In this document: positions 1 to 64,000 of the stretch, one piece after another
How positions within the stretch are numbered: position 1 is the first letter of the stretch
Layout of the letters: each line of letters opens with the position of its first letter
Source of the DNA: Candidatus Enterousia sp.
GTDB taxonomy: Bacteria; Pseudomonadota; Alphaproteobacteria; Rs-D84
NCBI GenBank assembly: GCA_045648925.1
Contig: JAZROY010000001.1
Coordinates: 8,841-72,840, forward strand
Reading direction: 5' to 3'
Length of the DNA stretch: 64,000 nt
The notes under the pieces: generated by a model
Told to the model about the DNA's origin: nothing
What the model saw: only the letters and a program-made list of their open reading frames with translations
Database searches by the model: none
Position numbers and translations under genes: made by a program

Positions 1-1
1 A

Positions 2-379
2 TTTGACGGAACTGCCCAGCGCAGCGAATATTGGTTTTCTGTGCTATTTTTGTTCTTGGTTGAAATGGCATTTACTGTTTTGACATCTGCTATACCTTTT
101 GTGGGGCTTTTATATTGGGTATGGTCGTTGGCGATAATTATACCATGTCTAAGTTTGTGCGCCCGCAGATTACATGATGCCGGTTTTTCTGCAAAATGGT
201 TGGTGGCTTTTTGGGCATGTTTGTTGTTCGGGTTTGGACTGGTGTTCCTGGGCAAATTAACAGTGATGTTCTTTTTACTTTCTGAATTGTTGTTGATTGC
301 TTCTGGAATAATCGGAATATTCTTGTTCATTACATCTTTGTTGCCATCAAAATTTAAAGATAATAAATATCGTAGATAA
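2..379 (+). CDS. DUF805-family small inner-membrane protein (YhaH-like), 5'-truncated at window edge
   Basis: The reading frame is open from the window start and encodes ...RSEYWFSVLF, matching the R-x-EYW motif. It has two hydrophobic helices and an RRLHD motif typical of DUF805. It ends just before a rho-independent terminator. Confidence 0.6.
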   Translation, partial: FDGTAQRSEYWFSVLFLFLVEMAFTVLTSAIPFVGLLYWVWSLAIIIPCLSLCARRLHDAGFSAKWLVAFWACLLFGFGLVFLGKLTVMFFLLSELLLIASGIIGIFLFITSLLPSKFKDNKYRR

Positions 380-380
380 A

Positions 381-406
381 AAAGCGCCGTTTGGCGCTTT
401 TTTACT
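381..406. terminator. bidirectional rho-independent terminator (agcgcc-gttt-ggcgct followed by a T-run) between the DUF805 gene and rnhA
   Basis: A perfect 6-bp stem is flanked by an A-run and a T-run. Confidence 0.7.
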
Positions 407-830
407 TATAACTTTCTGCGGCGCCGCGTGCCAAACAATCAACGCGTTCGTTAAATTCTTCGCCGGCATGCCCCTTTACCCAGACCCAATGAATTTTAAT
501 CGTTCTTGCCAATTCATCCAGTTCTTGCCATAATTCTTTGTTCTTTACAGGTTTTTTATCAGATGTTTTCCAGCCCCTGGCTTTCCAATTTTTAATCCAA
601 GATTGCATGCCGTTTTTGACATATTGGCTGTCTGTGTGAATTTCGATTTCTTTGTGTTTTTTTGCCGCACGCAAAGCCCGTATTACCGCGGTCAATTCCA
701 TTTTATTGTTGGTTGTATTTTTTTCGCCACCACAACGTTCTGCAATATGTATTCCATCCGTAGCAATAAATCCCCATCCGCCAGGACCAGGGTTGCCCAA
801 ACAACTGCCGTCTGTCCAAATTTTTAGCAT
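402..830 (-). CDS. rnhA: ribonuclease HI
   Basis: The protein reads MLKIWTDGSCLGNPGPGGWG...TDSQYV...GHAGEEFNERVDCLAR, the canonical RNase H fold with its DEDD residues. The ORF is open upstream to 887, but Met20 (MLKIW) matches the usual RnhA N-terminus. Confidence 0.9.
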   Translation of the reverse strand: MLKIWTDGSCLGNPGPGGWGFIATDGIHIAERCGGEKNTTNNKMELTAVIRALRAAKKHKEIEIHTDSQYVKNGMQSWIKNWKARGWKTSDKKPVKNKELWQELDELARTIKIHWVWVKGHAGEEFNERVDCLARGAAESYK

Positions 831-866
831 TTTATTATCGTCCTTTTTGTGATATAATATCATAAA

Positions 867-2642
867 ATGAAGTTTAATGCCAAACAATTACAACAGATGT
901 CTAATGCAGCGCGCAGTGGCGCGTTGTCTGCGGTGCTTTCTGCGCACAGTGGACATGTTGGAATAATTTTGGATGCATCAGAAATGATGACGGTTATATT
1001 TGCAAACCATTTGAATCGCGGTATTGACCGATTCGTTTTATCTGCGGGACATGGGTCTGCGTTGCTTTATTCTGTGTTAAAATTGTCTGGTTATAAAATT
1101 GGGAATTTAAATAGTTTCCGAAAAATTGGTGGATTGCCAGGACACCCAGAATTTGGAATTGATGGTGTTGATGCGACAACTGGTCCATTGGGTCAGGGTG
1201 TTGGTAATGCTGTTGGTTTCGCGTTGGCACAAAAAATTCGCGGGGTTCGTGCACATACTTTTTGCGTGGTTTCAGATGGCGATTTAATGGAAGGTGTATC
1301 ATTCGAATCGCTTTCATTAGCAGGGCGTTTAAATCTGGACAATTTAATCGTGTTATGGGACGATAACAAATTATCCATAGACGGCGTTGCACAAACAGAT
1401 CTGGATGTTAATGCGCGTATGCGCTCGCTTGGGTTTAATGTGATGTCTGTGCGTGGAAATGATGTTGATGCAATTGATCGTGCTTTGGAAAGGGCGGAAA
1501 AATCTACGCGGCCTGTTTTTATACAATGTAAAAATGTTTTGGGACGCGGGTGTAAATTGGAAAACGATGCGCGCGCGCATGGGTTTGCACTATCTGATAC
1601 AGAAATGTTGTCGCTGATTTCAAAAAATACGGATAGTGATGGTTTACATTTGTGGGAAACTGTGGCAAAACGACCTTTTGCACCGAAAAGCAAATCTGTT
1701 ATTGCATTGCCGCGTGTTCGGTTGCCAAAAACACCAGATAATATTTCTACGCGGGAATTGTCTGGGATATATCTTGATTTATTGATGCGCATGGGTTGCG
1801 ATTTAATAACTGGTTCTGCAGATTTGGCGGAAAATACTCATGTTAAAACATCTGTGTCAAAGGTTATAAGTGCAAACAAATTTAATGGTAATTTTATAAA
1901 TTATGGTGTGCGTGAACATGGAATGGCGGCGATTGCTAATGGTATAACGGCGGATGGATTGCGCGCGGTCGTATCCACTTTCTTGGTGTTCAGCGATTAT
2001 ATGCGACCATCGATTCGAATCGCTGCATTGTCTGGGTTGCCGGTTATATATGTTTTTTCGCATGATAGTATTGCTGTGGGTGAAGATGGACCAACGCATC
2101 AGCCGATTGAACAATTACCATCACTTCGTTTAATCCCGAATCTTAATGTGTATCGTCCATGTAATATGACAGAGGTGGCATATGCCTGGAACGAATCGAT
2201 TCGTGATGGTGAACATCCATCCGCTATTGTTTTATCGCGACAAAAGTTTAAACAGATTACAACACCGTCCGATTCGAATTTGGCGCGGGGCGGATATGTA
2301 ATTTATCCTGCTAAATCTGGTCGTGCGAAAACAACTTTGGTTGCCAGCGGTAGTGAGGTTCCCTTGGCGGTCGAAATCGCATCGCGTTTTAAGAATGTTC
2401 AGGTTGTGTCCATGTTGAATCTTGGCGCTTTTCGCGAACAAGATGAAAAATATAAAAAAGAAATCTTACGCGGATGCGTGATTGCTATTGAAGCAGCAGC
2501 ACCGTCCCCGTGGTTTGAATTTGCAGATGCGGTGATTGGTGTTGACAAGTTCGGAAAATCTGGTAAAGGTGAAGATGTATATCGCGAATACGGATTCGAT
2601 GTTGATAAAATAATCAGTGAAATAAAAAAGTGCATAAGATAA
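867..2642 (+). CDS. tkt: transketolase
   Basis: It carries the SGHVG thiamine-diphosphate motif (SGHxG), GDG/DGDLMEG, and a C-terminal transketolase domain. It is 591 aa. Confidence 0.85.
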   Translation: MKFNAKQLQQMSNAARSGALSAVLSAHSGHVGIILDASEMMTVIFANHLNRGIDRFVLSAGHGSALLYSVLKLSGYKIGNLNSFRKIGGLPGHPEFGIDGVDATTGPLGQGVGNAVGFALAQKIRGVRAHTFCVVSDGDLMEGVSFESLSLAGRLNLDNLIVLWDDNKLSIDGVAQTDLDVNARMRSLGFNVMSVRGNDVDAIDRALERAEKSTRPVFIQCKNVLGRGCKLENDARAHGFALSDTEMLSLISKNTDSDGLHLWETVAKRPFAPKSKSVIALPRVRLPKTPDNISTRELSGIYLDLLMRMGCDLITGSADLAENTHVKTSVSKVISANKFNGNFINYGVREHGMAAIANGITADGLRAVVSTFLVFSDYMRPSIRIAALSGLPVIYVFSHDSIAVGEDGPTHQPIEQLPSLRLIPNLNVYRPCNMTEVAYAWNESIRDGEHPSAIVLSRQKFKQITTPSDSNLARGGYVIYPAKSGRAKTTLVASGSEVPLAVEIASRFKNVQVVSMLNLGAFREQDEKYKKEILRGCVIAIEAAAPSPWFEFADAVIGVDKFGKSGKGEDVYREYGFDVDKIISEIKKCIR

Positions 2643-2650
2643 TTTAAATA

Positions 2651-3355
2651 ATGTCAGAAGAACATATTTTCATTTTAACGAATGGTCAAAAAATTCCGGT
2701 TATAATAAACAATCGTCGCGGTGCGCATAATGTGACACTGCGCCCAAAGATTGGGAAAAATCCAGAAATTCATATTTCAAAACCATGGATGACTTCGACT
2801 AGTTTTGTTTTGAAATTTTTGGAATCTAAACGCAAATGGGTGGAAAAAGTTTTTGATGCCATGCCACAAAAAGAAGAAATAAAACCAGGAATGACAATTG
2901 AATTTTTGGGGCGAAATGTAAAATTGATGCACGATGGTGGGTTGCGCGGGAATTGCTATACAAACGAAGAAAAAACAATTCTTTGTATTGGGGGTGGGGC
3001 GGATATGTTTGAACGACGTGTTCGCGATTTTGTCAAAGAAGAGTTGTTGGAAGAAATAAAAATAATAATAAAAACTACCCCGCGTGAATATTGGCCGCGC
3101 CATATAACTTTGCGGGACACAAGTTCGCGTTGGGGTTCGTGTTCTGCAACTGGGAATGTTTCTTTTTCTTGGCGGCTTGCATTTGCGCCGTATGAAGTTA
3201 TGCGATATGTGGTGATGCACGAACTTTCGCACAGGAAGCATATGGATCATTCAAAAGAATTTTGGGCGAATGTAAGTGAACTTTACGGTTTTGGTGTGGA
3301 AAGGGCAAAAAGATGGCTTTCCCAAAACGGTCAAAGTTTGCAAAGGTATTTTTGA
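2651..3355 (+). CDS. YgjP/DUF45-family M48-like zinc metallohydrolase
   Basis: The C-terminal region W-R-L-A-F-A-P...YVVMHELSHRKHMDHSKEFW is the characteristic HExxH-containing block of DUF45/YgjP. Confidence 0.75.
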   Translation: MSEEHIFILTNGQKIPVIINNRRGAHNVTLRPKIGKNPEIHISKPWMTSTSFVLKFLESKRKWVEKVFDAMPQKEEIKPGMTIEFLGRNVKLMHDGGLRGNCYTNEEKTILCIGGGADMFERRVRDFVKEELLEEIKIIIKTTPREYWPRHITLRDTSSRWGSCSATGNVSFSWRLAFAPYEVMRYVVMHELSHRKHMDHSKEFWANVSELYGFGVERAKRWLSQNGQSLQRYF

Positions 3356-3523
3356 GTTCTCCTCCGTTGGATGAGTACCGGCAGAGCCGGGGAGGGTTGA
3401 ATTTTTATATCTTCGCATTTGTTATATGCCAACCCAACGAAATCATAATTAAACATAAAAAACTATTTGCACGGGTATCAAAATTGTGATAAAATAAGTT
3501 TATAAAAAGGAAAGGATGTAGAT

Positions 3524-4948
3524 ATGAAAAAAATCTTTTTGTTTTCATTGATTATGTGTGTGGGTATTGTCGATGCTGGTTTTGCTGGAAATTGCACAAT
3601 GAGTAATCAAATCGGTAGTTTGCGTGATAGTATCGTTTTTGGGGGTGCTGGTGATCAAGGGTTGTTTTGTGGTGCCAGTGGCGCAAAGACGTGTAATTAC
3701 AGTGACTTTGTCTTAATAAAAGGCAAACATAGTGTGGGTAAAGGAACAAATGCTTGGAATGCAGTAGAAGATTTTCGGGTCTATAAATGTGTAGATGTTA
3801 GTGGTTCTATTGATGACTGGCAAACAGGCCATGAGGGGGAGTTGCAGTCATGTGATAAGAATAAGCATAAAGGGTGGAAAGAAGCAGGGCGTGATGACAA
3901 TTATGTGTATCTTACGAGTAAAAAAATAGAATCATATGGTTCGGTTGGTTTTGTCGCTGGCGCTAAAACAGGTATGTGTAGGATTGCAACTAGTATGTAC
4001 AATCCTAATGATTTTTGTGATACTTGTGGTGGAAACTCAGATCCAACTCCAAATCCGACAAAAAAAACATGTAAAGATTTATACAAAGGGTATTCGGAAC
4101 GCATCAGATGTTGCGAAGCTGGTAAGGCAACCTATTGGGAACCAAAAAATGATTTAAAAAATGGTAAATGCCATTGTTATGACAAGACAACAAACTGGGA
4201 TTCAAAAACTGGTAAATGTGTTAAACAAGCACATGTTTCTTGTGAAGATACTTATAAAGGTAACGCAGAAGCTATTGCTTGCTGTGAAGCCGGTGAAAAC
4301 TGGATAAATGGTAAATGTGAATGTACTGATGAAAACAAAGTGTGGGATTCCAAATTGAAAAAATGTGTGGAAAATGCTACGCCAGTTTCACCCTGTACAC
4401 AAAAAGATTGCAAAGATACCTGTAATGTGACAATAAACGAATCCATAAAATGTAACAATGGGAAGAAGTTTGAAAGCAAAAAAACAGTTAAAGTTTGCAA
4501 AGAATGCGTAGAACAACAAAATATGACTTGCGATCAATATCAAGAAACAATTAATAAATGTGAAGATTTAAAATGTATTGAAAATAGATTAAAACAGTTG
4601 ACAGAGATTGATAAGTTGTTAAGGGAATGGTGTGGTGCTGGGTATTCAACAACAACACCTGATAACGGTGCGCAAATAAACGCGGCAAAAAGCAAAATAT
4701 CTTCGTTCTTTAGTAGTGCGGAAAGCAGTGCAAGTGTTTGGAAAGATAAAGATGGTAATTTCAATACTGCGCGTCTGGCATCTGATTTGACCGCTGGTGT
4801 GGTGCTTGGAACCGTTGGTGGTGTCGTTTCCGGTGTCGTTATCAAAAAGAAACAAGTTGAAAAAGGTTTTGATGCCCTGCATTGCACAGTCGGTGGACAA
4901 ACGGTCGCTGATTGGGGTGATATATTCAATGTAGGTTTAAGAAGATAG
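3524..4948 (+). CDS. cysteine-rich secreted/surface protein with internal ~50-aa Cys repeats and a C-terminal transmembrane anchor (unknown family)
   Basis: It has a Sec signal peptide (MKKIFLFSLIMCVGIVDA). The protein is 474 aa with about 40 Cys. A repeated module reads ...YKG..E.I.CCEAG...W.....K.GKC.C.D....WDSK..KCV. A Gly/Val-rich hydrophobic helix precedes a KKK stop-transfer near the C-terminus. A terminator follows. Confidence 0.6.
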   Translation: MKKIFLFSLIMCVGIVDAGFAGNCTMSNQIGSLRDSIVFGGAGDQGLFCGASGAKTCNYSDFVLIKGKHSVGKGTNAWNAVEDFRVYKCVDVSGSIDDWQTGHEGELQSCDKNKHKGWKEAGRDDNYVYLTSKKIESYGSVGFVAGAKTGMCRIATSMYNPNDFCDTCGGNSDPTPNPTKKTCKDLYKGYSERIRCCEAGKATYWEPKNDLKNGKCHCYDKTTNWDSKTGKCVKQAHVSCEDTYKGNAEAIACCEAGENWINGKCECTDENKVWDSKLKKCVENATPVSPCTQKDCKDTCNVTINESIKCNNGKKFESKKTVKVCKECVEQQNMTCDQYQETINKCEDLKCIENRLKQLTEIDKLLREWCGAGYSTTTPDNGAQINAAKSKISSFFSSAESSASVWKDKDGNFNTARLASDLTAGVVLGTVGGVVSGVVIKKKQVEKGFDALHCTVGGQTVADWGDIFNVGLRR

Positions 4949-4950
4949 TA

Positions 4951-4979
4951 AAAAAAACCGCGTTTCCGCGGTTTTTTTA
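4951..4979 (+). terminator. rho-independent terminator (accgcg-tttc-cgcggt followed by T7)
   Basis: A perfect hairpin plus T-run lies directly after the 3524-4948 CDS. Confidence 0.75.
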
Positions 4980-5165
4980 TTTGCTTTTCAAAAAATGTTT
5001 ATTACAATATTGGTGTTATGATTAAAAAATTTGTATCTTTGTCATTTCAATTACATCACGCGGCGCGCGCCGTGTGTCTCTAGCTATTCTTTAATTTTTA
5101 TGATATAATTCTGTTGAAATAAACAGTTTCTTTCAATTTGGTTTTTATAAATAAAGGATAAAAAA

Positions 5166-6467
5166 ATGGATTTAAAACCAACAAAACCGCTATCGGGATT
5201 CATAGAACTGTTGCCAGCCCAGCAACGGTGTTTCGATTATTGCGCAAATAAAATGCAAAATGTTTTGCAACTTGCTGGTTTTTCTTTACTTGATTTGCCG
5301 GCGATTGAACGTGCAGAGGTTTTAACTGATAAAGATAATTGGGACGAAATTGAAACCCAAATGTTCTTGTTTCAAAAAGGCGATACAAAAATGGGTTTGC
5401 GTTACGACGGAACTGTTGGGTTGTCGCGATATGTTGCGGGTCATCTGAATAATCTGGTCTTTCCATTTCGTGCATCACAGTTTTCAAAACGGTATCGTGG
5501 TGAACGCGCACAAAGGGGACGTTATCGCGAATTTTACCAAATGGATTTGGATATTATGGGGATAAATTCTTTGTCCACGAATTATGATGCAGAAATTATT
5601 TCTGTAATTGGTGCCGCATTAGATTCTGTTGCTGAATTTATCGGCGCGAGTGAAGTGCGCGTTGGTTCGCGCCCATTTTGGGATGCTTTGTTCGATTATC
5701 TGGAATTAAACGAAAAGCAGAAAAAAGAAATTTTTGTGTTGATAGATAAAAAAGACAAAATGGGCGATGATGACTTTGCCGATGGTTTGAAAGAGTTTTT
5801 AAACAACCCAGACAAAGAAAATATAATTAAATCGGTATTCGCGGATGGGTATAAAAAGTTTGTAAAAAAATCTGAAAAATTAGATGCCGCAATCGCAGAA
5901 TTAACTGATTTTATGAAAGTTTTGGACGGCATGGGGGTTAAAAACGCAATCATAGATTTATCTATTGCGCGTGGTTTGGCTTATTATACTGGTTTGGTAT
6001 TTGAATTTAAATTGATTAATCATCCAGAACTTGGCACTGCTGCGGGTGGTGGTCGTTATGCTGATTTGGCGGGTAAGTTTTCAAAAACAAAAATTATTGG
6101 TGTTGGTGCTGCAATCGGTTTTTCAAGAATATTTGCATCTATGTTGGAAAACAATCAAATAGATTTAACAAGGTTTTCTGAACCAATCGATGTTGCAGTT
6201 TTGGTTATGGGCGATGAAAATTTACAGTATGCAATGCAGGTTTTAAATGAATTGCGTGGCGCGAATATTCCATCAGTCCCTTACCTTGATACAGATAAAA
6301 AGTTCAAAAATCAAATTGAATATGCTGATAAAATCGGTGCCAGATTCGCCGCGATTATTGGTGAAACGGAAGTCGTAAACAATGTTATCGCACTTAAAGA
6401 TATGAAATCTGGCAACCAAGAAACTTTGTCTTTGGCGGACGCAATCAAGAAAATAAAAGGCGCATAA
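5166..6467 (+). CDS. hisS: histidyl-tRNA synthetase
   Basis: Class II motif 2 (R-Y-R-E-F-Y-Q) and motif 3 ([10 protein letters not shown]) are present. A C-terminal anticodon-binding domain distinguishes it from HisZ. Confidence 0.8.
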
Positions 6468-6468
6468 T

Positions 6469-7533
6469 ATGATTATTGAACAAAAGTTGTTGGATATCAA
6501 AGCGCGCGCCAAAGATATTGAAACCAAAATGAATTCTGGTGATGTGGCTGGTGATGAATTGGCAAAATTGTCCAAAGAATATTCGCAATTGAATGAGATT
6601 TTGCCGTTGATAGACAAATATCTTCAAACGCAACAAGGAATAAAAGACGCTAATGAAATGTTGCATGACCCAGAATTGAAATCTATTGCAGCAGAACAAT
6701 TGGAAGAATTAAATCATACTTTGCCTGATTTAGAACGCGATTTGCAGATTGCGTTGCTTCCACGCGATGCGGCTGATGATAACAGCGCGATTGTTGAAAT
6801 TCGTGCCGGGGTAGGTGGTGAAGAATCTGCGCTTTTTGCTGGCGATTTATTCAATCAATATAAATCTTATGCTCTGCGCAAGGGGTGGAAAATAGAAATT
6901 ATCGAAGAAAATGCGACTTCGCTTCGTGGATATAAAGAAATTATCTTTAAAATTGATGGGGTGGGGGCTTATGCCCGTATGAAATTCGAATCTGGAATTC
7001 ACCGTGTACAACGTGTCCCCGAAACCGAGGCAAGTGGTCGTATTCATACTTCTGCTGCGTCTGTTGCCGTTATGCCAGAGGCCAAAGATATCGATGTTGT
7101 TATTGACGACAAAGATATTCGAATTGATATTTTCCGCGCGTCTGGGGCAGGTGGTCAGCATGTTAATAAAACAGATTCTGCGATTCGTATTACGCACTTT
7201 CCAACTGGTATAGTTGTGACATGCCAAAATGAAAGGTCGCAATTACAGAACAAGGCAACCGCCATGGCGGTCTTGCGTTCGCGTCTTTATGAAAAGCAAC
7301 GCAACGAACAGATGAACGCGTCAAATGCTTCGCGGCGCAGTATGGTTGGTTCTGGTGACAGAAGTGAGAAAATTCGGACATATAATTTCCCAGAACAACG
7401 CGTCACAGATCATCGTATAAAATTAACACTTTATAAATTGGATGATATATTGGCCGGCGGGGAAGGGCTGGATGAAATGATTGACGCATTAATCAGCGCC
7501 GATCAATTGGAAAGATTGGCAGCGATGAACTGA
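6469..7533 (+). CDS. prfA: peptide chain release factor 1
   Basis: It has the GGQ motif ([14 protein letters not shown]) and the RF1-type region RVQRVPETE...HTSAASV. It is 354 aa and starts 1 nt after the hisS stop. Confidence 0.9.
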
Positions 7534-7535
7534 TT

Positions 7536-7566
7536 AAAAAACGACCCAAATCGGGTCGTTTTTTAA
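7536..7566. terminator. bidirectional rho-independent terminator (acgaccc-aaat-cgggtcgt) shared by prfA (+) and the convergent OMP gene (-)
   Basis: The hairpin is flanked by an A6 run and a T6 run. Confidence 0.75.
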
Positions 7567-8573
7567 AACACATATTTTGCATTAAGATTGAAATCCCAAG
7601 AATTTAAACCGTCAAGTTGTCTGTGGACTTTGCCGCCCAAAACAAGATGATTGAAATTGTATTCAACATCAACACCAACATCTGTGTGGTTGCTCAGTTT
7701 TATTCCGTCAATCACAACACCATTGGCGCGTATATCATTGTCCCCGCCAAAGTGTGCAACATATTTCCCAGATAATGCGCCATACCAGTTATCTGAAATC
7801 TGTTTTATGAATTTTAGTGATGGTGCGATATTAAGGAAATTGTAATCGCGCGATGTAATTTTGTTGCCACCGATATACATGTCATCAGAAGACACCCAAG
7901 TGTATCCAATATAAACAGATGGTTTGATATAAAATGTGTCGTCTATTTTTAGATTAGCATAAGCATCTGTTGCTATGTTAAACCATGGATTGTTAGTGTG
8001 ACTGTTCAAAGACCCAATGTTTATCAATGTATGCGTGCCAAAGTTTTTATAAATGTAGTGTGAAAACATGCCCATTGCAGCGCCATCAGATTGCGTTCCT
8101 GATAGTTTTGAATGTATGTATGAAGCAAAACCACCAAACGATATAGCGCCATATCGCAATTCTGTGGATTTTATTGTTGCACCAATTGTTGTTAAACTGA
8201 TTTTAGAATGACTGGAAACATCATCTTGATAGTGTGTATCATTTGCGTTCAAATAATCGGCATTTAACCAAACATCTTTTATAAAAGAGTCCCGTTTCAA
8301 ATCTTTTGTGCCAGAAAATTTAAAGGTAGGGACTGTTGACCCATCGTCACCGTATTCGTCAACGCGGCGCATAGTTCCATAAACGCGTTCGTTTGAAAAC
8401 ATATCAAACATAGTTTCGCCATAATCTGTATATGACATAAATTTGTCTGACAATGCGTTAATGTTCATCGCAGATATATTGTTGTCATAAACAGAAGTTG
8501 CGTTCGCAGAATTTGTTAGCAAAGTCAACATGCCTGCCAATGCAGTAAAGCACAAATTAGATTTGATTTTCAT
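7563..8573 (-). CDS. outer-membrane beta-barrel protein (autotransporter beta-domain-like or porin-like), unknown family
   Basis: It has a signal peptide (MKIKSNLCFTALAGMLTLLTNSANA). The sequence shows alternating hydrophobic beta-strand patterning and a C-terminal ...LNAKYVF aromatic terminus, which is the typical BAM-recognition motif. Confidence 0.5.
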   Translation of the reverse strand: MKIKSNLCFTALAGMLTLLTNSANATSVYDNNISAMNINALSDKFMSYTDYGETMFDMFSNERVYGTMRRVDEYGDDGSTVPTFKFSGTKDLKRDSFIKDVWLNADYLNANDTHYQDDVSSHSKISLTTIGATIKSTELRYGAISFGGFASYIHSKLSGTQSDGAAMGMFSHYIYKNFGTHTLINIGSLNSHTNNPWFNIATDAYANLKIDDTFYIKPSVYIGYTWVSSDDMYIGGNKITSRDYNFLNIAPSLKFIKQISDNWYGALSGKYVAHFGGDNDIRANGVVIDGIKLSNHTDVGVDVEYNFNHLVLGGKVHRQLDGLNSWDFNLNAKYVF

Positions 8574-8662
8574 AATTCTCTCTTTTGTTGGTTATGGTAA
8601 TTATATCATATTTTTATTATTTTGTGAATTTTTTATTGTCTTATTTTTTGTTTTTATATAGA

Positions 8663-9244
8663 ATGAAAAACATGAGAAGTAAAAAGCAGATAGATTTAAC
8701 AAAACCAATTGTTATGGTTGGACTGATGGGGGCGGGTAAGACCAGTATCGGTCGCGCGTTGGCTCGTCATCTGGGGATACCTTTTATAGATTCCGATAAA
8801 GAGATAGAAAAAATTTCAGGGTGCAGTGTTGTCGATATTTTTTCGCTTTACGGTGAAAAAGAATTTAGACGCGTTGAAGAAAAAGTTATCGAAAGATTGA
8901 TAGACACACCACCTTTTATCAAAGTTATCTCTACTGGTGAGGGGGCTTTTATAACAGATGCCGTTCGGAAAACTGTTTTGGATAAATCGTTGACAATTTG
9001 GTTAAAGGCAGACCTGGAACTGCTTGTAAAAAGGACAAATTTTCGTCATACCCGTCCACAATTATTAAATACAGATTCGCGTAAAATATTGGCACAATTA
9101 ATAAAAGAACGTTATGATACTTATGCTTTGGCGGACATCACTGTTGAAACCGTTGATGAAAATATTCATAAAACACTTAACAAGGTTTTAAATGCAATTC
9201 AAGAACACAAAAACAACCCAAAAAAACAAAAGGAAACAAAATGA
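8663..9244 (+). CDS. aroK: shikimate kinase
   Basis: It has a P-loop (GLMGAGKTSIGRALA) and the shikimate-kinase core (IDSDKEIEK...G.SV.DIF...GE..FR..E). The six-frame ORF begins at 8585, but the upstream stretch is an AT-rich promoter-like extension. The start at MKNMRSKK is more plausible. Confidence 0.8.
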   Translation: MKNMRSKKQIDLTKPIVMVGLMGAGKTSIGRALARHLGIPFIDSDKEIEKISGCSVVDIFSLYGEKEFRRVEEKVIERLIDTPPFIKVISTGEGAFITDAVRKTVLDKSLTIWLKADLELLVKRTNFRHTRPQLLNTDSRKILAQLIKERYDTYALADITVETVDENIHKTLNKVLNAIQEHKNNPKKQKETK

Positions 9245-9792
9245 AACTTATTAAAGAATTTAAAACTTTTATTAACAGGGGAAGCGCCATCGATATGGCT
9301 GTCGGTATCATCGTTGGGTCTGTGATGACCAGCGTTGTTAATTCTTTGGTTAAAGATATTATTATGCCACCGGTTGGATTGTTGGTCGGTAATGTCGATT
9401 TTTCACAATGGTTTTATGTACTTAGTGGTGGCGAACCAGGTGTTCATTATAACACTATGGAAGCGGCAACTGCGGCTGGGGCTACTACATTGAATATGGG
9501 GACTTTTTTAAATACAGTAATCAGTTTCTTAATAACAATGTTCGCTGTATTTCTTATTGTCAAAATTGCAAATTCTGCCCGTGCAAAGGGACCTGTCACA
9601 ACACGCGCATGTCCGTATTGTCAGCAATCTATCAGTAAATTGGCAACAAAATGCCCTTATTGTTGTTCGGTCGTAAAAGCGGAAAAGATTGGCGAGGCAG
9701 AAGAAGCCGAATTAACCAAGGGGCTAAAATCACTAACCTCCAAGGTTGGAAAAGTTGCAAATGCGGCAAAAAAAGCGGCCAAAATCAAATAA
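9241..9792 (+). CDS. mscL: large-conductance mechanosensitive channel MscL with a C-terminal Cys4 (zinc-ribbon-like) extension
   Basis: The N-terminus (MKLIKEFKTFINRGSAIDMAVGIIVGSVMTSVVNSLVKDIIMPPVGLL) is a canonical MscL TM1. It is 183 aa against about 130-145 aa for typical MscL. The tail contains CPYCQQS...KCPYCCSV. Its start overlaps the aroK stop (ATGA). Confidence 0.8.
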   Translation: MKLIKEFKTFINRGSAIDMAVGIIVGSVMTSVVNSLVKDIIMPPVGLLVGNVDFSQWFYVLSGGEPGVHYNTMEAATAAGATTLNMGTFLNTVISFLITMFAVFLIVKIANSARAKGPVTTRACPYCQQSISKLATKCPYCCSVVKAEKIGEAEEAELTKGLKSLTSKVGKVANAAKKAAKIK

Positions 9793-9827
9793 TTAGCAGT
9801 TTTTATAGTTGTTTTTGTAAAATGTGA

Positions 9828-9856
9828 AATGCCGCCCGAAAAGGGCGGTTTTCTGC
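9828..9856 (+). terminator. rho-independent terminator after mscL (gccgccc-gaaaa-gggcggt followed by a T-run)
   Basis: A hairpin plus T-run lies 35 nt after the mscL stop. Confidence 0.6.
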
Positions 9857-10814
9857 GGATTAGGGGGGACAGATAAAAAGATAAAAATAAATTTTTAAAG
9901 AAAAACAAAAAATTATGCTTTGTGGGGTAAAAATTTCATGGTTTAATCGCATAATAATCGGGATGGCGCATGATAATAAACAGGTTGCAAATATAATAAT
10001 GGCAGAAATCTGCGGGGAAGCGGTATAAAAAAGGATATATAAAAGGCGCATAATGTATATTATGTATAGTTGCTAGGGCAACATATACATAATATAACTA
10101 GATAATATACAAACAAATAATAATTGGAATCCGATATATTTTTTGTGTCTGTTGATAAATTTTTTTTGAAAAATATTTTTTTCTTGAATCTTTTTGTTAT
10201 AAAAAATTTTTATTTATTTGTTTTTACTGAATAAATAATTTTTTTGAATTTTTTCAAATTTGCCCTTTTTGTGTCGCTGTTTTTATATAAAAGCGCCCTT
10301 TTCTGACCGTTCAAATTTTATTTAATCATATATTTATATGCCCGCATCGCTTAAAATCGATGCGCGTTTTTTTGTCGGATTTCGTGTAAAATGGCTAAAA
10401 TTGTGAAAAAACCGCAGAAATCTGCGGTTTTTTCGTGAGTTTTGCGGTTGAAAAATGACGCAAAAGGTGTGAAAAATCGCGAAAAATTGCCGGTTTTCTG
10501 CGGTTTTTATGGATTTGTGCGTTTTTTTGTTGAAAATATCGAACTATACATAATCCATAACGGTTAGTTATGATATGGTTCGTAATCAGTTGCGATGGAA
10601 CCTTTTTCTACTTGAAAGCCGTTTATAACATCGTCAATTGATAATGATGACGCATGTTGCGAGTTTCTTACATAAAAGATAACATAAGGGTATTATATCA
10701 CAATTGTTGGATAGAAAAAAAAGTAAAAAATTGTTTTTATATAAAAAACTTGAATTTTTAGGCATAAGAATATAAAATTGACCTTGTCAATTTCAGATAA
10801 AATAAGGATTTGTA

Positions 10815-13217
10815 ATGGCAGATGATATCCAAAAAATAAAAACACGTGAATCTAAATGGCAAAAAAAATGGCGCGAAGCGCGCGCTTTTGTGCCAAAAAA
10901 TGATGGTGTAAAACCCAGATGGTATAATTTGGTAGAATTTCCGTTTTTGTCCGGGGCTGGTCTGCATGCTGGACATTTATTGATTTATACCGGTATGGAT
11001 GTTATGTCACGTTTTCGTCGTCACCAGGGTTATGATGTGTTGTTCCCTATGGGGTTTGATGCGATGGGAATTACCGCGGAACATTATGCTACTAAAATTG
11101 GCAGACATCCCGCGGAAATCGCCGAAGAATTAAAAAAATCTTATTCAGATGTTATGGATATCGCCGGTTGGTCTGTGGACCCAGAAACAAGGATTGCCAG
11201 TTCTGATCCTGAATATATCAAATGGACACAATGGATGTTTATGCAGTTTTTTAAGGCAGGTCTTGCTTATAAATCTGAATTGCCGATGAATTGGTGCCCA
11301 AATTGCAGAACTACCCTGACCAATGAAGAATTGGAAGATGGAAAATGCAACCGTTGTCATGGCGCGGTTGAAAAAAAATTAAAAATGCAATGGAATTTGC
11401 GTCTTTCTGATTATGCCGAAAAGTTGCTTAGTGGGTTAAAAGATGTTGATTTCGATGAACGTATTAAAAAAGACGAAATCAATATGATTGGTAAATCTGT
11501 CGGGGCAGAGGTTGATTTCCGTGTCGATAACGATACTATGACGGTTTATACAACGCGTGTTGATACTATATTCGGTGTGACTTTCTGTGTGGTCGCACCA
11601 GAACACAACTTAGTTCATAAATGGTTAGACGAAGGTAAAATTCAAAATGCAGATGAAGTAAAAAAATATATAAAAGAATCAATGGCTAAATCTGAAATCG
11701 AAAGAACAGACGCAACCAAAGAAAAAACGGGTGTCGAATTAAAGGGTATCAAAGCAATAAATCCATTTAATAACAAAGAAACACCAGTATTTATATCTGA
11801 TTATGTATTGGCAGATTATGGTTTTGGTGCGATTATGGCTGTGCCTGCACACGATGGACGTGATTATGCTTTTGCGAAGAAATTTGGTTTGCCCATAATC
11901 CCTGTATTGGCGGGTGGTGATATTGAAAAGGAAGCATGGGAAATGGACGGTGAACATATAAATTCTTCTTTCTTGGATGGTATGGGTAAAGAAGAAGCAA
12001 TTGCTGCAGCCATAAAATATGGTTCTGAAAAAGGTTTTGTTCGTGCTGCTACAAAATATAAATTAAAGGACTGGGGTTTTTCACGACAAATGTATTGGGG
12101 TGAACCGATACCACTTGTTCATTGTGATAAATGTGGGTGGCAATGTGTTCCGGAAGATTCGCTTCCAATACTGCAGCCATATATGTTAGATTATAAGCCA
12201 ACTGATGATGGAGAATCACCACTTGCGCGCGCAACAGATTGGGTGAATACCACCTGCCCCGTATGTGGCGGATCGGCAAAACGCGAAACAGATACTATGC
12301 CTGGGTGGGCTGGGTCGTCTTGGTATTTCTTGCGTTATCTTGATCCGAAAAACGATAAAGAATTTTGCAGTAAAGACCAAATGGAAAAATGGATGCCTGT
12401 AAATCATTATAACGGTGGACACGAACATAATACCCGTCATTTGATTTATTCACGGTTTTGGCACCATGCACTTTATGATTTGGGTTTGGTTAATACGCCA
12501 GAACCGTATGCTAAACGCACTGCCCAAGGTTTGGTATTGGGAAGCGATGGATATAAAATATCAAAATCTCGTGGTAACGGGTTTCAAGTAATAGAATTGT
12601 TGAAATCGGCTGGGGCTGATGCGGCGCGTATTGCGATATTGTCTTTGGGACCATGGAAAAATAATACTCTTTGGACCGAAGGGGCTTTGTCCGGTGGTCA
12701 AAGATTTTTGAAACGCGTTGAAGGTTTTGTAGATAATTTAACAGATGAACCTTTGACAGAAGAACAAGATAGATTGGTGAATAAACTGGTCGCGGATATC
12801 ACAAACAAAATTGAAAATATGGAATTTAATACTTCGATTTCTGCGATGATGGAATTTATCAATGAATTTCCGGGCGGAAAAATGCCACGTGCGACTTATG
12901 AGGTTTTAATTCAAATGTTAAACCCTTTTGCACCACATTTAACCGAAGAAATGTGGGAAAAGTTGGGACACAAAGATATGCTGGTATTTGAACCTTGGCC
13001 AACATATGATGAATCAAAATTGGTTGAAACAAATATGACGATTGTTGTGTCTGTGAATGGCAAGCGCGCAAATGATTTTGTTGTTCCAGTTGATATAGCA
13101 GAAAATGATTTAATTGAATCCGCAAAATCTGCCGCGCAAAAACAATTAAGTGGTGCAACTATTATCAAAACGATAGTTGTTCCGAAAAAATTAGTGAACT
13201 TTGTGGTAAAGAAATAA
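10815..13217 (+). CDS. leuS: leucyl-tRNA synthetase
   Basis: It has the class I HIGH motif (HAGHLLIYTG), the KMSKS motif (KISKSRGN), an editing domain and a LeuRS-type C-terminus. It is 800 aa. Confidence 0.9.
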   Translation: MADDIQKIKTRESKWQKKWREARAFVPKNDGVKPRWYNLVEFPFLSGAGLHAGHLLIYTGMDVMSRFRRHQGYDVLFPMGFDAMGITAEHYATKIGRHPAEIAEELKKSYSDVMDIAGWSVDPETRIASSDPEYIKWTQWMFMQFFKAGLAYKSELPMNWCPNCRTTLTNEELEDGKCNRCHGAVEKKLKMQWNLRLSDYAEKLLSGLKDVDFDERIKKDEINMIGKSVGAEVDFRVDNDTMTVYTTRVDTIFGVTFCVVAPEHNLVHKWLDEGKIQNADEVKKYIKESMAKSEIERTDATKEKTGVELKGIKAINPFNNKETPVFISDYVLADYGFGAIMAVPAHDGRDYAFAKKFGLPIIPVLAGGDIEKEAWEMDGEHINSSFLDGMGKEEAIAAAIKYGSEKGFVRAATKYKLKDWGFSRQMYWGEPIPLVHCDKCGWQCVPEDSLPILQPYMLDYKPTDDGESPLARATDWVNTTCPVCGGSAKRETDTMPGWAGSSWYFLRYLDPKNDKEFCSKDQMEKWMPVNHYNGGHEHNTRHLIYSRFWHHALYDLGLVNTPEPYAKRTAQGLVLGSDGYKISKSRGNGFQVIELLKSAGADAARIAILSLGPWKNNTLWTEGALSGGQRFLKRVEGFVDNLTDEPLTEEQDRLVNKLVADITNKIENMEFNTSISAMMEFINEFPGGKMPRATYEVLIQMLNPFAPHLTEEMWEKLGHKDMLVFEPWPTYDESKLVETNMTIVVSVNGKRANDFVVPVDIAENDLIESAKSAAQKQLSGATIIKTIVVPKKLVNFVVKK

Positions 13218-13246
13218 AAAAACCGCCCAAAAGGCGGTTTCTTTTA
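13215..13246. terminator. bidirectional terminator (accgcc-caaaa-ggcggt) between leuS (+) and rpiB (-)
   Basis: The hairpin is flanked by A-runs and T-runs. Confidence 0.7.
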
Positions 13247-13693
13247 AGATATTTTTTTCAATCTGCGAATGCGTCTTTCAACATTATCAAATGGACTTTC
13301 CAGAAAACTTTGTGCGCATAAAAACGCAACTTCGATATCTATGTCATCTGCTGCCAGCGCAAGAACATTTGTATCATCGTGAAAACGATCATCGCGTGCT
13401 TGTTCTGGTCTTTCGCACCGCGATGCCCGAATGTGTCTGTATCGATTCGCAGCAATTTCCATCCCTGCCCCAGTGCCACAAATTAAAATGCCACGCGATT
13501 GTTCGTCGTCCAGCATTTCATCAGCCAATTTTTTAGCGATATCAGGAAAATCAACAGGTGTTTTTACATCGTCTGTACCAAGATTTACGACATTATACCC
13601 CGCCGCCATCAACATTTCGTAAAGATATAACTTTAATCCCACCCCGCGATGGTCGGCGGCAATATAAACATGAGAAATATCTGATTTATTCAT
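13244..13693 (-). CDS. rpiB: ribose-5-phosphate isomerase B (RpiB/LacAB family)
   Basis: It carries the ILICGTGAGMEIAANR block, with AADHRG in place of the GSDHAG consensus. It is 149 aa. Confidence 0.7.
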   Translation of the reverse strand: MNKSDISHVYIAADHRGVGLKLYLYEMLMAAGYNVVNLGTDDVKTPVDFPDIAKKLADEMLDDEQSRGILICGTGAGMEIAANRYRHIRASRCERPEQARDDRFHDDTNVLALAADDIDIEVAFLCAQSFLESPFDNVERRIRRLKKIS

Positions 13694-13695
13694 CT

Positions 13696-14040
13696 TTATT
13701 TGTCCTTTTTCTTTTCCAGTTTACATTCCAATCCTGTGTTTCCAGTGATGTTTAATGTTTTGTAGAACAGAGTGCCAGACATTTTAGCATTTGAAAACAC
13801 ATTTACAGTATTTATATTGGCATTGCCTTTTAAAGATCCATGTAAAAATAATGTTCGCGCAGTTATATCGCCAATAACATGTCCACCACGACCAATAATG
13901 ATTGTTTCGGCATCAATGTTGCCGTTTATTGTTCCGTGAATTTGAACCGTGTGGTCTGTTTCAATGTTCCCCTTAATCAGGCAACCTGCCCCTACGACCG
14001 TGGGAGATTTTTTTTCATCTGCGTTTGTGAATGCTAGCAT
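13696..14040 (-). CDS. bactofilin (DUF583 polymer-forming cytoskeletal protein)
   Basis: The 114-aa protein has repeating beta-helical windings (GNIETDHTVQIHGTINGNIDAETIIIGRGGHVIGDITARTLFLHGSLKGNANINTVNVF). Confidence 0.75.
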   Translation of the reverse strand: MLAFTNADEKKSPTVVGAGCLIKGNIETDHTVQIHGTINGNIDAETIIIGRGGHVIGDITARTLFLHGSLKGNANINTVNVFSNAKMSGTLFYKTLNITGNTGLECKLEKKKDK

Positions 14041-14056
14041 ATTCTCTTCCTTTCTT

Positions 14057-15334
14057 TTAATCTTTTACGAAATTTGCCGGATTAAACGGTGTCCCTTTGT
14101 ATCTTATTTCATAGTGTAGATGTGGCCCCGTTGAACGACCAGATGAACCACCAAGACCAACAACTGTTCCTGGACGCACCCAATCCCCGCGCGAAACCAT
14201 CATTTTGGACAGATGTGCATACAATGTCGTGAATCCCAAACCGTGGTCAATTTCTACGGTTGTACCGTATCCTGTTCTGTCCCCTGCTGAAATTACACGT
14301 CCTGGTGCCACAGCATACAATTCTGTACCAATTTTTCCAGCGAAATCAATTCCTTTGTGCTGTTTAGTAGTTTTTGTAAAAGGATCTTGGCGCGCACCAA
14401 ATGGCGAAGTTATTGTTTTTTGTTCGACCGGTGCGCCAAGTGGCAATATTTTAGTCAACCTTTTTAATCCATGCCATTTTTCGATATCTTGGGCAATTTT
14501 TTGATATTTAGAATCAGCATTTTTTGAAATTTTTACAGGGACATATACCCCACCGATATATTTATTGGAATAATTGTTTGCCTGGGTAATAAGTTGCGCT
14601 TCGCTAAGCCCCAGTTTAGATATGCTGGCATTTATCTTTTTTAATTGTGCATGCAATTCTTCAATGTTTTCAGATGTAAGTTTTGATATGGCATTAATTA
14701 TCTGGTTGTCTGCATTGGATATTTCAATCGCAGATTCCAAGATTTTCTGGTGCTGTTGTTTTAATGTGTCGTTTTCGCTGCGAACCAATTCAAAATCAAG
14801 AACTATTTCAGACATCTTGTCAAATTCAGGTGTGTAATTTTCGTCAGTCATCATTTCAACGATTCGTGTTTGTAAGAAATCTAGTTCACCAATAACCTTT
14901 GACCGGGTATTTAAAAGATCTTCTTTTTCCACATCAGACATTTTTCCGGATTTTAACAATCTGTTGTCTGTAATATTTAAATCACGCGCCAAATCATTGT
15001 ATTTTTTTAAATATGCTTTTAAATCAGCAGTTTGACGATTATGCTGGGCGCGCATTTGTTCCAACTGTTGTGTTCTTTTTTGTAAAAGTGGACGATGATA
15101 TATATAAACATATGTGGACCATGCCGCCCAAATAGTCATTGTTGTAATTAAACAAAACTTGGTGAAACGCCAAAAACTGCTCTGCTGATATGTTGACACG
15201 GTTCCGTCGCGTGTGTCCATAATCGTGCAATCGCGTGGCGGAAACAATCTTTCTATACCACGCCACAACCATCTTAGTGGGGCGGTGATAAATTCCCAAA
15301 GCGATGAAAAATATCTTGTTATAAAGTTTATCAT
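14057..15334 (-). CDS. membrane-anchored coiled-coil M23 (LytM-type) metallo-endopeptidase
   Basis: It has an N-terminal TM segment, a long coiled-coil, and a C-terminal M23 domain (GIDFAG...YAHLS...GSSGRSTGPHLHYEIRYKGTPFNP). It lies directly upstream of the bactofilin gene on the same strand. Confidence 0.85.
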   Translation of the reverse strand: MINFITRYFSSLWEFITAPLRWLWRGIERLFPPRDCTIMDTRDGTVSTYQQSSFWRFTKFCLITTMTIWAAWSTYVYIYHRPLLQKRTQQLEQMRAQHNRQTADLKAYLKKYNDLARDLNITDNRLLKSGKMSDVEKEDLLNTRSKVIGELDFLQTRIVEMMTDENYTPEFDKMSEIVLDFELVRSENDTLKQQHQKILESAIEISNADNQIINAISKLTSENIEELHAQLKKINASISKLGLSEAQLITQANNYSNKYIGGVYVPVKISKNADSKYQKIAQDIEKWHGLKRLTKILPLGAPVEQKTITSPFGARQDPFTKTTKQHKGIDFAGKIGTELYAVAPGRVISAGDRTGYGTTVEIDHGLGFTTLYAHLSKMMVSRGDWVRPGTVVGLGGSSGRSTGPHLHYEIRYKGTPFNPANFVKD

Positions 15335-16017
15335 AATGCATCCAGTGTAGCCAATAATGTATCGATAGTCAAGCCATCACGTAAAATCAAATCGTTATTC
15401 ATAGAAGAACCTTTGAATATGGTTGTTCCTGTCTTTACACCCTGCTTTGCCCGGATTAGAACGCGTTCTGCAGAACTTTTTGCCCCGAATAATGGAAAAA
15501 TTTGAATGTTGCCAAAATGTTTTTCGTCTAAGACTGCCATGATTTTTGCAACACAAAGTGTATCTGTTATCATGCAGATGTATCCTTTCGGCTTGACACG
15601 CGCACAGCAAGATTTTGTCCATTTTGTTATATCTATATTATGATGTGCATTGTGATGTGCTGGCGTTCCGTTAAAATAAGGCGGGTTTGTTATAACCAAA
15701 TCAAATCTTTCGGTTGTAGACCATGTTAAAATGTCTTGGTTAACAAGGTTTATTTGTGCGTTATTCAACATCATATTCCGATTACAAATGTCCAACATTT
15801 CATTTGAAATATCTAAACCTGTGATTTTTATTTTTGGGAAATGTGACAACAAGCAAAGGGATACACCGCCTGTTCCAATACCAACATCCAAAGCGGTTTT
15901 CAGGGCGTTTGGCGAATACGCAGCCAGCCATACAGCATCGCTGGTGGGGTTGTAAAAACTTCGCATCATTTTAATGCGCCCATTTAATAGTGTAAAATTT
16001 CCTTGTTTTTCTGACAC
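15331..16017 (-). CDS. class I SAM-dependent N6-adenine methyltransferase (TrmN6/YfiC-like)
   Basis: It has a SAM-binding region (LDVGIGTGGVSLCL) and an NPPYF catalytic motif (LVITNPPYFNG). It is 228 aa, the size of a small-domain methyltransferase. It overlaps the start of the next gene by 4 nt. Confidence 0.6.
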   Translation of the reverse strand: MSEKQGNFTLLNGRIKMMRSFYNPTSDAVWLAAYSPNALKTALDVGIGTGGVSLCLLSHFPKIKITGLDISNEMLDICNRNMMLNNAQINLVNQDILTWSTTERFDLVITNPPYFNGTPAHHNAHHNIDITKWTKSCCARVKPKGYICMITDTLCVAKIMAVLDEKHFGNIQIFPLFGAKSSAERVLIRAKQGVKTGTTIFKGSSMNNDLILRDGLTIDTLLATLDAL

Positions 16018-16055
16018 ACCTATATAATAATTGATTTAAACAAAAAGGCAAGTTT

Positions 16056-17051
16056 ATGTTTAACGATACAGCAATAGTAGCAACAGCAATAAGTTCTTTT
16101 AATAACGCGGCATTATATGGACCATATTTTTTTGTGGTTGCTTTGTTTTCAATACCGTTATTTTTTATGGTGTTTTTATATGGTCGTGATTTTGTTTCAA
16201 GATTTGGTTTAAATGGTCCAGATTTTGAATCTAAAATTGGTTTTTGGGGTGTGGTAAGTTTGGTGCTTTGGTTGCTTTTGATTGGTGGTAATTATGCGGT
16301 AATACGTGACAGTATATCTTTGTTGCCTGTAATGATAGCATTGGTTTTGTTTGGCTCTGTTGTGTTTGTGACAAATCGGCTTAAAAAATTAAATTATCTG
16401 AAGAAAATATATGATAAAAAATCGCGTTGGTTCGTGTTTGGGTTATTGTTAATTTTGGCTGGTTTTTCTGCGATGCCAAATTGGTGGGGGATTTTATTAC
16501 AGTTAAGTGCTGTGGTGTGCGGAATGATAGTTGGTGACAGATTACACAAAAATATTTCTGATGTTTTGGCATCTTTGATTGTGTTTGGAACAACAACGAT
16601 TTTGCTTTTGATGCAGCCAGAATATTTTAGATTTGGTCAATTGGGAAATTTAACTTTTATTCATATTTTGGCATTGTTGTTGACTGGTTTTTTCTGTATA
16701 ACTGCGTTTGCGTCAAAATATACAAAAACACGTGGGAAAATTTATAACAGTGCTTATATCAAATTAAAATGGTTGTTTCGTATATTGTCTGCATTGGCTT
16801 TGATTCTTTTTGTCTTAACAGAATCTGTACCTATTTTTATTGGGTTGATGGCGGTTTGTGCTTTGTCTGAGATGATGACTATATACCACAGCAAAGGTAT
16901 CCCAGAACATATATTTAAACAATCTTGGGCTTTGTTGATGATAAGTTTTGGAATAATAATAATATGTCCTTTTATCAGTATGTTAGGTATAATTTATTTG
17001 ATATCTGTGGCGCCAAAGATTGATTATAAAGATTTTATGAAATTGTTATAA
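16056..17051 (+). CDS. polytopic integral membrane protein, unknown function
   Basis: The 331-aa protein has about 9-10 predicted hydrophobic helices. No catalytic motif is recognised. Confidence 0.5.
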   Translation: MFNDTAIVATAISSFNNAALYGPYFFVVALFSIPLFFMVFLYGRDFVSRFGLNGPDFESKIGFWGVVSLVLWLLLIGGNYAVIRDSISLLPVMIALVLFGSVVFVTNRLKKLNYLKKIYDKKSRWFVFGLLLILAGFSAMPNWWGILLQLSAVVCGMIVGDRLHKNISDVLASLIVFGTTTILLLMQPEYFRFGQLGNLTFIHILALLLTGFFCITAFASKYTKTRGKIYNSAYIKLKWLFRILSALALILFVLTESVPIFIGLMAVCALSEMMTIYHSKGIPEHIFKQSWALLMISFGIIIICPFISMLGIIYLISVAPKIDYKDFMKLL

Positions 17052-17129
17052 TTGGTTATATTTATTGAATACCATATATTATAAATTTATTGTAGTATAC
17101 CCTTTGTAAAACTAACAAATGGGATAAAA

Positions 17130-17936
17130 ATGGCAACTGTTATTCATCCAAGTGCGATTATTAAACCGGGGGCAATCATTGGCAATGATTGTAAGATTGG
17201 TCCTTTTTGTATCGTTGGGTCCAATGTTGTTTTGGGTGATCGTGTTGAATTGGTTTCTAATGTTGTAATAGATGGGAAAACATCCATAGGCGATGATTCC
17301 ATAGTGTATCCTTTTGCTGTTTTGGGTGTAATGAGTCAAGATTTAAAATGGCAAGATGAAAATGCGATGACTGGTTTGCGTATTGGAAAACGTTGTAAAA
17401 TCCGCGAATATGTGACGATTCATTCTGGAACACCTGCTTCGGATGGTACGGAAATTGGTGACGATTGTCAGATTATGGTCAATGCCCATGTGGGGCATGA
17501 TTGCAAGGTTGGTAATAGCGTGGTTATGTCTAATCTGGTTCAAGTTGCAGGTCATGTAGAAATTGAAGATTTTGCTATATTGTCCGGTGGTGTTATGGTG
17601 TTGCAATTTGCCCGTATTGGACGCAATGCCTTTATCGGTGGTATGAGTGGGGTTGGTAATGATGTTTTACCCTATGCTATTTATGATGGTGAACGCGCGG
17701 TATATCGAACGATAAATCGTGTTGGCTTGATGCGACATGGGTTTACTAATGAAGATTTGCATGCGATTCATTCTGTGTATTCTGCGGTCTTTGGCGACAG
17801 CGAAGGAACTGTTTCTGAAAGATTGAACAAGGTTCGCAAAGAAGTAAAAAACAACAAATATGCTATGGATGCCATAGATTTCATAGAAAATCGTTCAAAA
17901 CGTGGTATTGGAACTGCAAAAAATGACACTCACTAG
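17130..17936 (+). CDS. lpxA: acyl-ACP--UDP-N-acetylglucosamine O-acyltransferase
   Basis: It starts IHPSAII, has hexapeptide (LbetaH) repeats and an LpxA-specific C-terminal helical domain. It is 268 aa. Confidence 0.9.
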   Translation: MATVIHPSAIIKPGAIIGNDCKIGPFCIVGSNVVLGDRVELVSNVVIDGKTSIGDDSIVYPFAVLGVMSQDLKWQDENAMTGLRIGKRCKIREYVTIHSGTPASDGTEIGDDCQIMVNAHVGHDCKVGNSVVMSNLVQVAGHVEIEDFAILSGGVMVLQFARIGRNAFIGGMSGVGNDVLPYAIYDGERAVYRTINRVGLMRHGFTNEDLHAIHSVYSAVFGDSEGTVSERLNKVRKEVKNNKYAMDAIDFIENRSKRGIGTAKNDTH

Positions 17937-17943
17937 TAAAAAA

Positions 17944-19032
17944 ATGAAGATATTTATTATTGCAGGCGAAGTTTCCGGTGATGTTTTGGGTGCGAAAATA
18001 ATGCAGGAAATGGACGGGGTTGATTTTGTTGGGGTTGGTGGTCAATATATGACCAGGGCTGGATTAAAATCATTATTCCCTATGTCTGATTTGTCGGTTA
18101 TGGGTGTGTTCGAAGTTTTGGGACATGCACGCACTTTGATGAAGCGTATAAAGCAAACGGTTGGTGCCATAATCAAAGAAAAGCCAGATGTTGTTTTAAC
18201 AATCGATTCGCCAGGATTTGCAAAATCTGTTGTAAGAGGTGTGCGAAAAAAAGGGCTTTTGAATACAACAAAATTTTATCATGTTGTCGCGCCTCAGGTT
18301 TGGGCATGGGGGGCAAGTCGTGCCGGTAAATATGCCAAAATATTTGATAAATTATATGCTTTCTTTGATTTTGAAAAACCTTATTTTGAAAAATATGGGC
18401 TGCCCGTGGTTGCTGTTGGACACCCTATTTCTGATGGATTAAAAAAGTATAAAAAAACAGTCAAAAATAAAAAAATTATCACTTTTATCCCAGGAAGTCG
18501 TATAAGCGAAGTCAGAAAGTTATTACCAATATTTAATCGCACAATTGATAAATTGGGAAAAGATTACGAATTTGTTATACCAACTGTGGAAACCACAGAT
18601 GAATATATTCGCAAAAATATCCAAAATTGGGCAATAAAACCAAAATTAGTTTCTTCGGATAAAAGATATGAACTTTATGCGAATACTTATATCGCTGTTG
18701 CCGCCAGTGGCACTGTTTCTGCGGAACTTGCCATAATGCACATACCAACCATAGTTGTTTATAAAATGAACCCGTTAACAATGTTATTGGCGCATATTTT
18801 GATTCGTGTAAAATGGGCATCTTTGGTAAATATTTTGATGAACAAAACGATATTTCCAGAATTGCTGGGACAGAAAGCAAATCCAGTGGAAATAACAAAT
18901 ACCATCCATAAATTAACAGATGCAAAAGAAAGGAAAAAAATCATTGATGATTTGAAAAAAGCAGATAATCAATGGACAAGGTCTAACCAAAATGCAGCAA
19001 AATTAATCGCAGATGATATAATGTTATCCTGA
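17944..19032 (+). CDS. lpxB: lipid-A-disaccharide synthase
   Basis: The MKIFIIAGEVSGDVLGA N-terminus is canonical LpxB, and GPGS-type GT-B motifs are present. The start was chosen after the lpxA stop; the longer ORF from 17902 overlaps lpxA. Confidence 0.85.
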   Translation: MKIFIIAGEVSGDVLGAKIMQEMDGVDFVGVGGQYMTRAGLKSLFPMSDLSVMGVFEVLGHARTLMKRIKQTVGAIIKEKPDVVLTIDSPGFAKSVVRGVRKKGLLNTTKFYHVVAPQVWAWGASRAGKYAKIFDKLYAFFDFEKPYFEKYGLPVVAVGHPISDGLKKYKKTVKNKKIITFIPGSRISEVRKLLPIFNRTIDKLGKDYEFVIPTVETTDEYIRKNIQNWAIKPKLVSSDKRYELYANTYIAVAASGTVSAELAIMHIPTIVVYKMNPLTMLLAHILIRVKWASLVNILMNKTIFPELLGQKANPVEITNTIHKLTDAKERKKIIDDLKKADNQWTRSNQNAAKLIADDIMLS

Positions 19033-19049
19033 ATATGTTTTTTTTATTC

Positions 19050-21521
19050 TTAATTCCCAGATGATTTATGTTGTGGCACACCGTATCTTACAATATCTAT
19101 TTCTGATGGTTGTTGTGAATAATTATCTGCACATGTTATGGTGGCGGTGTTGGAATCAGAAACTATGTTCATTGTCGGGCAAATTTGTCCAAAACTGGAA
19201 ATGATAGATTGCTGACACCAATGTTGAGCAGAATCAATCGAACGCGGTTGTTGACACATTTCATCTGTATCAGAATTATCATCTGAACATAATATATCTA
19301 TTGAACATATTGGGTCGTCATCGCCAGATAATGCCGGTAAAAGTGGTCTGCATGTTGCGATTGTGCCGTTTTTACTTCTGTATCCGCCGTTTTCCCAACA
19401 AGAGCAAACACCCCAAGATTGTGTGTCTACGGTTATGCCATAATTTAATGGGCAGATATTTTCTTCGGGGATAAAATGATACCAATACACCAAAGAATCT
19501 GGTGAATTATGAACAGGGTTTATATAAAATATGCTGTCTGGGTTATCGGAATCAATCTTGCAGAAATTATTGGGATTATAGCCAGATTGTTCGGCATATT
19601 TATATTCAACAAAATACCCGCCAAGACCAGCGCAATGATTTGCCAATGTATCCATGATTTTATAATAAATTTCTGTGGCGATGCCTGTTGGTCGTGGTGT
19701 TCTTTGTGCGACATCATAGTCGGCAAAGGTATCAAATCCACCAAATACCTCGGCAATAATATTTTCACATCCAGGGGTATTTGCAACCTGTTGCGCGCAA
19801 GGTGAAATTATGTTTTGGTTTTCATCATAAAGTGTGAACCAATTCATCGCAGTTCCACGTGAAAACAGACCACTTTGCGTATAATAGAAATTACCGTATC
19901 CTGTGCCACCAAAATTGTCAAAACATTGCTTTGCAATTGTGCGACATGCGTTTATTGTGTCTGTTCTGTCTTTGTTTTCAATATAAACGTTGATTATGTC
20001 ATTATTAAACATACCATTACAGGACGAGATATAATCTGAACACATCTCAGATGTCAAAGAAATAGTAGCTGGTTTTAATAACAAAGTGGAATCGCCAGTT
20101 AAATTTGCCATCGCATTTGCAATAGATATTGTTTGTTTGTCATAGCAACCTGCAACCAAATCAAGACAACTTTGTTTAATTGTTTTTACCTTGTCTTGTT
20201 GTGCGTAATATATATCCAAAAGCGCCTTGTCCAGATATTGTTGCCACACAAAATCCGCATTTTCCACGCATTTGTCCAGTGAACTTTCCGCGAATTTTTT
20301 AGTTTTGTTTTCAAAAAATTGAACGAATTGGCGATTTTTTGCGATGGTTGATAATTTTTGGTCTTTTAATTCTTTGTCCGTGTTAAATGTTAACAATTCA
20401 CCCAGTTTATAAAAATCAGAAACCCCTGTTAATGGCGCGCCAGTTGTTACATCTATGAATTGACCATAATCAAGACATTTATGGTAATCAGAACCACAAA
20501 CTTCATCGCTTTGTATCGCAGATTCAACATTTGCAAGGCATGTCGCAATATCGTCAGAGTTATGTTTTTGACGATTTTCAACACGTGCTAAATCAAGCAT
20601 AGCACTGCTTTGATATGTTGCCGCTTTAAGATTTTTTTGCTGTTTTTGTAGTGCCGCTTCGACAGTGTTACAATCTTGTTCTATGGTCATCAGATATGCA
20701 TTGATTGCGCGTTGTAGGGACGCTTTGTTACAATCTTCCTGGACAATGTTTTTACATTTTGGATAAACCGCCTTGTATAAAGTGGTGCCGTTATAAGAAG
20801 CGATAATTTGCGAAGAATCATCAAGACCAAAAGCATAAGACATATCAGGCGAAATAATAATGCTGTTTAAATCTTGGTATTTACCGCTGACATATGCATC
20901 TTCGCCCTTGATAGAATTCATAATTGCCTGTAATAATTGTCTTGATGCAGATTTATCTTTGCTAAGTGCATCTTCGCCCTCAGATGCGGTTTTCATGGCG
21001 GTTGCTTGTTCTTTGGTTAATCCAACGACATCCAAGTTTTCAGAAAATTCAGACAATTGGTCGTTGGCACTTTGATAGGTTTCTGTAATATCTTGAAAAT
21101 CAAAAACCCGGTCACTGCATGAACATCTGCGATAAACATCGCTTTTTAGATAACAAAACTGATCCATACATGTAAAGAAAGCCGTTTTGCATTTTTCGTA
21201 TTCAGTACCTGTGCGTGTTTCGATAACAGAATTCGTGGTTGTTGTTGCACGCGCAGAAACATTGCGTGTTGTTGTCGCAGAGCGCGCTGTCGTGTTTCTT
21301 GTTGCTGTTTTTGATGAAGAATTCGTTGGCATTAAAATTGATACAGGCTTAGTCGAACGCGCAGATACAGTAGTCTTTAATGGGGTTCTGGACGTGATAG
21401 TGCGGGTCGCGCGCGCAGTTGAAGTTTTTGTCCGAGATACAGCGTTTTCGCCACGTGTGGCACCTTCTGCGCAGGTTAAGCAGAAAAGACAAGCATAAAC
21501 AAAAGTAAAAAATTTCTTCAT
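19050..21521 (-). CDS. large cysteine-rich secreted protein with an N-terminal Thr/Ser/Arg-rich low-complexity (mucin-like) tract, unknown family
   Basis: The start was set at MKKFFTFVYACLFCLTCAEG, a signal peptide with a GAGAG RBS upstream. The product is about 823 aa with more than 50 Cys. The N-terminal tract is a degenerate TRT/ATT repeat that is also visible at the DNA level. I recognise no known domain. Confidence 0.6.
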   Translation of the reverse strand: MKKFFTFVYACLFCLTCAEGATRGENAVSRTKTSTARATRTITSRTPLKTTVSARSTKPVSILMPTNSSSKTATRNTTARSATTTRNVSARATTTTNSVIETRTGTEYEKCKTAFFTCMDQFCYLKSDVYRRCSCSDRVFDFQDITETYQSANDQLSEFSENLDVVGLTKEQATAMKTASEGEDALSKDKSASRQLLQAIMNSIKGEDAYVSGKYQDLNSIIISPDMSYAFGLDDSSQIIASYNGTTLYKAVYPKCKNIVQEDCNKASLQRAINAYLMTIEQDCNTVEAALQKQQKNLKAATYQSSAMLDLARVENRQKHNSDDIATCLANVESAIQSDEVCGSDYHKCLDYGQFIDVTTGAPLTGVSDFYKLGELLTFNTDKELKDQKLSTIAKNRQFVQFFENKTKKFAESSLDKCVENADFVWQQYLDKALLDIYYAQQDKVKTIKQSCLDLVAGCYDKQTISIANAMANLTGDSTLLLKPATISLTSEMCSDYISSCNGMFNNDIINVYIENKDRTDTINACRTIAKQCFDNFGGTGYGNFYYTQSGLFSRGTAMNWFTLYDENQNIISPCAQQVANTPGCENIIAEVFGGFDTFADYDVAQRTPRPTGIATEIYYKIMDTLANHCAGLGGYFVEYKYAEQSGYNPNNFCKIDSDNPDSIFYINPVHNSPDSLVYWYHFIPEENICPLNYGITVDTQSWGVCSCWENGGYRSKNGTIATCRPLLPALSGDDDPICSIDILCSDDNSDTDEMCQQPRSIDSAQHWCQQSIISSFGQICPTMNIVSDSNTATITCADNYSQQPSEIDIVRYGVPQHKSSGN

Positions 21522-21659
21522 CTCTCGTTCAATTCTAGCAAAAATATAAAACGCAGAGCAAGCAAAATTACAAAGGTTTACCACAAAATATAGAATTTTT
21601 TTTGTATTTTTCTTGTTGCAAAATCGGACAATATAGTTTATTATGCTTCGTGCTTTAAC

Positions 21660-21746
21660 GGGCATATGGCGGAATTGGTAGACGCGCTAGTTTCAGGTAC
21701 TAGTGGTAGCGATACCTTGGAAGTTCGAGTCTTCTTATGCCCACCA
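21660..21746 (+). tRNA. tRNA-Leu (anticodon CAG)
   Basis: The acceptor stem is gggcata/tatgccc, followed by A and CCA. It has a long variable arm, and the anticodon stem ctagt/actag carries loop ttCAGgt. Confidence 0.85.
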
Positions 21747-21767
21747 TATGTTTGAAAAAGAGTTTTT

Positions 21768-21843
21768 GGGGTTGTAGCTCAGTTGGTAGAGCGCTGCGTT
21801 CGCAATGCAGAGGTCGTGAGTTCGAATCTCATCAGCTCCACCA
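21768..21843 (+). tRNA. tRNA-Ala (anticodon CGC)
   Basis: The cloverleaf is canonical with a G3:U70 wobble, the Ala identity element. The anticodon loop is ttCGCaa and CCA is encoded. Confidence 0.8.
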
Positions 21844-21864
21844 CCCTTCGCGTCTGCGATGCTT

Positions 21865-21904
21865 CGGGTGGCAGGCCCCCTGGGTCCGCAGGGCAAAGAC
21901 GGAC
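21865..21904 (+). repeat. GC-rich 40-nt hairpin-containing spacer element, copy 1 (cgggtggcaggccccctgggtccgcagggcaaagacggac)
   Basis: It is nearly identical to 22022-22061 and contains the hairpin ccctg-ggtccg-caggg. It lies between tRNA-Ala and tRNA-Leu. Confidence 0.6.
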
Positions 21905-21918
21905 AAAAAACAAGTCCT

Positions 21919-22005
21919 GGGGATATGGCGGAATGGTAGACGCTGAGGACTTAAAATCCTTTGATCATTGCGATCGTGTGGGTTCAAGTCCCACTATCCC
22001 CACCA
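21919..22005 (+). tRNA. tRNA-Leu (anticodon TAA)
   Basis: The acceptor stem is ggggata/tatcccc, followed by A and CCA. It has a long variable arm and the anticodon loop ctTAAaa. Confidence 0.85.
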
Positions 22006-22021
22006 TCCTTCGTTAAAGCTA

Positions 22022-22061
22022 CGGGTGGCAAGCCACCTGGGGCCGCAGGGCAAAGACGGAC
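22022..22061 (+). repeat. GC-rich 40-nt hairpin-containing spacer element, copy 2
   Basis: The sequence cgggtggcaagccacctggggccgcagggcaaagacggac lies between tRNA-Leu(TAA) and tRNA-Val. Confidence 0.6.
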
Positions 22062-22107
22062 GAGAAGGAGTGTTTTTCCGCAAATGCGGATTTTTTGTTA
22101 AAGTTTT

Positions 22108-22184
22108 GGATGTGTGGCTCAGTTGGTTAGAGCACTACGTTCACATCGTAGGGGTCGGCGGTTCGAGTCCGCCCACATCCACCA
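22108..22184 (+). tRNA. tRNA-Val (anticodon CAC)
   Basis: The acceptor stem is ggatgtg/cacatcc, followed by A and CCA. The anticodon stem ctacg/cgtag carries loop ttCACat, and the T-loop is ggttcgagtcc. Confidence 0.85.
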
Positions 22185-22237
22185 AAAATAAAAAGGGCTT
22201 TCGGCCCTATTTTTATTTTTGTCGGGCTAGACGAGAA
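22166..22237 (+). repeat. direct repeat copy A: the last 19 nt of tRNA-Val plus the terminator plus gtcgggctagacgagaa
   Basis: It is duplicated 173 bp downstream (22339-22409) with 2 differences. The pair resembles attL/attR-like scars at a tRNA 3' end. Confidence 0.7.
22188..22222 (+). terminator. rho-independent terminator of the tRNA operon (agggctttcggccct followed by a T-run)
   Basis: A hairpin plus tttttattttt lies immediately after the tRNA-Val CCA. Confidence 0.7.
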
Positions 22238-22338
22238 CCGCAAATGGTGGTTCGACTACAAGCGAAAGCCAGACGGGAGTATGGCGGTCGGCTATGCCGA
22301 TGAGCGCAGTGAGGTCGAGTTTGAAAAAAAACGAGACC

Positions 22339-22409
22339 AGTCCGCCCACATCCACCAAAAATAAAAAGGGCTTTCGCCCTATTTTTATTTTTGTCGGGCG
22401 AGACGAGAA
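22339..22409 (+). repeat. direct repeat copy B: partial tRNA-Val 3' end (agtccgcccacatccacca) plus a terminator copy
   Basis: It is 71 nt, matching 22166-22237 with a 1-nt deletion and a T-to-G change. It lacks the 5' three-quarters of the tRNA. Confidence 0.7.
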
Positions 22410-22436
22410 AACTCTGTTTGCAATTATGCATATGTT

Positions 22437-23018
22437 ATGATACAATCTGCGAGAAAAAGTGCGGAGATTTTAGATATGACAAAAAAATTTGAACAGAAAA
22501 TATTTTTAACTGATAAAGAAGTAGTGACAAAAGAATATACTATAAGTGAATTAAAAGAATTGCTTGCCCCCACAGTTATGATTAATTTGTATTACGCGAC
22601 ACAGAATCCAAAATATTGGATGTGGCAAAGAACAGACAAGAAGTTAACCGGAGAAAAATGGCGCAAATGTCAAACGGAGGAACTATACAAAGGATATGAA
22701 GCAAGTAATTTTGGTCGTATACGGAAAAATGGAAAAATATTGCCCCAATATGAAAAATGTTATGAAGGTAAAACAGCACAAGATATAAAAAAAGTCATAG
22801 AAGATAATCCTGGGATTAAAAATATAGGATATTTGCAGGTAAACAGTCATGATGTACATAGATTAGTTGCTGATGCGTGGTTGGTAAAAACTGGTGAAGG
22901 TTACGATGTCCATCATATATCAAATGACGGATATGATAACTGTCCATATAATTTAATATACTTACCAAAAGAAGCGCATAGAAAATCTTACGAAGGCAGT
23001 GTACACAATGGGAAATAG
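22437..23018 (+). CDS. free-standing HNH homing-endonuclease-like protein with a NUMOD4-like N-terminal motif
   Basis: It contains W-R-K-C...YEASNFGRIRKNG, resembling the NUMOD4 'YEVSNxGRVRS' motif. The HNH core reads GYDVHHISNDGYDNCPYNLIYLPKEAH. A possible alternative start lies at 22476. Confidence 0.65.
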   Translation: MIQSARKSAEILDMTKKFEQKIFLTDKEVVTKEYTISELKELLAPTVMINLYYATQNPKYWMWQRTDKKLTGEKWRKCQTEELYKGYEASNFGRIRKNGKILPQYEKCYEGKTAQDIKKVIEDNPGIKNIGYLQVNSHDVHRLVADAWLVKTGEGYDVHHISNDGYDNCPYNLIYLPKEAHRKSYEGSVHNGK

Positions 23019-23101
23019 CAAGAGGTCTTGTCTTTTTATTACCGTTATCCTGGACCACGTAGAAAATTGATATAATTTTACATTTTTTAATGTGATAATT
23101 T

Positions 23102-23419
23102 TTACCTTAACCCCTTTTTCTTGCAACAGGCACTTGCGGCAGATTTCCAATCTGCATATGTTCCGGATGTGTCGCGCAAATCACGCCATGGTTGCCATGA
23201 ATCGCATTTTGTTTTTTTATCTTTGCCTGTGCATTTTACATATCGGCGAAGCGAACATGTTTCATCAGAAAGTTTACCTGTATCGGTAGTACATTTGACA
23301 ATTACATTTTGATTTTTGGCATCGTCTTTACCAAATTCCTTGGTCGTTATAACCTTGTACGAGAACGCGTTGCCAACAATCGCAAATGTGGATATTAAAA
23401 CAAATAATATTTTTTTCAT
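23102..23419 (-). CDS. small secreted cysteine-containing protein (105 aa), unknown
   Basis: It has a Sec signal peptide (MKKILFVLISTFAIVGNAFS) and a Lys-rich mature part with 8 Cys. It is the last gene of a co-directional cluster. Confidence 0.5.
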   Translation of the reverse strand: MKKILFVLISTFAIVGNAFSYKVITTKEFGKDDAKNQNVIVKCTTDTGKLSDETCSLRRYVKCTGKDKKTKCDSWQPWRDLRDTSGTYADWKSAASACCKKKGLR

Positions 23420-23479
23420 GTATAATCCTTTCCATTTACAAAAGTATTATAAATATTTTATAAAACAAATACAACAAAA

Positions 23480-25399
23480 TTAGTTCGCAGATGTCCAAGG
23501 TATATCGTTCATAAACAAATAAAACAATTCCCCCTTGGTTTCATCAGGATTAGTTTCATCAAGCCGAATTATTGGACGAACAACATAAATATCTACATTG
23601 CAATTTTGTCCGTGTTCGTCTTGATATTCGTTTAAAATATAATTAAATTTTTCTGCAAAATCCATTGCTTGTAAATAAGCGGCATCATCATCAGCGGCAT
23701 CTGTAGAATTACCTTCCCACATAAGCCACATACCATAATTAACTTCGTTTTCTTGACCGTTCAGGTCATCGGCAGATAACAAACAAAGTGGTTTAAATTC
23801 GATTCCGTTAGAATATTGTTGTGATGTATTGGATGTTCTGTCGTATAAATCACCAAGAAAAACCACGGCACCATAAAGTCCGCCAAGGTCGCGTTCGAAT
23901 CGTGCAAAACGCGCCCCATGTTTTAATGTAGAATCAATTAACCAATCGCCTATTTTGGCAGAACGCGAAGACATTCCGGCGCGCGCAACATTTGCTGCTT
24001 TGGTCATCGTTTTTGCACCACCCTGTGCGGCTTTTAATGTTTTGCCAGCTGTACCGATTTTTTTAAGGTTTCTTGTGACAATGTTTCCCGTTTGCGGTCG
24101 TTTAAAAGCGCGCAGATTTCGGCGATATTTCATCACATCAGAAAAAGATTCGGCGGTTTTTTTATACTGTTTGACAGAATCGTTCCCTTTTTCAAGTTCT
24201 TTGATTTCGTCTTCTAGTTTTTTTGTTTCTTGTCCCAAAGTTTTTTGCAAATCTTTTATTTTATCAGGATTTTTCAATGCCTCTTCTGTCACAGTTGGGT
24301 CAATTTTTTTTGCTGCATCCAATGTTTTATTTATTTCTTTTTCATATTTTGTTGTGTCTTTCCCTGTCTTTCTGGCTTTTTCCAGTTTTTTTACATTTTT
24401 TTCATATTTACCGAGTTTGGCAATATCGTCAGTTTTGGTTGTGATTTGTCGGGCAATTTGGATGTAATTTTGAACATCATCTAGTTTTGTTAATGCTTTT
24501 AATGAATTTTTTAAATTTTTTGCGGTTCTTGTTGCTCTTGCACCTTTTAATCCAATCATGGCGGCTTCGCCAGTGCCGACTGTGACAATAGTCAATGCAA
24601 CTTCTGCGGCAATTTCTGCATACATAATCCATTCCAAATTTACATCGCCAGCAACATAATAATCGTTGGTGTCTTTTTCTAAATCTACCAGTTCACGAAC
24701 AACCTGGTTTATAGTATAATGGTCGTTTGCCAGTGCAGATTTACTGGTACAGAATGCCCCACGCGGATAAATGTCATCAATGTTATCATTTATCCATTTC
24801 ATTGAAAGTGTATTGTTTTTATCTTGACCAACAAAGTTTGATAATGAATTATGTTCAACAACCATAATCGCATACCAAGCGGGGTCAGTGTTTATATACT
24901 TTGCCGGGTCATTTGTATCCATCAATCGTGGATTCGGATCGCCGTTTGGTAAACTTGGTTTGCCCGCCAATAATAATTTTTGATCCAACACTTTTAATTG
25001 TGTTGTATAATTTATAGTAATTTCCCGACCGTTTGGAAATTGAAAATAAATCGGTGTAAAAGTTACGGTTTGTAACCTGTCTGTAATTTTTTTAAGTTCT
25101 GGACAATCAAGCGCCTCTTGTAAAACATCTTTGTCAAACATAACAGTTTGCGCCCATGCGCGAACCTCAATCTCTGGGGTTTCGTCTTCGTCTATGTCGT
25201 CCATTTCATCGTAAAGCGCTTCTGTAAAAACCTGTGTAGCACAAGGTGTCAGATTTTCAGATTCTGGATGCGCCATCGCCAAAATTTCTTCGGCAGTAAG
25301 CATAATATCCGTATCTTGCGCAAACAAAGGCATCGTGAACAAAAACGCGAAAAACAAAAATATTTTTTTCACGATGTATTCCTTTGTTGAATTAATCAT
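23480..25399 (-). CDS. secreted protein with a central Lys/Glu-rich coiled-coil region (639 aa), unknown family
   Basis: It has a signal peptide (KKIFLFFAFLFTMPLFAQD) and a long charged, predicted helical segment. Its start overlaps the upstream gene's stop by 8 nt. Confidence 0.6.
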   Translation of the reverse strand: MINSTKEYIVKKIFLFFAFLFTMPLFAQDTDIMLTAEEILAMAHPESENLTPCATQVFTEALYDEMDDIDEDETPEIEVRAWAQTVMFDKDVLQEALDCPELKKITDRLQTVTFTPIYFQFPNGREITINYTTQLKVLDQKLLLAGKPSLPNGDPNPRLMDTNDPAKYINTDPAWYAIMVVEHNSLSNFVGQDKNNTLSMKWINDNIDDIYPRGAFCTSKSALANDHYTINQVVRELVDLEKDTNDYYVAGDVNLEWIMYAEIAAEVALTIVTVGTGEAAMIGLKGARATRTAKNLKNSLKALTKLDDVQNYIQIARQITTKTDDIAKLGKYEKNVKKLEKARKTGKDTTKYEKEINKTLDAAKKIDPTVTEEALKNPDKIKDLQKTLGQETKKLEDEIKELEKGNDSVKQYKKTAESFSDVMKYRRNLRAFKRPQTGNIVTRNLKKIGTAGKTLKAAQGGAKTMTKAANVARAGMSSRSAKIGDWLIDSTLKHGARFARFERDLGGLYGAVVFLGDLYDRTSNTSQQYSNGIEFKPLCLLSADDLNGQENEVNYGMWLMWEGNSTDAADDDAAYLQAMDFAEKFNYILNEYQDEHGQNCNVDIYVVRPIIRLDETNPDETKGELFYLFMNDIPWTSAN

Positions 25400-26636
25400 C
25401 TAGGACAATCGTTCCGTAATCAGCAGAAAAACCGTTAGAATCAATATGTCCTATTTCCATGATATAATCCCGACCATGCCAATCACATTTTCCCTTGTCT
25501 GCGACTTCATTTTGAATTTTTTCTTTTATTGTTTCGTATTCTTCAATTGTCATCTGTAATGGTGTTCCGCCAGTAGTTGATTTTACCAATAAACCTTCTT
25601 GGTTTTTATCTGCACAATATTTTGAGCCATCTCTGAATTTTGAAAACACTTTGGTATTAAGGTCATCGTCTAGTGGGTTTGTACCACATATTGCGTAGCA
25701 TCCACGACCAGAGTTTCCGGTTTTTCCAGTGCGATTTGAAGACGATGCGCGTTTGTGTATGCGCGCGTAGAGCATGTTTGGGTCACTGTCTTCTGGATTT
25801 TGTTGTTCTTGATCTTTGTTAACTTCACCTGGGGTCGTTTCATTTTGTTTTAAAGTTTGTTGTGTGCTTTTTTTGCATCCTTTGCTGTTTGGATGTTCTT
25901 CGCACCATTCTGATTCGCTTTTGACTTCCAATGTTTTATATGCGATCGCATCTTTGTACGGTTCAAGACCGGCGCGGTCGTTTTCCATACGCTCTGAAAA
26001 AGACAAATCGGCGTAGGTCGCCGGAAAATCTGTCTTGGTTAAATGTTCACTGCCCACACCGTTTTGCGATTGTAATCGTTGTAATTCGTCGCTTCGCTCT
26101 TTCTGCTCGATCTGCCATTTTGTGGGTTGTTGTTTATACGGATTTTCAAATTGTATTCCGCCCGAATCATCAATGTTTGTATTTGGGGTCGTTGCGCCTG
26201 GAAAAGCAACCGCCCGATTCGGTAAAGAATTGCCGTATTGTTTTTGATATGTTTCAAAAATGCCGTCAATGTATCCAGAACAAGCAGACACATAATTCGC
26301 CCCCGGCAGATTAGAAAGTTGAACCATTATCGTCGGCCGTATGTCCGAAATATCTGTGTTTTTACAATTGTCGCGCGCCATACATTGAACAGATACCAAT
26401 GATTGAACAACCCGGATACAATCGTCAGCGTTAAGGTCCGCGCCGGTCGCATACACAGGTTGTGGTAATCGCTGATTATACGGTGCGGTTGGTGACCAAA
26501 ATGGATTGGATGAATAATGTTGAACATTTTGAATTTGGCCGTAATCAGAAAACAGCGACACCGCCGCCGGCGCAGAAAACGCACAAAAACCGCAGATAAA
26601 AACGAACAACAAAGATTTAAAAAAGTCCTTTATCAT
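25392..26636 (-). CDS. secreted protein (414 aa), unknown family
   Basis: It has a signal peptide (LLFVFICGFCAFSAPAAVS). It lies 18 nt downstream of the prepilin peptidase gene on the same strand. Confidence 0.55.
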   Translation of the reverse strand: MIKDFFKSLLFVFICGFCAFSAPAAVSLFSDYGQIQNVQHYSSNPFWSPTAPYNQRLPQPVYATGADLNADDCIRVVQSLVSVQCMARDNCKNTDISDIRPTIMVQLSNLPGANYVSACSGYIDGIFETYQKQYGNSLPNRAVAFPGATTPNTNIDDSGGIQFENPYKQQPTKWQIEQKERSDELQRLQSQNGVGSEHLTKTDFPATYADLSFSERMENDRAGLEPYKDAIAYKTLEVKSESEWCEEHPNSKGCKKSTQQTLKQNETTPGEVNKDQEQQNPEDSDPNMLYARIHKRASSSNRTGKTGNSGRGCYAICGTNPLDDDLNTKVFSKFRDGSKYCADKNQEGLLVKSTTGGTPLQMTIEEYETIKEKIQNEVADKGKCDWHGRDYIMEIGHIDSNGFSADYGTIVLDD

Positions 26637-26654
26637 CCTTTCCTTATTCCATTA

Positions 26655-27116
26655 TTATATCAAAAATTGGATTGCAATCAAAGCCAAAAATCCACCAATT
26701 AAAAAGAACGGTGCAAAAGGAATATATTTTTCCCGTTTTTTCCAATTCCAAATATATACCAATACACATGTGATAATCATGGCAATAGATAGACCCTGGG
26801 TCCCAAGCCAGATTCCACCTGCCCCCAGTAATTTGATGTCCCCCATGCCGATTGGTGGGTATTCTGCGTTTTTCTTAAGGCGGTCAAATATAAACCCAAC
26901 GATAAGTCCCAGACAGTATCCCATTGCGCCACCGATAACCGAATCAGCGCTTGTCACCGGCCATGGGAAAAATGTCGTAGTCAGCAATCCTGCAAAAAGA
27001 AATGGAAACAAATAGACATCTGGTATGATGTGTCGCCGGAAATCTGCGGTTGCCATGCGCCAAGCGCAAAATAATGCGCCAATTAAAACCAATGAAAAAA
27101 ATATATAATAAATCAT
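26655..27116 (-). CDS. A24-family prepilin peptidase (CpaA/TadV-like, Flp pilus type)
   Basis: Both catalytic Asp motifs are present: ADFRRHIIPD and GMGDIKLLGAGG (GxGDxKL). It is polytopic and about 154 aa from MIYYIFF; the ORF is open to 27155. Confidence 0.75.
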   Translation of the reverse strand: MIYYIFFSLVLIGALFCAWRMATADFRRHIIPDVYLFPFLFAGLLTTTFFPWPVTSADSVIGGAMGYCLGLIVGFIFDRLKKNAEYPPIGMGDIKLLGAGGIWLGTQGLSIAMIITCVLVYIWNWKKREKYIPFAPFFLIGGFLALIAIQFLI

Positions 27117-27189
27117 GTTTTCTCTCTTGCCTTTCGATTCGTTTTTATGATACAATTATATCAGATATAAAAACAAGGGATTTTTTATT

Positions 27190-27759
27190 ATGAGTAAAGG
27201 TTGGGACAGCGGTATGCTGAAAAAATTAAAAGCCCTGGTCGGTAAGGGGTTGTCTACCTCTGAAATGGGCAAGAAACTTGGCATGTCCAAAAATGCTGTC
27301 GTTGGTAAATTGAATCGTTTGGGCTGGAATGCAAAGGCCAGTGATACTGCATCCAAAAAATCTAGCAAGACAAAAAAAGAAACAAAAACGGTCGCAAAAA
27401 AGCCGGCTAAGGTCACATCGGTAAAGAAAGTTGTCGATAAAAAAACAAAAACAACTGTCAAAAAAGCCAAAGAAACAAAAACAGTTCAAACAAAAACAAA
27501 AGCAACTGTTGATACAAAGGCAAAGCCGGTAATTAAAACTGCGTCGAAAAAAACAAAAAAAGATTTGGCTTTGCATGAATTGTTGATTCAGCATGCTTTG
27601 CAGATGGCGGGTTTAAAACCGAATCAGTGCCGTTGGCCGATTGGTGACCCCGATTCGGAAAATTTTCATTTTTGTGGTGAACAGGTCTTTACGGGCAAAC
27701 CGTATTGTTATGAACACTGTCGTCAGGCGTACCAGTTAACACCACCAAAGAAAAAATAA
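27190..27759 (+). CDS. gcrA: cell-cycle transcriptional regulator GcrA
   Basis: The N-terminus is W-x-x-x-LKKLKAL...GLSTSEMGKKLGMSKNAVVGKLNRLG. The C-terminus is CRWPIGDPDSENFHFCG...KPYCYEHCRQAYQ. Both are hallmark GcrA blocks, flanking a Lys-rich linker. Confidence 0.9.
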   Translation: MSKGWDSGMLKKLKALVGKGLSTSEMGKKLGMSKNAVVGKLNRLGWNAKASDTASKKSSKTKKETKTVAKKPAKVTSVKKVVDKKTKTTVKKAKETKTVQTKTKATVDTKAKPVIKTASKKTKKDLALHELLIQHALQMAGLKPNQCRWPIGDPDSENFHFCGEQVFTGKPYCYEHCRQAYQLTPPKKK

Positions 27760-27780
27760 AAAAAACAACGGAGAAAACCA

Positions 27781-29970
27781 ATGATTGGCGAGAGAGAAAA
27801 TTTTGATTCACAAACACAATATGGTTCGCTGGTTATGCGCCCCTATGATATAGAAGGTAACGAAATCAGCGCTTTTTACGATTCGTCTGATAAATTGGTT
27901 TTTGTTTTGGATAATACAATCAGTTCTCGTAAACCTAATATTTTATTGGTAATTAATCCTGATGCAGATAAAAAGTGGGATGAAATATTGTCCGGCGATT
28001 ATGGTATTGATTTGGAAACGATTCGCCCAAAGCAAGATAATAAATATCAAAAATTTGATATCGAATATTCCGGGTTGGGTGTATACGATTCGCTGATAAA
28101 GGCATATGATGCAGGCGATTCGTTGGAAGAATCTTTAAACCAGTTGATGATTTTGCGTGATTCTGCGGCGCGACATAGTGCGATGACGCGTTTGAATATG
28201 GCAAATGAAGTAATCGCAAAAACAAACGCGACAATTGTAAAAACCAAGGAATCTATTGTCAGATTACAGGCGCGTCTTAAAACTTTGCGGGCTAAATTAG
28301 CAGAATCCAAGAAAGGCATTGGTCGTGAACCAACAAAACAATCTGCGTCCAAGATTTTAAAATTGGAATCTCAAATAGAAGCCACAAATGAAAAATTAAA
28401 ACGCGCAAATGAAAGATTAAAATCTGCCCAAAAGCGTTTAGAAACAGCAACTGTGGATGCCGAATTGGCAAGCCAATTATTAAACCAACCGGCTGGGGAA
28501 GTAAAACAAGTTGCTAAAAAACAAGTGATTCCAACAGTTGTTCCTGTTAAACAAAAATCTGTAACAAAGAAAAAACAGGCAGAACCAGAATACGATGAAT
28601 ATGAAGAAGAATACCAAGAAGATGTTGATATGAAAAATGATGCAAACAATGTTGTCAAACAAGAAGAAATTGAAGAAAAAACAGAACAAATAGAAGAAGA
28701 TTATAGCGATGAAGAAACTGAAAAAGTTGAACCTTTGTTTGATGAAGATCCACAAATATTGAATAACGATATCGCGTTTAAACCCATCAGTTTTGAACCA
28801 CCGGCTGTTCCTGAAATATCTAAATCTGACAATGTTCCGGTTGTAAATCAAGATGTGGTTGTGACAGAAGAAACAACAGAAACATTTACCCAAGAAGAAA
28901 AGGAAGATAATAATACAGATTACAAAACAAACCAAGACCAACAATCTGTGTTGGAATCTATGAAACCTATTCCTTTTGATGAAGATTTAAAACCTGTTCC
29001 TGTTGTTGATTTGTCTGAACCAGAAGAAATTGTCAAAGAAGAAATTATAGAAGAAAAACCAGAAACAAAAACAGAAGAAACAGATAAAAAAGAACCTTTG
29101 GAATTAGAAGTTGTCAAAGAAGATGTGCGGCAATATGAACCAGAAGTTGTTGAACGACCAACAGATACGGAAGAAAAAAATATATATGATGAATATCCGG
29201 TTGTGCCACCTGTCGCACCTGTTGCACCAGTGATACCACAAAGCCCTTCGAATATAAGTGTTGTTGATGATGTGGAACCAAAGCGGTCAAAATTCTTTTA
29301 TTATTTACTGTTGATTCTTTTGATTGTGTTGGCTGTGTTCACATTATGGTTATATCAAAAAAATGTGAAACCGTCGGTTCCTGTGTTGGCGGCATCTGTT
29401 GAAAAAACAGAATTACCAAAAGAACAAAATACTGTGTTTAAAAAAGGTAGTGGTTCGTCAAAGACAAGTAAAAATATCAAAGCGCCTGCGGTCAAAGAAG
29501 TAAAAAGAGGAATTGATATTGCTACCCCTTCTTTCCTGGATGAAGAACCTGTTGTTGAACCAATGCCAGAGCCAATAATAGAAGAAAAACCTACTGTCAA
29601 AGAAACAGTAGAAATTGTTGAACCTGTTGATGTCGCGCCACAGGTTATGGATGCTGTCCCTGCGCGCGTAACAACATCTGGTCAGCCCCAAGAAGATGAA
29701 AAAACTGGTTTGTCCGAAGAAGAGATTTTGGCCAATAAACCTGAATATCAACCAGGATCAAAATATGACGAAATGTTTGTTGCTGATGAAGGTGGCGAAA
29801 TAGTAAGTCCAATTAATGTTGAATATGTTGAAGATGATATTGTTTATATGCCACAAGAGCAAGAGATGCCAGAATATGTCGAAGAAAATGTCCAAATCCA
29901 AGACCCGTATTTTGACGAAGAAGAAGCGGCATACCAAGCTGAACAGGCAGGATTATATTATGAAGAATAA
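27781..29970 (+). CDS. large acidic bitopic membrane protein (cytoplasmic coiled-coil, central TM, Pro/Glu-rich C-terminal region), unknown function
   Basis: The 729-aa protein has heptad-like K/E/R-rich helices at residues about 150-250, a single TM segment (FFYYLLLILLIVLAVFTLWLY), and a PVAPVAP motif. It is very rich in Glu and Asp. Confidence 0.55.
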   Translation: MIGERENFDSQTQYGSLVMRPYDIEGNEISAFYDSSDKLVFVLDNTISSRKPNILLVINPDADKKWDEILSGDYGIDLETIRPKQDNKYQKFDIEYSGLGVYDSLIKAYDAGDSLEESLNQLMILRDSAARHSAMTRLNMANEVIAKTNATIVKTKESIVRLQARLKTLRAKLAESKKGIGREPTKQSASKILKLESQIEATNEKLKRANERLKSAQKRLETATVDAELASQLLNQPAGEVKQVAKKQVIPTVVPVKQKSVTKKKQAEPEYDEYEEEYQEDVDMKNDANNVVKQEEIEEKTEQIEEDYSDEETEKVEPLFDEDPQILNNDIAFKPISFEPPAVPEISKSDNVPVVNQDVVVTEETTETFTQEEKEDNNTDYKTNQDQQSVLESMKPIPFDEDLKPVPVVDLSEPEEIVKEEIIEEKPETKTEETDKKEPLELEVVKEDVRQYEPEVVERPTDTEEKNIYDEYPVVPPVAPVAPVIPQSPSNISVVDDVEPKRSKFFYYLLLILLIVLAVFTLWLYQKNVKPSVPVLAASVEKTELPKEQNTVFKKGSGSSKTSKNIKAPAVKEVKRGIDIATPSFLDEEPVVEPMPEPIIEEKPTVKETVEIVEPVDVAPQVMDAVPARVTTSGQPQEDEKTGLSEEEILANKPEYQPGSKYDEMFVADEGGEIVSPINVEYVEDDIVYMPQEQEMPEYVEENVQIQDPYFDEEEAAYQAEQAGLYYEE

Positions 29971-30002
29971 AAAAAATCGCCCGATTGGGCGATTTTTTTG
30001 TC
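29970..30002. terminator. bidirectional terminator (atcgccc-gatt-gggcgat) between the acidic protein gene (+) and acpS (-)
   Basis: The hairpin is flanked by an A8 run and a T7 run. Confidence 0.7.
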
Positions 30003-30013
30003 ATGTTTTCTTT

Positions 30014-30388
30014 TTATTTTTCGATTATAACAACCGCGGCGGAATAGTCGTCTTGGTCAGTTATGGATAACATCACATGTGCGTTCGTTCCCGCTAATTC
30101 TTTTAATGCGTTTTTTGCGCCACCAGCAATCACCAATTCTGGGCGACCATTGTCGTCATGTGTGACAGATATATCCGAAAAAGAAATATCGTCACTGAAC
30201 CCGGTGCCAAGAGCTTTTAATGCCGCCTCTCTTGCAGCCCAAAAATTTGCCAGATGTTTTTCGCTGCGTGCATTGTCATCGTTTGCATATTCCAGTTCTT
30301 TTTTGGTGAAAATGCGCTGTTTTTTAAAAGCAGACCAGTCCAAAAATCTGTCGCTTTCGACCATATCAATTCCAATTCCTATTATCAT
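30014..30388 (-). CDS. acpS: holo-[acyl-carrier-protein] synthase (4'-phosphopantetheinyl transferase)
   Basis: The sequence reads MIIGIGIDMVESDRF...FTKKELEY...AAREAALKALGTG. It is 124 aa. Confidence 0.85.
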   Translation of the reverse strand: MIIGIGIDMVESDRFLDWSAFKKQRIFTKKELEYANDDNARSEKHLANFWAAREAALKALGTGFSDDISFSDISVTHDDNGRPELVIAGGAKNALKELAGTNAHVMLSITDQDDYSAAVVIIEK

Positions 30389-30568
30389 TGAAACCTTCCT
30401 TTTGTTGTTTCTTTATGCGCATACTAGTAATATTTAACCGATTCGTGCAAGCAAAAAATATAATATAATAAAGTCGTGATTTTTTAGTTGTTTAAAATGG
30501 TTGATTTTTTGCCGTATTATGATAAAATTCATCCATAAATAAAAACACAAACAAAAGGAGAATGTGCC

Positions 30569-31453
30569 ATGTTTGATGAAAGAAAATTAAAAACATTCTC
30601 TTGGGTTAATGTTGGTAACCCTGATCACGAAGATTTCGAACGTTTATTAAATGAATATAAAATAGATGAAGATACTATATCTGATATTTTAGATCCTGAT
30701 GAACAGCCGCGTATCGAAATTGAAGATGATTACAAGGTTATAATTGTACGCTTTCCAATTGCTAATCGTGAAATGGATACAACATGGCATACCGAACCAT
30801 TATCAATAATTTATTCTAATAAACAGGTTATAACTGTTTGTCGCAAAAGATGCGATTTGCTGGATAAAATCAAAGACGATGAAATGAACAGTCGTGAAAC
30901 CTTTATTTTGAATATCATATATTATATTGCGGAATCTTATCTGCGCGCGTTAAAAGAATTAAATAAAAAAGTATTGGCATCTAAAAAAACATTACAAGAA
31001 CGCATTCGCAAGCAAGAATTAATGCAGTTGCTTGAGGTTGAAAATGCTTATACATTATATATGGCATCCCTAAAAGGTAATCTTACCGTTATGGATAAAA
31101 TTGATAAAATGCGTGGTTTTATCAAAGATGACGATAATCAAGAATTGGCAGAAGATACAAGAATCGAATTTAACCAGGCGATTGAGGTTGTAACCAGTTA
31201 CAGCAAGATGTTAAAGTCGATTAAGGAAACTTTTGAAAGTATCATTAATATTGATTCGAACACTTACATTAATCGTTTAACCATTTGGAACATTGTTTTG
31301 ATGGTGCCAAGTGTGATTGTTGGATATTATGGTATGAATATGGAATTGCCCTATGCCGGACATTCTCACACCGCAATCGTGATATTTATTGCGATAATGG
31401 TATTGTTGACCGGATACGGTTTATACACCATCGCCCGCAGACGCGTGTTTTGA
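30569..31453 (+). CDS. CorA-family divalent cation (Mg2+/Co2+) transporter
   Basis: Two C-terminal TM helices carry the YGMNM (GMN) signature. The 294-aa protein has a large N-terminal cytoplasmic domain. Confidence 0.75.
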   Translation: MFDERKLKTFSWVNVGNPDHEDFERLLNEYKIDEDTISDILDPDEQPRIEIEDDYKVIIVRFPIANREMDTTWHTEPLSIIYSNKQVITVCRKRCDLLDKIKDDEMNSRETFILNIIYYIAESYLRALKELNKKVLASKKTLQERIRKQELMQLLEVENAYTLYMASLKGNLTVMDKIDKMRGFIKDDDNQELAEDTRIEFNQAIEVVTSYSKMLKSIKETFESIINIDSNTYINRLTIWNIVLMVPSVIVGYYGMNMELPYAGHSHTAIVIFIAIMVLLTGYGLYTIARRRVF

Positions 31454-31531
31454 TTGATTGTAAAGAATACTTGACAATTTATATTTTTTGTATTACTTTT
31501 GGTTTAAACAATAAAACCAAAGGGGGTGGAC

Positions 31532-31846
31532 ATGAAAAAACAAAATATTAAAAATTTGTTTGTTAACGGTAAAAAAATTGCTTTTATGATTTTGTTGGCT
31601 ATATCTTTGAATGCTTGTGGTTCTAATAAGGAAGAAACTTGTGTTGATAATGGTAAAAATGTGGTTGAATCTAAAGAGCTTACTCCGAAAAGCCAATTAA
31701 AAACAGCCGGTGAAATATTGGCCTTTTTTGCTGTTATGATTGGAAGTTTGTGTATATTTGTCCCAGGTTATGCTAAAGATTATGAACGAAAAAAAGAAGC
31801 AATAAAAAAATACGCGGAAAGACAATCACAAAAAGAACAAAAATAA
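31532..31846 (+). CDS. small putative lipoprotein or membrane protein
   Basis: An RBS (agggggtgga) precedes the ATG. The signal has a lipobox-like LNAC, followed by a second hydrophobic segment and a K/E-rich tail. Confidence 0.4.
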   Translation: MKKQNIKNLFVNGKKIAFMILLAISLNACGSNKEETCVDNGKNVVESKELTPKSQLKTAGEILAFFAVMIGSLCIFVPGYAKDYERKKEAIKKYAERQSQKEQK

Positions 31847-31872
31847 AAAAATCACCCTTGTGGGCGATTTTT

Positions 31873-32430
31873 TTATTGTATTTGTTGTTTTATAAAATTA
31901 AAATTTATATCTATATCATCGGTTGGTAATTTGATATCGTAAAATGTAACATTTGGTTGCTGGGAAAGCCACATTATTGCCGGCATAGTTGTTGATTTAA
32001 ACGCGGCAATTCGTTTCTGGACAGCGGCGGTATCATTGTCATCAGAACGGTTGCCCCCTTCCCTTATTCTTTTTTGAATATGTGCAATCATGGTTTCTTC
32101 AGTGATGTTTAAAAATATTATTTTAATATTAAATTTATCTGCATAATTTGCGACCAACCATTTGGCTTGACCGATTGTGCGTGGAAATCCATCAAGTATT
32201 AAATCTTTGTTGGTTTTAATATGTTCGGCGATAATAGGAAACAAATCTTCATCGCCCACCAATTCACCGCGTGTAATTTTTTTACATATTTCGGATTCTT
32301 TTGGCATGGTGCGTAAAATTGCCCCTGCTTCGACATAATTAAAATCGTGTTCTTTTAACAGTAGATTCGCAAAGGTTCCTTTACCCGAACCTTGACCGCC
32401 CATAAAAACAATCATATCTGGTTTTGTCAT
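31873..32430 (-). CDS. adk: adenylate-kinase-family nucleoside monophosphate kinase (short form)
   Basis: It has a P-loop (GGQGSGKGT) and the NMP-binding region ILDGFPRTIGQA. It is 185 aa. Confidence 0.7.
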   Translation of the reverse strand: MTKPDMIVFMGGQGSGKGTFANLLLKEHDFNYVEAGAILRTMPKESEICKKITRGELVGDEDLFPIIAEHIKTNKDLILDGFPRTIGQAKWLVANYADKFNIKIIFLNITEETMIAHIQKRIREGGNRSDDNDTAAVQKRIAAFKSTTMPAIMWLSQQPNVTFYDIKLPTDDIDINFNFIKQQIQ

Positions 32431-32469
32431 TATAAATCCTTTTTTGTCCGCTTTATTGTATCACATAAA

Positions 32470-32503
32470 TAAAAAAATCCCACTAAAAAGTGGGATTTTT
32501 GAA
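32470..32503 (-). terminator. rho-independent terminator after rpsA (atcccact-aaaaa-gtgggat)
   Basis: The hairpin and T-run lie on the minus strand downstream of the rpsA stop. Confidence 0.65.
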
Positions 32504-32518
32504 TAGAATCCAACAAAA

Positions 32519-34222
32519 TTATTTTTTGCTGTTTTCAATTGCAGCGCCCAAGATGTCGCCAAGGACAGAACCAGAATCTGCTTCGTTAGCAAATTCTTTG
32601 ACTGCCTGTTTTTCAAGAGTCACTTGCAAAGCGCGAACAGACAATTTTACATTGTTGCCGTCAACCGAAACAACAGATGCTTCGACAGAATCACCAACAT
32701 TGTATTTTGATGTATCTTGTTCGTTCTTTTCGCGCGATAAATCTGTTCTGCGGATTGTACCACGAACATCACCAGGCAAAGCCAAGATTAATTCATCAGG
32801 TGTTATTTCAGAAACTGTTCCGCAAACAACAGCGCCTTTTTTAAGGGTTGTGTTGTTGCTTTCTGCGTTTTCAGTCAACTGTTTAATACCCAATGTAATG
32901 CGTTCTTTTTCTGGATTGATGTCCAAAATTTTTGCTGTCACTTCTTGACCGCGAACGAATTTTTTCAATTCTTCTTCGTCCAGTTTATTCCAAGACAAAT
33001 CAGAAATGTGAATCATTCCGTCTAATTCTGGTGTCAAAGCGATAAACAGACCAAATTCAGTTGTGTTTTTAATTGGACCAGTGATAACATCGCCAACTTT
33101 GTGGTTTTCTGCAAATTCTTTCCATGGGTTTGGTTGTAATTGCTTGTACCCCAAAGAGATACGACGTTTTTCTTGGTCAATATCCAAAACAACAACATTG
33201 ATTTCTTGACCGTTTTGCAAGACCTTGCTTGGGTGAATATTTTTGTTTGTCCATGATAATTCAGACATATGGACCAAACCTTCGATATTGTTCCCCAGGT
33301 CAATGAACGCACCGTAATCTGTCAAAGAAGACACTTTGCCAGTCACTGTATCGCCAACATTAAATGCCTTGGATGCAGTTTCCCATGGATCTTCTTCTAA
33401 TTGTTTTGCACCCAATGAAATACGGTGAGATTCTGGGTCGAATTGGATAACTTTGACCTTAATCTTTTCGCCAACATGAACCAATTCACGTGGGTGATTG
33501 ATGCGTTTCCAAGATAAATCTGTGACATGCAACAAACCATCGATTCCGCCCAAATCAATAAACACACCGTAATCAGTAATGTTTTTGACTGTACCTTCAA
33601 GCACTGCACCCAACGAAATATTTTTCATTGCTTCTTTTTGTTGTGCAGCGATAGCATCGGCCTGGATAGCACGACGAGATACGATTGCATTTGTGCGCAA
33701 AGCATCCATCTTTAATACACGGAATTTGTCTTTCAAGCCGATTAAAGATTTGGCATCACGTACCGGTTTATGGTCAACCTGGCTGGATGGCATAAACGCA
33801 AACACACCATTGATATCAACAGTGTAACCACCACGAACAACATCGATAATAGTACCTTCTGGATCGATGCCTTCGGCAACAGTTTTTTCCAAATCTTTCC
33901 ATGCTTTTTCTGCACGTGCTTTGGTATAAGATAATACAGCTGTTCCTTCGCGGGATTCGTATCTTTCAACGAAAACATCAATGATGTCGCCAACGGATGG
34001 AACAGAAGCACCAAATTCTTTTAATGGGATGCGACCTTCGGATTTCAAGCCAACATCAACAAACGCGAAATCGCCACGGATGTCTTTGACTGTCCCTTTG
34101 GTAGCATAGCCCTGCAAAGTTTCTTGGGTGCCATAATTTTTATCAAACATCTGGACAAAATCTTCGCCAGATATTGGGTTAAATAAATCTTTGGATAAAT
34201 CTTTCATAAGAATTTTAAACAA
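32519..34222 (-). CDS. rpsA: 30S ribosomal protein S1
   Basis: It has six S1 (OB-fold) repeats. It is 567 aa. Confidence 0.9.
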   Translation of the reverse strand: MFKILMKDLSKDLFNPISGEDFVQMFDKNYGTQETLQGYATKGTVKDIRGDFAFVDVGLKSEGRIPLKEFGASVPSVGDIIDVFVERYESREGTAVLSYTKARAEKAWKDLEKTVAEGIDPEGTIIDVVRGGYTVDINGVFAFMPSSQVDHKPVRDAKSLIGLKDKFRVLKMDALRTNAIVSRRAIQADAIAAQQKEAMKNISLGAVLEGTVKNITDYGVFIDLGGIDGLLHVTDLSWKRINHPRELVHVGEKIKVKVIQFDPESHRISLGAKQLEEDPWETASKAFNVGDTVTGKVSSLTDYGAFIDLGNNIEGLVHMSELSWTNKNIHPSKVLQNGQEINVVVLDIDQEKRRISLGYKQLQPNPWKEFAENHKVGDVITGPIKNTTEFGLFIALTPELDGMIHISDLSWNKLDEEELKKFVRGQEVTAKILDINPEKERITLGIKQLTENAESNNTTLKKGAVVCGTVSEITPDELILALPGDVRGTIRRTDLSREKNEQDTSKYNVGDSVEASVVSVDGNNVKLSVRALQVTLEKQAVKEFANEADSGSVLGDILGAAIENSKK

Positions 34223-34380
34223 AGTTTGCCGTCGTCATAATCTTTTGTAAAGACGAGGTCTTGTGGGGTTAATCGGATTGATTTGCGCGCCCACCCGCGA
34301 AATCTGGCACATTATATAGCGCTTTTTAAAGAAAATCAAGAAAAAACAAATAAAAAAACCGCCCGTTTGGGCGGTCGGGT

Positions 34381-35292
34381 TTATCTGCTAAGTTGCTTTT
34401 TTGCATCTGCAATAATAATTGAACGGGTTGTGTTGTATTCTGAAACAGCTGCATTTTGTTTCAAAACTTGTTTTTGTTTTGCGTTATTGATTTGTTTTTG
34501 CAATTCCAAATAATGGTTCTTTTTAGAAAGTTCACCCATATATTCATGGTAAATATCAAATGCCCCATGTCTTGGACGGTTCGTTTCGCCAGCGTGTGCA
34601 AAGGTGTGTTTAAAGCCAGGTTTTGTGATGCTGTTCAATTTGACACAAATGTCACGCAACTCTTTGATGACGTCTATTTGTTCCTTTGTGATATTGTTTG
34701 CGTATGGTGAAGAATCTTCAACAATATAGTTAGGGATGCTATGTTCTGGGGTTGTTGCATCAAGTATTTTAGCCATTTTCAATAACAATGATTCCATTTC
34801 TGGTCTGTTTTCTGGTTTTACAATGAAAATCTTATGTGGCGCTGCGTTGGTGTTTAAAACATAAGCAATACTGTTATATCTTTTAAAGACACCACGATAA
34901 CGTTTGGGCATGTTTGTATATGCCCCGTCGGATATATATGGGCGTTTGTCGCGCTTCTTAACAAGCTTAGTATCAGTTAATATTTCCCATGGATAATTAT
35001 GAAAATAACCAGACGAAGGCAGACATTTGTTTTGTATTTTACATGTTAAACGTTCAAAGTAATTCCAATAGAAATCTGTAAAGAACATACCATATATTAT
35101 CAATCGGTTATGTAGGTTTTCTCCTTCAAAAGTTTTACCAGTAGTGCACATAAATTTTTCTGGATTCCATGCTTCTGAAACAGAATATTCCAAATTCATA
35201 AGATCAGATAACAAAACATCAGGTCGTTGATTTAAAATACTAGTGTCTACTTTTTTTAATTTGTTGCTAAAATTTGTTAAAAAATTTCCCAT
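34381..35292 (-). CDS. hypothetical protein, paralog A of a tandem pair (unknown family)
   Basis: It is 303 aa and shares conserved blocks with the upstream paralog (MPKRYRGVF...Y.L; RHGAFDIY.EY..EL..KN.Y...Q.AINN). It has no signal peptide. Confidence 0.6.
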   Translation of the reverse strand: MGNFLTNFSNKLKKVDTSILNQRPDVLLSDLMNLEYSVSEAWNPEKFMCTTGKTFEGENLHNRLIIYGMFFTDFYWNYFERLTCKIQNKCLPSSGYFHNYPWEILTDTKLVKKRDKRPYISDGAYTNMPKRYRGVFKRYNSIAYVLNTNAAPHKIFIVKPENRPEMESLLLKMAKILDATTPEHSIPNYIVEDSSPYANNITKEQIDVIKELRDICVKLNSITKPGFKHTFAHAGETNRPRHGAFDIYHEYMGELSKKNHYLELQKQINNAKQKQVLKQNAAVSEYNTTRSIIIADAKKQLSR

Positions 35293-35308
35293 AATACGTC
35301 CTTTTTTA

Positions 35309-36226
35309 TTATTTTGTGCGGTTTTTTAAGTTGGCGATAAGTTGTTTCCGTACATTGATATCATTTTGTTTTGCGTGGTCTATTAACACCAATATACCAG
35401 AACGGTTTTTTTCATCCGCTTGTTCAGCAAGATATTGCAAGCCAGTGTATTCTGCAATCGTGTTATTGATAGCGTTTTGGGCATTTGCGTAACGATTTTT
35501 TTGTGTCAATTCGTTCTGGTATTCATTGTAAATATCAAAGGCACCATGTCTTGTCATGCCGTCATATCTGTTGACTAAAATTTCTTTGACATAAATGTTT
35601 GTAATTCTATCTATGTGTAAGAATATATCACGTAATTTGTTAATAGTATTGATTTGGTTTTCGCTTACCAAACGTGAAGACAAAGAATATTTTTGAACAA
35701 AATCTGGTGCAGTAACTTTTTTAGCAATGCGTTTTTCTGACGCGTTAGTATTTAATTGCCATTTTGTTCTGTAAATTCTTGGAATCAGAATTCTGGCATA
35801 GTCCAATAATTCTTCCAATATTTGTTTATCAGATTTTCTTGTTGAAACAACTGGTCTTGCTTCGTCTTGGATGTGTAATACATAATGTTCATTGTCAAAT
35901 TGGGTAAAAACACCACGATAACGTTTTGGCATTTTGTTGTATTCTTCATTAGAAATTTTTGGAAAATCATTTGTTTGACTTGATAACACTTGTAATTGTT
36001 TGTCGTTTAGTTTTCTGTCCAAAAATTCTAAATATGTATCGAACATATTTTTAAAGAAAATTCCGTTTACCAAAACTTGATTCTGAGGATTTAATGTTTC
36101 GTACTTGTTTGGGCTGATTATGCTTTTTGTTTCGTTTAATGCTTTGTCTGCAATAAAAGCACAACTTTGAAGTTCCAGAATAAAATCTGTTGGGTTCATA
36201 TTATTTAATTTTGATGCATTTGACAT
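35309..36226 (-). CDS. hypothetical protein, paralog B of a tandem pair (unknown family)
   Basis: It is 305 aa with the same conserved blocks as 34381-35292. It lies 16 nt upstream of paralog A. Confidence 0.6.
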   Translation of the reverse strand: MSNASKLNNMNPTDFILELQSCAFIADKALNETKSIISPNKYETLNPQNQVLVNGIFFKNMFDTYLEFLDRKLNDKQLQVLSSQTNDFPKISNEEYNKMPKRYRGVFTQFDNEHYVLHIQDEARPVVSTRKSDKQILEELLDYARILIPRIYRTKWQLNTNASEKRIAKKVTAPDFVQKYSLSSRLVSENQINTINKLRDIFLHIDRITNIYVKEILVNRYDGMTRHGAFDIYNEYQNELTQKNRYANAQNAINNTIAEYTGLQYLAEQADEKNRSGILVLIDHAKQNDINVRKQLIANLKNRTK

Positions 36227-36325
36227 TTTAAATCCTTATGTTTATAAATTGGGTTATGATTATAGAAAAAATATATGGAAAGTCAAATAAAAAGCCCCGG
36301 TTTTTAAGGGGGGGGGCTTTGATTA

Positions 36326-37282
36326 TTATCTGGCTACCTCGCCCTTAATAGCAGAATGGCAAATATAATCTTTTAAAACAAATCCACCGTCTGCAGACCA
36401 GTTCAGCAACCCGTTCCAGTTGTTGTCCGGAATTTCAACGCTTGGGAGTTTGTTTGGTTTGCGTGAAAGTTGCTCTTTGACCTGGGCAATATGATTTTCA
36501 TAAATATGAACATCGTGTAATTCGCCACGCAAGACACCAGGTTTATAACCTGTTTCTTTGGCATATAACATTAACAATAGCGCATAAGAAGCAATGTTAT
36601 ATGGGATACCCAAAAACATATCACAAGAACGTTGTGTCCATATTAAATTAAGTTTTCCATTATGAACCAAAATCTGGTGCATTATATGGCAAGGTGGCAA
36701 AGCCATTTTATATTGGTCCACTGGGTTCCATGCGCTTACAATAATACGGCGATTGTTTGGGTCTGTTTTGATTGTGTCGATTGCGTTTGCAACTTGGTCA
36801 ATTCCGCGATTTCTGGTATCAAAGTTTTCATCTGGAGTTTCCGGGTTCCAAACATATTTTCCGCCAAAATGACGCCATTGCCAACCATAAATAGGTCCCA
36901 AATCGCGTTCGTTGTTCATACATTCGTTTTGTAATTGTTGAACTTCTTCGTCTGTTAATCTTCTTTGCTTTTCGATTTGTAAATTTGCCCATTTTTGACG
37001 AAATATTGGTTTCCATTTAGGTGCGCTTGCCCATTCGTCCCAAATATGACATTTGCGGTCTTGAAGCCATTTTTTATCTGTATAACCTTTGATAAAAAAT
37101 TCCAATTCTGTGGCGATGTTTTTCAATCCCATTTTCTTGGTGGTCAATAACGGAAAACCAGTTTCCATATCGTGTTCAAAAGTTGCACCCCATGGAATAC
37201 GGATAGTTTTTATTCCTGTGCGATTATCAGAGATTGTGCCGTTTTCCAAACAGTTTTGTAATATATCGAGATATGCTTTCAT
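36326..37282 (-). CDS. thyA: thymidylate synthase (ThyA type)
   Basis: It has the active-site block LPPCH (ALPPCHIMHQ) and the folate-binding motif DMFLGIPYNIASYALL. It is 318 aa. Confidence 0.9.
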   Translation of the reverse strand: MKAYLDILQNCLENGTISDNRTGIKTIRIPWGATFEHDMETGFPLLTTKKMGLKNIATELEFFIKGYTDKKWLQDRKCHIWDEWASAPKWKPIFRQKWANLQIEKQRRLTDEEVQQLQNECMNNERDLGPIYGWQWRHFGGKYVWNPETPDENFDTRNRGIDQVANAIDTIKTDPNNRRIIVSAWNPVDQYKMALPPCHIMHQILVHNGKLNLIWTQRSCDMFLGIPYNIASYALLLMLYAKETGYKPGVLRGELHDVHIYENHIAQVKEQLSRKPNKLPSVEIPDNNWNGLLNWSADGGFVLKDYICHSAIKGEVAR

Positions 37283-37354
37283 AATTTTTTACCTTTTCTT
37301 CCTTCTGCATTCTCGCCGCCTCAGGCAAAATAGTATATAATATGAAGTTTTAAG

Positions 37355-37390
37355 TCAATAAAAAACCGCCCTTTTCGGGCGGTTTAATTA
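37355..37390. terminator. bidirectional terminator (accgccc-ttttc-gggcggt) downstream of tig (-)
   Basis: The hairpin has A-runs and T-runs on both sides. Confidence 0.7.
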
Positions 37391-38698
37391 TTTTACAGAT
37401 GCCTGTTTAAACAATTCTTCTGCGGGAACAGATTTTTCTTTGTGTTTTACATGCTTTAACATAGCATCCAAAGCTTTTCTTTCAAAAATCATACCGCGTA
37501 ACATAGTGACAGCATTTTGATTTTTGTTATAAAATTCAAAAATCTGTTTTGGATCTGGATAACGAGATGCTTCTGCCCAGATTGCCTGTTGCAAATCGTC
37601 ACGAGTCACTTCGACTTTGTGTTGGGTGCCCCATTCTGCCAATACCAAGCCCAATTTTACACGACGTTCCGCATCTTTCTTTTCTTGTTTTTCGTCCCAT
37701 TTATGATCTTTGCATTTTTTGTCATCGCAATGTGCGTGTTGTGCATCGTGTTCTTGTTTTGCCATATTTAATTCTTGGGTAACCAAAGATTCAGGTAAAT
37801 CCATTTTTACTTTGTCGCCCAATATTTCCAACAATTCGTTACGCATTTCGCGTTGGGCCGCTTCGTCATATTGATTGTTGATAATTTTACGGATGTGTTC
37901 CTTTAATTTTTCAACAGAATCTTGACCGACTTCTTTTGCCAATTCATCATTTAATTCTGGCAAAATGTGTTTGCGGATTTCATGAATTTTAACTTCGAAT
38001 TTGGCTTTTTTACCCGCTAAATTTTCGGCATGATATTCTTTTGGAAATGTCACATTTACATCAAATTCATCGCCTGCTTTGTGACCGATAATTTGGTCTT
38101 CGAATCCAGGAATAAATGCACCAGAACCCAAAATCAGATGATGTTTTTTTGCTTCGCCACCTTCAAAAGCATCTTTGCCGATAAAGCCCTTGAAATCAAT
38201 AACAGCAACATCGCCATTAGTAGCTTTGTACTTTTCATCTTGTTTTTCGGCAACACTGCGTGATTTGCGGATGTTTTCCAAAGCAATATCAACTTCTTTT
38301 TCATCCAGTTTGGCAACTTTCTTGGTGACCGTAATTTTTGATAAATCAATTTCAGGCAATACAGGTAATACATCGAATTCAATAGAATATTCAATATCTT
38401 TACCAACATTGAACCCAGCAAAATCAACCTTTGGTTGAGCTGCAAGACGCAATTTTTTATCGCTGATATATTTTTGTAAATCTTCGTTGATGGCTTTATC
38501 GACCGCTTCGCCCCATGCAGATGCGTTATATCTTTGGCGCAATACAGATAAAGGAATATGTCCAGGACGAAAACCACGTAATTTTGCAGTTTTGCCAAAT
38601 TCGGTTAAAACTTTGTCGGCCGCTTTTTGTAAATCATCGGCGCTGATTTTGCCGTTCAGAGAATAATGTAAATCTTTAACTTTTTCTTTTGTAAACAT
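37388..38698 (-). CDS. tig: trigger factor
   Basis: It has a ribosome-binding N-domain (GFRPGHIP), an FKBP-type PPIase domain (GFIPGFEDQIIGHKAGDEF), and a C-terminal arm domain. It is 436 aa. Confidence 0.85.
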   Translation of the reverse strand: MFTKEKVKDLHYSLNGKISADDLQKAADKVLTEFGKTAKLRGFRPGHIPLSVLRQRYNASAWGEAVDKAINEDLQKYISDKKLRLAAQPKVDFAGFNVGKDIEYSIEFDVLPVLPEIDLSKITVTKKVAKLDEKEVDIALENIRKSRSVAEKQDEKYKATNGDVAVIDFKGFIGKDAFEGGEAKKHHLILGSGAFIPGFEDQIIGHKAGDEFDVNVTFPKEYHAENLAGKKAKFEVKIHEIRKHILPELNDELAKEVGQDSVEKLKEHIRKIINNQYDEAAQREMRNELLEILGDKVKMDLPESLVTQELNMAKQEHDAQHAHCDDKKCKDHKWDEKQEKKDAERRVKLGLVLAEWGTQHKVEVTRDDLQQAIWAEASRYPDPKQIFEFYNKNQNAVTMLRGMIFERKALDAMLKHVKHKEKSVPAEELFKQASVK

Positions 38699-38799
38699 AA
38701 TTTATCCTTTGGATATTAAACTGGGGTTGATTATACAAGTATTTTTTTCAAAATTCAACATAAACATTTATAAAAATATACCTATAATCTCATATAACA

Positions 38800-38832
38800 A
38801 AAAACCGCCGTTCGGGCGGTTTTTTGAATAAT
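38800..38832 (-). terminator. rho-independent terminator after rpsI (accgccgttcgggcggt)
   Basis: A hairpin with a T-run lies on the minus strand. Confidence 0.65.
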
Positions 38833-38844
38833 TCTTGAAAACGA

Positions 38845-39387
38845 TTAACGTTTGCTGAATTGAGTAGAACGACGAGCCTTGTGATAACCATAATGCTTAC
38901 GTTCAACAACACGACTGTCGCGTGTCAAGAAGCCAGCGGCCTTTAATGCCTTGCGTAAATCTGGTTCTGCTTTTTCCAATGCTTTGGAAATACCGTGTTT
39001 TACGGCACCAGCCTGGCCAGATAAACCACCACCGGCAACCATAGCAATTACATCATATGCGCCATCGCGTTTTGTGACATCAAAAGGTTGAACCAAAATC
39101 ATCTGCAACACAGGACGTTTGAAATAATCTTTCATTGGTGTTCCATTGATAACAATGTTGCCCTTGCCCGGTGTCAAATAAACGCGCGCGACAGAGTCCT
39201 TGCGTTTACCGGTTGCGTAAACAGAACCATTCAATTTTGTTGTTGCTACGGTCGCTGTTTTAGCAGCAGCTGAGGTTTTTGTGGTTGTCTTTGTTGTTTT
39301 TGCAGTCGTTGCTTTTTTCGCAGGGGCTGCTTTTTTAGTAGTTGTTTTCACAGCGGTTTTTGTTGCTGTCTTTTTTGTTTCTGCCAT
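38845..39387 (-). CDS. rpsI: 30S ribosomal protein S9 with a ~55-aa Ala/Lys/Thr-rich N-terminal extension
   Basis: It has a conserved S9 core with the C-terminus ...[12 protein letters not shown]. The N-terminus ([32 protein letters not shown]...) is low-complexity and basic. Confidence 0.85.
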
Positions 39388-39860
39388 TATTCGCCCCTTT
39401 TGTTTTTACGATTTAAAGAACCAAAATCAATAACGATAGGATTTTGTGCAGCGTGTTTGTGCTCAGCGCCTGCATAAACATGCAATTTAGTCAAACGTTT
39501 GTTAGCCAACGCAACAGCAGTGCGGCGTCCCATCATGCGTTTTACAGCGTTTGTAACCAATTTTTCTGGTTTTTCGTTGCGCATTTGTCCCAATGTTCTT
39601 TCCTTGGTGCTGCCTGTCCAAAGTGAATGCCAAAAGAATTTGGTTTTATCTGCTTTGTGACCAGTCAATGCAACCTTGTCCGCGTTGATAATAATAACAT
39701 GGTCGCCACAATCCATATTTGGTGTCCATGTAGGTTTGTTTTTGCCACGAAGGATATTAGCAGTATATGCCGCCAAACGACCCAATGTGCAATTTGTTGC
39801 GTCAATCAGATACCATTTGGCTTCTAATTCGCACTTTTTTAACGATTTTGTCGTTGTCAT
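39387..39860 (-). CDS. rplM: 50S ribosomal protein L13
   Basis: The start at [21 protein letters not shown] is L13-like. The stop overlaps the rpsI start in a TAATG arrangement. The six-frame ORF extends to 39929. Confidence 0.85.
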
Positions 39861-39962
39861 TGTTTTTACCTTTTTTGTGTTTGTTAAAAATAACGCACCT
39901 ATTATGTCGCAAACCTGCGAAAAAGTCAAGAAAAATCAATATGGTATTATATTACCGTATAT

Positions 39963-41672
39963 TTACATTTCTTTTGGAATTTTTAATCCCATCAAATCAA
40001 TTGCAGTAGCCAGTGTATCAAAAGTCAATTTTGCGATATAAAGACGCCCTGCCCGTGTTTTGTCATCGATATCATCGCGCAAAATCGGACAATTGTGATA
40101 GAAATTATTTGCCAGTTGACATAAATCATAAGCATAATTAGCAACCAAATCTGTGGCACGATTTTCATAGGCAGACAATAACATATGTTCAAAATCCATA
40201 ATAGCAATTAGCAAATTGCGTTCTTCAATGCTTAATTCAAAAGATTTTGGTTTTGATATTTTTGCCCCTGCCCGTTTTAATACAGAATTCAAACGAACCG
40301 CTGTGTATAATATATATGGTCCTGTCTTTCCTTCGAAACTTGTAATCGCAGATGGGTCAAATATATAATCTGTTTTTACATCGTGAATTAAATCGTTAAA
40401 TTTAACCGCTGCCAAGGCAATAGATTCAATGGTTTTATCGTCTAATTTTTTTCCGGATTCGGCAACACGTACACGTACTGCCTCATTAGCTGTGTTTAAA
40501 ATGTCGTCCAGACCGGCTGCATTTCCATCGCGTGTTTTAAATGGTTTGCCGTCCGAACCATTTATCGTTCCATATCCAATGTGTTCAAATTTTTCATAAG
40601 GATATATCCCTGACATATCAGCAACACGAAAAAGTTGTTCAAAATGTAATGACTGTCGCAAATCTGTGAAATAAATAATTATATCTGGGTGGTCAGTTTT
40701 TTTACGACAATACACAGCAGCTAAATCAGTAGAATCATATGTGTCTGCACCACGAGAATCGCGCCACATATATGGTGGCATTGGTGCATTATCAGTATCG
40801 CGGCGCGTGTTTATAATCATTGCACCATCGTTTTCATAAATCATATGTCTCTTGTTTAATATTTTTTCGACATCCGATAGATATTTTGCCGCGTTGCGTT
40901 CCCCAAGATCATAATCAAAAGGTAGAATATTTAGCCGTCGCACAGTGTTGTTCATCATTTTTAATGATATAGGCAAAAACTTTTCATATAAAGCAAAATA
41001 ACCGGGATGTCCTGCTTGAAATTTTGCTTTGATTTCTTGGGCGCGTGTTTGAAATTCTGGATCTTGTTTTGCCAATTCGGATGCGGCTGGATAATAAGTA
41101 TTCAGTTCTTCTGGGGTGATGTCATAATCCACATGTTTCTTTGAATCAAAATTCGGTTGAAAATATGGCAATTCTGGGTGCAGTTTTTCAATAAAAGCGA
41201 TAACCAATCCCATTGGCTTGCCCCAATCACCGATGTGATTCCAAGAAAATGTTTTATGTCCTACAAATCTGAATATTCTGTTTAATGTATCGCCAACAAT
41301 TGATGTGCGCAAATGCCCAATATGTAGAGATTTAGCAACATTGTATGCACCATAATCCATATCTATGATTAAGGGGCTGTCAGATTTCATTTGTTTTGGC
41401 GCAGATGCATTTTGTAAAATAAAATTGTCTTTGATTTTAATGTTGATAAAGCCAGGGCCAGCAACAGAAACATTTTCAATAAAATCTAACTCTTGCAATT
41501 TTGGAACAATATCTTTTGCCAATTCCCGGGGATTTTTACCTGCAAGTTTCGCACCGACCATGGCGGCATTGGTTGAAAAATCACCAAAATCACGATTTTT
41601 TGGAACTTCAAGATTTGCTTGGAAACCTAATTTATTGTTAATGTTTTTTGATACATAGTCATATAAATTCAT
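39963..41672 (-). CDS. argS: arginyl-tRNA synthetase
   Basis: It has the HIGH motif (SLHIGHLRTS), a DALR anticodon-binding domain and the typical C-terminal ...M. The start is at MNLYDYVS. Confidence 0.85.
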   Translation of the reverse strand: MNLYDYVSKNINNKLGFQANLEVPKNRDFGDFSTNAAMVGAKLAGKNPRELAKDIVPKLQELDFIENVSVAGPGFINIKIKDNFILQNASAPKQMKSDSPLIIDMDYGAYNVAKSLHIGHLRTSIVGDTLNRIFRFVGHKTFSWNHIGDWGKPMGLVIAFIEKLHPELPYFQPNFDSKKHVDYDITPEELNTYYPAASELAKQDPEFQTRAQEIKAKFQAGHPGYFALYEKFLPISLKMMNNTVRRLNILPFDYDLGERNAAKYLSDVEKILNKRHMIYENDGAMIINTRRDTDNAPMPPYMWRDSRGADTYDSTDLAAVYCRKKTDHPDIIIYFTDLRQSLHFEQLFRVADMSGIYPYEKFEHIGYGTINGSDGKPFKTRDGNAAGLDDILNTANEAVRVRVAESGKKLDDKTIESIALAAVKFNDLIHDVKTDYIFDPSAITSFEGKTGPYILYTAVRLNSVLKRAGAKISKPKSFELSIEERNLLIAIMDFEHMLLSAYENRATDLVANYAYDLCQLANNFYHNCPILRDDIDDKTRAGRLYIAKLTFDTLATAIDLMGLKIPKEM

Positions 41673-41685
41673 AATAAATCCATTT

Positions 41686-42966
41686 TTACAAAGGTAATAC
41701 AACGCGAACTTTTAGTCCACCAAGTTCGCTGTCTTCCAAGAATATTTCGCCACCATGATTTTCAATCGCGGTTTGTGCGATGGACAACCCAAGACCTGTT
41801 CCCCCTGTGGTTTCGTTTCTAGATTCATCCAATCGAACAAATGGTTGTAATGCCAATGCTTTTTTGTCATCTGGAATACCAACCCCGTCATCTTCAATAA
41901 TAACAGTCAAAGAATCTTTGGAATCAATTTCTGTGATTTTAAGTTTTTTCTTGGCAAATCTTGCTGCATTTTCAATGATGTTGGTAAACGCACTGGTTAA
42001 AGCATTTGGACGCGCATAAAATTGAGCCGGCGTTTCAGGAAAATCAAGAATTATTTTTTTGTTAGGAGCAGCATCCCGAGCAATTCTTGTCAACATCGCA
42101 GGTAATTCAACAGTTTGTTCTATTTCTGGCATTTCACCACGCGCGAACGATAAATAGCCATTGACCATTTCTGTCATTCTGTCAATGTTGCGTAATAATT
42201 CTTCTTTGGTCACAGAATCCGTTTCAACCCCCAAACGCATACGGGTCAAAGGTGTTTTTAAATCGTGCCCGACAGCATTCAACATATCTGTTCTGGTTTT
42301 GTTGTAACGTTTTAATCTTTCCTTCATAGTTATCATTGCAGCAGCCGCTTCACGAATTTCAGATGAACCGCTGGGTTTAAATTCAGGCACATCCATTCCG
42401 CGTCCGAATTTATTTGCTGCGTTTGCAATTCGTTTTATACTGCGTGTATGAAGAATTACAAAAGGTGTAATTAATATAGATACTATTATAATAGCACCAA
42501 AAACCCATATTAAAAAAACTTCGGCACTGGTGGAATAAATACGGTGCATAGATGTTCCAAAGGTTACAGTTTTTCCATCTTTTGTTGGTATGTCTATGAA
42601 CAACAATCTTTTTGTACGGTCAATATAAATTTGTGCAGGTTGTTTTAAATTTTTTTGTAAATAATAAGCCAATTCGCCCGCTTCGCGATCTTTGTTATCA
42701 TTATGCTTTGGTCTGTTTAGATTGCTGTTTACGGAAATGTTTATGCCAATATCATGCGCCAGAGTTTGAACTGCGTCCATATTACCCTTTTCCATAAAGT
42801 GAACCATAGTTGTTATTTCTCCAGAAAGTGTTCGTGCCAAAGTCGCATGAACCCGCTTCCAGTGATTGCCGAAAAATGCGTTCGTCACAATCATCAACGC
42901 GATAATAAGTGGAACCAGCACCATTAAAATGGTTCTTGCTAAAAAACTGCGAGGCATAAGTTTCAT
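41686..42966 (-). CDS. sensor histidine kinase (EnvZ/PhoR-like architecture)
   Basis: It has two TM segments flanking a periplasmic domain, an H-box (HDLKTPLTRMRL), and HATPase_c G-boxes (GGTGLGLSIA). Confidence 0.8.
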   Translation of the reverse strand: MKLMPRSFLARTILMVLVPLIIALMIVTNAFFGNHWKRVHATLARTLSGEITTMVHFMEKGNMDAVQTLAHDIGINISVNSNLNRPKHNDNKDREAGELAYYLQKNLKQPAQIYIDRTKRLLFIDIPTKDGKTVTFGTSMHRIYSTSAEVFLIWVFGAIIIVSILITPFVILHTRSIKRIANAANKFGRGMDVPEFKPSGSSEIREAAAAMITMKERLKRYNKTRTDMLNAVGHDLKTPLTRMRLGVETDSVTKEELLRNIDRMTEMVNGYLSFARGEMPEIEQTVELPAMLTRIARDAAPNKKIILDFPETPAQFYARPNALTSAFTNIIENAARFAKKKLKITEIDSKDSLTVIIEDDGVGIPDDKKALALQPFVRLDESRNETTGGTGLGLSIAQTAIENHGGEIFLEDSELGGLKVRVVLPL

Positions 42967-42975
42967 ACTATCACC

Positions 42976-43614
42976 CTAGATTTTAGTTTTTATTATTTTG
43001 TATCCCGTTCCACGGACAGTTACTATGCTTATATTTGATAATACACCATTTATTTTATTACGCAAGCGTTTTACGACCATTGGCGTTGCTGAAACAGTTT
43101 TTCCAACAGGGGTTGTAAGGTTTTGTAATAATTTTTTTTCTTCTTTGGATAATGATAACAGTTTCTTGTTGCCGGTTTCATCTGAAATAAAAAAATCTTC
43201 CCCGCTGTATATCAATCCAATTGAATCGGTATTATCTGCTGTTGCCACAGGTGTATTCTTGATAATGTTGTTAAGTCGCAATACCAATTCTTGTAATTTA
43301 AACGGCTTTGACATATAATCATTTGCGCCACCAGATAAGCCATCAATAGCATTTTCTGAACCAGACAGCGCGGTTAACATTATAACAGGAGTGTTGTTGT
43401 TATTGTTGCGCAGTTTTTTTAAAAAACTAAGTCCGTCTTGTCCACCCATCATACGGTCTAATACGATGGCTTCGACAGATATTCTTTTTAAAATTTCTTC
43501 GGCATATTCGGCAGATGGTGCGGTTATAACATCAAAATCTACTTTGCGCAAACCCATTGCAAGAGTGTTGCGCAACATATCATCGTCATCAATAATTAAA
43601 ATGCTTTTGGTCAT
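42976..43614 (-). CDS. OmpR-family response regulator
   Basis: The receiver domain is ILIIDDD...LDRMMGG...MLTA. The winged-helix DNA-binding C-terminus ends ...VRGTGYKII. Confidence 0.8.
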   Translation of the reverse strand: MTKSILIIDDDDMLRNTLAMGLRKVDFDVITAPSAEYAEEILKRISVEAIVLDRMMGGQDGLSFLKKLRNNNNNTPVIMLTALSGSENAIDGLSGGANDYMSKPFKLQELVLRLNNIIKNTPVATADNTDSIGLIYSGEDFFISDETGNKKLLSLSKEEKKLLQNLTTPVGKTVSATPMVVKRLRNKINGVLSNISIVTVRGTGYKIIKTKI

Positions 43615-44547
43615 TTATTTATATAAAGGATCTACTGCGTATTCACCAGGTTGAATTGCGCGATCAAGATTTTCAGAATTTTTGTATGTTGCGCGGAACT
43701 TTGCGCCATTCGTAGTAAATTCTGTCTTGAATATCAAATACCCGTTTGATGCGCCAGTCGAAGGCCCTTGTAATCCCAACGAATAATATGCGCCAATTAA
43801 ACCATAATCAAGGTCAATATAGTCGACATTTAACAGTAAAGATACATTTGAAACCCCGTCACTGGTCAAATTGCAGGCAAATTCACGATTCATCAATGTT
43901 GCCTGGGAATTATTAGGAACAGAAATGTCCATGATTGTAGGTTCACAAGTGTGTTTTATCCCGTTGATTAAAAATTCATAAGTCATTGTGACGGTTGCGC
44001 GCGAAAGTCCGCGTGATAAATTAACCTGGGAAATTGTTGCTTTTGGTATCTTTACCAGCGCATTGGCAATTCCAGCACGCACAGGAAAAGATATCCCAGA
44101 TTGCAAGCAACTGCGTGAAAATGGGTCTGCTTCACAAATAAAAACCCGAGAGTGTGCATTGGTTAAGAACATATTAGCCAAACTGTTGAATAAAAATGTT
44201 CTTGTTATACGGTCGTTCAACCGTGTACAATTAAAATCACGACAAATTACAGTTGGTCTTTCCGCAAATTGAACCCCAGGGTTATAGGCGGCTTCTTCTG
44301 ATTGAACCTGGTATATAACCTGGTCATAGTCAATTTCGTCATCCATATTCATAAATTCTGTTTCTGGAATAAAATTTACATCGTCAGGATATGCGTAATA
44401 CGAACGCATAGGAACTTCTGTATAAATGGTTTGAATCTCTTCAACCGAATAATTTTCAAAGTCCTCGTTATCCAATCTTGATATACCGGCATATGCGTTG
44501 TTTGCGCAAAATACCAATGCCCCAGTTAATAAAAAAAGTTTTTTCAT
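43615..44547 (-). CDS. secreted protein of unknown function, translationally coupled to the response regulator gene
   Basis: It has a signal peptide (MKKLFLLTGALVFCANNAYA). Its stop abuts the response regulator start (43614/43615). It is 310 aa. Confidence 0.55.
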   Translation of the reverse strand: MKKLFLLTGALVFCANNAYAGISRLDNEDFENYSVEEIQTIYTEVPMRSYYAYPDDVNFIPETEFMNMDDEIDYDQVIYQVQSEEAAYNPGVQFAERPTVICRDFNCTRLNDRITRTFLFNSLANMFLTNAHSRVFICEADPFSRSCLQSGISFPVRAGIANALVKIPKATISQVNLSRGLSRATVTMTYEFLINGIKHTCEPTIMDISVPNNSQATLMNREFACNLTSDGVSNVSLLLNVDYIDLDYGLIGAYYSLGLQGPSTGASNGYLIFKTEFTTNGAKFRATYKNSENLDRAIQPGEYAVDPLYK

Positions 44548-44699
44548 GGTGTTTAACCTTTCTCTCGTGAATTTTATACTATATATAATAGTATATTTTA
44601 TGTGCCTATGTCAAAGCAAAAAATTTTTATTGGAAATATGACTTTTTTGTTTTATATAAATATGATATAATAACGACAAGAAAATAATAGGATATAAAA

Positions 44700-45359
44700 A
44701 TGGTAGATGTTATTATTGCCGGAGAATCTGGAAAATTACATGCAGTTTATCATAAATCTGAACAAGAATCTGCGCCATTGGCGGTCGTGCTTTCGGGCAG
44801 TCCGCGTCAGAAATGCCATATGAACGATAGAATTTCATATGCGATGTTTCGTGCTTTTATGGATATTGGGTTTTCTGTGGTGCGGTTTAATTATCGCGGG
44901 GTTAACGATTCCGAAGGGGCCATTGGAACTACTGCGGATAATATGTTGGATATCGCTACTGTGGTTGATTGGATTCAGAATAAAAATGAAGACAGTGAAA
45001 AAATTTGGCTTGCTGGTCATCAACTTGGTGCCTGGTATGTTTTACAAATGTTGATGAGAAGGCCTGAAATCAGTGGTTTTGCACTGGTGTCACCGGATGT
45101 TTCGGTGTCTGATTTCAGTTTTTTGTCGCCCCGCCCCAATCGTGGTTTGTTGCTTCAGGGTATGAACGAAGGCGAAGAGGCAAATACCTTTGGCGCTCAT
45201 CTTACACAAATTTTGAAAAAACAGGCGCAAATAAGTTTGGAAACAATTCGTGTGAAAAATGCGGATGCTGCGTATTCCCAACCTGGGGATTTGCGACAAA
45301 TGTATAATGATTTAAAGGCGTATGTCGGACGTGAAAATGCTGATGACAAGTTGTTATAA
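44700..45359 (+). CDS. alpha/beta-hydrolase-fold protein with a non-canonical nucleophile elbow (GHQLG in place of GxSxG)
   Basis: The 219-aa protein has the HGG-like region AVVLSGSP, the elbow LAGHQLGAW, and an alpha/beta architecture. Confidence 0.5.
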
Positions 45360-45363
45360 GAAT

Positions 45364-46356
45364 ATGATAGATGAAAATAAACGTTTTATGAATCCAAATA
45401 TTCCAGATGAAATGGCTGCAACAATTCGGCCAAAGGTTTTGTCTGATTTTATTGGGCATGATGCATTGAAACAAAATTTGTCTGTGTTTGTATCGGCTGC
45501 CAAAAATCGTGGCGAAGCAATGGATCATGTTTTGCTTTATGGTCCCCCGGGATTGGGGAAAACGACTTTGGCACACATTGTTGCAAATGAATTAGGAACG
45601 AATTTTCGTGCTACATCTGCACCTATGTTGACCAAACAGGGTGATTTGGCGGCAATTTTGACCGCGTTGGAACCAATGGATGTTTTGTTTATTGATGAAA
45701 TTCATCGTCTGCCAACTGCTATAGAAGAAGTTTTATATTCTGCGATGGAAGATTTTAAATTGGATATAATGTTGGGCGAAGGTCCGACAGCTAAATCTGT
45801 TCGTATAGATTTACCGCCGTTTACTTTGGTTGGTGCAACAACACGAACTGGTTTATTGTCTAATCCGTTGCGTGACAGGTTTGGTATTGATTTACGGTTG
45901 TCTTTTTATCCTGCATCTGATTTGGCAAAAATCATTATGCGCAGTGCGAATATATTGGGAACAAAAATAGACGAAAATGGTGCAAAGTTATTGGCGAACT
46001 CTTCGCGTGGAACACCGCGTATTGCAAACCGATTGTTAAAACGTGCGCGTGATTTTGCGACTGCAATTGGTAAAGATTTTATTGATGCAGAAACGATAAA
46101 AACAACGTTGTATCAACTAGATATCGATGAAAAAGGATTGGATAAAATTGATCGTGAATATATGGATGCGATAATAAAACATTATGCCGGTGGTCCGGTC
46201 GGAATTGATAATTTGGCTGCGGCTTTGTCTGAACCTGCGGATACCATTGAAGATGTAATTGAACCGTATTTAATGCAACTTGGGTTTATACAAAGAACCC
46301 CGCGTGGTCGTATTGTGACCGAAAGTGGATATAAACATTTGGGGCTTGAAAAATAA
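45364..46356 (+). CDS. ruvB: Holliday junction branch-migration ATPase RuvB
   Basis: It has Walker A (GPPGLGKTT), Walker B (DEIHRL), sensor motifs and a winged-helix C-terminus. The start is at MIDENKR; the longer ORF from 45322 overlaps the upstream gene. Confidence 0.9.
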
Positions 46357-46379
46357 CTTTAATTTTATCGGATAACACA

Positions 46380-46757
46380 ATGACAAAAGTATATAAATTT
46401 AATTTCACTGTTGCGTATGCGGACACCGATGCAGAGGGTGTAATGTATCATGCGCGATATATAGAAGTTGCAGAACGGGCGCGTTTTGATTTTTCTAAAA
46501 AAATACCGGTGTTGGATGGTGATGTTGGTTTTGTTGCACGTGATTTGAATATTAAATATATGTATCCGTTGTTTTTGGGTGATGATTTTGTTGTAGAGAC
46601 ACGTTTTGTAAAAATTGGTGCAGCATCTTTAACAATTGAACAAAAATTCGTGAAATGTGATAAAATTTGTGCTATAATGAATATAACCATAGCGTATTTA
46701 GGTTCTGATATGCGCCCCAAGGCGATACCAGATGAGATTGTAAATGCGTTGAAATAA
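46380..46757 (+). CDS. ybgC: tol-pal-associated acyl-CoA thioesterase (4HBT fold)
   Basis: The sequence contains VAYADTDAEGVMYHARYIEVAERARFDF. It sits immediately upstream of tolQ. Confidence 0.8.
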   Translation: MTKVYKFNFTVAYADTDAEGVMYHARYIEVAERARFDFSKKIPVLDGDVGFVARDLNIKYMYPLFLGDDFVVETRFVKIGAASLTIEQKFVKCDKICAIMNITIAYLGSDMRPKAIPDEIVNALK

Positions 46758-46783
46758 AACTTTTAAAGGGAGGGTTTAATAAA

Positions 46784-47275
46784 ATGGAAAATAGTTTTTC
46801 TTTGTTGTCTTTGTTTAGTGGACGCGATTTGATGACACTTTCTGTGTCTTTGATTTTGGTTGCTGCCAGTATTATGTCTTGGGCGGTTATAATCGAAAAA
46901 ATTCGGATTTGGAATTTTCAAAAACATCATCCTGTTTCTGTAAAAAGTACAGATAATTTGGATACTGTTGTTGATAAATTAATTCGTCCGTTTGATAAGA
47001 ATTTGTGGTTTTTATCAATGGTGTCTTATGTTGCGCCTTTTGTAGGGTTGTTTGGAACTGTGTGGGGTGTTATGGATTCTTTCGCGGCAATTGGCGTTAA
47101 TCAGTCGGTCAGTATCGGTGTTATTGCGCCGGGGTTGGCGGTAGCGCTTGGAACGACTGCGTTGGGGTTGATTGCGGCTGTGCCTGCGGCGATTGCGTAT
47201 AATGTTTTTTCCAAAAAGTCAGACGATTTATATGATGCTTTGGATGACAAAGTCAAAGAATTAAAACATAAATAA
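46784..47275 (+). CDS. tolQ: TolQ/ExbB-family proton-channel protein (compact form)
   Basis: It carries the conserved C-terminal TM2-TM3 region (GLFGTVWGVMDSF...GLAVALGTTALGLIAAVPAAIAYNVF). At 163 aa it is shorter than typical TolQ. Confidence 0.75.
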   Translation: MENSFSLLSLFSGRDLMTLSVSLILVAASIMSWAVIIEKIRIWNFQKHHPVSVKSTDNLDTVVDKLIRPFDKNLWFLSMVSYVAPFVGLFGTVWGVMDSFAAIGVNQSVSIGVIAPGLAVALGTTALGLIAAVPAAIAYNVFSKKSDDLYDALDDKVKELKHK

Positions 47276-47291
47276 AAAACGGGAATTAAAA

Positions 47292-47696
47292 ATGTCCAGA
47301 AGACGTTCGAATGTTAATGATGCAAATATGTCGTTGACACCAATGATAGACATTATGACGACTTTGTTGGCGGTGTTTATGGTGACAACCCCATTGATGA
47401 CATCTGGTATTGATATAGAATTGCCACGCGCAGGAAGGTCTGCAATGACTGGCAACGATCATGCGATTCAAATAAGTGTGGATTCACATGGAAATTATTA
47501 TTTGTCAGATCAAAGGTTGCCACGTGATGAAATTGTAAAACGTGCGATTGCTATGCGTGGGGAAAATCCGAATTTGGCAATAACTTTAAGTGGTGATACC
47601 CATGCTGATTATGGTGCGGTTATGTCTATGATGGGTAAATTAAAAGATGTTGGTTTTCAACGTGTGGGATTAAGAACAAAACTTGATAACAAATAA
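47292..47696 (+). CDS. tolR: TolR/ExbD-family protein
   Basis: It has an N-terminal TM segment (MSLTPMIDIMTTLLAVFMV) and a periplasmic domain. It is 134 aa. Confidence 0.8.
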   Translation: MSRRRSNVNDANMSLTPMIDIMTTLLAVFMVTTPLMTSGIDIELPRAGRSAMTGNDHAIQISVDSHGNYYLSDQRLPRDEIVKRAIAMRGENPNLAITLSGDTHADYGAVMSMMGKLKDVGFQRVGLRTKLDNK

Positions 47697-48442
47697 TGAA
47701 AAAGAAAACGCAATTTCAAAGTGAAAACATTATGATGTCTGTTTTGGGACATATGGTTTTGCTTGCGATATTAATGATGTCTTTTACTGCTGTGGTTGAA
47801 CGGGCAAAACTGGTGGCACCGAATCGTATTGAAATTATAGAAATAGATTTAAAAAATGTTCGGGTTAGTGGTAACGAAACTAAACTTTATAATACATCTG
47901 TTCCCCAGAAAAATGATAATGAAAAAATAGATAAAAAGGCCGAAAGCAAAGAAAATATCCAAGATGAAAGAATTGACTTGAAACAACCAACTATTGTTGA
48001 AGATGAAAGTAAAAAGTCAAGTAAAGAAAAATCTCCAGAAACAGAAGAACAAAAAGAAGAAGATAAACCTGCCCCGCGCAAGAAAAAATTGGTTCGTGTT
48101 AATCGTGAGGTTTTATCTTTGGACAGGACGATGACGATATCTGTTATTGATGCGTTGCGTGTTGCGTTAACGCGTTGTTGGAATATTGATACAACGCGAC
48201 CGGGATTGGAAGATATTCGTCTTACTGCGCATATAAAGTTTTTGCCAACAGGTGTTGTCGATAGATTGTGGTTCGAATCTGAATCACTTGCCCAAACAGA
48301 CCCTGATTTTGCGTATGTTTTGGAAACAGCCAAAGAAGCAATCAAAACTTGTTCGCCTTTTTCAATGTTGCCGCGTAATGAATTTGATACATGGCAGGAT
48401 ACAACAGTTACGTTTTATCCAACATCTGGCAAGGTTATGTAA
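47696..48442 (+). CDS. tolA: TolA-like protein
   Basis: It has an N-terminal TM, a Lys/Glu-rich helical linker and a small C-terminal globular domain. It follows tolQ and tolR. Confidence 0.65.
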   Translation: MKKKTQFQSENIMMSVLGHMVLLAILMMSFTAVVERAKLVAPNRIEIIEIDLKNVRVSGNETKLYNTSVPQKNDNEKIDKKAESKENIQDERIDLKQPTIVEDESKKSSKEKSPETEEQKEEDKPAPRKKKLVRVNREVLSLDRTMTISVIDALRVALTRCWNIDTTRPGLEDIRLTAHIKFLPTGVVDRLWFESESLAQTDPDFAYVLETAKEAIKTCSPFSMLPRNEFDTWQDTTVTFYPTSGKVM

Positions 48443-48473
48443 AAAAAATCGCCGTGGTGGCGATTTTTTTATT
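48443..48473 (+). terminator. rho-independent terminator after tolA (atcgcc-gtggtg-gcgat followed by T7)
   Basis: The hairpin is followed by a T-run. Confidence 0.7.
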
Positions 48474-48826
48474 TAAGTAGGTGATCAATAAGCCGGATTC
48501 TGTTCAACCTTTTATGTACACACACTACATAAAATGGTTGCAAGCATAATTAATCTGCAAATTGCGTTACCGCAAAATGTCAAGCCCCCTACCCGATTCT
48601 TTAAAGCGGCTGGAACGTGCCATAGAATCCTGTTTGAGGTTGCTGCACATAGAGATTGCCCGTTTCACCGTAACTTAATACGCTCGTCTCTGCTGCTCTA
48701 ATCGTCGGGTCTCCCCGCGTGGTCATTAGCCACTATGTTGTTCCAAGCAGTCCGGACTTTCCTCTGAATTGTGTTCATACAGGAAAACCTGCGTCCAATT
48801 CAGCTATGCTTTTTCACACCCTTGAC
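48474..48826 (-). ncRNA. rnpB: RNase P RNA (bacterial type A)
   Basis: The minus strand contains GAGGAAAGTCCGGAC (P4 5' strand, complement of 48750-48766) and ACAGAATCCGGCTTA (P4 3' strand, complement of 48489-48503). Both are universally conserved RNase P RNA blocks. The region is GC-rich relative to its surroundings, and a TATAAT box lies upstream at about 48832-48837. The ends are approximate to within about 10 nt. Confidence 0.75.
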
Positions 48827-48831
48827 GAACC

Positions 48832-48862
48832 GTATTATAACAAGTTAAAAAATTTTTTCAAT
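48832..48862 (-). promoter_or_regulatory. putative sigma70-type promoter of rnpB (TTGAAA, 16 nt, TATAAT)
   Basis: On the minus strand the sequence reads ttgaaaaaattttttaacttgttataat, which sits immediately upstream of the inferred rnpB 5' end. Confidence 0.45.
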
Positions 48863-49082
48863 ATTTTTTATTGCTTTCGCCCATCTTTTTTGCATCTTGC
48901 AAAGTTTGTACAAGTATTTCGTGAGCAATTTGACGAATTTTGTTTGCAAGCGGTCGCACATTCATTGCCTCGGCAACTGCATTTCCAAATTGTTTAGATA
49001 TAGCATCGATTTGACTGGGGGCGATAACAAAGACATCGCTGGAAATATTCTGTGTATCAAGTGTCGTAATATTGTTTTTCAT
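48858..49082 (-). CDS. small hypothetical protein (74 aa)
   Basis: The ORF has protein-like composition (MKNNITTLDTQNISSDVFVIAPSQIDAISKQFGNAVAEAM...). It is divergent from the giant-repeat-protein operon. A weak RBS (GAGAG) lies upstream. Confidence 0.3.
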   Translation of the reverse strand: MKNNITTLDTQNISSDVFVIAPSQIDAISKQFGNAVAEAMNVRPLANKIRQIAHEILVQTLQDAKKMGESNKKY

Positions 49083-49228
49083 CTTGTGTTCTCTCGTTAT
49101 TTTTCATGTCAGTTGTATCATATCACAAAAAACATTCAAAAAAAATAAAAAACAACATTTTTTCATTTGACACAATTGCGACAATTTTTCTATAGTTTAA
49201 AAAGATAGGAGAAAAAGGATCGGTCTTA

Positions 49229-52200
49229 ATGGCTGTTTTTCGGGCTTTTTATCGTGGTTTTGGACGCATGTTATTTGTGTCGGTTTTGTGCTTTGCGTGT
49301 GGTTTTCTATCTGCTCGGGCGGAAGAATATACAATTGTATACCTTAATCAACACGGTGATGAGATTAGTGATTTAACACCGGATAGATATACAGAAGAAG
49401 AATTGCCGTTGGCAAAAGAAAACTTGCCGAATAGCGAAGCGGTAAGCATAGCAACAGGTTGCGAATTGGCAGACGAACTATGGTATTGGGATGATAAGAT
49501 GTCAGAACCTGTGGACCAAATAGAATCTGTCTCAGACGAAGGGACAACTTTGTACGGGAATTTGGATTGTGGTGAAAACCGAATCGTGGCTTTGAATTCA
49601 GCAGGTAAAGAAGGAATTGGTTCTGGTGGAACGAGGATACTCTATTATTATCGTAATTTGGGTGAATCTGGTGAATTCTTTTATAATGAGTATAACGGTA
49701 GTAAATCTGCGTCTGGTGTGGCGTCATCCATAGTGTTGCCGACATATGATGATGAAAGTTATACTTTCTTAGGGTATTATGCAGACCCAGACGATATGGA
49801 AACACAATGTATTAATGAACGGGGATACATAACAGAATACGGTATCCAGCAAATGGCAGAAGGTGGCGAAGGTGAAACATCATGGGATGCAGTGTATGAT
49901 CCCAAAATAATCCCTAAGAACATTATACAGTTACTACCAAATTATGGTTCTTCTTTTACTAGTCCAGGGACAGGTTATATATATGGAGTCCCGTCGACGT
50001 ATGGTGGCGGGATATACGATGCATATTCTGGGGGTAACCAAATATCGTCAATAACTATTCCAACATGGGGTGGACATAGTTTCTTAGGGTATTATTCTTC
50101 TAGTAGTGCGAATTCGACTCAATATATAGATTCCGTTGGTAATATTACGGCCGCAGGTATAGCAAAAGCGCAAGAAAATCCTGGGGGCTCGAATCAAACT
50201 TGGTATGGTCACTGGTCAGGAACATATAGTTTGCACTATGACTGTTCGACTAATTATAATGTTGTAGGTCAACAAGGGAACGGTACCGCACCGGCGGACG
50301 AACCTCATTCTGCTGGGCAACCTGTCACATTGCAACAAAATCAAGGGTGTTATCCTACGGATTCATATTATTCTTTTGGTGGTTGGAATTGTTTTAATCG
50401 GGTAGAAGTGATTCAAGCTGGTGGTTATTCTATAACGACTGATTACAGCAATGGCCCAATAAATAACGGATATAATTTGACAATGCCTTATAATGATGTG
50501 TGGTGTGAACCAATTTGGATACCTTCTAATGTGACGTTATCATATAATTGCGGATGGTTGCCAAATACTAACACGCCCGTTTCTGGACCTGCGCCGTCAT
50601 TGGTTTATGGTTCGGCGCCGTTGGGAGGAAATTTGGCATCAGCCGCCGCGGCACAGAATACTTGTATAATAGATACCAATACTTACAGTTTTGTTGGGTG
50701 GTATTGTCCGGGGGGGGCTTGGATATCGGAACCAGGCGGTGTATTCAGCATTACGGAAGATGCAACTTGTTATGCCGTGTGGGCAGAAAACAATCCGTGT
50801 GCCCCTGGGAGCGAGGCCAGCAACAGTCCAGAAATTTTGGGTGGCACAATTAGTGATTGGAATCAGATACAACAACTTTTTGTTTCATTAAATGATTTGT
50901 CTGGAATGTGTAGTGAAACTGTTGGTAGTTATCCCGGACAGATTGGAACACCTTCTTCCACATCTGGCGATTATTGTTGGTGTCAAGCAACTTCTTATAA
51001 TTCAACACCATTAAATAATTATCCATGGGTGTTTGTTCAGTATTACAATGGTTGTAACGTAGCAAATTGTCAATCTTGGTGTTTGTCCTCGATTAACCAA
51101 AAAGATCCTGATTATTTCTTTAATGTTTCTTTGTTAAGTAATCCGATATGTGAATATACATTGGATTATGATTGTGGAACTGTCGGTGGTACTGCTCCGT
51201 CATCTGTTTCAGGAATAATTCCAACAAATATCACACAAAACAGTCCGATGTCATTGGCGTCTACTGCGCCAAGTTGTAACAACGGCAACAACACTTTATC
51301 TGGTTGGACATGTTATGCTAGTTCAGATACAGGGCAAACAACACCTTTGACAAGTGCATCATATTCCTTAGATACCATGCCTTATGATAATGTAACTTGT
51401 TATGCGAATTGGGTTCCGCCCCAGGGATATACTGTGACGTATAATTGTGATAATGGTAATGCACAACAGAGTAGCATGCTTGGTGGAACTTATAACTATG
51501 GGGCTACTGTGACATTGTGGACACAAAATGGTAATTCTGTTGGTTCGTGTGATGTTCCGAGTAATAGAGTGTTTGTTGGCTGGAACTGCTATTTTGATAA
51601 TCCTGATGCTTATTCTCCACAAGCTACATATGATACTACTGGTTATTATCAGACGGTTCTTTATTTATCTGATTATACAGAATCTGGCACGAGCATATCT
51701 GTAGATAATGTGATTTGTACGGCGCAATGGGCTTGTGATACAACGAATGGTTATACGTGGGATAATCTAACGCAAAGTTGTGTTAATGAGTACAAAATTT
51801 ATTATAATCCTGGTCAACATGGAAATTATGGAACTGGCAGTTGGGGTTCCAATGGTTTTGGACCAGGGGCAAGCAATGGTGGTGGAACATTTGGTCAGTA
51901 TTGGTCAACGCAACTTTTGTCGGCAACGACCATAGTGCCGGATGATTCTTGTTATGAATTTTGTGGTTGGAGCACGGTATGGAATGACACTTGTGGTAGT
52001 GCGAATATTTTGACTGCTGGGGCACAACAACCAAACGTATGGGATCTTACAACTTATTTGAATCTGTATGCGGTTTGGCAATGTGCGAGCGGTTGTGTAG
52101 CAAGTGGTGATGCTTGTGTTTCTGCGCCGGCAACCTATATTGTCACCTATCATGGTGGAACTTGTTTGCCAAGTGCCTCAGATTATCAAAGTGATCCGAT

Positions 52201-52960
52201 AAATGCAGGCGACAGTTATATCGTGGAAAATCCGAATTGTACATATGCGAATTCACATTATTTTATACCAACCGATAACTGTTATGAATTTGTTGGGTGG
52301 AGCGAAGATAACCCTGCCACGCAAAATCCAACGATAGATTATAACAATTGTGATAATTGTACCACCCAAACGGGCAGTTGTGGAACAATCTTCAACGTAT
52401 CGTCTAACATAGACCTTTATGCGATATGTGATGTTATGGCGCACAATGTGATATATCATGATTGCGATAATACATATACTTATACTGATTCAAATGCTGT
52501 TTGGATTGGGCAAAGTTCGGATTATACACCGTTATCGCCATCTGTGGCGCCGTTAAGTTCGTCAGATTTGAAAATAGACCCATTATCCAGTTTCCAGGGC
52601 TGGGCAACATCAGAAACTGCTGGTGATGGTAAATCGTGGTGTGGATTAGAGTCGGGTGATTTATACCCGGAATTGTATGGTGGAAACGGTAAAGAAACTA
52701 AGTACAATTATTCTGTGAGCGCCGATAAATTGTGTCATGATATCGATTTGTATGCGGTGTGTTGTCCGTTGAATTTAAGTTGGATTTTAAACGGTGGACA
52801 ATGGCCAACAGACCCAAATAATCAAACAACTTTGCAAAACCAGACATCGTGTGAATATGGGGCGACTGCAGGACAATCTGGTTCGATTACACCATTGCAG
52901 ACCCCATTAAAGCCAGGATACACATTTAATGGATGGCTGGTAACAGGTTATACACCTTAA
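49229..52960 (+). CDS. giant secreted cysteine-containing repeat protein (1243 aa), Listeria-Bacteroides (Flg_new/InlB B-repeat-like) repeat family
   Basis: An N-terminal signal region is present. There are about 12 modules of 75-95 aa with the pattern Y-x-[VL]-x-Y-[DN]-C..G.....C....[FY].GW.C......(M/T)P...V.C[YT]A.W or LYAV(W/C). A C-terminal GYTFNGW motif is present. The protein is very rich in G, S, T, N and Y. Confidence 0.75.
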   Translation: MAVFRAFYRGFGRMLFVSVLCFACGFLSARAEEYTIVYLNQHGDEISDLTPDRYTEEELPLAKENLPNSEAVSIATGCELADELWYWDDKMSEPVDQIESVSDEGTTLYGNLDCGENRIVALNSAGKEGIGSGGTRILYYYRNLGESGEFFYNEYNGSKSASGVASSIVLPTYDDESYTFLGYYADPDDMETQCINERGYITEYGIQQMAEGGEGETSWDAVYDPKIIPKNIIQLLPNYGSSFTSPGTGYIYGVPSTYGGGIYDAYSGGNQISSITIPTWGGHSFLGYYSSSSANSTQYIDSVGNITAAGIAKAQENPGGSNQTWYGHWSGTYSLHYDCSTNYNVVGQQGNGTAPADEPHSAGQPVTLQQNQGCYPTDSYYSFGGWNCFNRVEVIQAGGYSITTDYSNGPINNGYNLTMPYNDVWCEPIWIPSNVTLSYNCGWLPNTNTPVSGPAPSLVYGSAPLGGNLASAAAAQNTCIIDTNTYSFVGWYCPGGAWISEPGGVFSITEDATCYAVWAENNPCAPGSEASNSPEILGGTISDWNQIQQLFVSLNDLSGMCSETVGSYPGQIGTPSSTSGDYCWCQATSYNSTPLNNYPWVFVQYYNGCNVANCQSWCLSSINQKDPDYFFNVSLLSNPICEYTLDYDCGTVGGTAPSSVSGIIPTNITQNSPMSLASTAPSCNNGNNTLSGWTCYASSDTGQTTPLTSASYSLDTMPYDNVTCYANWVPPQGYTVTYNCDNGNAQQSSMLGGTYNYGATVTLWTQNGNSVGSCDVPSNRVFVGWNCYFDNPDAYSPQATYDTTGYYQTVLYLSDYTESGTSISVDNVICTAQWACDTTNGYTWDNLTQSCVNEYKIYYNPGQHGNYGTGSWGSNGFGPGASNGGGTFGQYWSTQLLSATTIVPDDSCYEFCGWSTVWNDTCGSANILTAGAQQPNVWDLTTYLNLYAVWQCASGCVASGDACVSAPATYIVTYHGGTCLPSASDYQSDPINAGDSYIVENPNCTYANSHYFIPTDNCYEFVGWSEDNPATQNPTIDYNNCDNCTTQTGSCGTIFNVSSNIDLYAICDVMAHNVIYHDCDNTYTYTDSNAVWIGQSSDYTPLSPSVAPLSSSDLKIDPLSSFQGWATSETAGDGKSWCGLESGDLYPELYGGNGKETKYNYSVSADKLCHDIDLYAVCCPLNLSWILNGGQWPTDPNNQTTLQNQTSCEYGATAGQSGSITPLQTPLKPGYTFNGWLVTGYTP

Positions 52961-53007
52961 AACAGGTCGAAAACGAGATTAAAAAATAATAAAAAAGGAC
53001 GGGAAAG

Positions 53008-53985
53008 ATGAAAAACAAAATATTTTTAACCAGCATGTTCGCAGTGATGCTCGCCTTCCCTGCGTATGCAAGTTATTTTGCAGATCCGACAGGTCAATCC
53101 ACTAATTATTCTGGACAAATTGCTGCGGGCAGCACACAAGAAGATTGTGATTCTGACCCTTTGCAGTATCAGGTCCCACAAGGGCAAGGTGAAAGTTACG
53201 GAACATATACCCTTACCGCACAATGGACACCAAATCAATATACTGTAACTTATGATTGTAATGGTGGGACAGTTAATTCGTCTTTGGTTGATAGTGTTGA
53301 TTCCAATGGATACGGTATCGATAATGTCATCTATAATACAACGTCATATACGTTTCAACATCAATTGGATTTGTGTACCTATGCCAACCAAACACCTAGT
53401 GAGTTTACGTGTACTCACAATGCGGATGGTACACCTTGGTTTGTTGCGCAAACATGGGATATTCCTGATGATGTAACTTGTACAGCGCATTGGAGTGAGA
53501 CACCATATACGATAACTTATGATTGCGGTTCGTTGCCAAATAATGGTGGGGTTGTAAATGGCGGAACATTTGAAAATAGTACCAATAATGTTGATACAGT
53601 TTATAATGGACAGAATTATTCAGTAAAATCTGATGCTTCAGGTTGTGGAACAGGTAATCAATTGGCAGGATATCATTTTGCTGGGTGGTCTTGTACACCA
53701 AATCTTGCAACAGGTTCTGGGTCACAAATATATTCTGTTGATTGGCCAACATCAACTGTTGTTTCTCAGACAATAGCATCTCTTGGAATTTCTGCCGACG
53801 CTACCTGTGATGCTTTGTGGCAAGAAAACGGTGTGAATTTAAGATATTTGGAAAATGCTGGTGATGTCACACCATATCATACTGATTCTTGCCAATATGG
53901 TAATGATACATTCACTTTACCAGCAGAACCATCCAAAACAGGTTATACATTTACTGGTTGGAAGGTGACAGATTGGGACGAATAA
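53008..53985 (+). CDS. secreted repeat protein (325 aa) of the same Cys-containing Listeria-Bacteroides-like repeat family
   Basis: It has a signal peptide (MKNKIFLTSMFAVMLAFPAYA) and the repeats YTVTYDCNGG ... CTAHW and YTITYDCGSLPNNGG ... CDALW. It ends GYTFTGWKVTDWDE. Confidence 0.75.
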   Translation: MKNKIFLTSMFAVMLAFPAYASYFADPTGQSTNYSGQIAAGSTQEDCDSDPLQYQVPQGQGESYGTYTLTAQWTPNQYTVTYDCNGGTVNSSLVDSVDSNGYGIDNVIYNTTSYTFQHQLDLCTYANQTPSEFTCTHNADGTPWFVAQTWDIPDDVTCTAHWSETPYTITYDCGSLPNNGGVVNGGTFENSTNNVDTVYNGQNYSVKSDASGCGTGNQLAGYHFAGWSCTPNLATGSGSQIYSVDWPTSTVVSQTIASLGISADATCDALWQENGVNLRYLENAGDVTPYHTDSCQYGNDTFTLPAEPSKTGYTFTGWKVTDWDE

Positions 53986-54060
53986 TAATGAAGCAATTAA
54001 GTTAAAAAAAGGACTTGTGTTAAAAAAATAAAAAGTGCTAAGGTAATATAGGAAAGGGAA

Positions 54061-57000
54061 ATGTTTAGATTTTTACTGAGATTTTTTGCAGTATTTATCA
54101 CCTGCTCTGCTTTTGTGGGGCTGGCTTCCCGTCCTGTGTTGGCAGATATCGGGACTACTACATGTGATGATAATAATGGTACATGCGGAACTATCGGACT
54201 CGATTCGTCTGCTTCGTGTAATAATCCACCTTTGCTTTGGCATAGTAGTTCAAACAATTATGGAACATATACCCTTACCGCCCAGTATGAAAGAACACCT
54301 TTCCATGCTTATTATAAAAACGGTTCCTGTTATGCCGGGTCTGATTTCACTTATTATCAAGATCCAACTGTCGCGTATTACCAAGATTCTTATACTATTT
54401 TAGGTTTAGATGATATCTCGACTATTTCTTTACCTTCTGGTGGTAATTACGCGTTTGACGGATGGACAACCTGTTGGGCGCCTTGTGATGATCTCAGTAA
54501 TCTCAGCGATTGTTCGCAAACCCCTGTTTTGCCTGGCTCTTTTAATTGGTCAAAAGATAAATGTTTGGTTTTGACTGGTAATTGTACGATTCGTCAATGT
54601 GAAAACGGACAATGGTTTGATAGTGCTACTGGTGAATGCAAATCTTGTCCTGATGGATATAATTATTCTGACAGTGGTGCAACCAGCATGGCGCAGTGTT
54701 ATAAGATTAAAGAGGTTCCTTGTCAACCACAAGAACAAGCATTGTCAGAATATTGTACAGAACCTGCATCTTGGGAAGAATCTTGTACTTGCGACGACAG
54801 TGTAAGTTATCGTATATATTCTAATGCAGAAGGTACCGGCGAAGGGCAATACACAGATGCGAACGGGGATGCCTTACCGTCAAATACCCCGCCAGCTGCA
54901 CCAATATGCACATTAGGTGTAACATTTGCAACTGGTGTATCAGGGTATGTTTTCAATCAACAAACTGGCGAATGTGATCCGATTGGATACAAATTAGAAT
55001 ATAATTGCGGTAAAAAACCCGATTCGAACGATGATGTTGGCGGAAATCCACCGGCAGCAACAACTGGTATTCAAATTGGCGGCAGTGCTACTGTAAAGGA
55101 TTATACCGATGGACAATGTCAATCGACCGGGCTTACGTTCCAACGTTGGAGTTGCGTATGGAAAGAACACGAATCGCCATATTCGGTGGTTGGTAATCCT
55201 GAAAATCATACTGCAGGTGATACGATAACACCTTGGTCAGCTTATGATATGGAATGCACTGCTGTGTGGGAGAATAGCATACTTGATTGTCCAGATGCGT
55301 ATCCAGAGCACGATGAAGAAGTAACAAGTTATACCCAGTGTTACAGAATTACCACTACAAGCAGTTGTGATAAACAAGGTAATACAACTGCGATACAGAA
55401 TCATTGTATTTATAATATGGATTGTTCATGTGATCCTGTGACGTATCGTGTTTATTCTAATGAAAGTGGTAATGCAGACGGTTTAATTAAGAACGAGGAT
55501 GGTTCTCAGGTTCTTTCGAATATACCTGCCCCATCTTGTCAAAGACAGATTGTTGGAAATCCGACAGGTGCTGAAGACGGATATGCATATAATCAACAGA
55601 CAAACACATGTGAGGCATTGCCGACATATCCAGTTGTTTATGATTGTAATAATAATGGATTGGGAATAGATGGTAATGGAACGAATCCATCTGATTCGAA
55701 CAGTCCTTATGCTGCGGGTAATGCTGTGAATGTGTTGGCGTACCCTGCTGGGTGTCAGGCACCAACAGAACGTGTCGCGGATGCTACACTTGGCTGGGAA
55801 TGTGTTGCCCAAGATGGAACCCTGGTGTATTCTGGTTCGGGCAACGCTGACTTTAATATGCCTTCTCAACCTGTGACTTGTACTGCCCAATGGAAAAGCA
55901 CCGCATGGTCAATAACATATATGGGATGTAATTGTGATACATCTAGTTATAGCGATTTATTTTACAATAAATGTACGCAAGATTTAACCAGCAGAGTTAG
56001 AAGTGGTGAATATGAGACAAATGATTCTAGTACATATTATAGAACGTTTACTGCTACCAGACCTGTTACATTCCCTACTGTTGCAGGCAATACAAATTAC
56101 GGAGAAATTAATGTCGCAAGTACTGCTTTTTCAGGTAGATGGTTCTATTTTAATTTTAGAAACGGTGTCCCTGTTGGTACAACAACCTCTGCTGGGACAA
56201 ATTCATCAGGGGAAGATAAAGATTTAATAATATACACATGTCTTGGGGATTCTTATCAGGTGACATATAATTGTATAAAAGGAAATGGTGGAACACAGGT
56301 AAAAGGTCCTTATCAGAAACAATCTGTGTCGACACTGGGCCGTGCTGCCTGTCCATATGAACCTGGTTGGACATTCACATGGAATTGTGGTGGTTCGTAT
56401 ACTAGTGTTACCCCAGGTGGTTCGATTTATGTGGACAGTGATAAAGTATGTAATGCCGAATGGACTTGTGATACTGCAAACGGTTATGTGTTGGAAAATG
56501 GGCAATGTGTGAAGAAATACAATTTGAAATTTAATTGTAATAACAGTAAAGATTCTGTAAGAACGGAACGGTTATTAAGTGGTGCAACTTTTGATACTAG
56601 TTCGGTTCAATGTCAAACGAAAAATTGTTCTGAAACTGGTTATACTTGGAGTTGTAACCCATCAAGTGCGCTTAGTGGTAATACCGTGACAATGCCTGTG
56701 GCTGATGTGACATGTACCGCGCAATGGACACCGATAAAATATACCGTCACTTATAACAGTGGTTCTTGCGGTAGTGCGGGTCATACCAATGAAACCCTTT
56801 ATACTCACAGTGATGGTGCAACATGTGGTGTGGGGTATTCTGTACCATCGAATGCCACCAGTGCAATGAATAATGTGCTTCAATCTGGTTATACCTTTGT
56901 TGGGTGGAATACAAATTCTGGTCAAACAACATCAAATTGGTCTGGTGGAAACATTACTGGGGATATTACTGTTTATGCGGCATGTAAATCGATAGAATAC

Positions 57001-60000
57001 AACCTAACCTTGCGGTGTAATGATAATGCGACAGACGAGAGAACTGCTTCATATAATGCAGGTGAATCTGTAGGGTTAGTATCAACCGCAAGAAATGGTT
57101 GTGCTAATGATACTGATGGTATGATATTCAGTCATTGGACTTGTAACCCAAGCAGTTTGTATGATAATTCAAATGTTACAATGAACAATAATGTTGTTTG
57201 TGATGCACACTGGGATACAAAATATCATTTGACATATGATTGCGCCAACGACAGAGCGAATGAAAACCCAACAGGTGGCTGGTATGACAGTGGAGAGGCG
57301 GTGACAACATTGACTGATAATGATCAGGGGACTTGTAGCACATTGCCGTATGAAGGTGCAGAATTCAAAGGATGGAGTTGTTCACCAAACAATAACAGAA
57401 ACGGTTCAACTGGTGCTATGACCATGCCGCCATCAAATGTGGAATGTACCGCACAGTGGGACGGTGCAGAGTTCACAGTCACCTATGATTGTAGCGGGAC
57501 AACTGTGACAGGCGGGCATGTTAAGAATAGTGAAAATACACAACGCAGACACGAAAATATTAAATATGGCAGCAGTTCATTTACTTTTGACCAAGCGAAC
57601 AATGTTTGTGAATATGCACATTATACACCTGCTAACTGGACTTGCGTAAGAGAAGATACAGAACAAGATATAACCAGCACAATCAGTTTTGGTGTTTCGG
57701 AAAAATGGAAACGTCCTTATAATGTAAAATGTACAACAGATTGGATGCCAGAACCTGTTACATTGACATATAATTGTAATAATAATGGTTTGGGAACCAG
57801 CAGTAATCCTGGTCAGAATCCACAAGGTGGCACGTATGATTATAACACAAGGGTTGCCATGGTAGAAGGTGATGGCGGATGTAAAGTTCCAGCAACAGGT
57901 AAAACCTTTAAGGGGTGGAATTGTAGCCCAGATAGTCCAGATGATGATGGTTATATAACATTAACCACCGATACGACATGTACGGCAGATTGGGGTGATG
58001 CAGAATATTACCTGACATACGATTGCAATGGTGGAACAGGCAACCCGCCACGTGATGAAGATGAAAACGGGAATCCAATTCCACGTAGGTGGACTGAAAG
58101 CGTGCAGATAAAAAGTAACACTTGTGAGAAAGAAAACTCGTCTTTTCAATATTGGGACTGCGATGGAACACCTGTCAGCGCTGGACGTAATTTTTATATG
58201 CCTGCGCACAATGTGACTTGTTATGCACAGTGGAAAACCCAAGATTTTCAGTTAAAGTATAATTGTAATAATGGCGGGTTGGGAACGAATCCAGCTTCAC
58301 AAACTTATGCCGCTGGGACACCGAATATACAGGTATTGTCAAACACTAATTATAGTACCTGTCGGAAACCAACATCAGACAAAAACTTCCAAGGTTGGAA
58401 TTGTCACAAGGAAGGCGACACCGGGACACCTTTTGTTAGTGGTAGCGCGATGCCGGCATATAATGTGGTTTGTGATGGACAATGGGATGGTGCTGTATGG
58501 AATATTACATATATAGGATGCAGAAGTGGAGATTGTGTCGCGTGTACTGATCCGTGGGTTTTGAATGAATATATTGATCAATCTAAACAAATTTATAGTT
58601 CAGAAACGAATCCTGCTATCGTCTTCCCTGTTCCAGGTAGAACGGATGATTATGAATTGTTCAACACAATAGAAGAGGAGGAATTTAGCTTTGTCGGTGC
58701 TTGGGTCGATCAATACGGGGCTCGTAGGACTAGTACGTATTCCTTGCTTGGAGATTTAACTCTTTGTACCAATCTTAAACCATACTATGAGGTCACATAT
58801 GATTGTGGGTGGGAGCATCAGGCGCCAATTGATGAAAACAATCCATATGTTTCTGATTCAAAGGTGTCGGTTAAAAACAGTTCTACATGTGGTGATGGCG
58901 CAAGAGATGGTTATACATTTATAAACTGGAGTTGTAAGCCAGATGGTCAAAGTGCCTTTGATGTCGCGGGTTCTGGTGGTGAATTCAATATAACTGCTGA
59001 TACGACATGTACTGCTGTTTGGGATACAAAAGGTTATGTAATAAGATATCATGGTGGTACAGCTGGTGGCAGAAATGTTACACAAGTTGCAATGTCAAAT
59101 CAGGCAGTGTCTTATAGACAAGAAAATGTTGTGTTAAAGAAAAATACTTTCGCGATTGCTGGGTATGAATTTAATGGTTGGGATTGCAAGGTTAATGGCA
59201 CGTCAATATCTGGTGCTTATTTGTCTGATCAAGCCAATATTGGTACGTATTCTTATACTGATAATATGGATTGCACTGCACAATGGTCTCCGCTGCAATA
59301 TAATATTATTTATAACAAGGGATCATGCGATGGAACATCTTATACCAGTTATGATGCTTTGACTTATGATGATACTTATACTGTACTTGGGTTGTATGAT
59401 TCAAATAATATGACTGTTTTTGCGCCAGTGGGATATGTGTTTACAGGGTGGCGGACTGTGGATACAGTGATACAAAATCCAGATAGAATACCTGGACAGA
59501 CATATGGGCCGTGGACAACAGCTGGCGATTTGAATCTTTATGCTACTTGTGAACGCGAACCATATTATGTGACTTATGATTGTGATACTTATGATGAAGA
59601 TAGTGTCACCCCAGTAGATGAAAAAGCATATTATGTTGATAATACTGTGTCGTTAAAACAAAACACATGTAAGAAAACTGGTTGGTCACCAGTTGGGTGG
59701 GAATGTTATCCTTTGACAACTGAAAACTCCGCTAGAGGTATGTCAAATGCTTTGGTTATATATGATGACAATACTTTCAGTATGCCTGCTGATAATGTTA
59801 AATGTGATATGAGATGGGAACAAGATGTTTATCATGTGACATATGAATGTAGAGGGGATGCTGATTGTGATACCACCGGTTCAAATTGTCAGACACCACA
59901 AGATAATCAAGAATATGAGTATGGTGATTCTGTGTTAACAGCAACCAATACTTGTAAAAAATCTGGGCATGATTTTGTTAAGTGGAATTGTGCTGGTCAA

Positions 60001-61542
60001 GATGTGGGCGCTGGAAGAACTTTTGGTATCTATGATGATACACTGTGTTATGCTGTGTGGAATCCAAAACAGTATAATGTCGTGTATCAAAGCGGAAATT
60101 GTGAATCAAGAGGAACTCATGTGACACAGACAGATTATAATGTGTTGACATATGGGCAAAACTTTACGGTTGATGATATATCAGATTCTGGTGTAAATGT
60201 ACGCAATGGTTATGAATTTTTGGGCTGGAGTACTTCTTTGGTGACTAATGAAGATTTGGAAACAAATAGTTTTGAACCAGAATATGTTTCTGGACAAACA
60301 TATGGACCGTGGAATACGGATGATGATTTGATACTGCATGCTGTGTGCAAGAAAAAAGTATATAATATTTGCTATAATTTCCAAGTCCAAGGTGCAAAAT
60401 GGAAAGATAGTAATGCGAATCCTTTGTATTCTTATGATGTTGATGTTGAAAGTACGCCTGTTCATTTAGCCGTTCACGAAGATAATGGTGTGGGGAATTT
60501 CTATGTGTTTGACGCTTGGTATAACACACCAGGAATGTATCATGATCAAAATGATACAGGAACAAAGATAACAGAAGTTCCTAGTGCAGCAATAACTCCG
60601 TTAGATACCCCAATGTCTGTGCGGTGCAATGGAACGATATCTTCTCCGCAGTGCGAAAATTCAGCTTATGCGAGCTGTGATGTGGTGCTGTATGCAAAAT
60701 GGCGTGAAGCTGGTAAGATAAGGTTTGCTTGTAGCGCAGATGATTATGTTGAAGAAAAGGATGCGGTGAACAGCTTTATCGAAGCAGCAAACCCTGAATA
60801 TGTTGGTTGTGATCTTGAAGGCTGTGATTTTGATGCGTGGCATTGTGAAAATTACACTGGTTCGCCAAAAGATTATGTGCCAGAGGAAGATTCTATACAA
60901 GTTTTGGTGGCGAATACTACTGTGATATGTACGCCAATCAAAGATTGTTCGAATCTTGAGTACGATATAGAATATCATGTGTATAAAAATGGTGAGGAAG
61001 CATCAGAAGTTTATACGAATGATGGTCAATACAGGGTTAATGTCAGCAACCTTAAACCAGATACATATAGCCCTGGGGATGAACCAGTTGCCTATCCTGT
61101 TGTGTCGTGGCCAGACTGCAGATTTACAGGATGGTATGAAAATCCACAGTTTACGGGTAGAACAGTGACACAAACCCCTGCTCTGGCGATTGACGAAGAA
61201 GGACATGATATAGTTTTATATGGACAAATGATTTGTGAAACGACATGTAATGAACCAGGACATGAACATTGGTTCCATATTGGCAACAATCCAAACGACA
61301 AGGTGTGCTTGTACGAAAAACGTCCAACAGATTTGACACCTGCTGTCAGGGTTAAAGGCGCAAACAGAGAGCCGTATTACATGATGTTGTCTACTGATCC
61401 GGATATGATTATACACGAAGGTTCTGCTAAGCGGATGCGTATCCAACACTCAGACGGTAATATCTATAATGTGTGTGATAAGACCAGTTGTGGTGATTTA
61501 GTTCCCATATATCAGGGTGGATGGAACGGAGATACAATGTAA
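54061..61542 (+). CDS. giant secreted repeat protein (2493 aa) with about 25 Cys-containing Listeria-Bacteroides-like repeats
   Basis: It has a signal peptide (MFRFLLRFFAVFITCSAFVGLASRPVLA). Recurrent blocks include Y.LTYDCNGG, GW[NS]C, MP...V.CTAQW, GYTFVGW and LYA.C. A single ORF is uninterrupted for 7.5 kb, and a terminator follows. Confidence 0.8.
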   Translation: MFRFLLRFFAVFITCSAFVGLASRPVLADIGTTTCDDNNGTCGTIGLDSSASCNNPPLLWHSSSNNYGTYTLTAQYERTPFHAYYKNGSCYAGSDFTYYQDPTVAYYQDSYTILGLDDISTISLPSGGNYAFDGWTTCWAPCDDLSNLSDCSQTPVLPGSFNWSKDKCLVLTGNCTIRQCENGQWFDSATGECKSCPDGYNYSDSGATSMAQCYKIKEVPCQPQEQALSEYCTEPASWEESCTCDDSVSYRIYSNAEGTGEGQYTDANGDALPSNTPPAAPICTLGVTFATGVSGYVFNQQTGECDPIGYKLEYNCGKKPDSNDDVGGNPPAATTGIQIGGSATVKDYTDGQCQSTGLTFQRWSCVWKEHESPYSVVGNPENHTAGDTITPWSAYDMECTAVWENSILDCPDAYPEHDEEVTSYTQCYRITTTSSCDKQGNTTAIQNHCIYNMDCSCDPVTYRVYSNESGNADGLIKNEDGSQVLSNIPAPSCQRQIVGNPTGAEDGYAYNQQTNTCEALPTYPVVYDCNNNGLGIDGNGTNPSDSNSPYAAGNAVNVLAYPAGCQAPTERVADATLGWECVAQDGTLVYSGSGNADFNMPSQPVTCTAQWKSTAWSITYMGCNCDTSSYSDLFYNKCTQDLTSRVRSGEYETNDSSTYYRTFTATRPVTFPTVAGNTNYGEINVASTAFSGRWFYFNFRNGVPVGTTTSAGTNSSGEDKDLIIYTCLGDSYQVTYNCIKGNGGTQVKGPYQKQSVSTLGRAACPYEPGWTFTWNCGGSYTSVTPGGSIYVDSDKVCNAEWTCDTANGYVLENGQCVKKYNLKFNCNNSKDSVRTERLLSGATFDTSSVQCQTKNCSETGYTWSCNPSSALSGNTVTMPVADVTCTAQWTPIKYTVTYNSGSCGSAGHTNETLYTHSDGATCGVGYSVPSNATSAMNNVLQSGYTFVGWNTNSGQTTSNWSGGNITGDITVYAACKSIEYNLTLRCNDNATDERTASYNAGESVGLVSTARNGCANDTDGMIFSHWTCNPSSLYDNSNVTMNNNVVCDAHWDTKYHLTYDCANDRANENPTGGWYDSGEAVTTLTDNDQGTCSTLPYEGAEFKGWSCSPNNNRNGSTGAMTMPPSNVECTAQWDGAEFTVTYDCSGTTVTGGHVKNSENTQRRHENIKYGSSSFTFDQANNVCEYAHYTPANWTCVREDTEQDITSTISFGVSEKWKRPYNVKCTTDWMPEPVTLTYNCNNNGLGTSSNPGQNPQGGTYDYNTRVAMVEGDGGCKVPATGKTFKGWNCSPDSPDDDGYITLTTDTTCTADWGDAEYYLTYDCNGGTGNPPRDEDENGNPIPRRWTESVQIKSNTCEKENSSFQYWDCDGTPVSAGRNFYMPAHNVTCYAQWKTQDFQLKYNCNNGGLGTNPASQTYAAGTPNIQVLSNTNYSTCRKPTSDKNFQGWNCHKEGDTGTPFVSGSAMPAYNVVCDGQWDGAVWNITYIGCRSGDCVACTDPWVLNEYIDQSKQIYSSETNPAIVFPVPGRTDDYELFNTIEEEEFSFVGAWVDQYGARRTSTYSLLGDLTLCTNLKPYYEVTYDCGWEHQAPIDENNPYVSDSKVSVKNSSTCGDGARDGYTFINWSCKPDGQSAFDVAGSGGEFNITADTTCTAVWDTKGYVIRYHGGTAGGRNVTQVAMSNQAVSYRQENVVLKKNTFAIAGYEFNGWDCKVNGTSISGAYLSDQANIGTYSYTDNMDCTAQWSPLQYNIIYNKGSCDGTSYTSYDALTYDDTYTVLGLYDSNNMTVFAPVGYVFTGWRTVDTVIQNPDRIPGQTYGPWTTAGDLNLYATCEREPYYVTYDCDTYDEDSVTPVDEKAYYVDNTVSLKQNTCKKTGWSPVGWECYPLTTENSARGMSNALVIYDDNTFSMPADNVKCDMRWEQDVYHVTYECRGDADCDTTGSNCQTPQDNQEYEYGDSVLTATNTCKKSGHDFVKWNCAGQDVGAGRTFGIYDDTLCYAVWNPKQYNVVYQSGNCESRGTHVTQTDYNVLTYGQNFTVDDISDSGVNVRNGYEFLGWSTSLVTNEDLETNSFEPEYVSGQTYGPWNTDDDLILHAVCKKKVYNICYNFQVQGAKWKDSNANPLYSYDVDVESTPVHLAVHEDNGVGNFYVFDAWYNTPGMYHDQNDTGTKITEVPSAAITPLDTPMSVRCNGTISSPQCENSAYASCDVVLYAKWREAGKIRFACSADDYVEEKDAVNSFIEAANPEYVGCDLEGCDFDAWHCENYTGSPKDYVPEEDSIQVLVANTTVICTPIKDCSNLEYDIEYHVYKNGEEASEVYTNDGQYRVNVSNLKPDTYSPGDEPVAYPVVSWPDCRFTGWYENPQFTGRTVTQTPALAIDEEGHDIVLYGQMICETTCNEPGHEHWFHIGNNPNDKVCLYEKRPTDLTPAVRVKGANREPYYMMLSTDPDMIIHEGSAKRMRIQHSDGNIYNVCDKTSCGDLVPIYQGGWNGDTM

Positions 61543-61574
61543 ACAACCCGTAAAAAAACGGGTTGTTTTTTTTG
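61543..61574 (+). terminator. rho-independent terminator after the giant-protein operon (aacaacccg-taaaaaaa-cgggttgtt followed by T8)
   Basis: The hairpin is followed by a T-run. Confidence 0.75.
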
Positions 61575-61700
61575 TTCTATCTTGTTTTTCAAAAATATTT
61601 CATTATATAGGATAAAGTGGCTTGACCCTGGGGATAAAAATTGCTATAAAATATAGGATTTAGGGCGGTGGGTCTGGAAAGAACGGTAAGGAAATGTAAA

Positions 61701-64000
61701 ATGAAAAATGTATTAAAGTTAATATTGGGTTCTGCAAACGATAGAATTGTAAAATCATACGAAAAAATAGTTTCAACGATAAATAAATTAGAACCTAAGT
61801 ATGCGGCTATGTCGGATGATGAAATTCATGGTTTGACCGCTGTGTTTCGTGAACAATTAAAAAATGGTGCAAAGGAAAAAGATATTTTACCAGATGTATT
61901 TGCGGCTGTGCGCGAAGCTGCTAAACGTTCTATTGGTTTGCGACATTTTGATGTGCAATTGATTGGTGGTATGGTTTTGAATAATGGTCAAATTTCCGAA
62001 ATGAAAACTGGTGAAGGAAAAACACTGGTCGCAACATTGGCTTTGTATTTAAAAGCATTACATGGCAAAGGGGCGCATTTAATTACTGTTAATGATTATT
62101 TGGCATCGCGTGATGCTGGATGGATGGGGCAAGTTTACAGATTTTTGGGTATGACCATCGGTGTCATTCAACATGATATGTCTGACGAAGATAGACGCGC
62201 GGCTTATAATTGTGATATTACATATGTTACTAATTCCGAATTGGGATTTGATTATTTGCGTGATAATATGAAATTTACCAAAGAACAACAGGTTTTGCGC
62301 CCGTTCTTTTTTGCTATTGTTGACGAAGTGGATAGTATTTTGATTGATGAGGCGCGTACCCCACTTATTATTTCTGGTCCATCAGAAGACACAAGTGATT
62401 TATATAACAAGGTTGATTCTGTGGTGGCACAACTGGTCGCTGATGATTACAAGATTGATGAAAAAGATAGACATGTGACATTGACAGAAAATGGCGTTGA
62501 TCATGCGACAGAATTATTAAAACAATCTGGCGTTTTGATGGGCGATAATTTATATGCCGCAGAAAATGCAGTTATAGTTATGCATTTACAGCAATCTTTG
62601 TTGGCGCATCATTTATATGAAAAAAATGTTAATTATGTTGTTAGAAATGGCGAAGTTTTAATTGTTGATGAATTTACTGGTCGTGTTATGACAGGTCGCC
62701 GTTTTGGCAAAGGATTACATCAAGCAATTGAAGCCAAAGAACATGTGACTGTTCAACCAGAAAATCAAACTGTGTCCAGTATTTCATATCAGAATTTATT
62801 CAGAATGTACCCTACTTTGGCTGGTATGACCGGAACGGCAATGACCGAGGCAGCAGAATTTGAAGAAATCTATAAATTGCGTGTTGTGTCAATCCCGACT
62901 AATAAACCTGTGGCGCGTGTTGACCATCATGATGAAATATATCGCAACAAACAAGAAAAATATGATGCGATTATAAAACAAATTTCTGAATGTATGGAAC
63001 GCAAACAACCTGTGTTGGTTGGAACAGTATCTATTGAAAAATCAGAAGAGTTGGCAAAAATTGTTCAAGAAAAATTGGGTATCAAACCGGCTGTATTAAA
63101 TGCAAAACATCATGAATCAGAAGCAAAAATTGTATCCCAAGCAGGCGCACCCGGGGCGGTCACAATTGCAACAAATATGGCTGGTCGTGGAACTGATATT
63201 AAATTGGGTGGAAATGCGGATGATTTAATCGCAGAGTTGGATGAAACTGCTCCTGAATTTGAGAAAAAGAAAAAAGAAATCATCAAAAAAATTGAAGAAA
63301 ATAAAAAAATAGTTTTAGAATCCGGCGGGCTTTATGTGATTGGTACAGAAAGACACGAATCTCGCCGTATTGATAATCAGTTGCGTGGTCGTTCTGGTCG
63401 TCAAGGTGATCCGGGTGATTCTAAATTCTTTTTGGCATTGGATGATGATTTGATGCGTATATTTGGTGCGGCAAGATTACAAAATATGCTGACAACTTTG
63501 GGACTAAAACCTGGTGAAGCAATTACTCATCCTTGGATAACAAAGGCCTTAGAAAAAGCGCAAAAACGTGTCGAAGCCAGATATTTCGAAGCGCGTAAAG
63601 AATTGTTAAAATATGATAATGTTATGAACGATCAAAGAACTGTTGTTTACAAGCAACGCGATGAATTGATGACTTCGGAAAATCTGGAACCGTTGATAAC
63701 AGAATTTATTGGTGATGTTGTTGAGTTGATTTGTGAAAGAAACATTCCAGAAAAAGCACATCCGTCCACGTGGAATACAGAAGGTATCCATGATAATATG
63801 ATGCGTATATTTGCATTGGATATTACAGATATAAATAATTGGAAGACAGATGAAACAATATCTGAACGTGCCGCGTATAATACTTTGTTTAATTTAGCGA
63901 TGCGCCGTTATCATCAACAAAAAGAAAAATATGGTGTTGAATTGATGCAGATGGCACAAAAACAAATGATGTTGGGTGCATTAGATTCTGTGTGGAAACG
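61701..64000 (+). CDS. secA: preprotein translocase ATPase SecA (3'-truncated at window end)
   Basis: It starts MKNVLKLILGSANDRIVKSYEKI... It has the DEAD-like motor with Walker A (MKTGEGKTLVATLA), Walker B (DEVDSILIDEARTPLIISG), and the motif TNMAGRGTDIKLGGN. The ORF runs off the window end. Confidence 0.9.
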   Translation, partial: MKNVLKLILGSANDRIVKSYEKIVSTINKLEPKYAAMSDDEIHGLTAVFREQLKNGAKEKDILPDVFAAVREAAKRSIGLRHFDVQLIGGMVLNNGQISEMKTGEGKTLVATLALYLKALHGKGAHLITVNDYLASRDAGWMGQVYRFLGMTIGVIQHDMSDEDRRAAYNCDITYVTNSELGFDYLRDNMKFTKEQQVLRPFFFAIVDEVDSILIDEARTPLIISGPSEDTSDLYNKVDSVVAQLVADDYKIDEKDRHVTLTENGVDHATELLKQSGVLMGDNLYAAENAVIVMHLQQSLLAHHLYEKNVNYVVRNGEVLIVDEFTGRVMTGRRFGKGLHQAIEAKEHVTVQPENQTVSSISYQNLFRMYPTLAGMTGTAMTEAAEFEEIYKLRVVSIPTNKPVARVDHHDEIYRNKQEKYDAIIKQISECMERKQPVLVGTVSIEKSEELAKIVQEKLGIKPAVLNAKHHESEAKIVSQAGAPGAVTIATNMAGRGTDIKLGGNADDLIAELDETAPEFEKKKKEIIKKIEENKKIVLESGGLYVIGTERHESRRIDNQLRGRSGRQGDPGDSKFFLALDDDLMRIFGAARLQNMLTTLGLKPGEAITHPWITKALEKAQKRVEARYFEARKELLKYDNVMNDQRTVVYKQRDELMTSENLEPLITEFIGDVVELICERNIPEKAHPSTWNTEGIHDNMMRIFALDITDINNWKTDETISERAAYNTLFNLAMRRYHQQKEKYGVELMQMAQKQMMLGALDSVWK

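Follow-up and report, generated by a model that had tools for sequence, protein, structure and literature searches.

Organization of the locus

The window analysed here, a stretch of 64,000 nucleotides, comes from Candidatus Enterousia, a member of the order Rs-D84 with genomes of less than 1 Mb. On its minus strand, four co-directional genes follow one another, that of an A24 peptidase, which comes first, and those of p414, p630 (the 639-aa ORF) and p105 (Table 1). A previous reading of this DNA, made from the sequence only, had proposed these four genes. The ORF check recovered all of them at the proposed positions and, with the annotated starts, the genes are spaced by 18, -8 and 60 nt as proposed. 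The 639-aa ORF does exist (23480-25399) but the protein is more likely to have 630 residues, with a gap of +19 nt in front of its gene. The GTG codon at 25372 is preceded, 7 nt upstream, by an AAGGAA ribosome-binding site, and initiation at this codon would yield the signal peptide MKKIFLFFAFLFTMPLFA, cleaved ahead of QD, in agreement with the N-termini of the homologues. As judged from these features, GTG 25372 is most likely the true start.

Table 1. Features of the locus (positions counted from the first nucleotide of the window)
Feature	Position	Strand	Basis
A24 aspartyl (prepilin-type) peptidase, short form, 153 aa	26655..27116	-	PF01478 match
p414, Sec-exported, 414 aa	25392..26636	-	signal-peptide pattern, alignment, AF2 model
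p630, Sec-exported, probable start GTG 25372	23480..25372	-	homologue alignment, AF2 model
p105, small secreted protein, 6 Cys	23102..23419	-	alignment over 31 species
Divergent control region, 73 nt, between the A24 and gcrA start codons	27117..27189	.	GANTC conservation, promoter scan
gcrA, cell-cycle sigma-70 cofactor	27190..27759	+	PF07750 match, E=4e-30
p729, acidic single-pass membrane protein	27781..29970	+	alignment, neighbourhood of gcrA
p871, large secreted protein, 35 Cys	19050..21518	-	in 43 related loci

The tight coupling of the peptidase to the genes downstream is typical of the clade. The gap between the A24 gene and the next one has a median of 23 nt over 73 species-level loci and measures 7-44 nt in 71 of them. 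p414, p630 and p105 each have their own ribosome-binding site. A promoter scan detected no promoter on the A24 strand. Beyond p105, p871 is a common but not universal downstream neighbour, found in 43 related loci and missing from several lineages; in the window, four tRNA genes and an inserted HNH gene lie between p871 and the operon.

An intact peptidase of the short form

The peptidase matches the Pfam profile PF01478 with 52 bits (cut-off 26.5; E=1e-13), from profile positions 5 to 102 of 104. The two catalytic aspartates that had been recognized in the sequence-only reading, D33 (RHIIPD) and D95 (PIGMGDIKL), are present and invariant in 73 orthologues, 20 clade representatives and the outgroups. 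The profile cut-off being passed and both aspartates being in place, including that of the GxGD(x)KL motif, the protein is, by its sequence, a catalytically intact member of family A24. It consists of the PF01478 domain alone (153 aa), without a methyltransferase or a zinc-binding domain, as in the CpaA/TadV short form (~140-170 aa). No NCBIfam model was matched. The outgroup A24 homologues carry an extra N-terminal membrane extension of 75-100 aa. Median identity among the orthologues is 52%, comparable to that of lpxB (58%). The clade is small and divergent, only 51 cluster representatives among 1.84 billion reaching E<1e-10.

Three orphan proteins exported by the Sec route

The N-termini of p414, p630 and p105 show variable h-regions, A-x-A cleavage sites and conserved polar mature N-termini, that is, the Sec/SPI pattern. 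No match to Pfam, NCBIfam or PHROG was obtained for any of the three, all of which bear cysteines. The N-terminal alignments and the domain searches thus bear out the earlier description of ordinary Sec-type signals and no recognisable domains. Class III signals were searched for in p414, p630 and p105 as well, and none was found, again as anticipated. Hence, the peptidase would not process them in the manner of prepilins. An internal G242-x4-E(-W) motif ahead of the hydrophobic helix of p630 was considered as pilin-like and rejected, the residue at +5 being variable (E/Q/S/G/R/K/A/H).

p414 is made of a conserved N-terminal module (residues ~25-266), with four invariant cysteines, and of a C-terminal domain (~285-414), which is modelled by AF2 with a pLDDT of ~90 (67 for the whole protein). 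In relatives, the N-terminal module is found fused to GH108 plus PG_binding_3, to M23, to CPL1-like cysteine-rich modules or to p630-like bodies. The fusions to peptidoglycan hydrolases (GH108 lysozyme with PG-binding, or M23) occur in paralogues and in outgroup orthologues, and they point to functions at the cell wall or in cell contact. p414 of this window has itself no recognisable enzymatic domain, and its N-terminal module does not correspond to any trafficking or anchoring domain described so far. This arrangement, with a module following the Sec signal and a varied C-terminal partner that may be a short C-domain, recalls modular cell-wall hydrolases and polymorphic effectors. Unlike in the latter, no immunity gene was identified.

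p630 comprises an N-domain, a conserved acidic-hydrophobic helix (~244-275), a lysine-rich helical stalk, the length of which varies, and a C-domain. At least 542 homologues were found at E <= 0.001 (at most 8000 candidates scored), and the 120 matches listed all have as source an 'Alphaproteobacteria bacterium' MAG. The alignment contains many invariant residues and an outgroup homologue still shows 33% identity (E=1e-104). In many relatives, p630 is adjoined by a paralogue, the 'middle' gene. A profile-profile comparison of p414 and p630 revealed no relation, and the C-domains of the two proteins are linked indirectly by BLAST via the 'middle' genes. p105 follows p630 in 82 loci. It is the best conserved of the three orphan proteins, with a mean column identity of 76% and 6/6 cysteines invariant over 31 species, and has no Pfam or PDB match.

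The structure prediction that had been suggested for the 414- and 639-residue proteins produced models, but Foldseek found no significant match for them in the PDB or BFVD, with saposin A (E=0.7) ranking first. Profile searches of the PDB with p630, p414 and p105 returned coiled-coil noise or nothing. As the models are without a significant fold match, the roles proposed below for the three proteins are drawn solely from domain fusions. The AF2 model of p630 (pLDDT 65) is mostly a helical coiled coil. Its long stalk and single conserved hydrophobic helix resemble those of the pore-forming toxins ClyA, XaxAB, PaxAB, Smh and Ahl. Such toxins recur in the Foldseek list, and the neighbouring paralogous 'middle' gene of many relatives adds to the likeness. 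However, these matches are not significant, all having E>0.3 and TM<0.25, and Foldseek thus gives p630 no significant structural match to ClyA/Xax-like α-helical toxins, the likeness being no more than a lead.

A conserved block of the core genome

Rs-D84 bacteria have reduced genomes, lack standard transporters and are suspected to depend on partners (PMC12306168, PMC13196213). The order acpS, p729, gcrA, then, divergently, A24, a member of the p414 family, p630 and p105, is observed in ~70 species-level Enterousia genomes. In the more distant termite and rumen lineages, p414, p630 and p105 are found within a few kb of A24, sometimes inverted. This comparison with relatives, which had been proposed as a check, shows a block kept clade-wide.

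The sequence-only reading suggested that the block may be island cargo; the island would have integrated at the tRNA cluster. Two features of the window would fit this view: there are two copies of the 3′ end of tRNA-Val (22166-22219 and 22339-22392) and the HNH gene adjoins the block. However, the same location of the block in ~70 Enterousia species and its occurrence in more distant Rs-D84-like lineages refute the idea. The GC content of the block (0.36-0.43) is that of the whole window, there is no integrase, and plasmid and phage searches brought up no relatives, the HNH gene apart. The tRNA-Val duplication is moreover present in one related locus (L005) where the HNH gene is absent. This gene, of ~690 bp, is the sole strain-specific insertion; it is missing from a relative with a 94% identical p630 orthologue and from all 84 related loci. 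The block is therefore, on the comparative sequence data, part of the core genome and probably vertically inherited rather than a mobile island, the island origin being almost certainly wrong.

Linkage to gcrA and meaning of the neighbourhood

The oldest linkage at the locus is that between gcrA and A24, which face each other across the conserved 73-nt region. The pairing holds in Enterousia and in outgroups with GC contents of 0.30 to 0.57. A GANTC site, CGAATCG, is located at 27135-27141 within this region. GANTC occurs in the gcrA/A24 intergenic region of 70/70 loci, the background being 2.7 per kb. The promoter scan proposes a gcrA promoter-like sequence, TTGCCT-18-TACAAT (27127-27156, plus strand), which encloses the GANTC site. 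In one outgroup (L085), the motif is also found upstream of gcrA. On the other side, p729 always adjoins gcrA and has a membrane helix, YYxLLxxLIxLSxFTLWxYQ, that hardly varies.

Considering this neighbourhood, it may be imagined that the peptidase is tied to gcrA, and that the secreted proteins are unrelated, lineage-specific envelope components with no function in common with it, their genes being read through from A24 and kept next to it by slow rearrangement in reduced genomes. The gcrA/A24 pairing is indeed older and more constant than the A24/p414 one, and housekeeping genes such as acpS and lpxB are also syntenic across Enterousia. Two loci, L091 and L145, have A24 without a p414 or p630 neighbour, and a promoter-like site with an extended -10 is positioned just upstream of p414 (26681-26654). 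L085, L087, L090, L091 and L117 either lack the secreted-protein genes or have them in convergent orientation to A24; co-transcription would hence be typical of the clade, neither order-wide nor essential. Against a fortuitous adjacency, p414, p630 and p105 stay within a few kb of A24 over lineages with GC contents from 0.33 to 0.55, although inversions occur and the flanking genes differ, with lpxB and acpS found at other places, and the gap behind A24 is short in nearly all of the 73 loci (see above). An incidental neighbourhood is thus rather unlikely, while deserving serious consideration.

A second possibility would be that the peptidase has been re-purposed in the absence of pilins. By analogy with presenilin/SPP-type GxGD proteases, it might clear signal-peptide remnants, or it might cleave a non-canonical membrane substrate of its own cluster, p729 being one candidate. 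The p729-gcrA-A24 triad is kept in every gcrA-linked lineage examined. p729 has a prepilin-like N-in topology, with a near-invariant helix preceded by basic residues and a small residue. The smallness and divergence of the A24 clade, with its 51 representatives, would also agree with a special function, as would the published record, in which type IV pili are reported only for another lineage (PMC12306168), hinting that Rs-D84 may lack them. On the other hand, p729 has no conserved glycine at -1, the junction in the window lying between KRSKF and FYY, and a leader of ~500 aa would be needed. We know of no A24 enzyme that uses a substrate with a leader of this size. Such a re-purposing appears speculative and improbable.

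Search for pilus and secretion machinery

The earlier statement that no Flp pilin, pseudopilin or tad/cpa genes are nearby holds in the window and in ~170 related loci. Pfam scans of the 64-kb window (all but a few of the ORFs that have at least 100 aa and no overlap with a longer gene) and a class III motif scan gave no pilin, Flp, tad, pil or gsp gene. Nothing credible was seen for Flp prepilins (G/XXXXEY), TadE/F or class III motifs in the window and the ~170 loci, where the small unannotated ORFs proposed by the scan as pilins were discarded as out-of-frame or antisense artefacts. Neither the window nor ~1.5 Mb of related loci contained a secretion ATPase (T2SSE), a platform protein or a secretin, and a Walker-box regular expression run on loci totalling 1.56 Mb had 0 matches. 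When 87 loci from outgroups and metagenomes were scanned with this expression, ATPase detection was confined to the neighbourhood of the distant A24 genes L169 and L170, which serves as a positive control.

In Tad loci, the gene order is cpaA-cpaB-cpaC-cpaD. A loose similarity to this order may be seen in a peptidase gene with, behind it, those of secreted proteins of ~290 aa, 600 aa and small size, so that p414, p630 and p105 could be taken for extremely diverged CpaB, CpaC and CpaD in a degenerate Tad locus. However, no Secretin, SAF/RcpC or other Pfam signal was detected, the p630 model is that of a helical coiled coil and not of a secretin, and genes for an ATPase, a platform protein or a pilin are missing from the locus. 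The identification with cpaB, cpaC and cpaD was rejected on the missing secretin/SAF signal and the helical model; a degenerate Tad locus is very improbable.

Comparison with CpaA/TadV and PulO/GspO

The closest likeness of the peptidase itself is to CpaA of Caulobacter and TadV of Aggregatibacter, which also have a short-form A24 domain only, of ~150 aa, with two catalytic aspartates and no N-methyltransferase part. As with CpaA, the host is an alphaproteobacterium. In Caulobacter, pilin biology and the cell cycle are connected: CpaA removes the 14-aa leader of PilA, whose pool in the membrane acts as a signal for cell-cycle initiation (PMC7196804). The present locus differs in being without Flp pilin, TadA/CpaF ATPase, TadB/C platform, secretin or pseudopilin. 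Its A24 clade is small and divergent, and the peptidase has gcrA and orphan Sec-exported proteins as neighbours.

Prepilin peptidases of the PulO/GspO type are encoded with or near exoprotein genes, for instance pulA with pulC-O in Klebsiella. The present locus resembles such type II secretion systems (T2SS) in the linkage of a prepilin peptidase to Sec-dependent, disulfide-bearing exported proteins that the peptidase does not cleave, some members of the secreted families being hydrolases (GH108 and M23 fusions). In contrast, gsp core genes were not seen, the methyltransferase domain that GspO/PilD typically have is missing from the peptidase, and export of p414, p630 and p105 across the outer membrane is putative.

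A candidate envelope module and its significance

Our preferred reading, held tentatively and with somewhat less than even confidence, is that the locus is a vertically inherited, lineage-specific module of the envelope or of partner contact, and that the peptidase matures pilin-like proteins encoded elsewhere. The four genes would be co-expressed, possibly at a time set by the GcrA/CcrM cell-cycle circuit. The secreted proteins would act in the periplasm or at the surface, where they would target the cell wall or take part in the contact with a partner cell. p630, which combines the hydrophobic helix with a long stalk, could be structural or membrane-active. The substrates of the peptidase would be Flp- or pseudopilin-like proteins from elsewhere in the genome, and the resulting Tad- or T2SS-like filament could serve in attachment, or in the export or positioning of the co-expressed proteins. 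Counted against this model are the lack of a pilin, ATPase, platform or secretin gene in the window and related loci, the report of type IV pili only for another lineage (PMC12306168), the several outgroups in which the secreted-protein genes are missing or convergent with A24, the lack of a detected promoter on the A24 strand and the lack of a significant fold match.

A bolder view would be that Rs-D84 truly has neither pilins nor pilus/T2SS machinery. A24 would then have a non-pilin role, either in the cleavage of p729, as a cell-cycle-coupled juxtamembrane proteolysis, or in building a new Sec-dependent apparatus for cell contact or feeding, made of p414-type carriers of wall hydrolases, p630 and p105. 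We regard it as having a small but appreciable chance of being right.

Enterousia and other Rs-D84 are widespread in the guts of ruminants, horses, chickens and humans. These bacteria, without respiration or ordinary nutrient transporters, presumably live at the expense of partner cells. If a Tad or T2SS locus is present elsewhere in the genome, the finding would be that of an orphaned cpaA ahead of lineage-specific envelope genes, a useful annotation but an unsurprising one. If Rs-D84 genomes are truly without pilins, the peptidase would be a rare A24 protease with a non-pilin job. A cluster kept order-wide, which joins an intact prepilin-type protease with a cell-cycle regulator and with orphan secreted proteins that have hydrolase-bearing relatives, is a concrete candidate for the machinery by which these bacteria may contact, and feed on, their partners.

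Organization of the peptidase cluster

The first gene of the cluster encodes a short-form prepilin-type peptidase (A24; Pfam Peptidase_A24, 52 bits for a cut-off of 26.5), in which both catalytic aspartates are present, D33 within RHIIPD and D95 within PIGMGDIKL. The sequence-only reading placed it at the head of four minus-strand ORFs, the following three (here p414, p630 and p105) encoding 414, 639 and 105 residues with spacings of 18, -8 and 60 bp. Coordinates and spacing hold for the ORFs as then delimited. However, the likeliest start of the 639-residue ORF is GTG 25372, a codon preceded by an AAGGAA ribosome-binding site; the product then has 630 residues and a normal signal peptide. With this start, the 8-nt overlap turns into a 19-nt gap. 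Each of the four genes is preceded by a Shine-Dalgarno sequence of its own, and no terminator-like hairpin is found in the intergenic gaps of the window. Between the A24 stop and the following start there are 23 nt in the median, and at most 44 nt in 71 of 73 loci. The 3′ end of A24 contains one promoter-like site, with an extended -10; overall, the frequency of such sites does not exceed that in shuffled sequence.

Coordinates of the features discussed, in the window unless another locus is named
Feature	Positions	Strand	Remarks
rpiB-bactofilin-M23 peptidase trio	13244-15334	-	
p871	19050-21665	-	probable start 21518; secreted, 35 Cys, Thr/Ser/Arg-rich N-terminal stretch
49-nt direct repeat	21861-21909; 22018-22066		88% identical
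54-nt direct repeat	22166-22219; 22339-22392		89% identical; spaced 173 nt
HNH/NUMOD4 gene	22437-23018	+	
p105	23102-23419	-	
p630	23480-25372	-	
p414	25392-26636	-	
Promoter-like site	26681-26654		extended -10
A24	26655-27116	-	
gcrA-A24 intergenic region	27117-27189		73 nt
gcrA	27190-27759	+	
p729	27781-29970	+	acidic coiled-coil single-pass membrane protein
Large ORF 1	49229-52960	+	1243 aa
Large ORF 2	53008-53985	+	325 aa; Listeria-Bacteroides repeat (Flg_new) domains
Large ORF 3	54061-61542	+	2493 aa; Listeria-Bacteroides repeat (Flg_new) domains
Candidate hydrolase paralogue (p414N-GH108 fusion), related locus L038	11578-13272		p414 N-module or 193-247 segment
Candidate hydrolase paralogue, related locus L067	12308-13414		p414 N-module or 193-247 segment
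Candidate hydrolase paralogue (p414N-M23 fusion), related locus L090	12775-14268		p414 N-module or 193-247 segment

Among the window's ORFs of at least 100 residues, bar a few, Pfam assignments indicate housekeeping genes, two giant proteins made of repeats and a few orphans; this 64-kb set is without any pilin, tad, pil or gsp gene, as had been proposed. A scan of the window for class III motifs was also negative. In p414, p630, p105 and p871, a large secreted protein encoded downstream, variable h-regions end in A-x-A and are followed by conserved polar mature N-termini. By this comparison, the signal peptides of the three proteins of the cluster are of the Sec/SPI type and not class III, in agreement with the first assignment. 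These three proteins are not processable as prepilins by the A24 peptidase. The idea that the cluster is a degenerate Tad locus is hardly tenable.

Conservation in Rs-D84 and linkage to gcrA

The p630 family numbers several hundred proteins, and all 120 source names listed are "Alphaproteobacteria bacterium" MAGs. Scanning species-representative genomes yielded 80 loci, many of them with Candidatus Enterousia in the title; the MAGs come from rumen and from the guts of horse, chicken and human. The same order is observed in about 70 species-level genomes: acpS, p729, gcrA, then divergently A24, the p414 family, a middle gene in some cases, p630, p105, tRNAs, p871 and lpxB. Compared with the window, the median identity is 52% for A24, 61% for p105, 44% for p630 and 48% for p414, with 58% for the housekeeping gene lpxB and 60% for gcrA. 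The peptidase is therefore under ordinary purifying selection. An intact A24 peptidase is the first gene of a conserved core-genome operon whose other products are Sec-exported orphans.

It had been suggested that the block might be island cargo. GC content at 23-27 kb (0.36-0.43) is that of the remaining window, the gene order is shared by about 70 species-level genomes, and neither p630 nor p414 has a relative on a plasmid or phage. These observations refute the island proposal, whose probability is close to nil. The initial observation of the four genes is confirmed, and its interpretation is supported in part.

The neighbouring HNH/NUMOD4 gene (PHROG HNH families, E down to 5e-13) is a strain-specific insertion of about 690 bp directly after the p105 stop. 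It is missing in L005, a related locus with a 94% identical p630 orthologue, and in 84 of 84 related loci, and looks like a free-standing homing endonuclease. The supposed att-like scar corresponds to the 54-nt direct repeat, which consists of the tRNA-Val 3′ end and a G+C hairpin with a T-run. Since it also occurs in the HNH-less L005, this repeat is older than the insertion. Four tRNA genes occupy the same spot in every relative checked; within this cluster, the 49-nt repeat copies lie in the spacers after tRNA-Ala and tRNA-Leu(taa).

The A24 clade is small and divergent, with 11 representatives at E<1e-30 and 51 at E<1e-10 among 1.84 billion cluster representatives, and the nearest outgroups of the window's A24 are "Rickettsiales bacterium" MAGs. 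Context look-ups and a metagenome scan show that p729-gcrA facing A24 is kept in lineages from termites and rumen whose GC contents span 0.30-0.57. In most of these outgroup lineages, p414-, p630- and p105-type genes lie within a few kb of A24, in variable orientation. A24, p414 and p630 are co-directional with p105 inverted in L130 and L138; the entire p630-p105 unit is inverted in L117/118; a convergent gene in L090 fuses p414N to p630, with a p414N-M23 peptidase after it; in L085, a p630 homologue (33% identity, E=1e-104) lies about 3 kb from A24, again convergent; and both the p414 and p630 families are absent nearby in L091 and L145. Flanks also shift, lpxB for instance changing sides, and the rpiB-bactofilin-M23 peptidase trio is found directly downstream of A24 in L091, so that this region was reshuffled from lineage to lineage. 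It may be envisaged that the genes are neighbours by chance in a genome that rearranges slowly, which would accord with the loci lacking both families. However, the cluster outlasts rearrangement, which favours a functional or regulatory tie, without favouring obligatory co-transcription, and chance adjacency is considered the less likely reading. Throughout the order Rs-D84, gcrA adjoins the cluster. The same cluster is carried by L101 (ERZ1026780 NODE_1), a single metagenome contig of 935,024 bp from an Enterousia relative, probably a nearly complete genome.

In about 70 species, the stretch between gcrA and A24 shows strong conservation. The motif CGAWTCG, containing a CcrM-type GANTC site, is invariant (70/70 loci, for a background of 2.7 per kb). 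In the window, it occupies 27135-27141, within the spacer of a gcrA promoter-like sequence, TTGCCT-18-TACAAT with an extended -10. In L085, the motif still adjoins gcrA and the A24 start is 217 nt further on, so that it is primarily a gcrA promoter element overlapping the A24 leader. This conserved region points to a control of gcrA that depends on methylation or on GcrA and possibly extends to the A24 operon.

Features of the secreted and membrane proteins

As initially noted, the three orphan products have no recognisable domain, Pfam, NCBIfam and PHROG all giving no match. p414 has a conserved N-module (about 25-266) with four invariant cysteines and a variable C-terminus. In relatives, this module or its 193-247 segment is joined to a GH108 lysozyme domain and PG_binding_3, to an M23 peptidase, to CPL1-like Cys-rich modules or to a p630-like body. 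The cluster's families are thus linked by domain fusion to peptidoglycan hydrolases, and the paralogues with GH108 and PG_binding_3 or M23 are candidate secreted cell-wall hydrolases. p630 (582-852 aa in the family) comprises an N-domain, a conserved hydrophobic/acidic helix at about 244-275, a Lys-rich helical stalk whose length varies and a C-domain; in many relatives there is a paralogous middle gene, whose product shares this helix motif. p105, the most conserved of the three orphans, has about 85 mature residues with six invariant cysteines.

PDB profile searches for p630, p414 and p105 were empty. For the AF2 models (pLDDT 65 for p630 and 67 for p414, with the p414 C-domain near 90), neither PDB nor BFVD contained a significant match. 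Alpha-pore-forming toxins come up repeatedly among the p630 hits, and the first hit for p414 is saposin A; with all E>0.1, these are leads only. p871, in which no domain was found, is flanked by the tRNA cluster and lpxB in 43 related loci and is missing in several lineages.

p729, which always adjoins gcrA, matches no known family. Its membrane helix, YYxLLxxLIxLSxFTLWxYQ, is near-invariant, including in outgroups whose overall identity is about 38%. One may imagine a re-purposed peptidase acting on a non-pilin substrate within the cluster, such as p729, whose helix has a prepilin-like topology. However, p729 has no conserved Gly at -1, and this possibility is judged improbable.

Possible function of the cluster

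The A24 peptidase cluster is devoid of pilus genes and built on orphan secreted families specific to Rs-D84. Enterousia genomes of this order measure 0.75-1.0 Mb, are without TCA cycle, respiration, flagella and standard transporters, and a partner-dependent lifestyle is suspected; in the same study, type IV pili are reported only for a lineage other than Enterousia (PMC12306168). The three consecutive large ORFs between 49229 and 61542 probably encode giant adhesins of the cell surface, in keeping with a lifestyle based on cell contact.

The explanation tentatively preferred here is a co-expressed envelope or partner-contact module whose peptidase matures pilin-like proteins encoded elsewhere. 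The arrangement would resemble that of GspO with the T2SS exoproteins, or of CpaA with Tad pili. Membrane-located PilA, once processed by CpaA, is an input to cell-cycle initiation in Caulobacter (PMC7196804), a precedent, by analogy only, for pilin processing linked to the cell cycle. In such a module, A24, p414, p630 and p105 would be expressed together, the peptidase would mature pilin-like proteins encoded outside the cluster, and the filament formed from these would serve in attachment of the cell or in export of the proteins expressed with the peptidase.

Follow-up and report, generated by a model that had tools for sequence, protein, structure and literature searches.

A tandem pair of basic proteins from an orphan family confined to uncultured rumen and gut Alphaproteobacteria

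Introduction

The nearest described counterparts of the two proteins considered here, the products of adjacent genes that we call A and B, are the nucleoid- and ribosome-associated proteins of the H-NS, MucR, GapR and HU class, in which lineage-specific forms are known. Like these, A and B are basic, apparently strongly expressed and seemingly non-enzymatic, with a putative helical mode of oligomerisation. The comparison is one of analogy only: the A/B family has neither sequence nor fold similarity to that class, its members at 300 aa are two to three times larger than typical nucleoid-associated proteins, and their binding of nucleic acid is putative.

A second comparison is with the substrates of VirB/D4 type IV secretion, which the family resembles in its net-positive C-terminal tail ending in R-x-K/R. 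In contrast to those substrates, it has no effector-type domain, is a core gene occupying a single slot and is preceded by a housekeeping-type promoter, and no type IV secretion genes are present in the DNA that we fetched.

Both genes lie in a stretch of 64 kb, the whole of which we call the window. It is part of an ordinary Gram-negative chromosome, with lpxA and lpxB, a ybgC-type thioesterase gene, ruvB, hisS, prfA, leuS, tRNAs and the RNase P RNA, and a nearby gcrA fits an assignment to the Alphaproteobacteria. Below, X stands for any gene of the family, and loci from relatives are designated by L and a number.

The gene pair

Genes A (35309..36226; 305 aa, pI 9.2) and B (34381..35292; 303 aa, pI 9.3) are both on the minus strand, A upstream and B downstream, with a spacer of 16 nt between them (35293..35308), exactly the arrangement described in an earlier sequence-only reading of this DNA. 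Aligned by BLASTP, the two proteins are 28% identical over 302 columns (97 bits, E 7e-28). By this alignment they are genuine, deeply diverged tandem paralogs, as had been proposed; the identity is slightly lower than the 30-35% originally given, although far beyond chance. The blocks MPKRYRGVF...YVL and RHGAFDIY(N/H)EY..EL(T/S)(Q/K)KN(R/H)Y, picked out earlier as common to both proteins, are indeed present in both and are the most conserved motifs of the family alignment as a whole. In the two sequences there is no hydrophobic signal at the N-terminus and no transmembrane stretch, also as claimed.

We considered the possibility that one copy might be a pseudogene, or that the reading frames might be non-coding. 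Neither is the case: both genes are intact in every strain examined, no frame is disrupted in any locus, and dN/dS lies between 0.16 and 0.43, a combination that indicates purifying selection on two copies that are functional and fast-evolving. Orthologs of B are 58-67% identical to it, with the exception of a single divergent match at 43%.

Transcription unit and expression

Upstream of A is a near-consensus sigma-70 promoter-like site, TTGACT-16 nt-TATAAT (36259..36286, minus strand), which matches the consensus at 11 of 12 positions and is the only occurrence of the pattern TTGAC[AT]-N16-18-TATAAT in the window. The site recurs as TTGACA-N17-TATAAT upstream of the family gene in L004, L005, L006, L015 and L016 (with TATGAT in L016), and it has been kept even though the proteins are merely 20-40% identical, and even in the different genomic context of L016. 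Read directly from the sequence, an AAGGA ribosome-binding site precedes the start codon (ATG) of A by 6 nt (36233..36237, minus strand), and a second AAGGA (35299..35303, minus strand) lies within the spacer ahead of B, implying a bicistronic unit. An intrinsic terminator follows B (34347..34376, minus strand), with the structure GACCGCCC-AAAC-GGGCGGTT plus a T-run.

On the other side, a terminator hairpin of thyA (36289..36320, minus strand; AAAGCCCC...GGGGCTTTTT) parts that gene from the promoter of A. Its loop carries a C9 tract, which on the plus strand is a G9 tract (36308..36316); relatives have C5-C6 in the loop of their version. The terminator with a G9 tract that had been noted between the pair and thyA is therefore real, the G9 being the loop tract of a stem-loop that is followed by a T-run. 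With a promoter and ribosome-binding sites of its own and terminators on both sides, the A-B pair forms an autonomous bicistronic unit.

Codon usage points in the direction of strong expression. No gene of the window outside the reference set exceeds A in its codon adaptation index (0.66), and that of B is 0.62, although the reference set consisted of four genes only (ribosomal-protein genes, tig and rpsA), which makes the index weak evidence on expression. We infer high, constitutive expression from a near-consensus promoter that is conserved, from strong ribosome-binding sites and from a codon usage close to that of the reference genes, and this suggests that the A/B protein may be abundant.

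Family size and distribution

The family is small. Word-indexed searches covering 5.8 billion proteins returned 23 clusters of relatives for A and 14 for B. An exhaustive search of 1.84 billion representative proteins by HMMER, with a profile built from 27 sequences (E up to 0.001), brought the family to only 67 clusters at 50% identity, nearly all of them proteins of 250-350 aa, with a few short fragments besides. In a collection holding one genome for each of 185,579 species, detectable relatives were present in only two, both MAGs named 'uncultured proteobacterium' and one of them a rumen RUG bin. Proteins that share clusters of at least 90% identity with A, B and the allele of L003 (MBQ6012268.1/MBQ6012269.1 and MBQ3784947.1) come from alphaproteobacterial MAGs at NCBI and are annotated 'hypothetical protein [Alphaproteobacteria bacterium]', without name, domain or function. 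We found no publication on these cluster mates, and a search of the literature on rumen RF32 Alphaproteobacteria gave nothing relevant to the family.

A family profile run against the window matched nothing beyond A and B, and the family was not found in plasmid, phage or IMG/VR collections (by tblastn for phages and plasmids). As judged from the sequences collected, the family is vertically inherited and is confined to a clade of uncultured rumen and gut Alphaproteobacteria. The earlier description of a lineage-specific family that cannot be assigned agrees with these 67 clusters and with the lack of any recurrent match to a known family (see below). The same description had the family expanding, which is not supported: we find one or two copies per locus, two genes in 64 kb and very few clusters among 1.84 billion proteins.

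Genomic context

A common backbone, argS-rplM-rpsI-tig-...-rpsA-adk-like-corA-acpS, recurs in more than 12 distinct loci, with the family gene in the interval between tig and rpsA. This slot is occupied by one or two copies of X in all lineages fetched except one. The order is tig-thyA-X-X-rpsA in the window and its near-identical strain L008, and also in L001, L011 and L021; tig-thyA-X-rpsA in L002, L003, L004 and L023; tig-X-X-thyA-rpsA in L015; tig-X-thyA(-rpsA) in L022 and L006; and tig-X-rpsA, with no thyA, in L005. In L016, a divergent lineage, the family gene lies between a gene for a UbiE-like methyltransferase and ssb.

The gene thyA itself (36326..37282, minus strand, 318 aa) is a positional neighbour outside the A-B unit. 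From this position it had been suggested that the pair might be a nucleotide-metabolism accessory. Functionally coupled to thyA, such an accessory could be a dihydrofolate reductase of non-orthologous type or a partner of thymidylate synthase. Family genes do adjoin thyA in most loci, folA often adjoins thyA in bacteria, and a kinase of the ADK family is encoded just beyond rpsA. However, co-occurrence with thyA fails in L005, which has none, and in L006, L015 and L022 thyA is on the other side of X. In the window, a terminator and a promoter stand between thyA and A. The thyA alleles are also swapped independently of A and B: between the window and L008, with a dS of 0.003-0.05 in the flanks, A is 95% and B 98% identical, whereas thyA is merely 72% identical at the amino acid level (318 versus 334 aa). 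There is no conserved catalytic or nucleotide-binding motif in the family, and an essential enzyme would not be expected to show 20-30% identity where rpsA, in the same clade, shows about 97%. Given the variable synteny, the separate transcription units and the lack of conserved catalytic residues, we rejected the idea of a substitute dihydrofolate reductase or other thyA accessory, which we regard as scarcely credible. The variable position or absence of thyA, together with the intervening terminator, indicates a link of position only, and we infer that the neighbourhood has no functional meaning.

The surroundings of the slot are plastic in places. Some lineages have a variable giant ORF between rpsI and tig, and in L011 and L012 an IS1595/resolvase/FtsK element is inserted after B. 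Such plasticity, and the two-gene organisation, might be expected of a toxin-antitoxin, abortive-infection or other defence pair in a variable hotspot, and a toxin-like pair had in fact been one of the first suggestions. Yet no locus of the clade lacks a family gene, which is not the pattern of accessory defence genes, the two genes are mutual paralogs, lineages with a single copy exist, and no catalytic residues are conserved. PADLOC returned 0 families for A and B at E up to 1, and PHROGs gave merely isolated weak matches for them; when 51 members were scanned against PHROGs, nine families were matched, each by a single member, so that none recurs. With the family absent also from plasmids, phages and viral contigs, all of these searches were negative, and we set aside an origin in defence, toxins or phages as very improbable for a fixed core gene.

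Predicted structure and the search for a known fold

An AlphaFold2 model of full-length A, built from the family alignment, reached a pLDDT of 81.8 and a pTM of 0.65. It is predicted to consist of a helical N-terminal part (residues 1-84), an alpha/beta core (86-228) that contains the PKRYRGVF...YVL motif, and a hairpin at the C-terminus (229-304) made up of helices 229-269 and 272-304. Residues 86-250, modelled alone to strip the helices from the Foldseek query, gave a core model with a pLDDT of 82.0.

Near-invariant columns across the family are P12, Y96, P100, Y103, R104, Y115, L198, F202, E235 and Y236. The conserved columns include no catalytic residue set and no Gly-rich loop, which makes an enzyme, or a toxin that acts as one, less likely; the residues look structural, perhaps with a salt bridge. 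A metal site of the form H-x3-D-x3-E-x3-E on the long helix was also considered and was dropped, as only E235 and Y236 are conserved family-wide.

The proteins look soluble and are basic throughout the family. The pI is above 8.8 in 49 of the 51 members (typically about 9.3), against a median of 6.6 for the window proteome, where ribosomal proteins, GcrA and proteins with hydrophobic N-termini are among the others that are basic. Positive charge reaches its greatest density in the C-terminal hairpin (+5 over 73 aa), with a mean of +2.8 for the final 15 residues, and the C-terminus is almost always R-x-(K/R).

No known family could be attached to these proteins. With A and B as queries, Pfam produced nothing credible (best E 0.13-0.17) and NCBIfam returned nothing, and in a Pfam scan of 51 full-length members no family was matched by more than one of them. 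Structure prediction and fold searching, which had been recommended in the sequence-only reading, yielded a confident model with no credible Foldseek match in either PDB or BFVD: the best E values for the full-length model were 0.14 (PDB) and 0.15 (BFVD), long-helix noise only, and the core model found nothing in the PDB (best E 2.2). A narrow family profile, searched against PDB sequences, had as its best match the C-terminal ribosome-binding and dimerisation domain of yeast GCN2 (4otm; E 0.0018, 20.7 bits, profile positions 149-241). We consider this likeness due to chance, since E rose to 0.098 with a broader profile and there was no structural match, 4otm being absent among the Foldseek PDB matches listed for the full-length and core models of A. 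No confident match to a housekeeping family thus emerged from Pfam, NCBIfam or the PDB profile search, and by these comparisons the A/B family is outside every known kind tested.

Two other likenesses were examined and rejected. Residues 100-151 of A (PKRYRGVF, two more strands and a helix) superficially recall the YRGVR...W.A.I...helix pattern of AP2/ERF and integrase-type domains, but the strands of A belong to a larger mixed sheet in the model. There was no match to PF00847 and no AP2 or integrase structure in the Foldseek results, and hhalign of the family against AtERF1, with a sequence confirmed to be that of 1GCC, gave a probability of 1.2%. The tandem paralogs, the variable regions and the absent signal peptide had also brought flagellin to mind. 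A flagellin-like secreted filament was discarded on the grounds that no flagellin Pfam family matched, that the proteins are basic rather than acidic, and that the predicted architecture is different.

The N-terminus differs between the two paralogs. B has an amphipathic helix there, MGNFLTNFSNKLKK, with a hydrophobic moment of 0.61; N-terminal 11-mers reach 0.6-0.8 in many members, and A has 0.22. Such a helix is found in most members and is missing from the whole A-type clade, a distribution on which it was probably ancestral, kept in B and lost in the A-type clade. One possibility, then, is a membrane-associated cytoskeletal or scaffold protein, in which the amphipathic helix would hold the protein at the inner membrane and polymerisation would be driven by the C-terminal hairpin, with A as a helix-less partner that co-assembles with B. 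The hydrophobic moments, the long predicted hairpin and a protein that is basic and apparently abundant are all in keeping with such an arrangement. However, the helix appears to be dispensable, given the A-type clade without it and the existence of lineages with a single A-type copy (L002 and L003), and the N-terminal helices of the AlphaFold2 model belong to a folded N-domain. No bactofilin, intermediate-filament-like or BAR protein was matched, the BAR chains that did appear being noise at E >1. A membrane scaffold is in our judgement rather unlikely.

Rates, recombination and duplication

By the Nei-Gojobori method, A has a dN/dS of 0.19-0.43 and B one of 0.16-0.21. The values for rplM, rpsI, tig, rpsA, corA, acpS and argS are 0.01-0.14, and those for thyA and the adk-like gene fall in between (0.06-0.24). 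Similarly, loci whose X copies are 38-64% identical have an rpsA that is 96-99.6% identical. By these ratios A and B are under purifying selection and are relaxed or fast-evolving, changing at several times the pace of the flanking ribosomal-protein, tig, corA and acpS genes.

Comparison of the window with L003 shows how the locus can be exchanged. Nucleotide identity is 92-100% up to the start codon of A, falls to 73-81% and is then lost altogether; L003 has no B, and immediately beyond the terminator of B the two sequences again agree at 99%. With breakpoints at the start codon of A and at this terminator, the two-gene cassette has been precisely exchanged for a single divergent allele. We do not take this replacement as proof of diversifying selection, as divergent imports of a similar kind are seen in argS, thyA and the adk-like gene.

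In a neighbour-joining tree the family falls into two deep clades. A and B of the window are sister subclades inside one of them, while the pair of L015 is split, with one member in each. The pair of L021 (336 and 321 aa, 44% identical) is A-like in both members, a third and independent duplication. Tandem pairs have thus arisen recurrently and independently, in the window, L021 and L015, with never more than two copies per locus, and their repeated origin and retention suggest an advantage to a two-paralog state, whether hetero-oligomeric or subfunctionalised.

Rapid change and cassette exchange raise the question of whether the proteins are exposed to an antagonist. The family might encode a secreted or translocated effector, or a protein facing a host, protist or phage, whose C-terminal tail is recognised as in VirB/D4-type IV secretion and whose evolution is that of an arms race. 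The dN/dS values exceed those of the ribosomal-protein, tig, corA and acpS flanks, the A-B cassette has been swapped for a divergent single allele in L003, the lack of a Sec signal means that any export would be by a non-Sec route, and some members start with MG(N/K)xx(T/S), a candidate myristoylation-like motif. The reading would nonetheless draw solely on the basic C-terminal tail with its R-x-(K/R) ending, a feature that is non-specific. Set against it, dN/dS is well below 1 everywhere, and the imports in argS, thyA and adk mean that cassette replacement is not gene-specific. No secretion system or type IV secretion gene was found in the window or in the loci fetched from relatives (up to 21 kb), nor was a eukaryote-like domain found by Pfam in the 51 members. 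A fixed single-slot core gene is also not a variable effector repertoire, and a conserved, strong promoter of the housekeeping type is unusual for effectors. We consider an effector or antagonist-exposed protein improbable.

A proposed role

Probable abundance and basic charge, taken with a hairpin that would lend itself to oligomerisation and with the lack of an active site, lead us to favour a non-enzymatic, abundant binding or scaffold protein that would oligomerise and contact a polyanion, most likely nucleic acid. We offer this as a tentative working model, plausible but short of probable. Oligomerisation would proceed through the C-terminal helical hairpin, and the positive surface would contact the polyanionic partner, which would most likely be nucleic acid, in the nucleoid or as ribosome or RNA, and less likely membrane. 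In lineages with two paralogs, these would probably form hetero-oligomers or split the roles between them, B with its N-terminal helix and A without.

A more specific and distinctly more speculative version, which we put forward as doubtful, is that A and B are subunits of a nucleoid- or ribosome-associated protein, highly abundant and not described before, whose fold is absent from the PDB. It would be specific to this clade, in which interchangeable one- and two-gene cassettes would recombine between strains at a fixed slot. If this more specific version is true, it would represent a new class of bacterial chromatin protein or translation accessory protein.

What we have at this time is an orphan family with clear limits, and not a system that is demonstrably new. 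The genome is rich in proteins without Pfam matches, at least six large ORFs in the window among them, and the family is one of many orphan families in its lineage, so that its novelty lies in the fact that no known kind can be assigned to it and not in demonstrated new biology. It is nonetheless a tractable target for structural genomics, being a small and clean family with a confident predicted structure and a tight motif, PKRYRGxF...YxL + xxIYxEY. If the proteins are indeed abundant architectural or nucleic-acid-binding proteins with a fold not seen before, they would be a lineage-specific addition to bacterial chromatin or translation biology, and such a role would account for a conserved, strongly promoted gene in widespread uncultured Alphaproteobacteria of the rumen and gut.

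Cassette replacement and thyA allele exchange

The tandem paralogs A and B are replaced as a unit in L003, the corresponding locus of a close relative, where a single 282-aa allele (4297..5145), 56-61% identical to A, takes the place of the A-B cassette (window 34381..36226). The replaced stretch runs between breakpoints at the start codon of A and the terminator of B, and its flanks are 92-100% identical to the window at the nucleotide level. Tandem family pairs are also found in other lineages. The pair in L021 (2767..4756) encodes proteins of 336 and 321 aa, both A-like and 44% identical to each other, while that in L015 (10001..11991) lies upstream of thyA and takes one member from each deep clade; the L021 and L015 pairs arose independently.

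We compared the adjoining thyA (36326..37282) with its counterpart in the near-identical strain represented by L008 (8900..9904). The two encode proteins of 318 and 334 aa with 72% amino acid identity and a dS of 1.2, and the genes flanking thyA are near-identical between these loci, with dS of 0.003-0.05. Recombination has recently exchanged the thyA allele. Elsewhere among the lineages, the family gene has thyA on its other side, or the slot lacks thyA altogether.

The loop of the thyA terminator hairpin contains a G9 homopolymer at 36308..36316 of the + strand (C9 on the coding strand), outside the hexamers and spacer of the A promoter. The same hairpin carries C6 in L008 and C5 in L002 and L003, a length variation that could reflect either a slippage-prone site or an assembly artefact.

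Neighboring genes and a second variable slot

Just downstream of rpsA is the gene for a 185-aa ADK-family kinase (31873..32430), and in other bacteria cmk is usually found directly upstream of rpsA. The kinase gene is unusually variable, with 48-94% amino acid identity between loci, compared with less variation in its neighbors. In L011 and L012, a mobile element (about 12075..20890) directly follows the B ortholog, where rpsA would normally come next; it contains two IS1595-family transposases, a resolvase, an FtsK/SpoIIIE-like ATPase and small ORFs.

Many large window proteins have no Pfam match. One is 1243 aa long with a pI of 4.05, and others are 871, 639 and 414 aa. Another of them, of 729 aa (pI 4.4), adjoins gcrA and has a counterpart ORF at the same position in L001, L002, L008 and L015, the loci reaching that far. 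Because a 2493-aa ORF carries Listeria-Bacteroides repeats, its product is suggested to be a surface protein. Together, these large ORFs lie at 49229..52960, 54061..61542, 27781..29970, 19050..21665 and 23480..26636.

Ribosomal protein S9, encoded by rpsI (38845..39387), is extended at its N-terminus by about 50 aa, which are rich in Lys, Thr and Ala and histone-H1-like in appearance; this extension is the part of S9 that varies between loci. Between rpsI and tig, a large orphan ORF of 763-1354 aa with a faint DUF7631 match occupies the opposite strand in L001 (2948..5239), L002 (2578..5343) and L004 (3338..7402). It is absent from L003, L008 and the window, which has only a 146-bp intergenic region there (38699..38844). 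The rpsI-tig interval is a second variable slot adjoining tig.

Follow-up and report, generated by a model that had tools for sequence, protein, structure and literature searches.

Three exported repeat proteins encoded between rnpB and secA in a Candidatus Enterousia-like genome: candidate subunits of a split-domain surface fibre

A window of 64,000 nucleotides, i.e., the whole stretch of DNA that was analyzed, contains between rnpB and secA three genes for exported repeat proteins, here called A, B and C. The question that this locus raises is whether the three products act independently or are parts of one surface structure. The host, a gut alphaproteobacterium, is represented by a Candidatus Enterousia-like MAG of about 0.9 Mb from the order Rs-D84, the genomes of which have about 0.75-1.0 Mb, and the operon of 12.3 kb makes up about 1.3% of such a genome. 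The first-pass annotation had assigned the DNA to an AT-rich alphaproteobacterium, and the GcrA encoded in the window agrees with this.

The operon and its repeat modules

The features of the locus are summarized in Table 1. The three co-directional ORFs were reproduced on the + strand with the lengths given before, and the gaps, described as shorter than 80 bp, measured 47 bp (A-B) and 75 bp (B-C). Each gap contains a Shine-Dalgarno-like site. The promoter-like sequence upstream of A had 11 of 12 consensus matches and was the top-scoring one on the + strand in the region. A scan of the same strand found the sole strong terminator-like site, a strong hairpin with a T-tract at 61541-61568, directly after the C stop codon, and none in either intergenic gap. 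Both flanks and the terminator were located, and thus the earlier placement of the operon between rnpB and secA, with its own terminator, was verified. Inspection by eye also revealed the predicted signal peptides of A, B and C, with n-region, hydrophobic core and AxA-type site. On balance, we favor an operon with its own promoter and terminator that encodes Sec-exported fibrillar surface proteins, as part of the best explanation of the locus. Read-through of the B stop codon into C was considered and rejected: the two genes share a frame, yet several stop codons follow 3' of B.

Table 1. Features of the locus (positions in the window; aa, residues of the protein)
Feature	Position	Strand	Details	Basis
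rnpB, left landmark of the variable site	48483..48813	-		RF00010, 154.9 bits
Promoter-like TTGACA-18-TATAGT	49167..49196	+	33 bp upstream of gene A start	consensus match only
Gene A	49229..52960	+	1243 aa	ORF listing
Signal peptide of A	49229..49321	+	aa 1-31, ...FLSARA/EEY (cut after ARA)	inspection
Four four-Cys modules of A	50225..51730	+	aa 333-430, 436-518, 643-728, 734-834	
C-half of A, proposed acceptor	52778..52957	+	aa 1184-1243, truncated Flg_new repeat	profile match
Gene B	53008..53985	+	325 aa	ORF listing
N-piece of B, proposed donor	53071..53232	+	aa 22-75, ...EDC47DSDPLQYQVPQGQGESYGTYTLTAQW	module HMM match
Two four-Cys modules of B	53239..53820	+	aa 78-162 and 167-271	
C-half of B	53830..53982	+	aa 275-325, VNLRYLENAG...SC295QYG...GYTFTGWKVTDWDE*	profile matches
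Gene C	54061..61542	+	2493 aa	ORF listing
N-piece of C	54145..54288	+	aa 29-76, ...SC53NNPPLLWHSSSNNYGTYTLTAQY	
Cys-rich unit of C (~115-155 aa), copy 1	54520..54987	+	aa 154-309, without family match	
Main module array of C	54988..60345	+	aa 310-2095	module HMM, Pfam
Cys-rich unit of C (~115-155 aa), copy 2	55270..55626	+	aa 404-522	
CTD of C, proposed anchor or sorting domain	61240..61539	+	aa 2394-2493	
Intrinsic terminator	61541..61578	+	11-bp stem, 5 G-C pairs, then T-tract	
secA 5' part, right landmark of the variable site	61701..64000	+		

The module pattern Y-x-V-T-Y-x-C ... C ... F-x-G-W-x-C ... V-x-C-x-A-x-W was confirmed in the proteins. Their number had been given as about 40, which was an overestimate: an iterated HMM yielded 33 matches (9 in A, 4 in B, 20 in C), including weak and partial ones. 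According to the same HMM, about one third of the total protein lies outside of the module repeat. The non-module stretches are aa 1-138, 221-332 and 519-642 in A and aa 1-80, 178-309, 404-522, 612-731, 1476-1575, 2096-2218 and 2390-2493 in C; Pfam searches with nine non-module regions of A and C gave no significant match. In A, the stretch of aa 519-642 is a Cys-rich insert without a known family that interrupts the four-Cys modules. The main array of C comprises 13 four-Cys modules, four canonical or two-Cys Flg_new repeats, the second Cys-rich unit and a pair of variant units, aa 612-731 and 1476-1575, each of about 100-120 aa.

The assignment to the Listeria-Bacteroides repeat (Flg_new) was borne out for B and C, which reached 33.9 and 53.4 bits with PF09479 (cut-off 27), whereas A alone stayed below it with 19.4 bits. 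TIGR02543 (cut-off 20.95) matched B with 31.9 and C with 25.3 bits, C also matched PF18998 with 29.1 bits (cut-off 23.6), and relatives carry the NCBI name 'InlB B-repeat-containing protein'. The repeats of the operon belong to the beta-grasp fold of the InlB B-repeat, and they form tandem series of about 65-90 aa with GY.F.GW and (L/C)xAxW in exported proteins, the signal peptides being recognized by inspection. Flg_new repeats are stalk domains of fibrillar adhesins and are enriched in gut archaea too. Known Flg_new proteins (PDB 2Y5P) share with the operon proteins the profile family, the fold, the tandem arrays, the signal peptides, and the hallmarks GY.F.GW and L/C-x-A-x-W. In contrast to them, the operon modules mostly have four conserved cysteines, their host is an alphaproteobacterium with a diderm envelope and a reduced genome, domains are divided between neighbouring genes, and a new C-terminal domain (CTD) is present in place of LPXTG, GW, T9SS or S-layer anchors. 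In the literature, Flg_new arrays of gut microbes are regarded as adhesin-like stalks (e.g., PMC9723798, PMC7883539, bioRxiv 10.1101/2021.12.07.471604).

Three to four cysteines per repeat had been described. The four-Cys pattern indeed fits 19-20 of the 33 matches (at least four Cys), but the others are Cys-free or two-Cys canonical repeats. The four cysteines co-occur strictly, in accordance with the proposed stapling: among 214 unique modules the patterns were CCCC (155), none (45), --CC (9) and C-CC (3). This co-occurrence points to two disulfides in most modules, with the predicted pairing C1-C2 and C3-C4. At the DNA level the module copies were at most 78% identical over 45 nt. The modules are thus old and diverged, which excludes recent repeat amplification as well as an assembly collapse or other assembly artefact.

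The repeat domain at the gene boundaries

A feature overlooked by the first-pass annotation is that, according to profile matches, a repeat domain is interrupted by the A-B and B-C gene boundaries. The last repeat of A and of B is a truncated two-Cys repeat (C-half) that stops just after GYTFxGW, and B and C start, once the signal peptide and a brief leader are passed, with the absent last third, C-x4-[LI]...G-T-x-T-x-T-A-x-W (N-piece). One invariant cysteine is present on each half. Protein A has a repeat directly after the signal peptide, without an N-piece, and its C-half ends seven residues past GYTFNGW, has C1208 as single cysteine, and covers only positions 12-38 of the 65 positions of the Flg_new profile. 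Protein B has the order signal peptide, N-piece, two four-Cys modules and C-half, the latter matching Flg_new positions 5-39 of 65 and columns 10-42 of the 73 columns of an intact-repeat HMM. Protein C likewise opens with signal peptide and N-piece, continues with about 20 modules and further Cys-rich units, and closes with the CTD.

The two-Cys repeat is contiguous inside giant proteins of other species (L008, residues ~1634-1710; L012, ~1708-1784; L022, 128-200; L042, 207-282), and each of these unsplit repeats has exactly two cysteines. On an HMM of the unsplit repeat the C-halves span columns 1-42/46 and stop at the protein end, while the N-pieces map to about columns 43-73. With this HMM 27 of 62 N-pieces scored above the 95th percentile of shuffles; the window's own N-pieces scored poorly against the intact-repeat HMM, which was built from four sequences. 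In an independently built module HMM of 78 columns, residues 25-73 of B aligned to columns 58-78 and residues 277-325 to columns 2-51.

The order of the genes was also conserved. After 10 of 11 ORFs ending in a C-half, an ORF with signal peptide and N-piece follows within the next 400 bp; in L042, the ORF behind a C-half has no detectable N-piece. At L009 an N-piece is present in the second ORF, though the first one lacks a terminal C-half. An A-B-C or B-C layout recurs at the loci L001, L004, L007, L009, L010, L018, L019, L024 and L064.

That B is a member of a short 'connector' protein family had likewise escaped notice. About 48 of 65 B homologues have a signal peptide, an N-piece and a C-half that ends 3-17 aa past GY.F.GW. 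In an alignment of 45 proteins C47, C295, G312, F315, G317 and W318 were invariant, and the split point, both half-domains and one cysteine per side are kept across about 48 protein clusters that share 25-40% identity. The number of cysteines in the mature protein was even in 48 of 48 B-like proteins. In C-like proteins, which have only the donor, it was odd in 8 of 11 cases, or in 9 after the signal-peptide cut of one protein had been corrected by eye; two C-like proteins were even despite their donor-only makeup. C of the window has 117 cysteines. Mature A has 48, and this even count is not what a lone acceptor cysteine predicts.

In an AlphaFold model of the whole B protein the termini were the confident parts, with pLDDT values of about 70-84 for the N-piece and 87-93 for the C-half; the first internal module (aa 79-128) was below 50 and the second averaged about 45-78. 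A single-sequence model of a B-C junction chimera had a pLDDT of 41, which is too low to be informative. Lipoprotein anchoring of B-like proteins was rejected, because the signal-peptide cysteine is not conserved, and B of the window has Phe at that position.

The C-terminal domain and the variability of the locus

The CTD of C, also missed before, has a length of about 75 aa and the core C-x-x-x-G-x-x-W-[LF]-H-[IV]-G...[IV]-C-L-Y...Y-Y-x-x-L...K-K-[ML]-[HR]-[IV]...Y-N-[VA]-x-D. A search of 1.84 billion representative proteins, one per 50%-identity cluster, gave 333 matches. Among the 150 of these 333 matches that were listed, the CTD was C-terminal in most, and the proteins were up to 5654 aa long; in about 19-26 related loci it forms the very C-terminal end of the last giant protein. 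Word-index searches retrieved only 3 and 7 short proteins. Comparison of the CTD profile with PDB sequences gave no significant hit (best E 0.32, bulb-type lectins), and Pfam searches with 22 members found nothing consistent. By its sequence matches the CTD is a conserved, previously undescribed small family bound to this lineage, and its probable role is that of an anchor or sorting signal.

The CTDs of the Bacteroidota T9SS are similar in that they are conserved, beta-rich C-terminal domains of about 75-100 aa on unrelated, often giant proteins of one lineage. They are found in another phylum, however, and the CTD of C has no sequence relationship to them; Pfam and NCBIfam revealed no Por_Secre_tail/TIGR04183-type match in A, B and C, and the window showed no T9SS genes. 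The C-terminal beta-barrel translocator of type V secretion has no counterpart either: A, B and C matched neither autotransporter and TPS families nor any other barrel family, and the CTD has only about 75 aa. RTX and BIg matches, typical for type I RTX/BAP proteins, were also absent from A, B and C, which instead have Sec-type signal peptides.

The first-pass annotation had raised the possibilities that the operon is an insertion at the rnpB-secA site and was acquired horizontally. In related species, a protein with the CTD of C adjoins secA in 26 of 47 species loci, and in 13 of 47 rnpB adjoins secA with nothing in between. The rnpB-secA locus is ancestral to the order Rs-D84 but hypervariable. 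Horizontal acquisition was not upheld. The GC3 of 0.29 equals that of the core genes (0.31), so that a recent transfer is not supported, and the excess GC sits in GC2, i.e., in the amino-acid composition. Recent acquisition of the operon as an island from Firmicutes or Bacteroidota, in which Flg_new proteins are commonest, would fit with the empty site in 13 species and with an RSCU correlation with core genes of 0.77, compared to 0.96 among core genes. Nevertheless, such an acquisition is very improbable, because, in addition to the GC3 value, CTD proteins occupy the site also in distant species (SecA about 78-80% identical), those close homologues that carry a source name, a minority of the matches, are labelled Alphaproteobacteria, and the CTD family is tiny and lineage-bound.

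Proposed assembly and alternative explanations

The location of the gene boundaries inside a repeat domain suggests that the three pieces join into one fibre. We lean towards the view that the three products would be non-independent subunits of one surface fibre with a stalk of InlB B-repeats (Flg_new, beta-grasp), joined head to tail by complementation of the split repeat. Once the subunits are exported, the truncated repeat at the end of the upstream one would be completed by the N-piece of its downstream neighbour, and the junctions would be locked covalently by the intermolecular disulfides A C1208-B C47 and B C295-C C53. The product would be an A-B-C fibre with A as the proposed distal subunit, B as the proposed connector and C as the proposed basal, proximal subunit, the CTD of which would either hold the fibre at the cell envelope or guide its passage through it. 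Because B has both ends, A-Bn-C is also conceivable. More tentatively, and with slightly less than even confidence, we propose that Rs-D84 bacteria build such head-to-tail split-domain fibres several thousand residues long, which would be disulfide-locked, free of chaperone and usher, and equipped with the CTD as envelope anchor or outer-membrane sorting signal, and in which the 'connector' family could be a polymerizable shaft unit.

A similar logic is known from chaperone-usher pili, in which the fold of a subunit lacks its last strand and receives it from an extension at the N-terminus of the neighbour that follows; the tip is acceptor only, the middle subunits are both, and the terminator or base differs (PMC12122975, PMC6048123). 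The complementary sequences, the unsplit homologues, the gene order and the cysteine parity support a putative analogous arrangement here, in which A would have only an acceptor, B an acceptor and a donor, and C a donor together with the CTD. The operon proteins differ in that they have a beta-grasp instead of an Ig-like fold and are giant, multi-domain subunits, and their proposed junction is a covalent disulfide. The operon consists of the three repeat proteins only, and no PapD or usher Pfam match was found in A, B, C or the flanking genes. In sortase-assembled Gram-positive pili, separately exported tip, shaft and base subunits also become one covalent fibre, as proposed for A-B-C, but via isopeptide bonds instead of a disulfide in a reconstituted domain; the operon lacks sortase and LPXTG, and its host is a diderm.

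Alternatively, the three proteins could be independent secreted or surface adhesins, and the half repeats and N-pieces inert scars, left when one giant gene split long ago and tolerated at chain ends. Fission did occur, as the unsplit versions in other species show, and the even cysteine count of A and the solitary B-like genes (e.g., L066) are also compatible with inert scars; in addition, the docking of N-piece and C-half is a prediction from sequence. We nevertheless regard this explanation as unlikely, although it carries some weight. Scars would not be expected to place the split point, the half-domains and one cysteine per side among the few invariant positions in about 48 clusters, to keep the parity of B-like proteins even without exception, or to obey the gene-order rule in 10 of 11 cases. 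A beta-grasp left incomplete and exposed, with an unpaired cysteine, should have been lost or capped, yet these are among the best-modelled parts of B. The parity of the B-like proteins would fit equally well if their own N-piece and C-half closed in cis by an intramolecular disulfide to a compact stand-alone protein, with A and C pairing directly or staying incomplete. The solitary genes and the confident termini of the B monomer model are in line with such a closure, and for stand-alone B-like proteins like that of L066 cis closure and homopolymerization are equally possible. For the operon, however, closure in cis is decidedly unlikely: A is acceptor only and C is donor only, and therefore a trans partner is needed, C-like proteins have mostly odd cysteine counts, and B-like genes usually lie between or before acceptor or donor partners.

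The notion of a broken pseudogene, or of one misassembled giant gene, takes into account that repeat-rich genes are prone to misassembly and that L001 and L034 have likely frameshifts or premature stops. It is scarcely credible for this operon, because every downstream ORF comes with a Shine-Dalgarno-like site, an ATG and a signal peptide of its own, independent MAGs show the same architecture, and the repeats are too diverged in DNA for a collapse. Furthermore, the clusters of A and C hold near-full-length, near-identical proteins from other assemblies (1247 aa and 2499-2505 aa, respectively), while that of B has a single member, which comes from the 153-kb NCBI contig that also carries A and C.

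In Candidatus Enterousia and its order the genomes are smaller than 1 Mb, and the TCA cycle and respiration are absent, as are standard sugar, amino-acid and peptide transporters (PMC12306168). Due to this missing metabolism and transport the order probably depends on a partner, and a costly operon at a species-variable site is a leading candidate for the attachment machinery that sets which host or partner cell is bound. If the split junctions work as proposed, they would represent a new covalent fibre assembly in a diderm without pilus machinery, i.e., a covalent analogue of donor-strand complementation without chaperone or usher in Rs-D84 bacteria. They would also provide a split-protein pair of natural origin that brings its own disulfide lock, and thus a possible protein-ligation tag, and the CTD may mark a new surface-sorting route.

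Operon layout and repeat modules

The three ORFs for the giant secreted repeat proteins A, B and C were found at exactly the positions given by the first-pass annotation, and its landmarks, i.e., rnpB, secA and a terminator of the operon's own, were also borne out (see the table). The ORFs are co-directional, and the gaps, which had been described as shorter than 80 bp, are 47 bp (A-B) and 75 bp (B-C). Both contain a Shine-Dalgarno-like sequence, several stop codons follow B, and neither gap has a strong terminator-like site on the plus strand. As had been claimed, all three N-termini resemble Sec signal peptides, as judged by eye only. The small ORF next to rnpB may encode a conserved small protein, because two related loci (L064, L065) have a predicted minus-strand gene of 70 aa in the corresponding place.

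Features of the window and their coordinates
Feature	Position	Strand	Remark
Cys-rich protein	3524-4948	+	474 aa, signal peptide, 6.8% Cys
Cys-rich protein	19050-21665	-	871 aa, signal peptide, 4.4% Cys
Four tRNA genes	21660-22184	+	Leu-CAG, Ala-CGC, Leu-TAA, Val-CAC
PF01478 gene and two adjoining unannotatable ORFs	23480-27155	-	ORFs of 414 and 639 aa, signal-peptide-like N-termini
Type IV prepilin peptidase family gene (PF01478)	26655-27155	-	
rnpB	48483-48813	-	
Small ORF	48858-49082	-	74 aa, between rnpB and operon promoter, no Pfam match
Promoter-like site	49167-49196		near-consensus
Gene A	49229-52960	+	1243-aa ORF
Gene B	53008-53985	+	325-aa ORF
Signal peptide of B	53008-53070		
Gene C	54061-61542	+	2493-aa ORF
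Terminator-like site	61541-61568	+	after C, sole strong one on plus strand
secA	from 61701		

The module pattern Y-x-V-T-Y-x-C1 ... C2 ... F-x-G-W-x-C3 ... V-x-C4-x-A-x-W with its conserved Cys is real, as noted before. With an iterated HMM, 33 modules were matched, 9 in A, 4 in B and 20 in C. Of these, 19-20 have at least four Cys and fit the four-Cys pattern, and the remainder comprises partial, two-Cys and canonical repeats. Regions outside the modules, mostly Cys-rich and without a family match, make up about a third of the residues. Therefore, the earlier figure of about 40 cysteine-stapled repeats was an overestimate. The modules are old and diverged at the DNA level, and the Cys contents of A, B and C are 4.0%, 3.1% and 4.7%. 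The assignment to the Listeria-Bacteroides (Flg_new) repeats stands: Pfam PF09479 scored above its gathering score with B (33.9 bits) and C (53.4 bits), but below it with A (19.4 bits), TIGR02543 and PF18998 are consistent, and relatives are named 'InlB B-repeat-containing protein' by NCBI. The AlphaFold model of B, based on a 45-sequence alignment, had a mean pLDDT of 63.7, and Foldseek alone yielded no significant match.

The four Cys columns were compared in 214 unique modules from the window and related loci. All four were occupied in 155 modules and none in 45, the patterns --CC and C-CC were seen in 9 and 3, and C--C and -CC- never occurred. This co-occurrence argues for two disulfides per module, with the likely pairing C1-C2 and C3-C4.

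The C-terminal domain of C and the rnpB-secA site

A new C-terminal domain (CTD) was found in the last about 100 residues of C. Its core spans about 75 aa, includes two invariant Cys and finishes with the motif Y-N-[VA]-x-D; neither Pfam nor the PDB sequences gave a match. In related loci, the secA-proximal proteins have this core as their very last part, and this holds even for passengers built from another kind of Cys-rich repeat. When 1.84 billion representative proteins (one per 50%-identity cluster) were searched with a profile, 333 matched, 147 with E <= 1e-10. For most of the 150 matches listed, the CTD forms the C-terminal end of the protein, which can be as long as 5654 aa. Across Rs-D84 species the CTD is the constant and the passenger the interchangeable element, and the position and distribution of the domain are like those of a lineage-specific anchor or sorting signal. 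A role comparable to that of the T9SS CTD is proposed, although the two are not homologous. Of the secretion signals suggested for a check by the first-pass annotation, a T5SS barrel, a T1SS signal and a T9SS tail were all absent from A, B and C. The CTD was also seen on passengers with few or no Flg_new modules (L015, 4722-9833; L021, 6990-9833; L018, L019, L035, L044), which are very Cys-rich (4-7%) and have CPxGxYC-type motifs at least in L018 and L019.

The window encodes GcrA, LpxA, LpxB and TolQ/TolR, and the host is therefore an LPS-bearing diderm alphaproteobacterium. According to published work (PMC12306168), Enterousia and the order Rs-D84 have genomes of 0.75-1.0 Mb, without a TCA cycle, respiration or the standard transporters for sugars, amino acids and peptides. 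When species-representative genomes were scanned with the SecA fragment, 47 loci were recovered whose SecA identity is about 78% or higher; all belong to uncultured gut, rumen or termite-gut Alphaproteobacteria, several of them named Candidatus Enterousia. A protein with a C-like CTD is encoded directly upstream of secA in 26 loci, rnpB directly precedes secA in 13, and 8 are cut by a contig end or arranged differently. Gene number and passenger type vary widely, as does length, from about 350 aa up to more than 3280 aa. The GC3 of the operon matches that of the core genes (0.29 versus 0.31), and its higher total GC stems from GC2 (0.48 versus 0.36), i.e., from amino-acid composition. Therefore, the site is an ancestral, hypervariable surface-protein site of the order, here in a genome-reduced symbiont lineage, and not a recent import; the horizontal acquisition considered earlier was not supported.

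Further features were seen outside the operon. The two Cys-rich proteins of 474 and 871 aa, which lack a Pfam match, a Flg_new module and the CTD, may be additional surface proteins, and the prepilin peptidase gene with its two neighbours may represent a pilus or secretion cluster that is divergent or has been reduced to a remnant. In many of the loci L002-L042, a gene about 6-8 kb past the secA start, outside the window, encodes a conserved protein that is about 800-1000 aa long and contains a motif with Cys (MDQFCANANDTYRRCFCSDRF...).

Repeat domains split at gene boundaries

The gene boundaries cut a repeat domain, and each half has one conserved Cys. A ends with ...LNLSWILNGG...SC(1208)EYG...PLKPGYTFNGWLVTGYTP and B with ...VNLRYLENAG...SC(295)QYG...PSKTGYTFTGWKVTDWDE, each directly before the stop, and of the 65 positions in the Flg_new profile these pieces cover just 5-39. 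After the signal peptide B continues with ...EDC(47)DSDPLQYQVPQGQGESYGTYTLTAQW, and the start of C reads ...SC(53)NNPPLLWHSSSNNYGTYTLTAQY. In a module HMM whose construction took no account of the split, residues 25-73 of B aligned to columns 58-78 and residues 277-325 to columns 2-51. An unsplit, contiguous copy of the same repeat subtype is present inside a giant ORF of L008 (ITLDWNENGGSQIDNGVCEYGTDLILPDAPVRDGYVFAGWKLADGTIKNATETVAAGCVENYIGVTSGDSNVIAAQW), similar copies exist in L012, L022 and L042, and each has exactly two Cys. With an HMM of these four repeats, the truncated C-terminal repeats (C-halves) of dozens of proteins mapped to columns 1-42/46, ending at the last residues, and the segments after the signal peptide (N-pieces) to columns of about 43-73, 27 of 62 N-pieces beating the 95th percentile of shuffles. 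The AlphaFold model of B was confident at its two ends, in the N-piece, with pLDDT block means of about 70-84, and in the C-half, at 87-93. The first internal module (residues 79-128) stayed below 50, and the second averaged about 45-78.

B was found to be a member of a family of short connectors. About 48 of its 65 homologues share the signal peptide MKNK[IL]FLTSM..., the N-piece and a C-half that stops 3-17 residues past GY.F.GW. Invariant in an alignment of 45 proteins were L7, T8, S9 and P18 of the signal peptide, C47 of the N-piece, Y171, W227, C229 and C267 of the last module (C173 and C213 nearly so), and C295, G312, F315, G317 and W318 of the C-half. The signal peptide of B-like proteins (P0002-P0065) is unusually conserved for proteins only 25-40% identical overall, which hints at gene conversion or a dedicated recognition step.

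Gene order and Cys parity were also analyzed. Of 11 ORFs with a C-half at their end, 10 are followed by an ORF with signal peptide and N-piece no more than 400 bp away. First genes start directly with a full repeat (A; a 1331-aa ORF in L004), and last genes have an N-piece and the CTD. The Cys number is even in all 48 B-like mature proteins (1+4+4+1 in B) and odd in 8 of 11 C-like, donor-only proteins, or 9 after by-eye correction of one signal-peptide cut misplaced by a crude rule; C has 117 Cys. Two related MAGs have what look like frameshifts or premature stops: in L001 (1610-9460) the CTD is on a separate 236-aa ORF just past a 2380-aa ORF, and in L034 (1183-6126) an ORF stops inside an otherwise intact two-Cys repeat. 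Either sequencing errors or real decay may explain these breaks.

Proposed assembly of the subunits

A plausible assembly mechanism is subunit completion with a disulfide lock. Once two successive subunits have been exported by Sec, the truncated beta-grasp domain of the upstream one would be completed by the N-piece of the downstream one, and an intermolecular disulfide would form between the two lone Cys, one per half. The product would be an A-B-C fibre or, because B has both ends, A-Bn-C. Several observations fit poorly, namely the even number of 48 Cys in mature A, the first ORF of L009, which has no C-half, the L042 ORF that follows a C-half, in which no N-piece was detected, and solitary B-like genes. 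The latter make it possible that a B-like protein closes in cis or homopolymerises. In L066 (9950-11422, 20687-21424) a lone connector (P0061) has another neighbourhood (PPDK, NrdD), and a 1262-aa Flg_new giant that begins directly with a repeat is located 9 kb away; thus, connectors do not always adjoin their presumed partners.

The proposed completion of one subunit by the next resembles donor-strand complementation in chaperone-usher pili, with a tip that is only an acceptor, middle subunits that have both ends and a base of a different kind. In contrast to these pili, the fold is another one, chaperone and usher genes are absent, and a covalent lock is proposed. If confirmed, this assembly mechanism would be of real interest.
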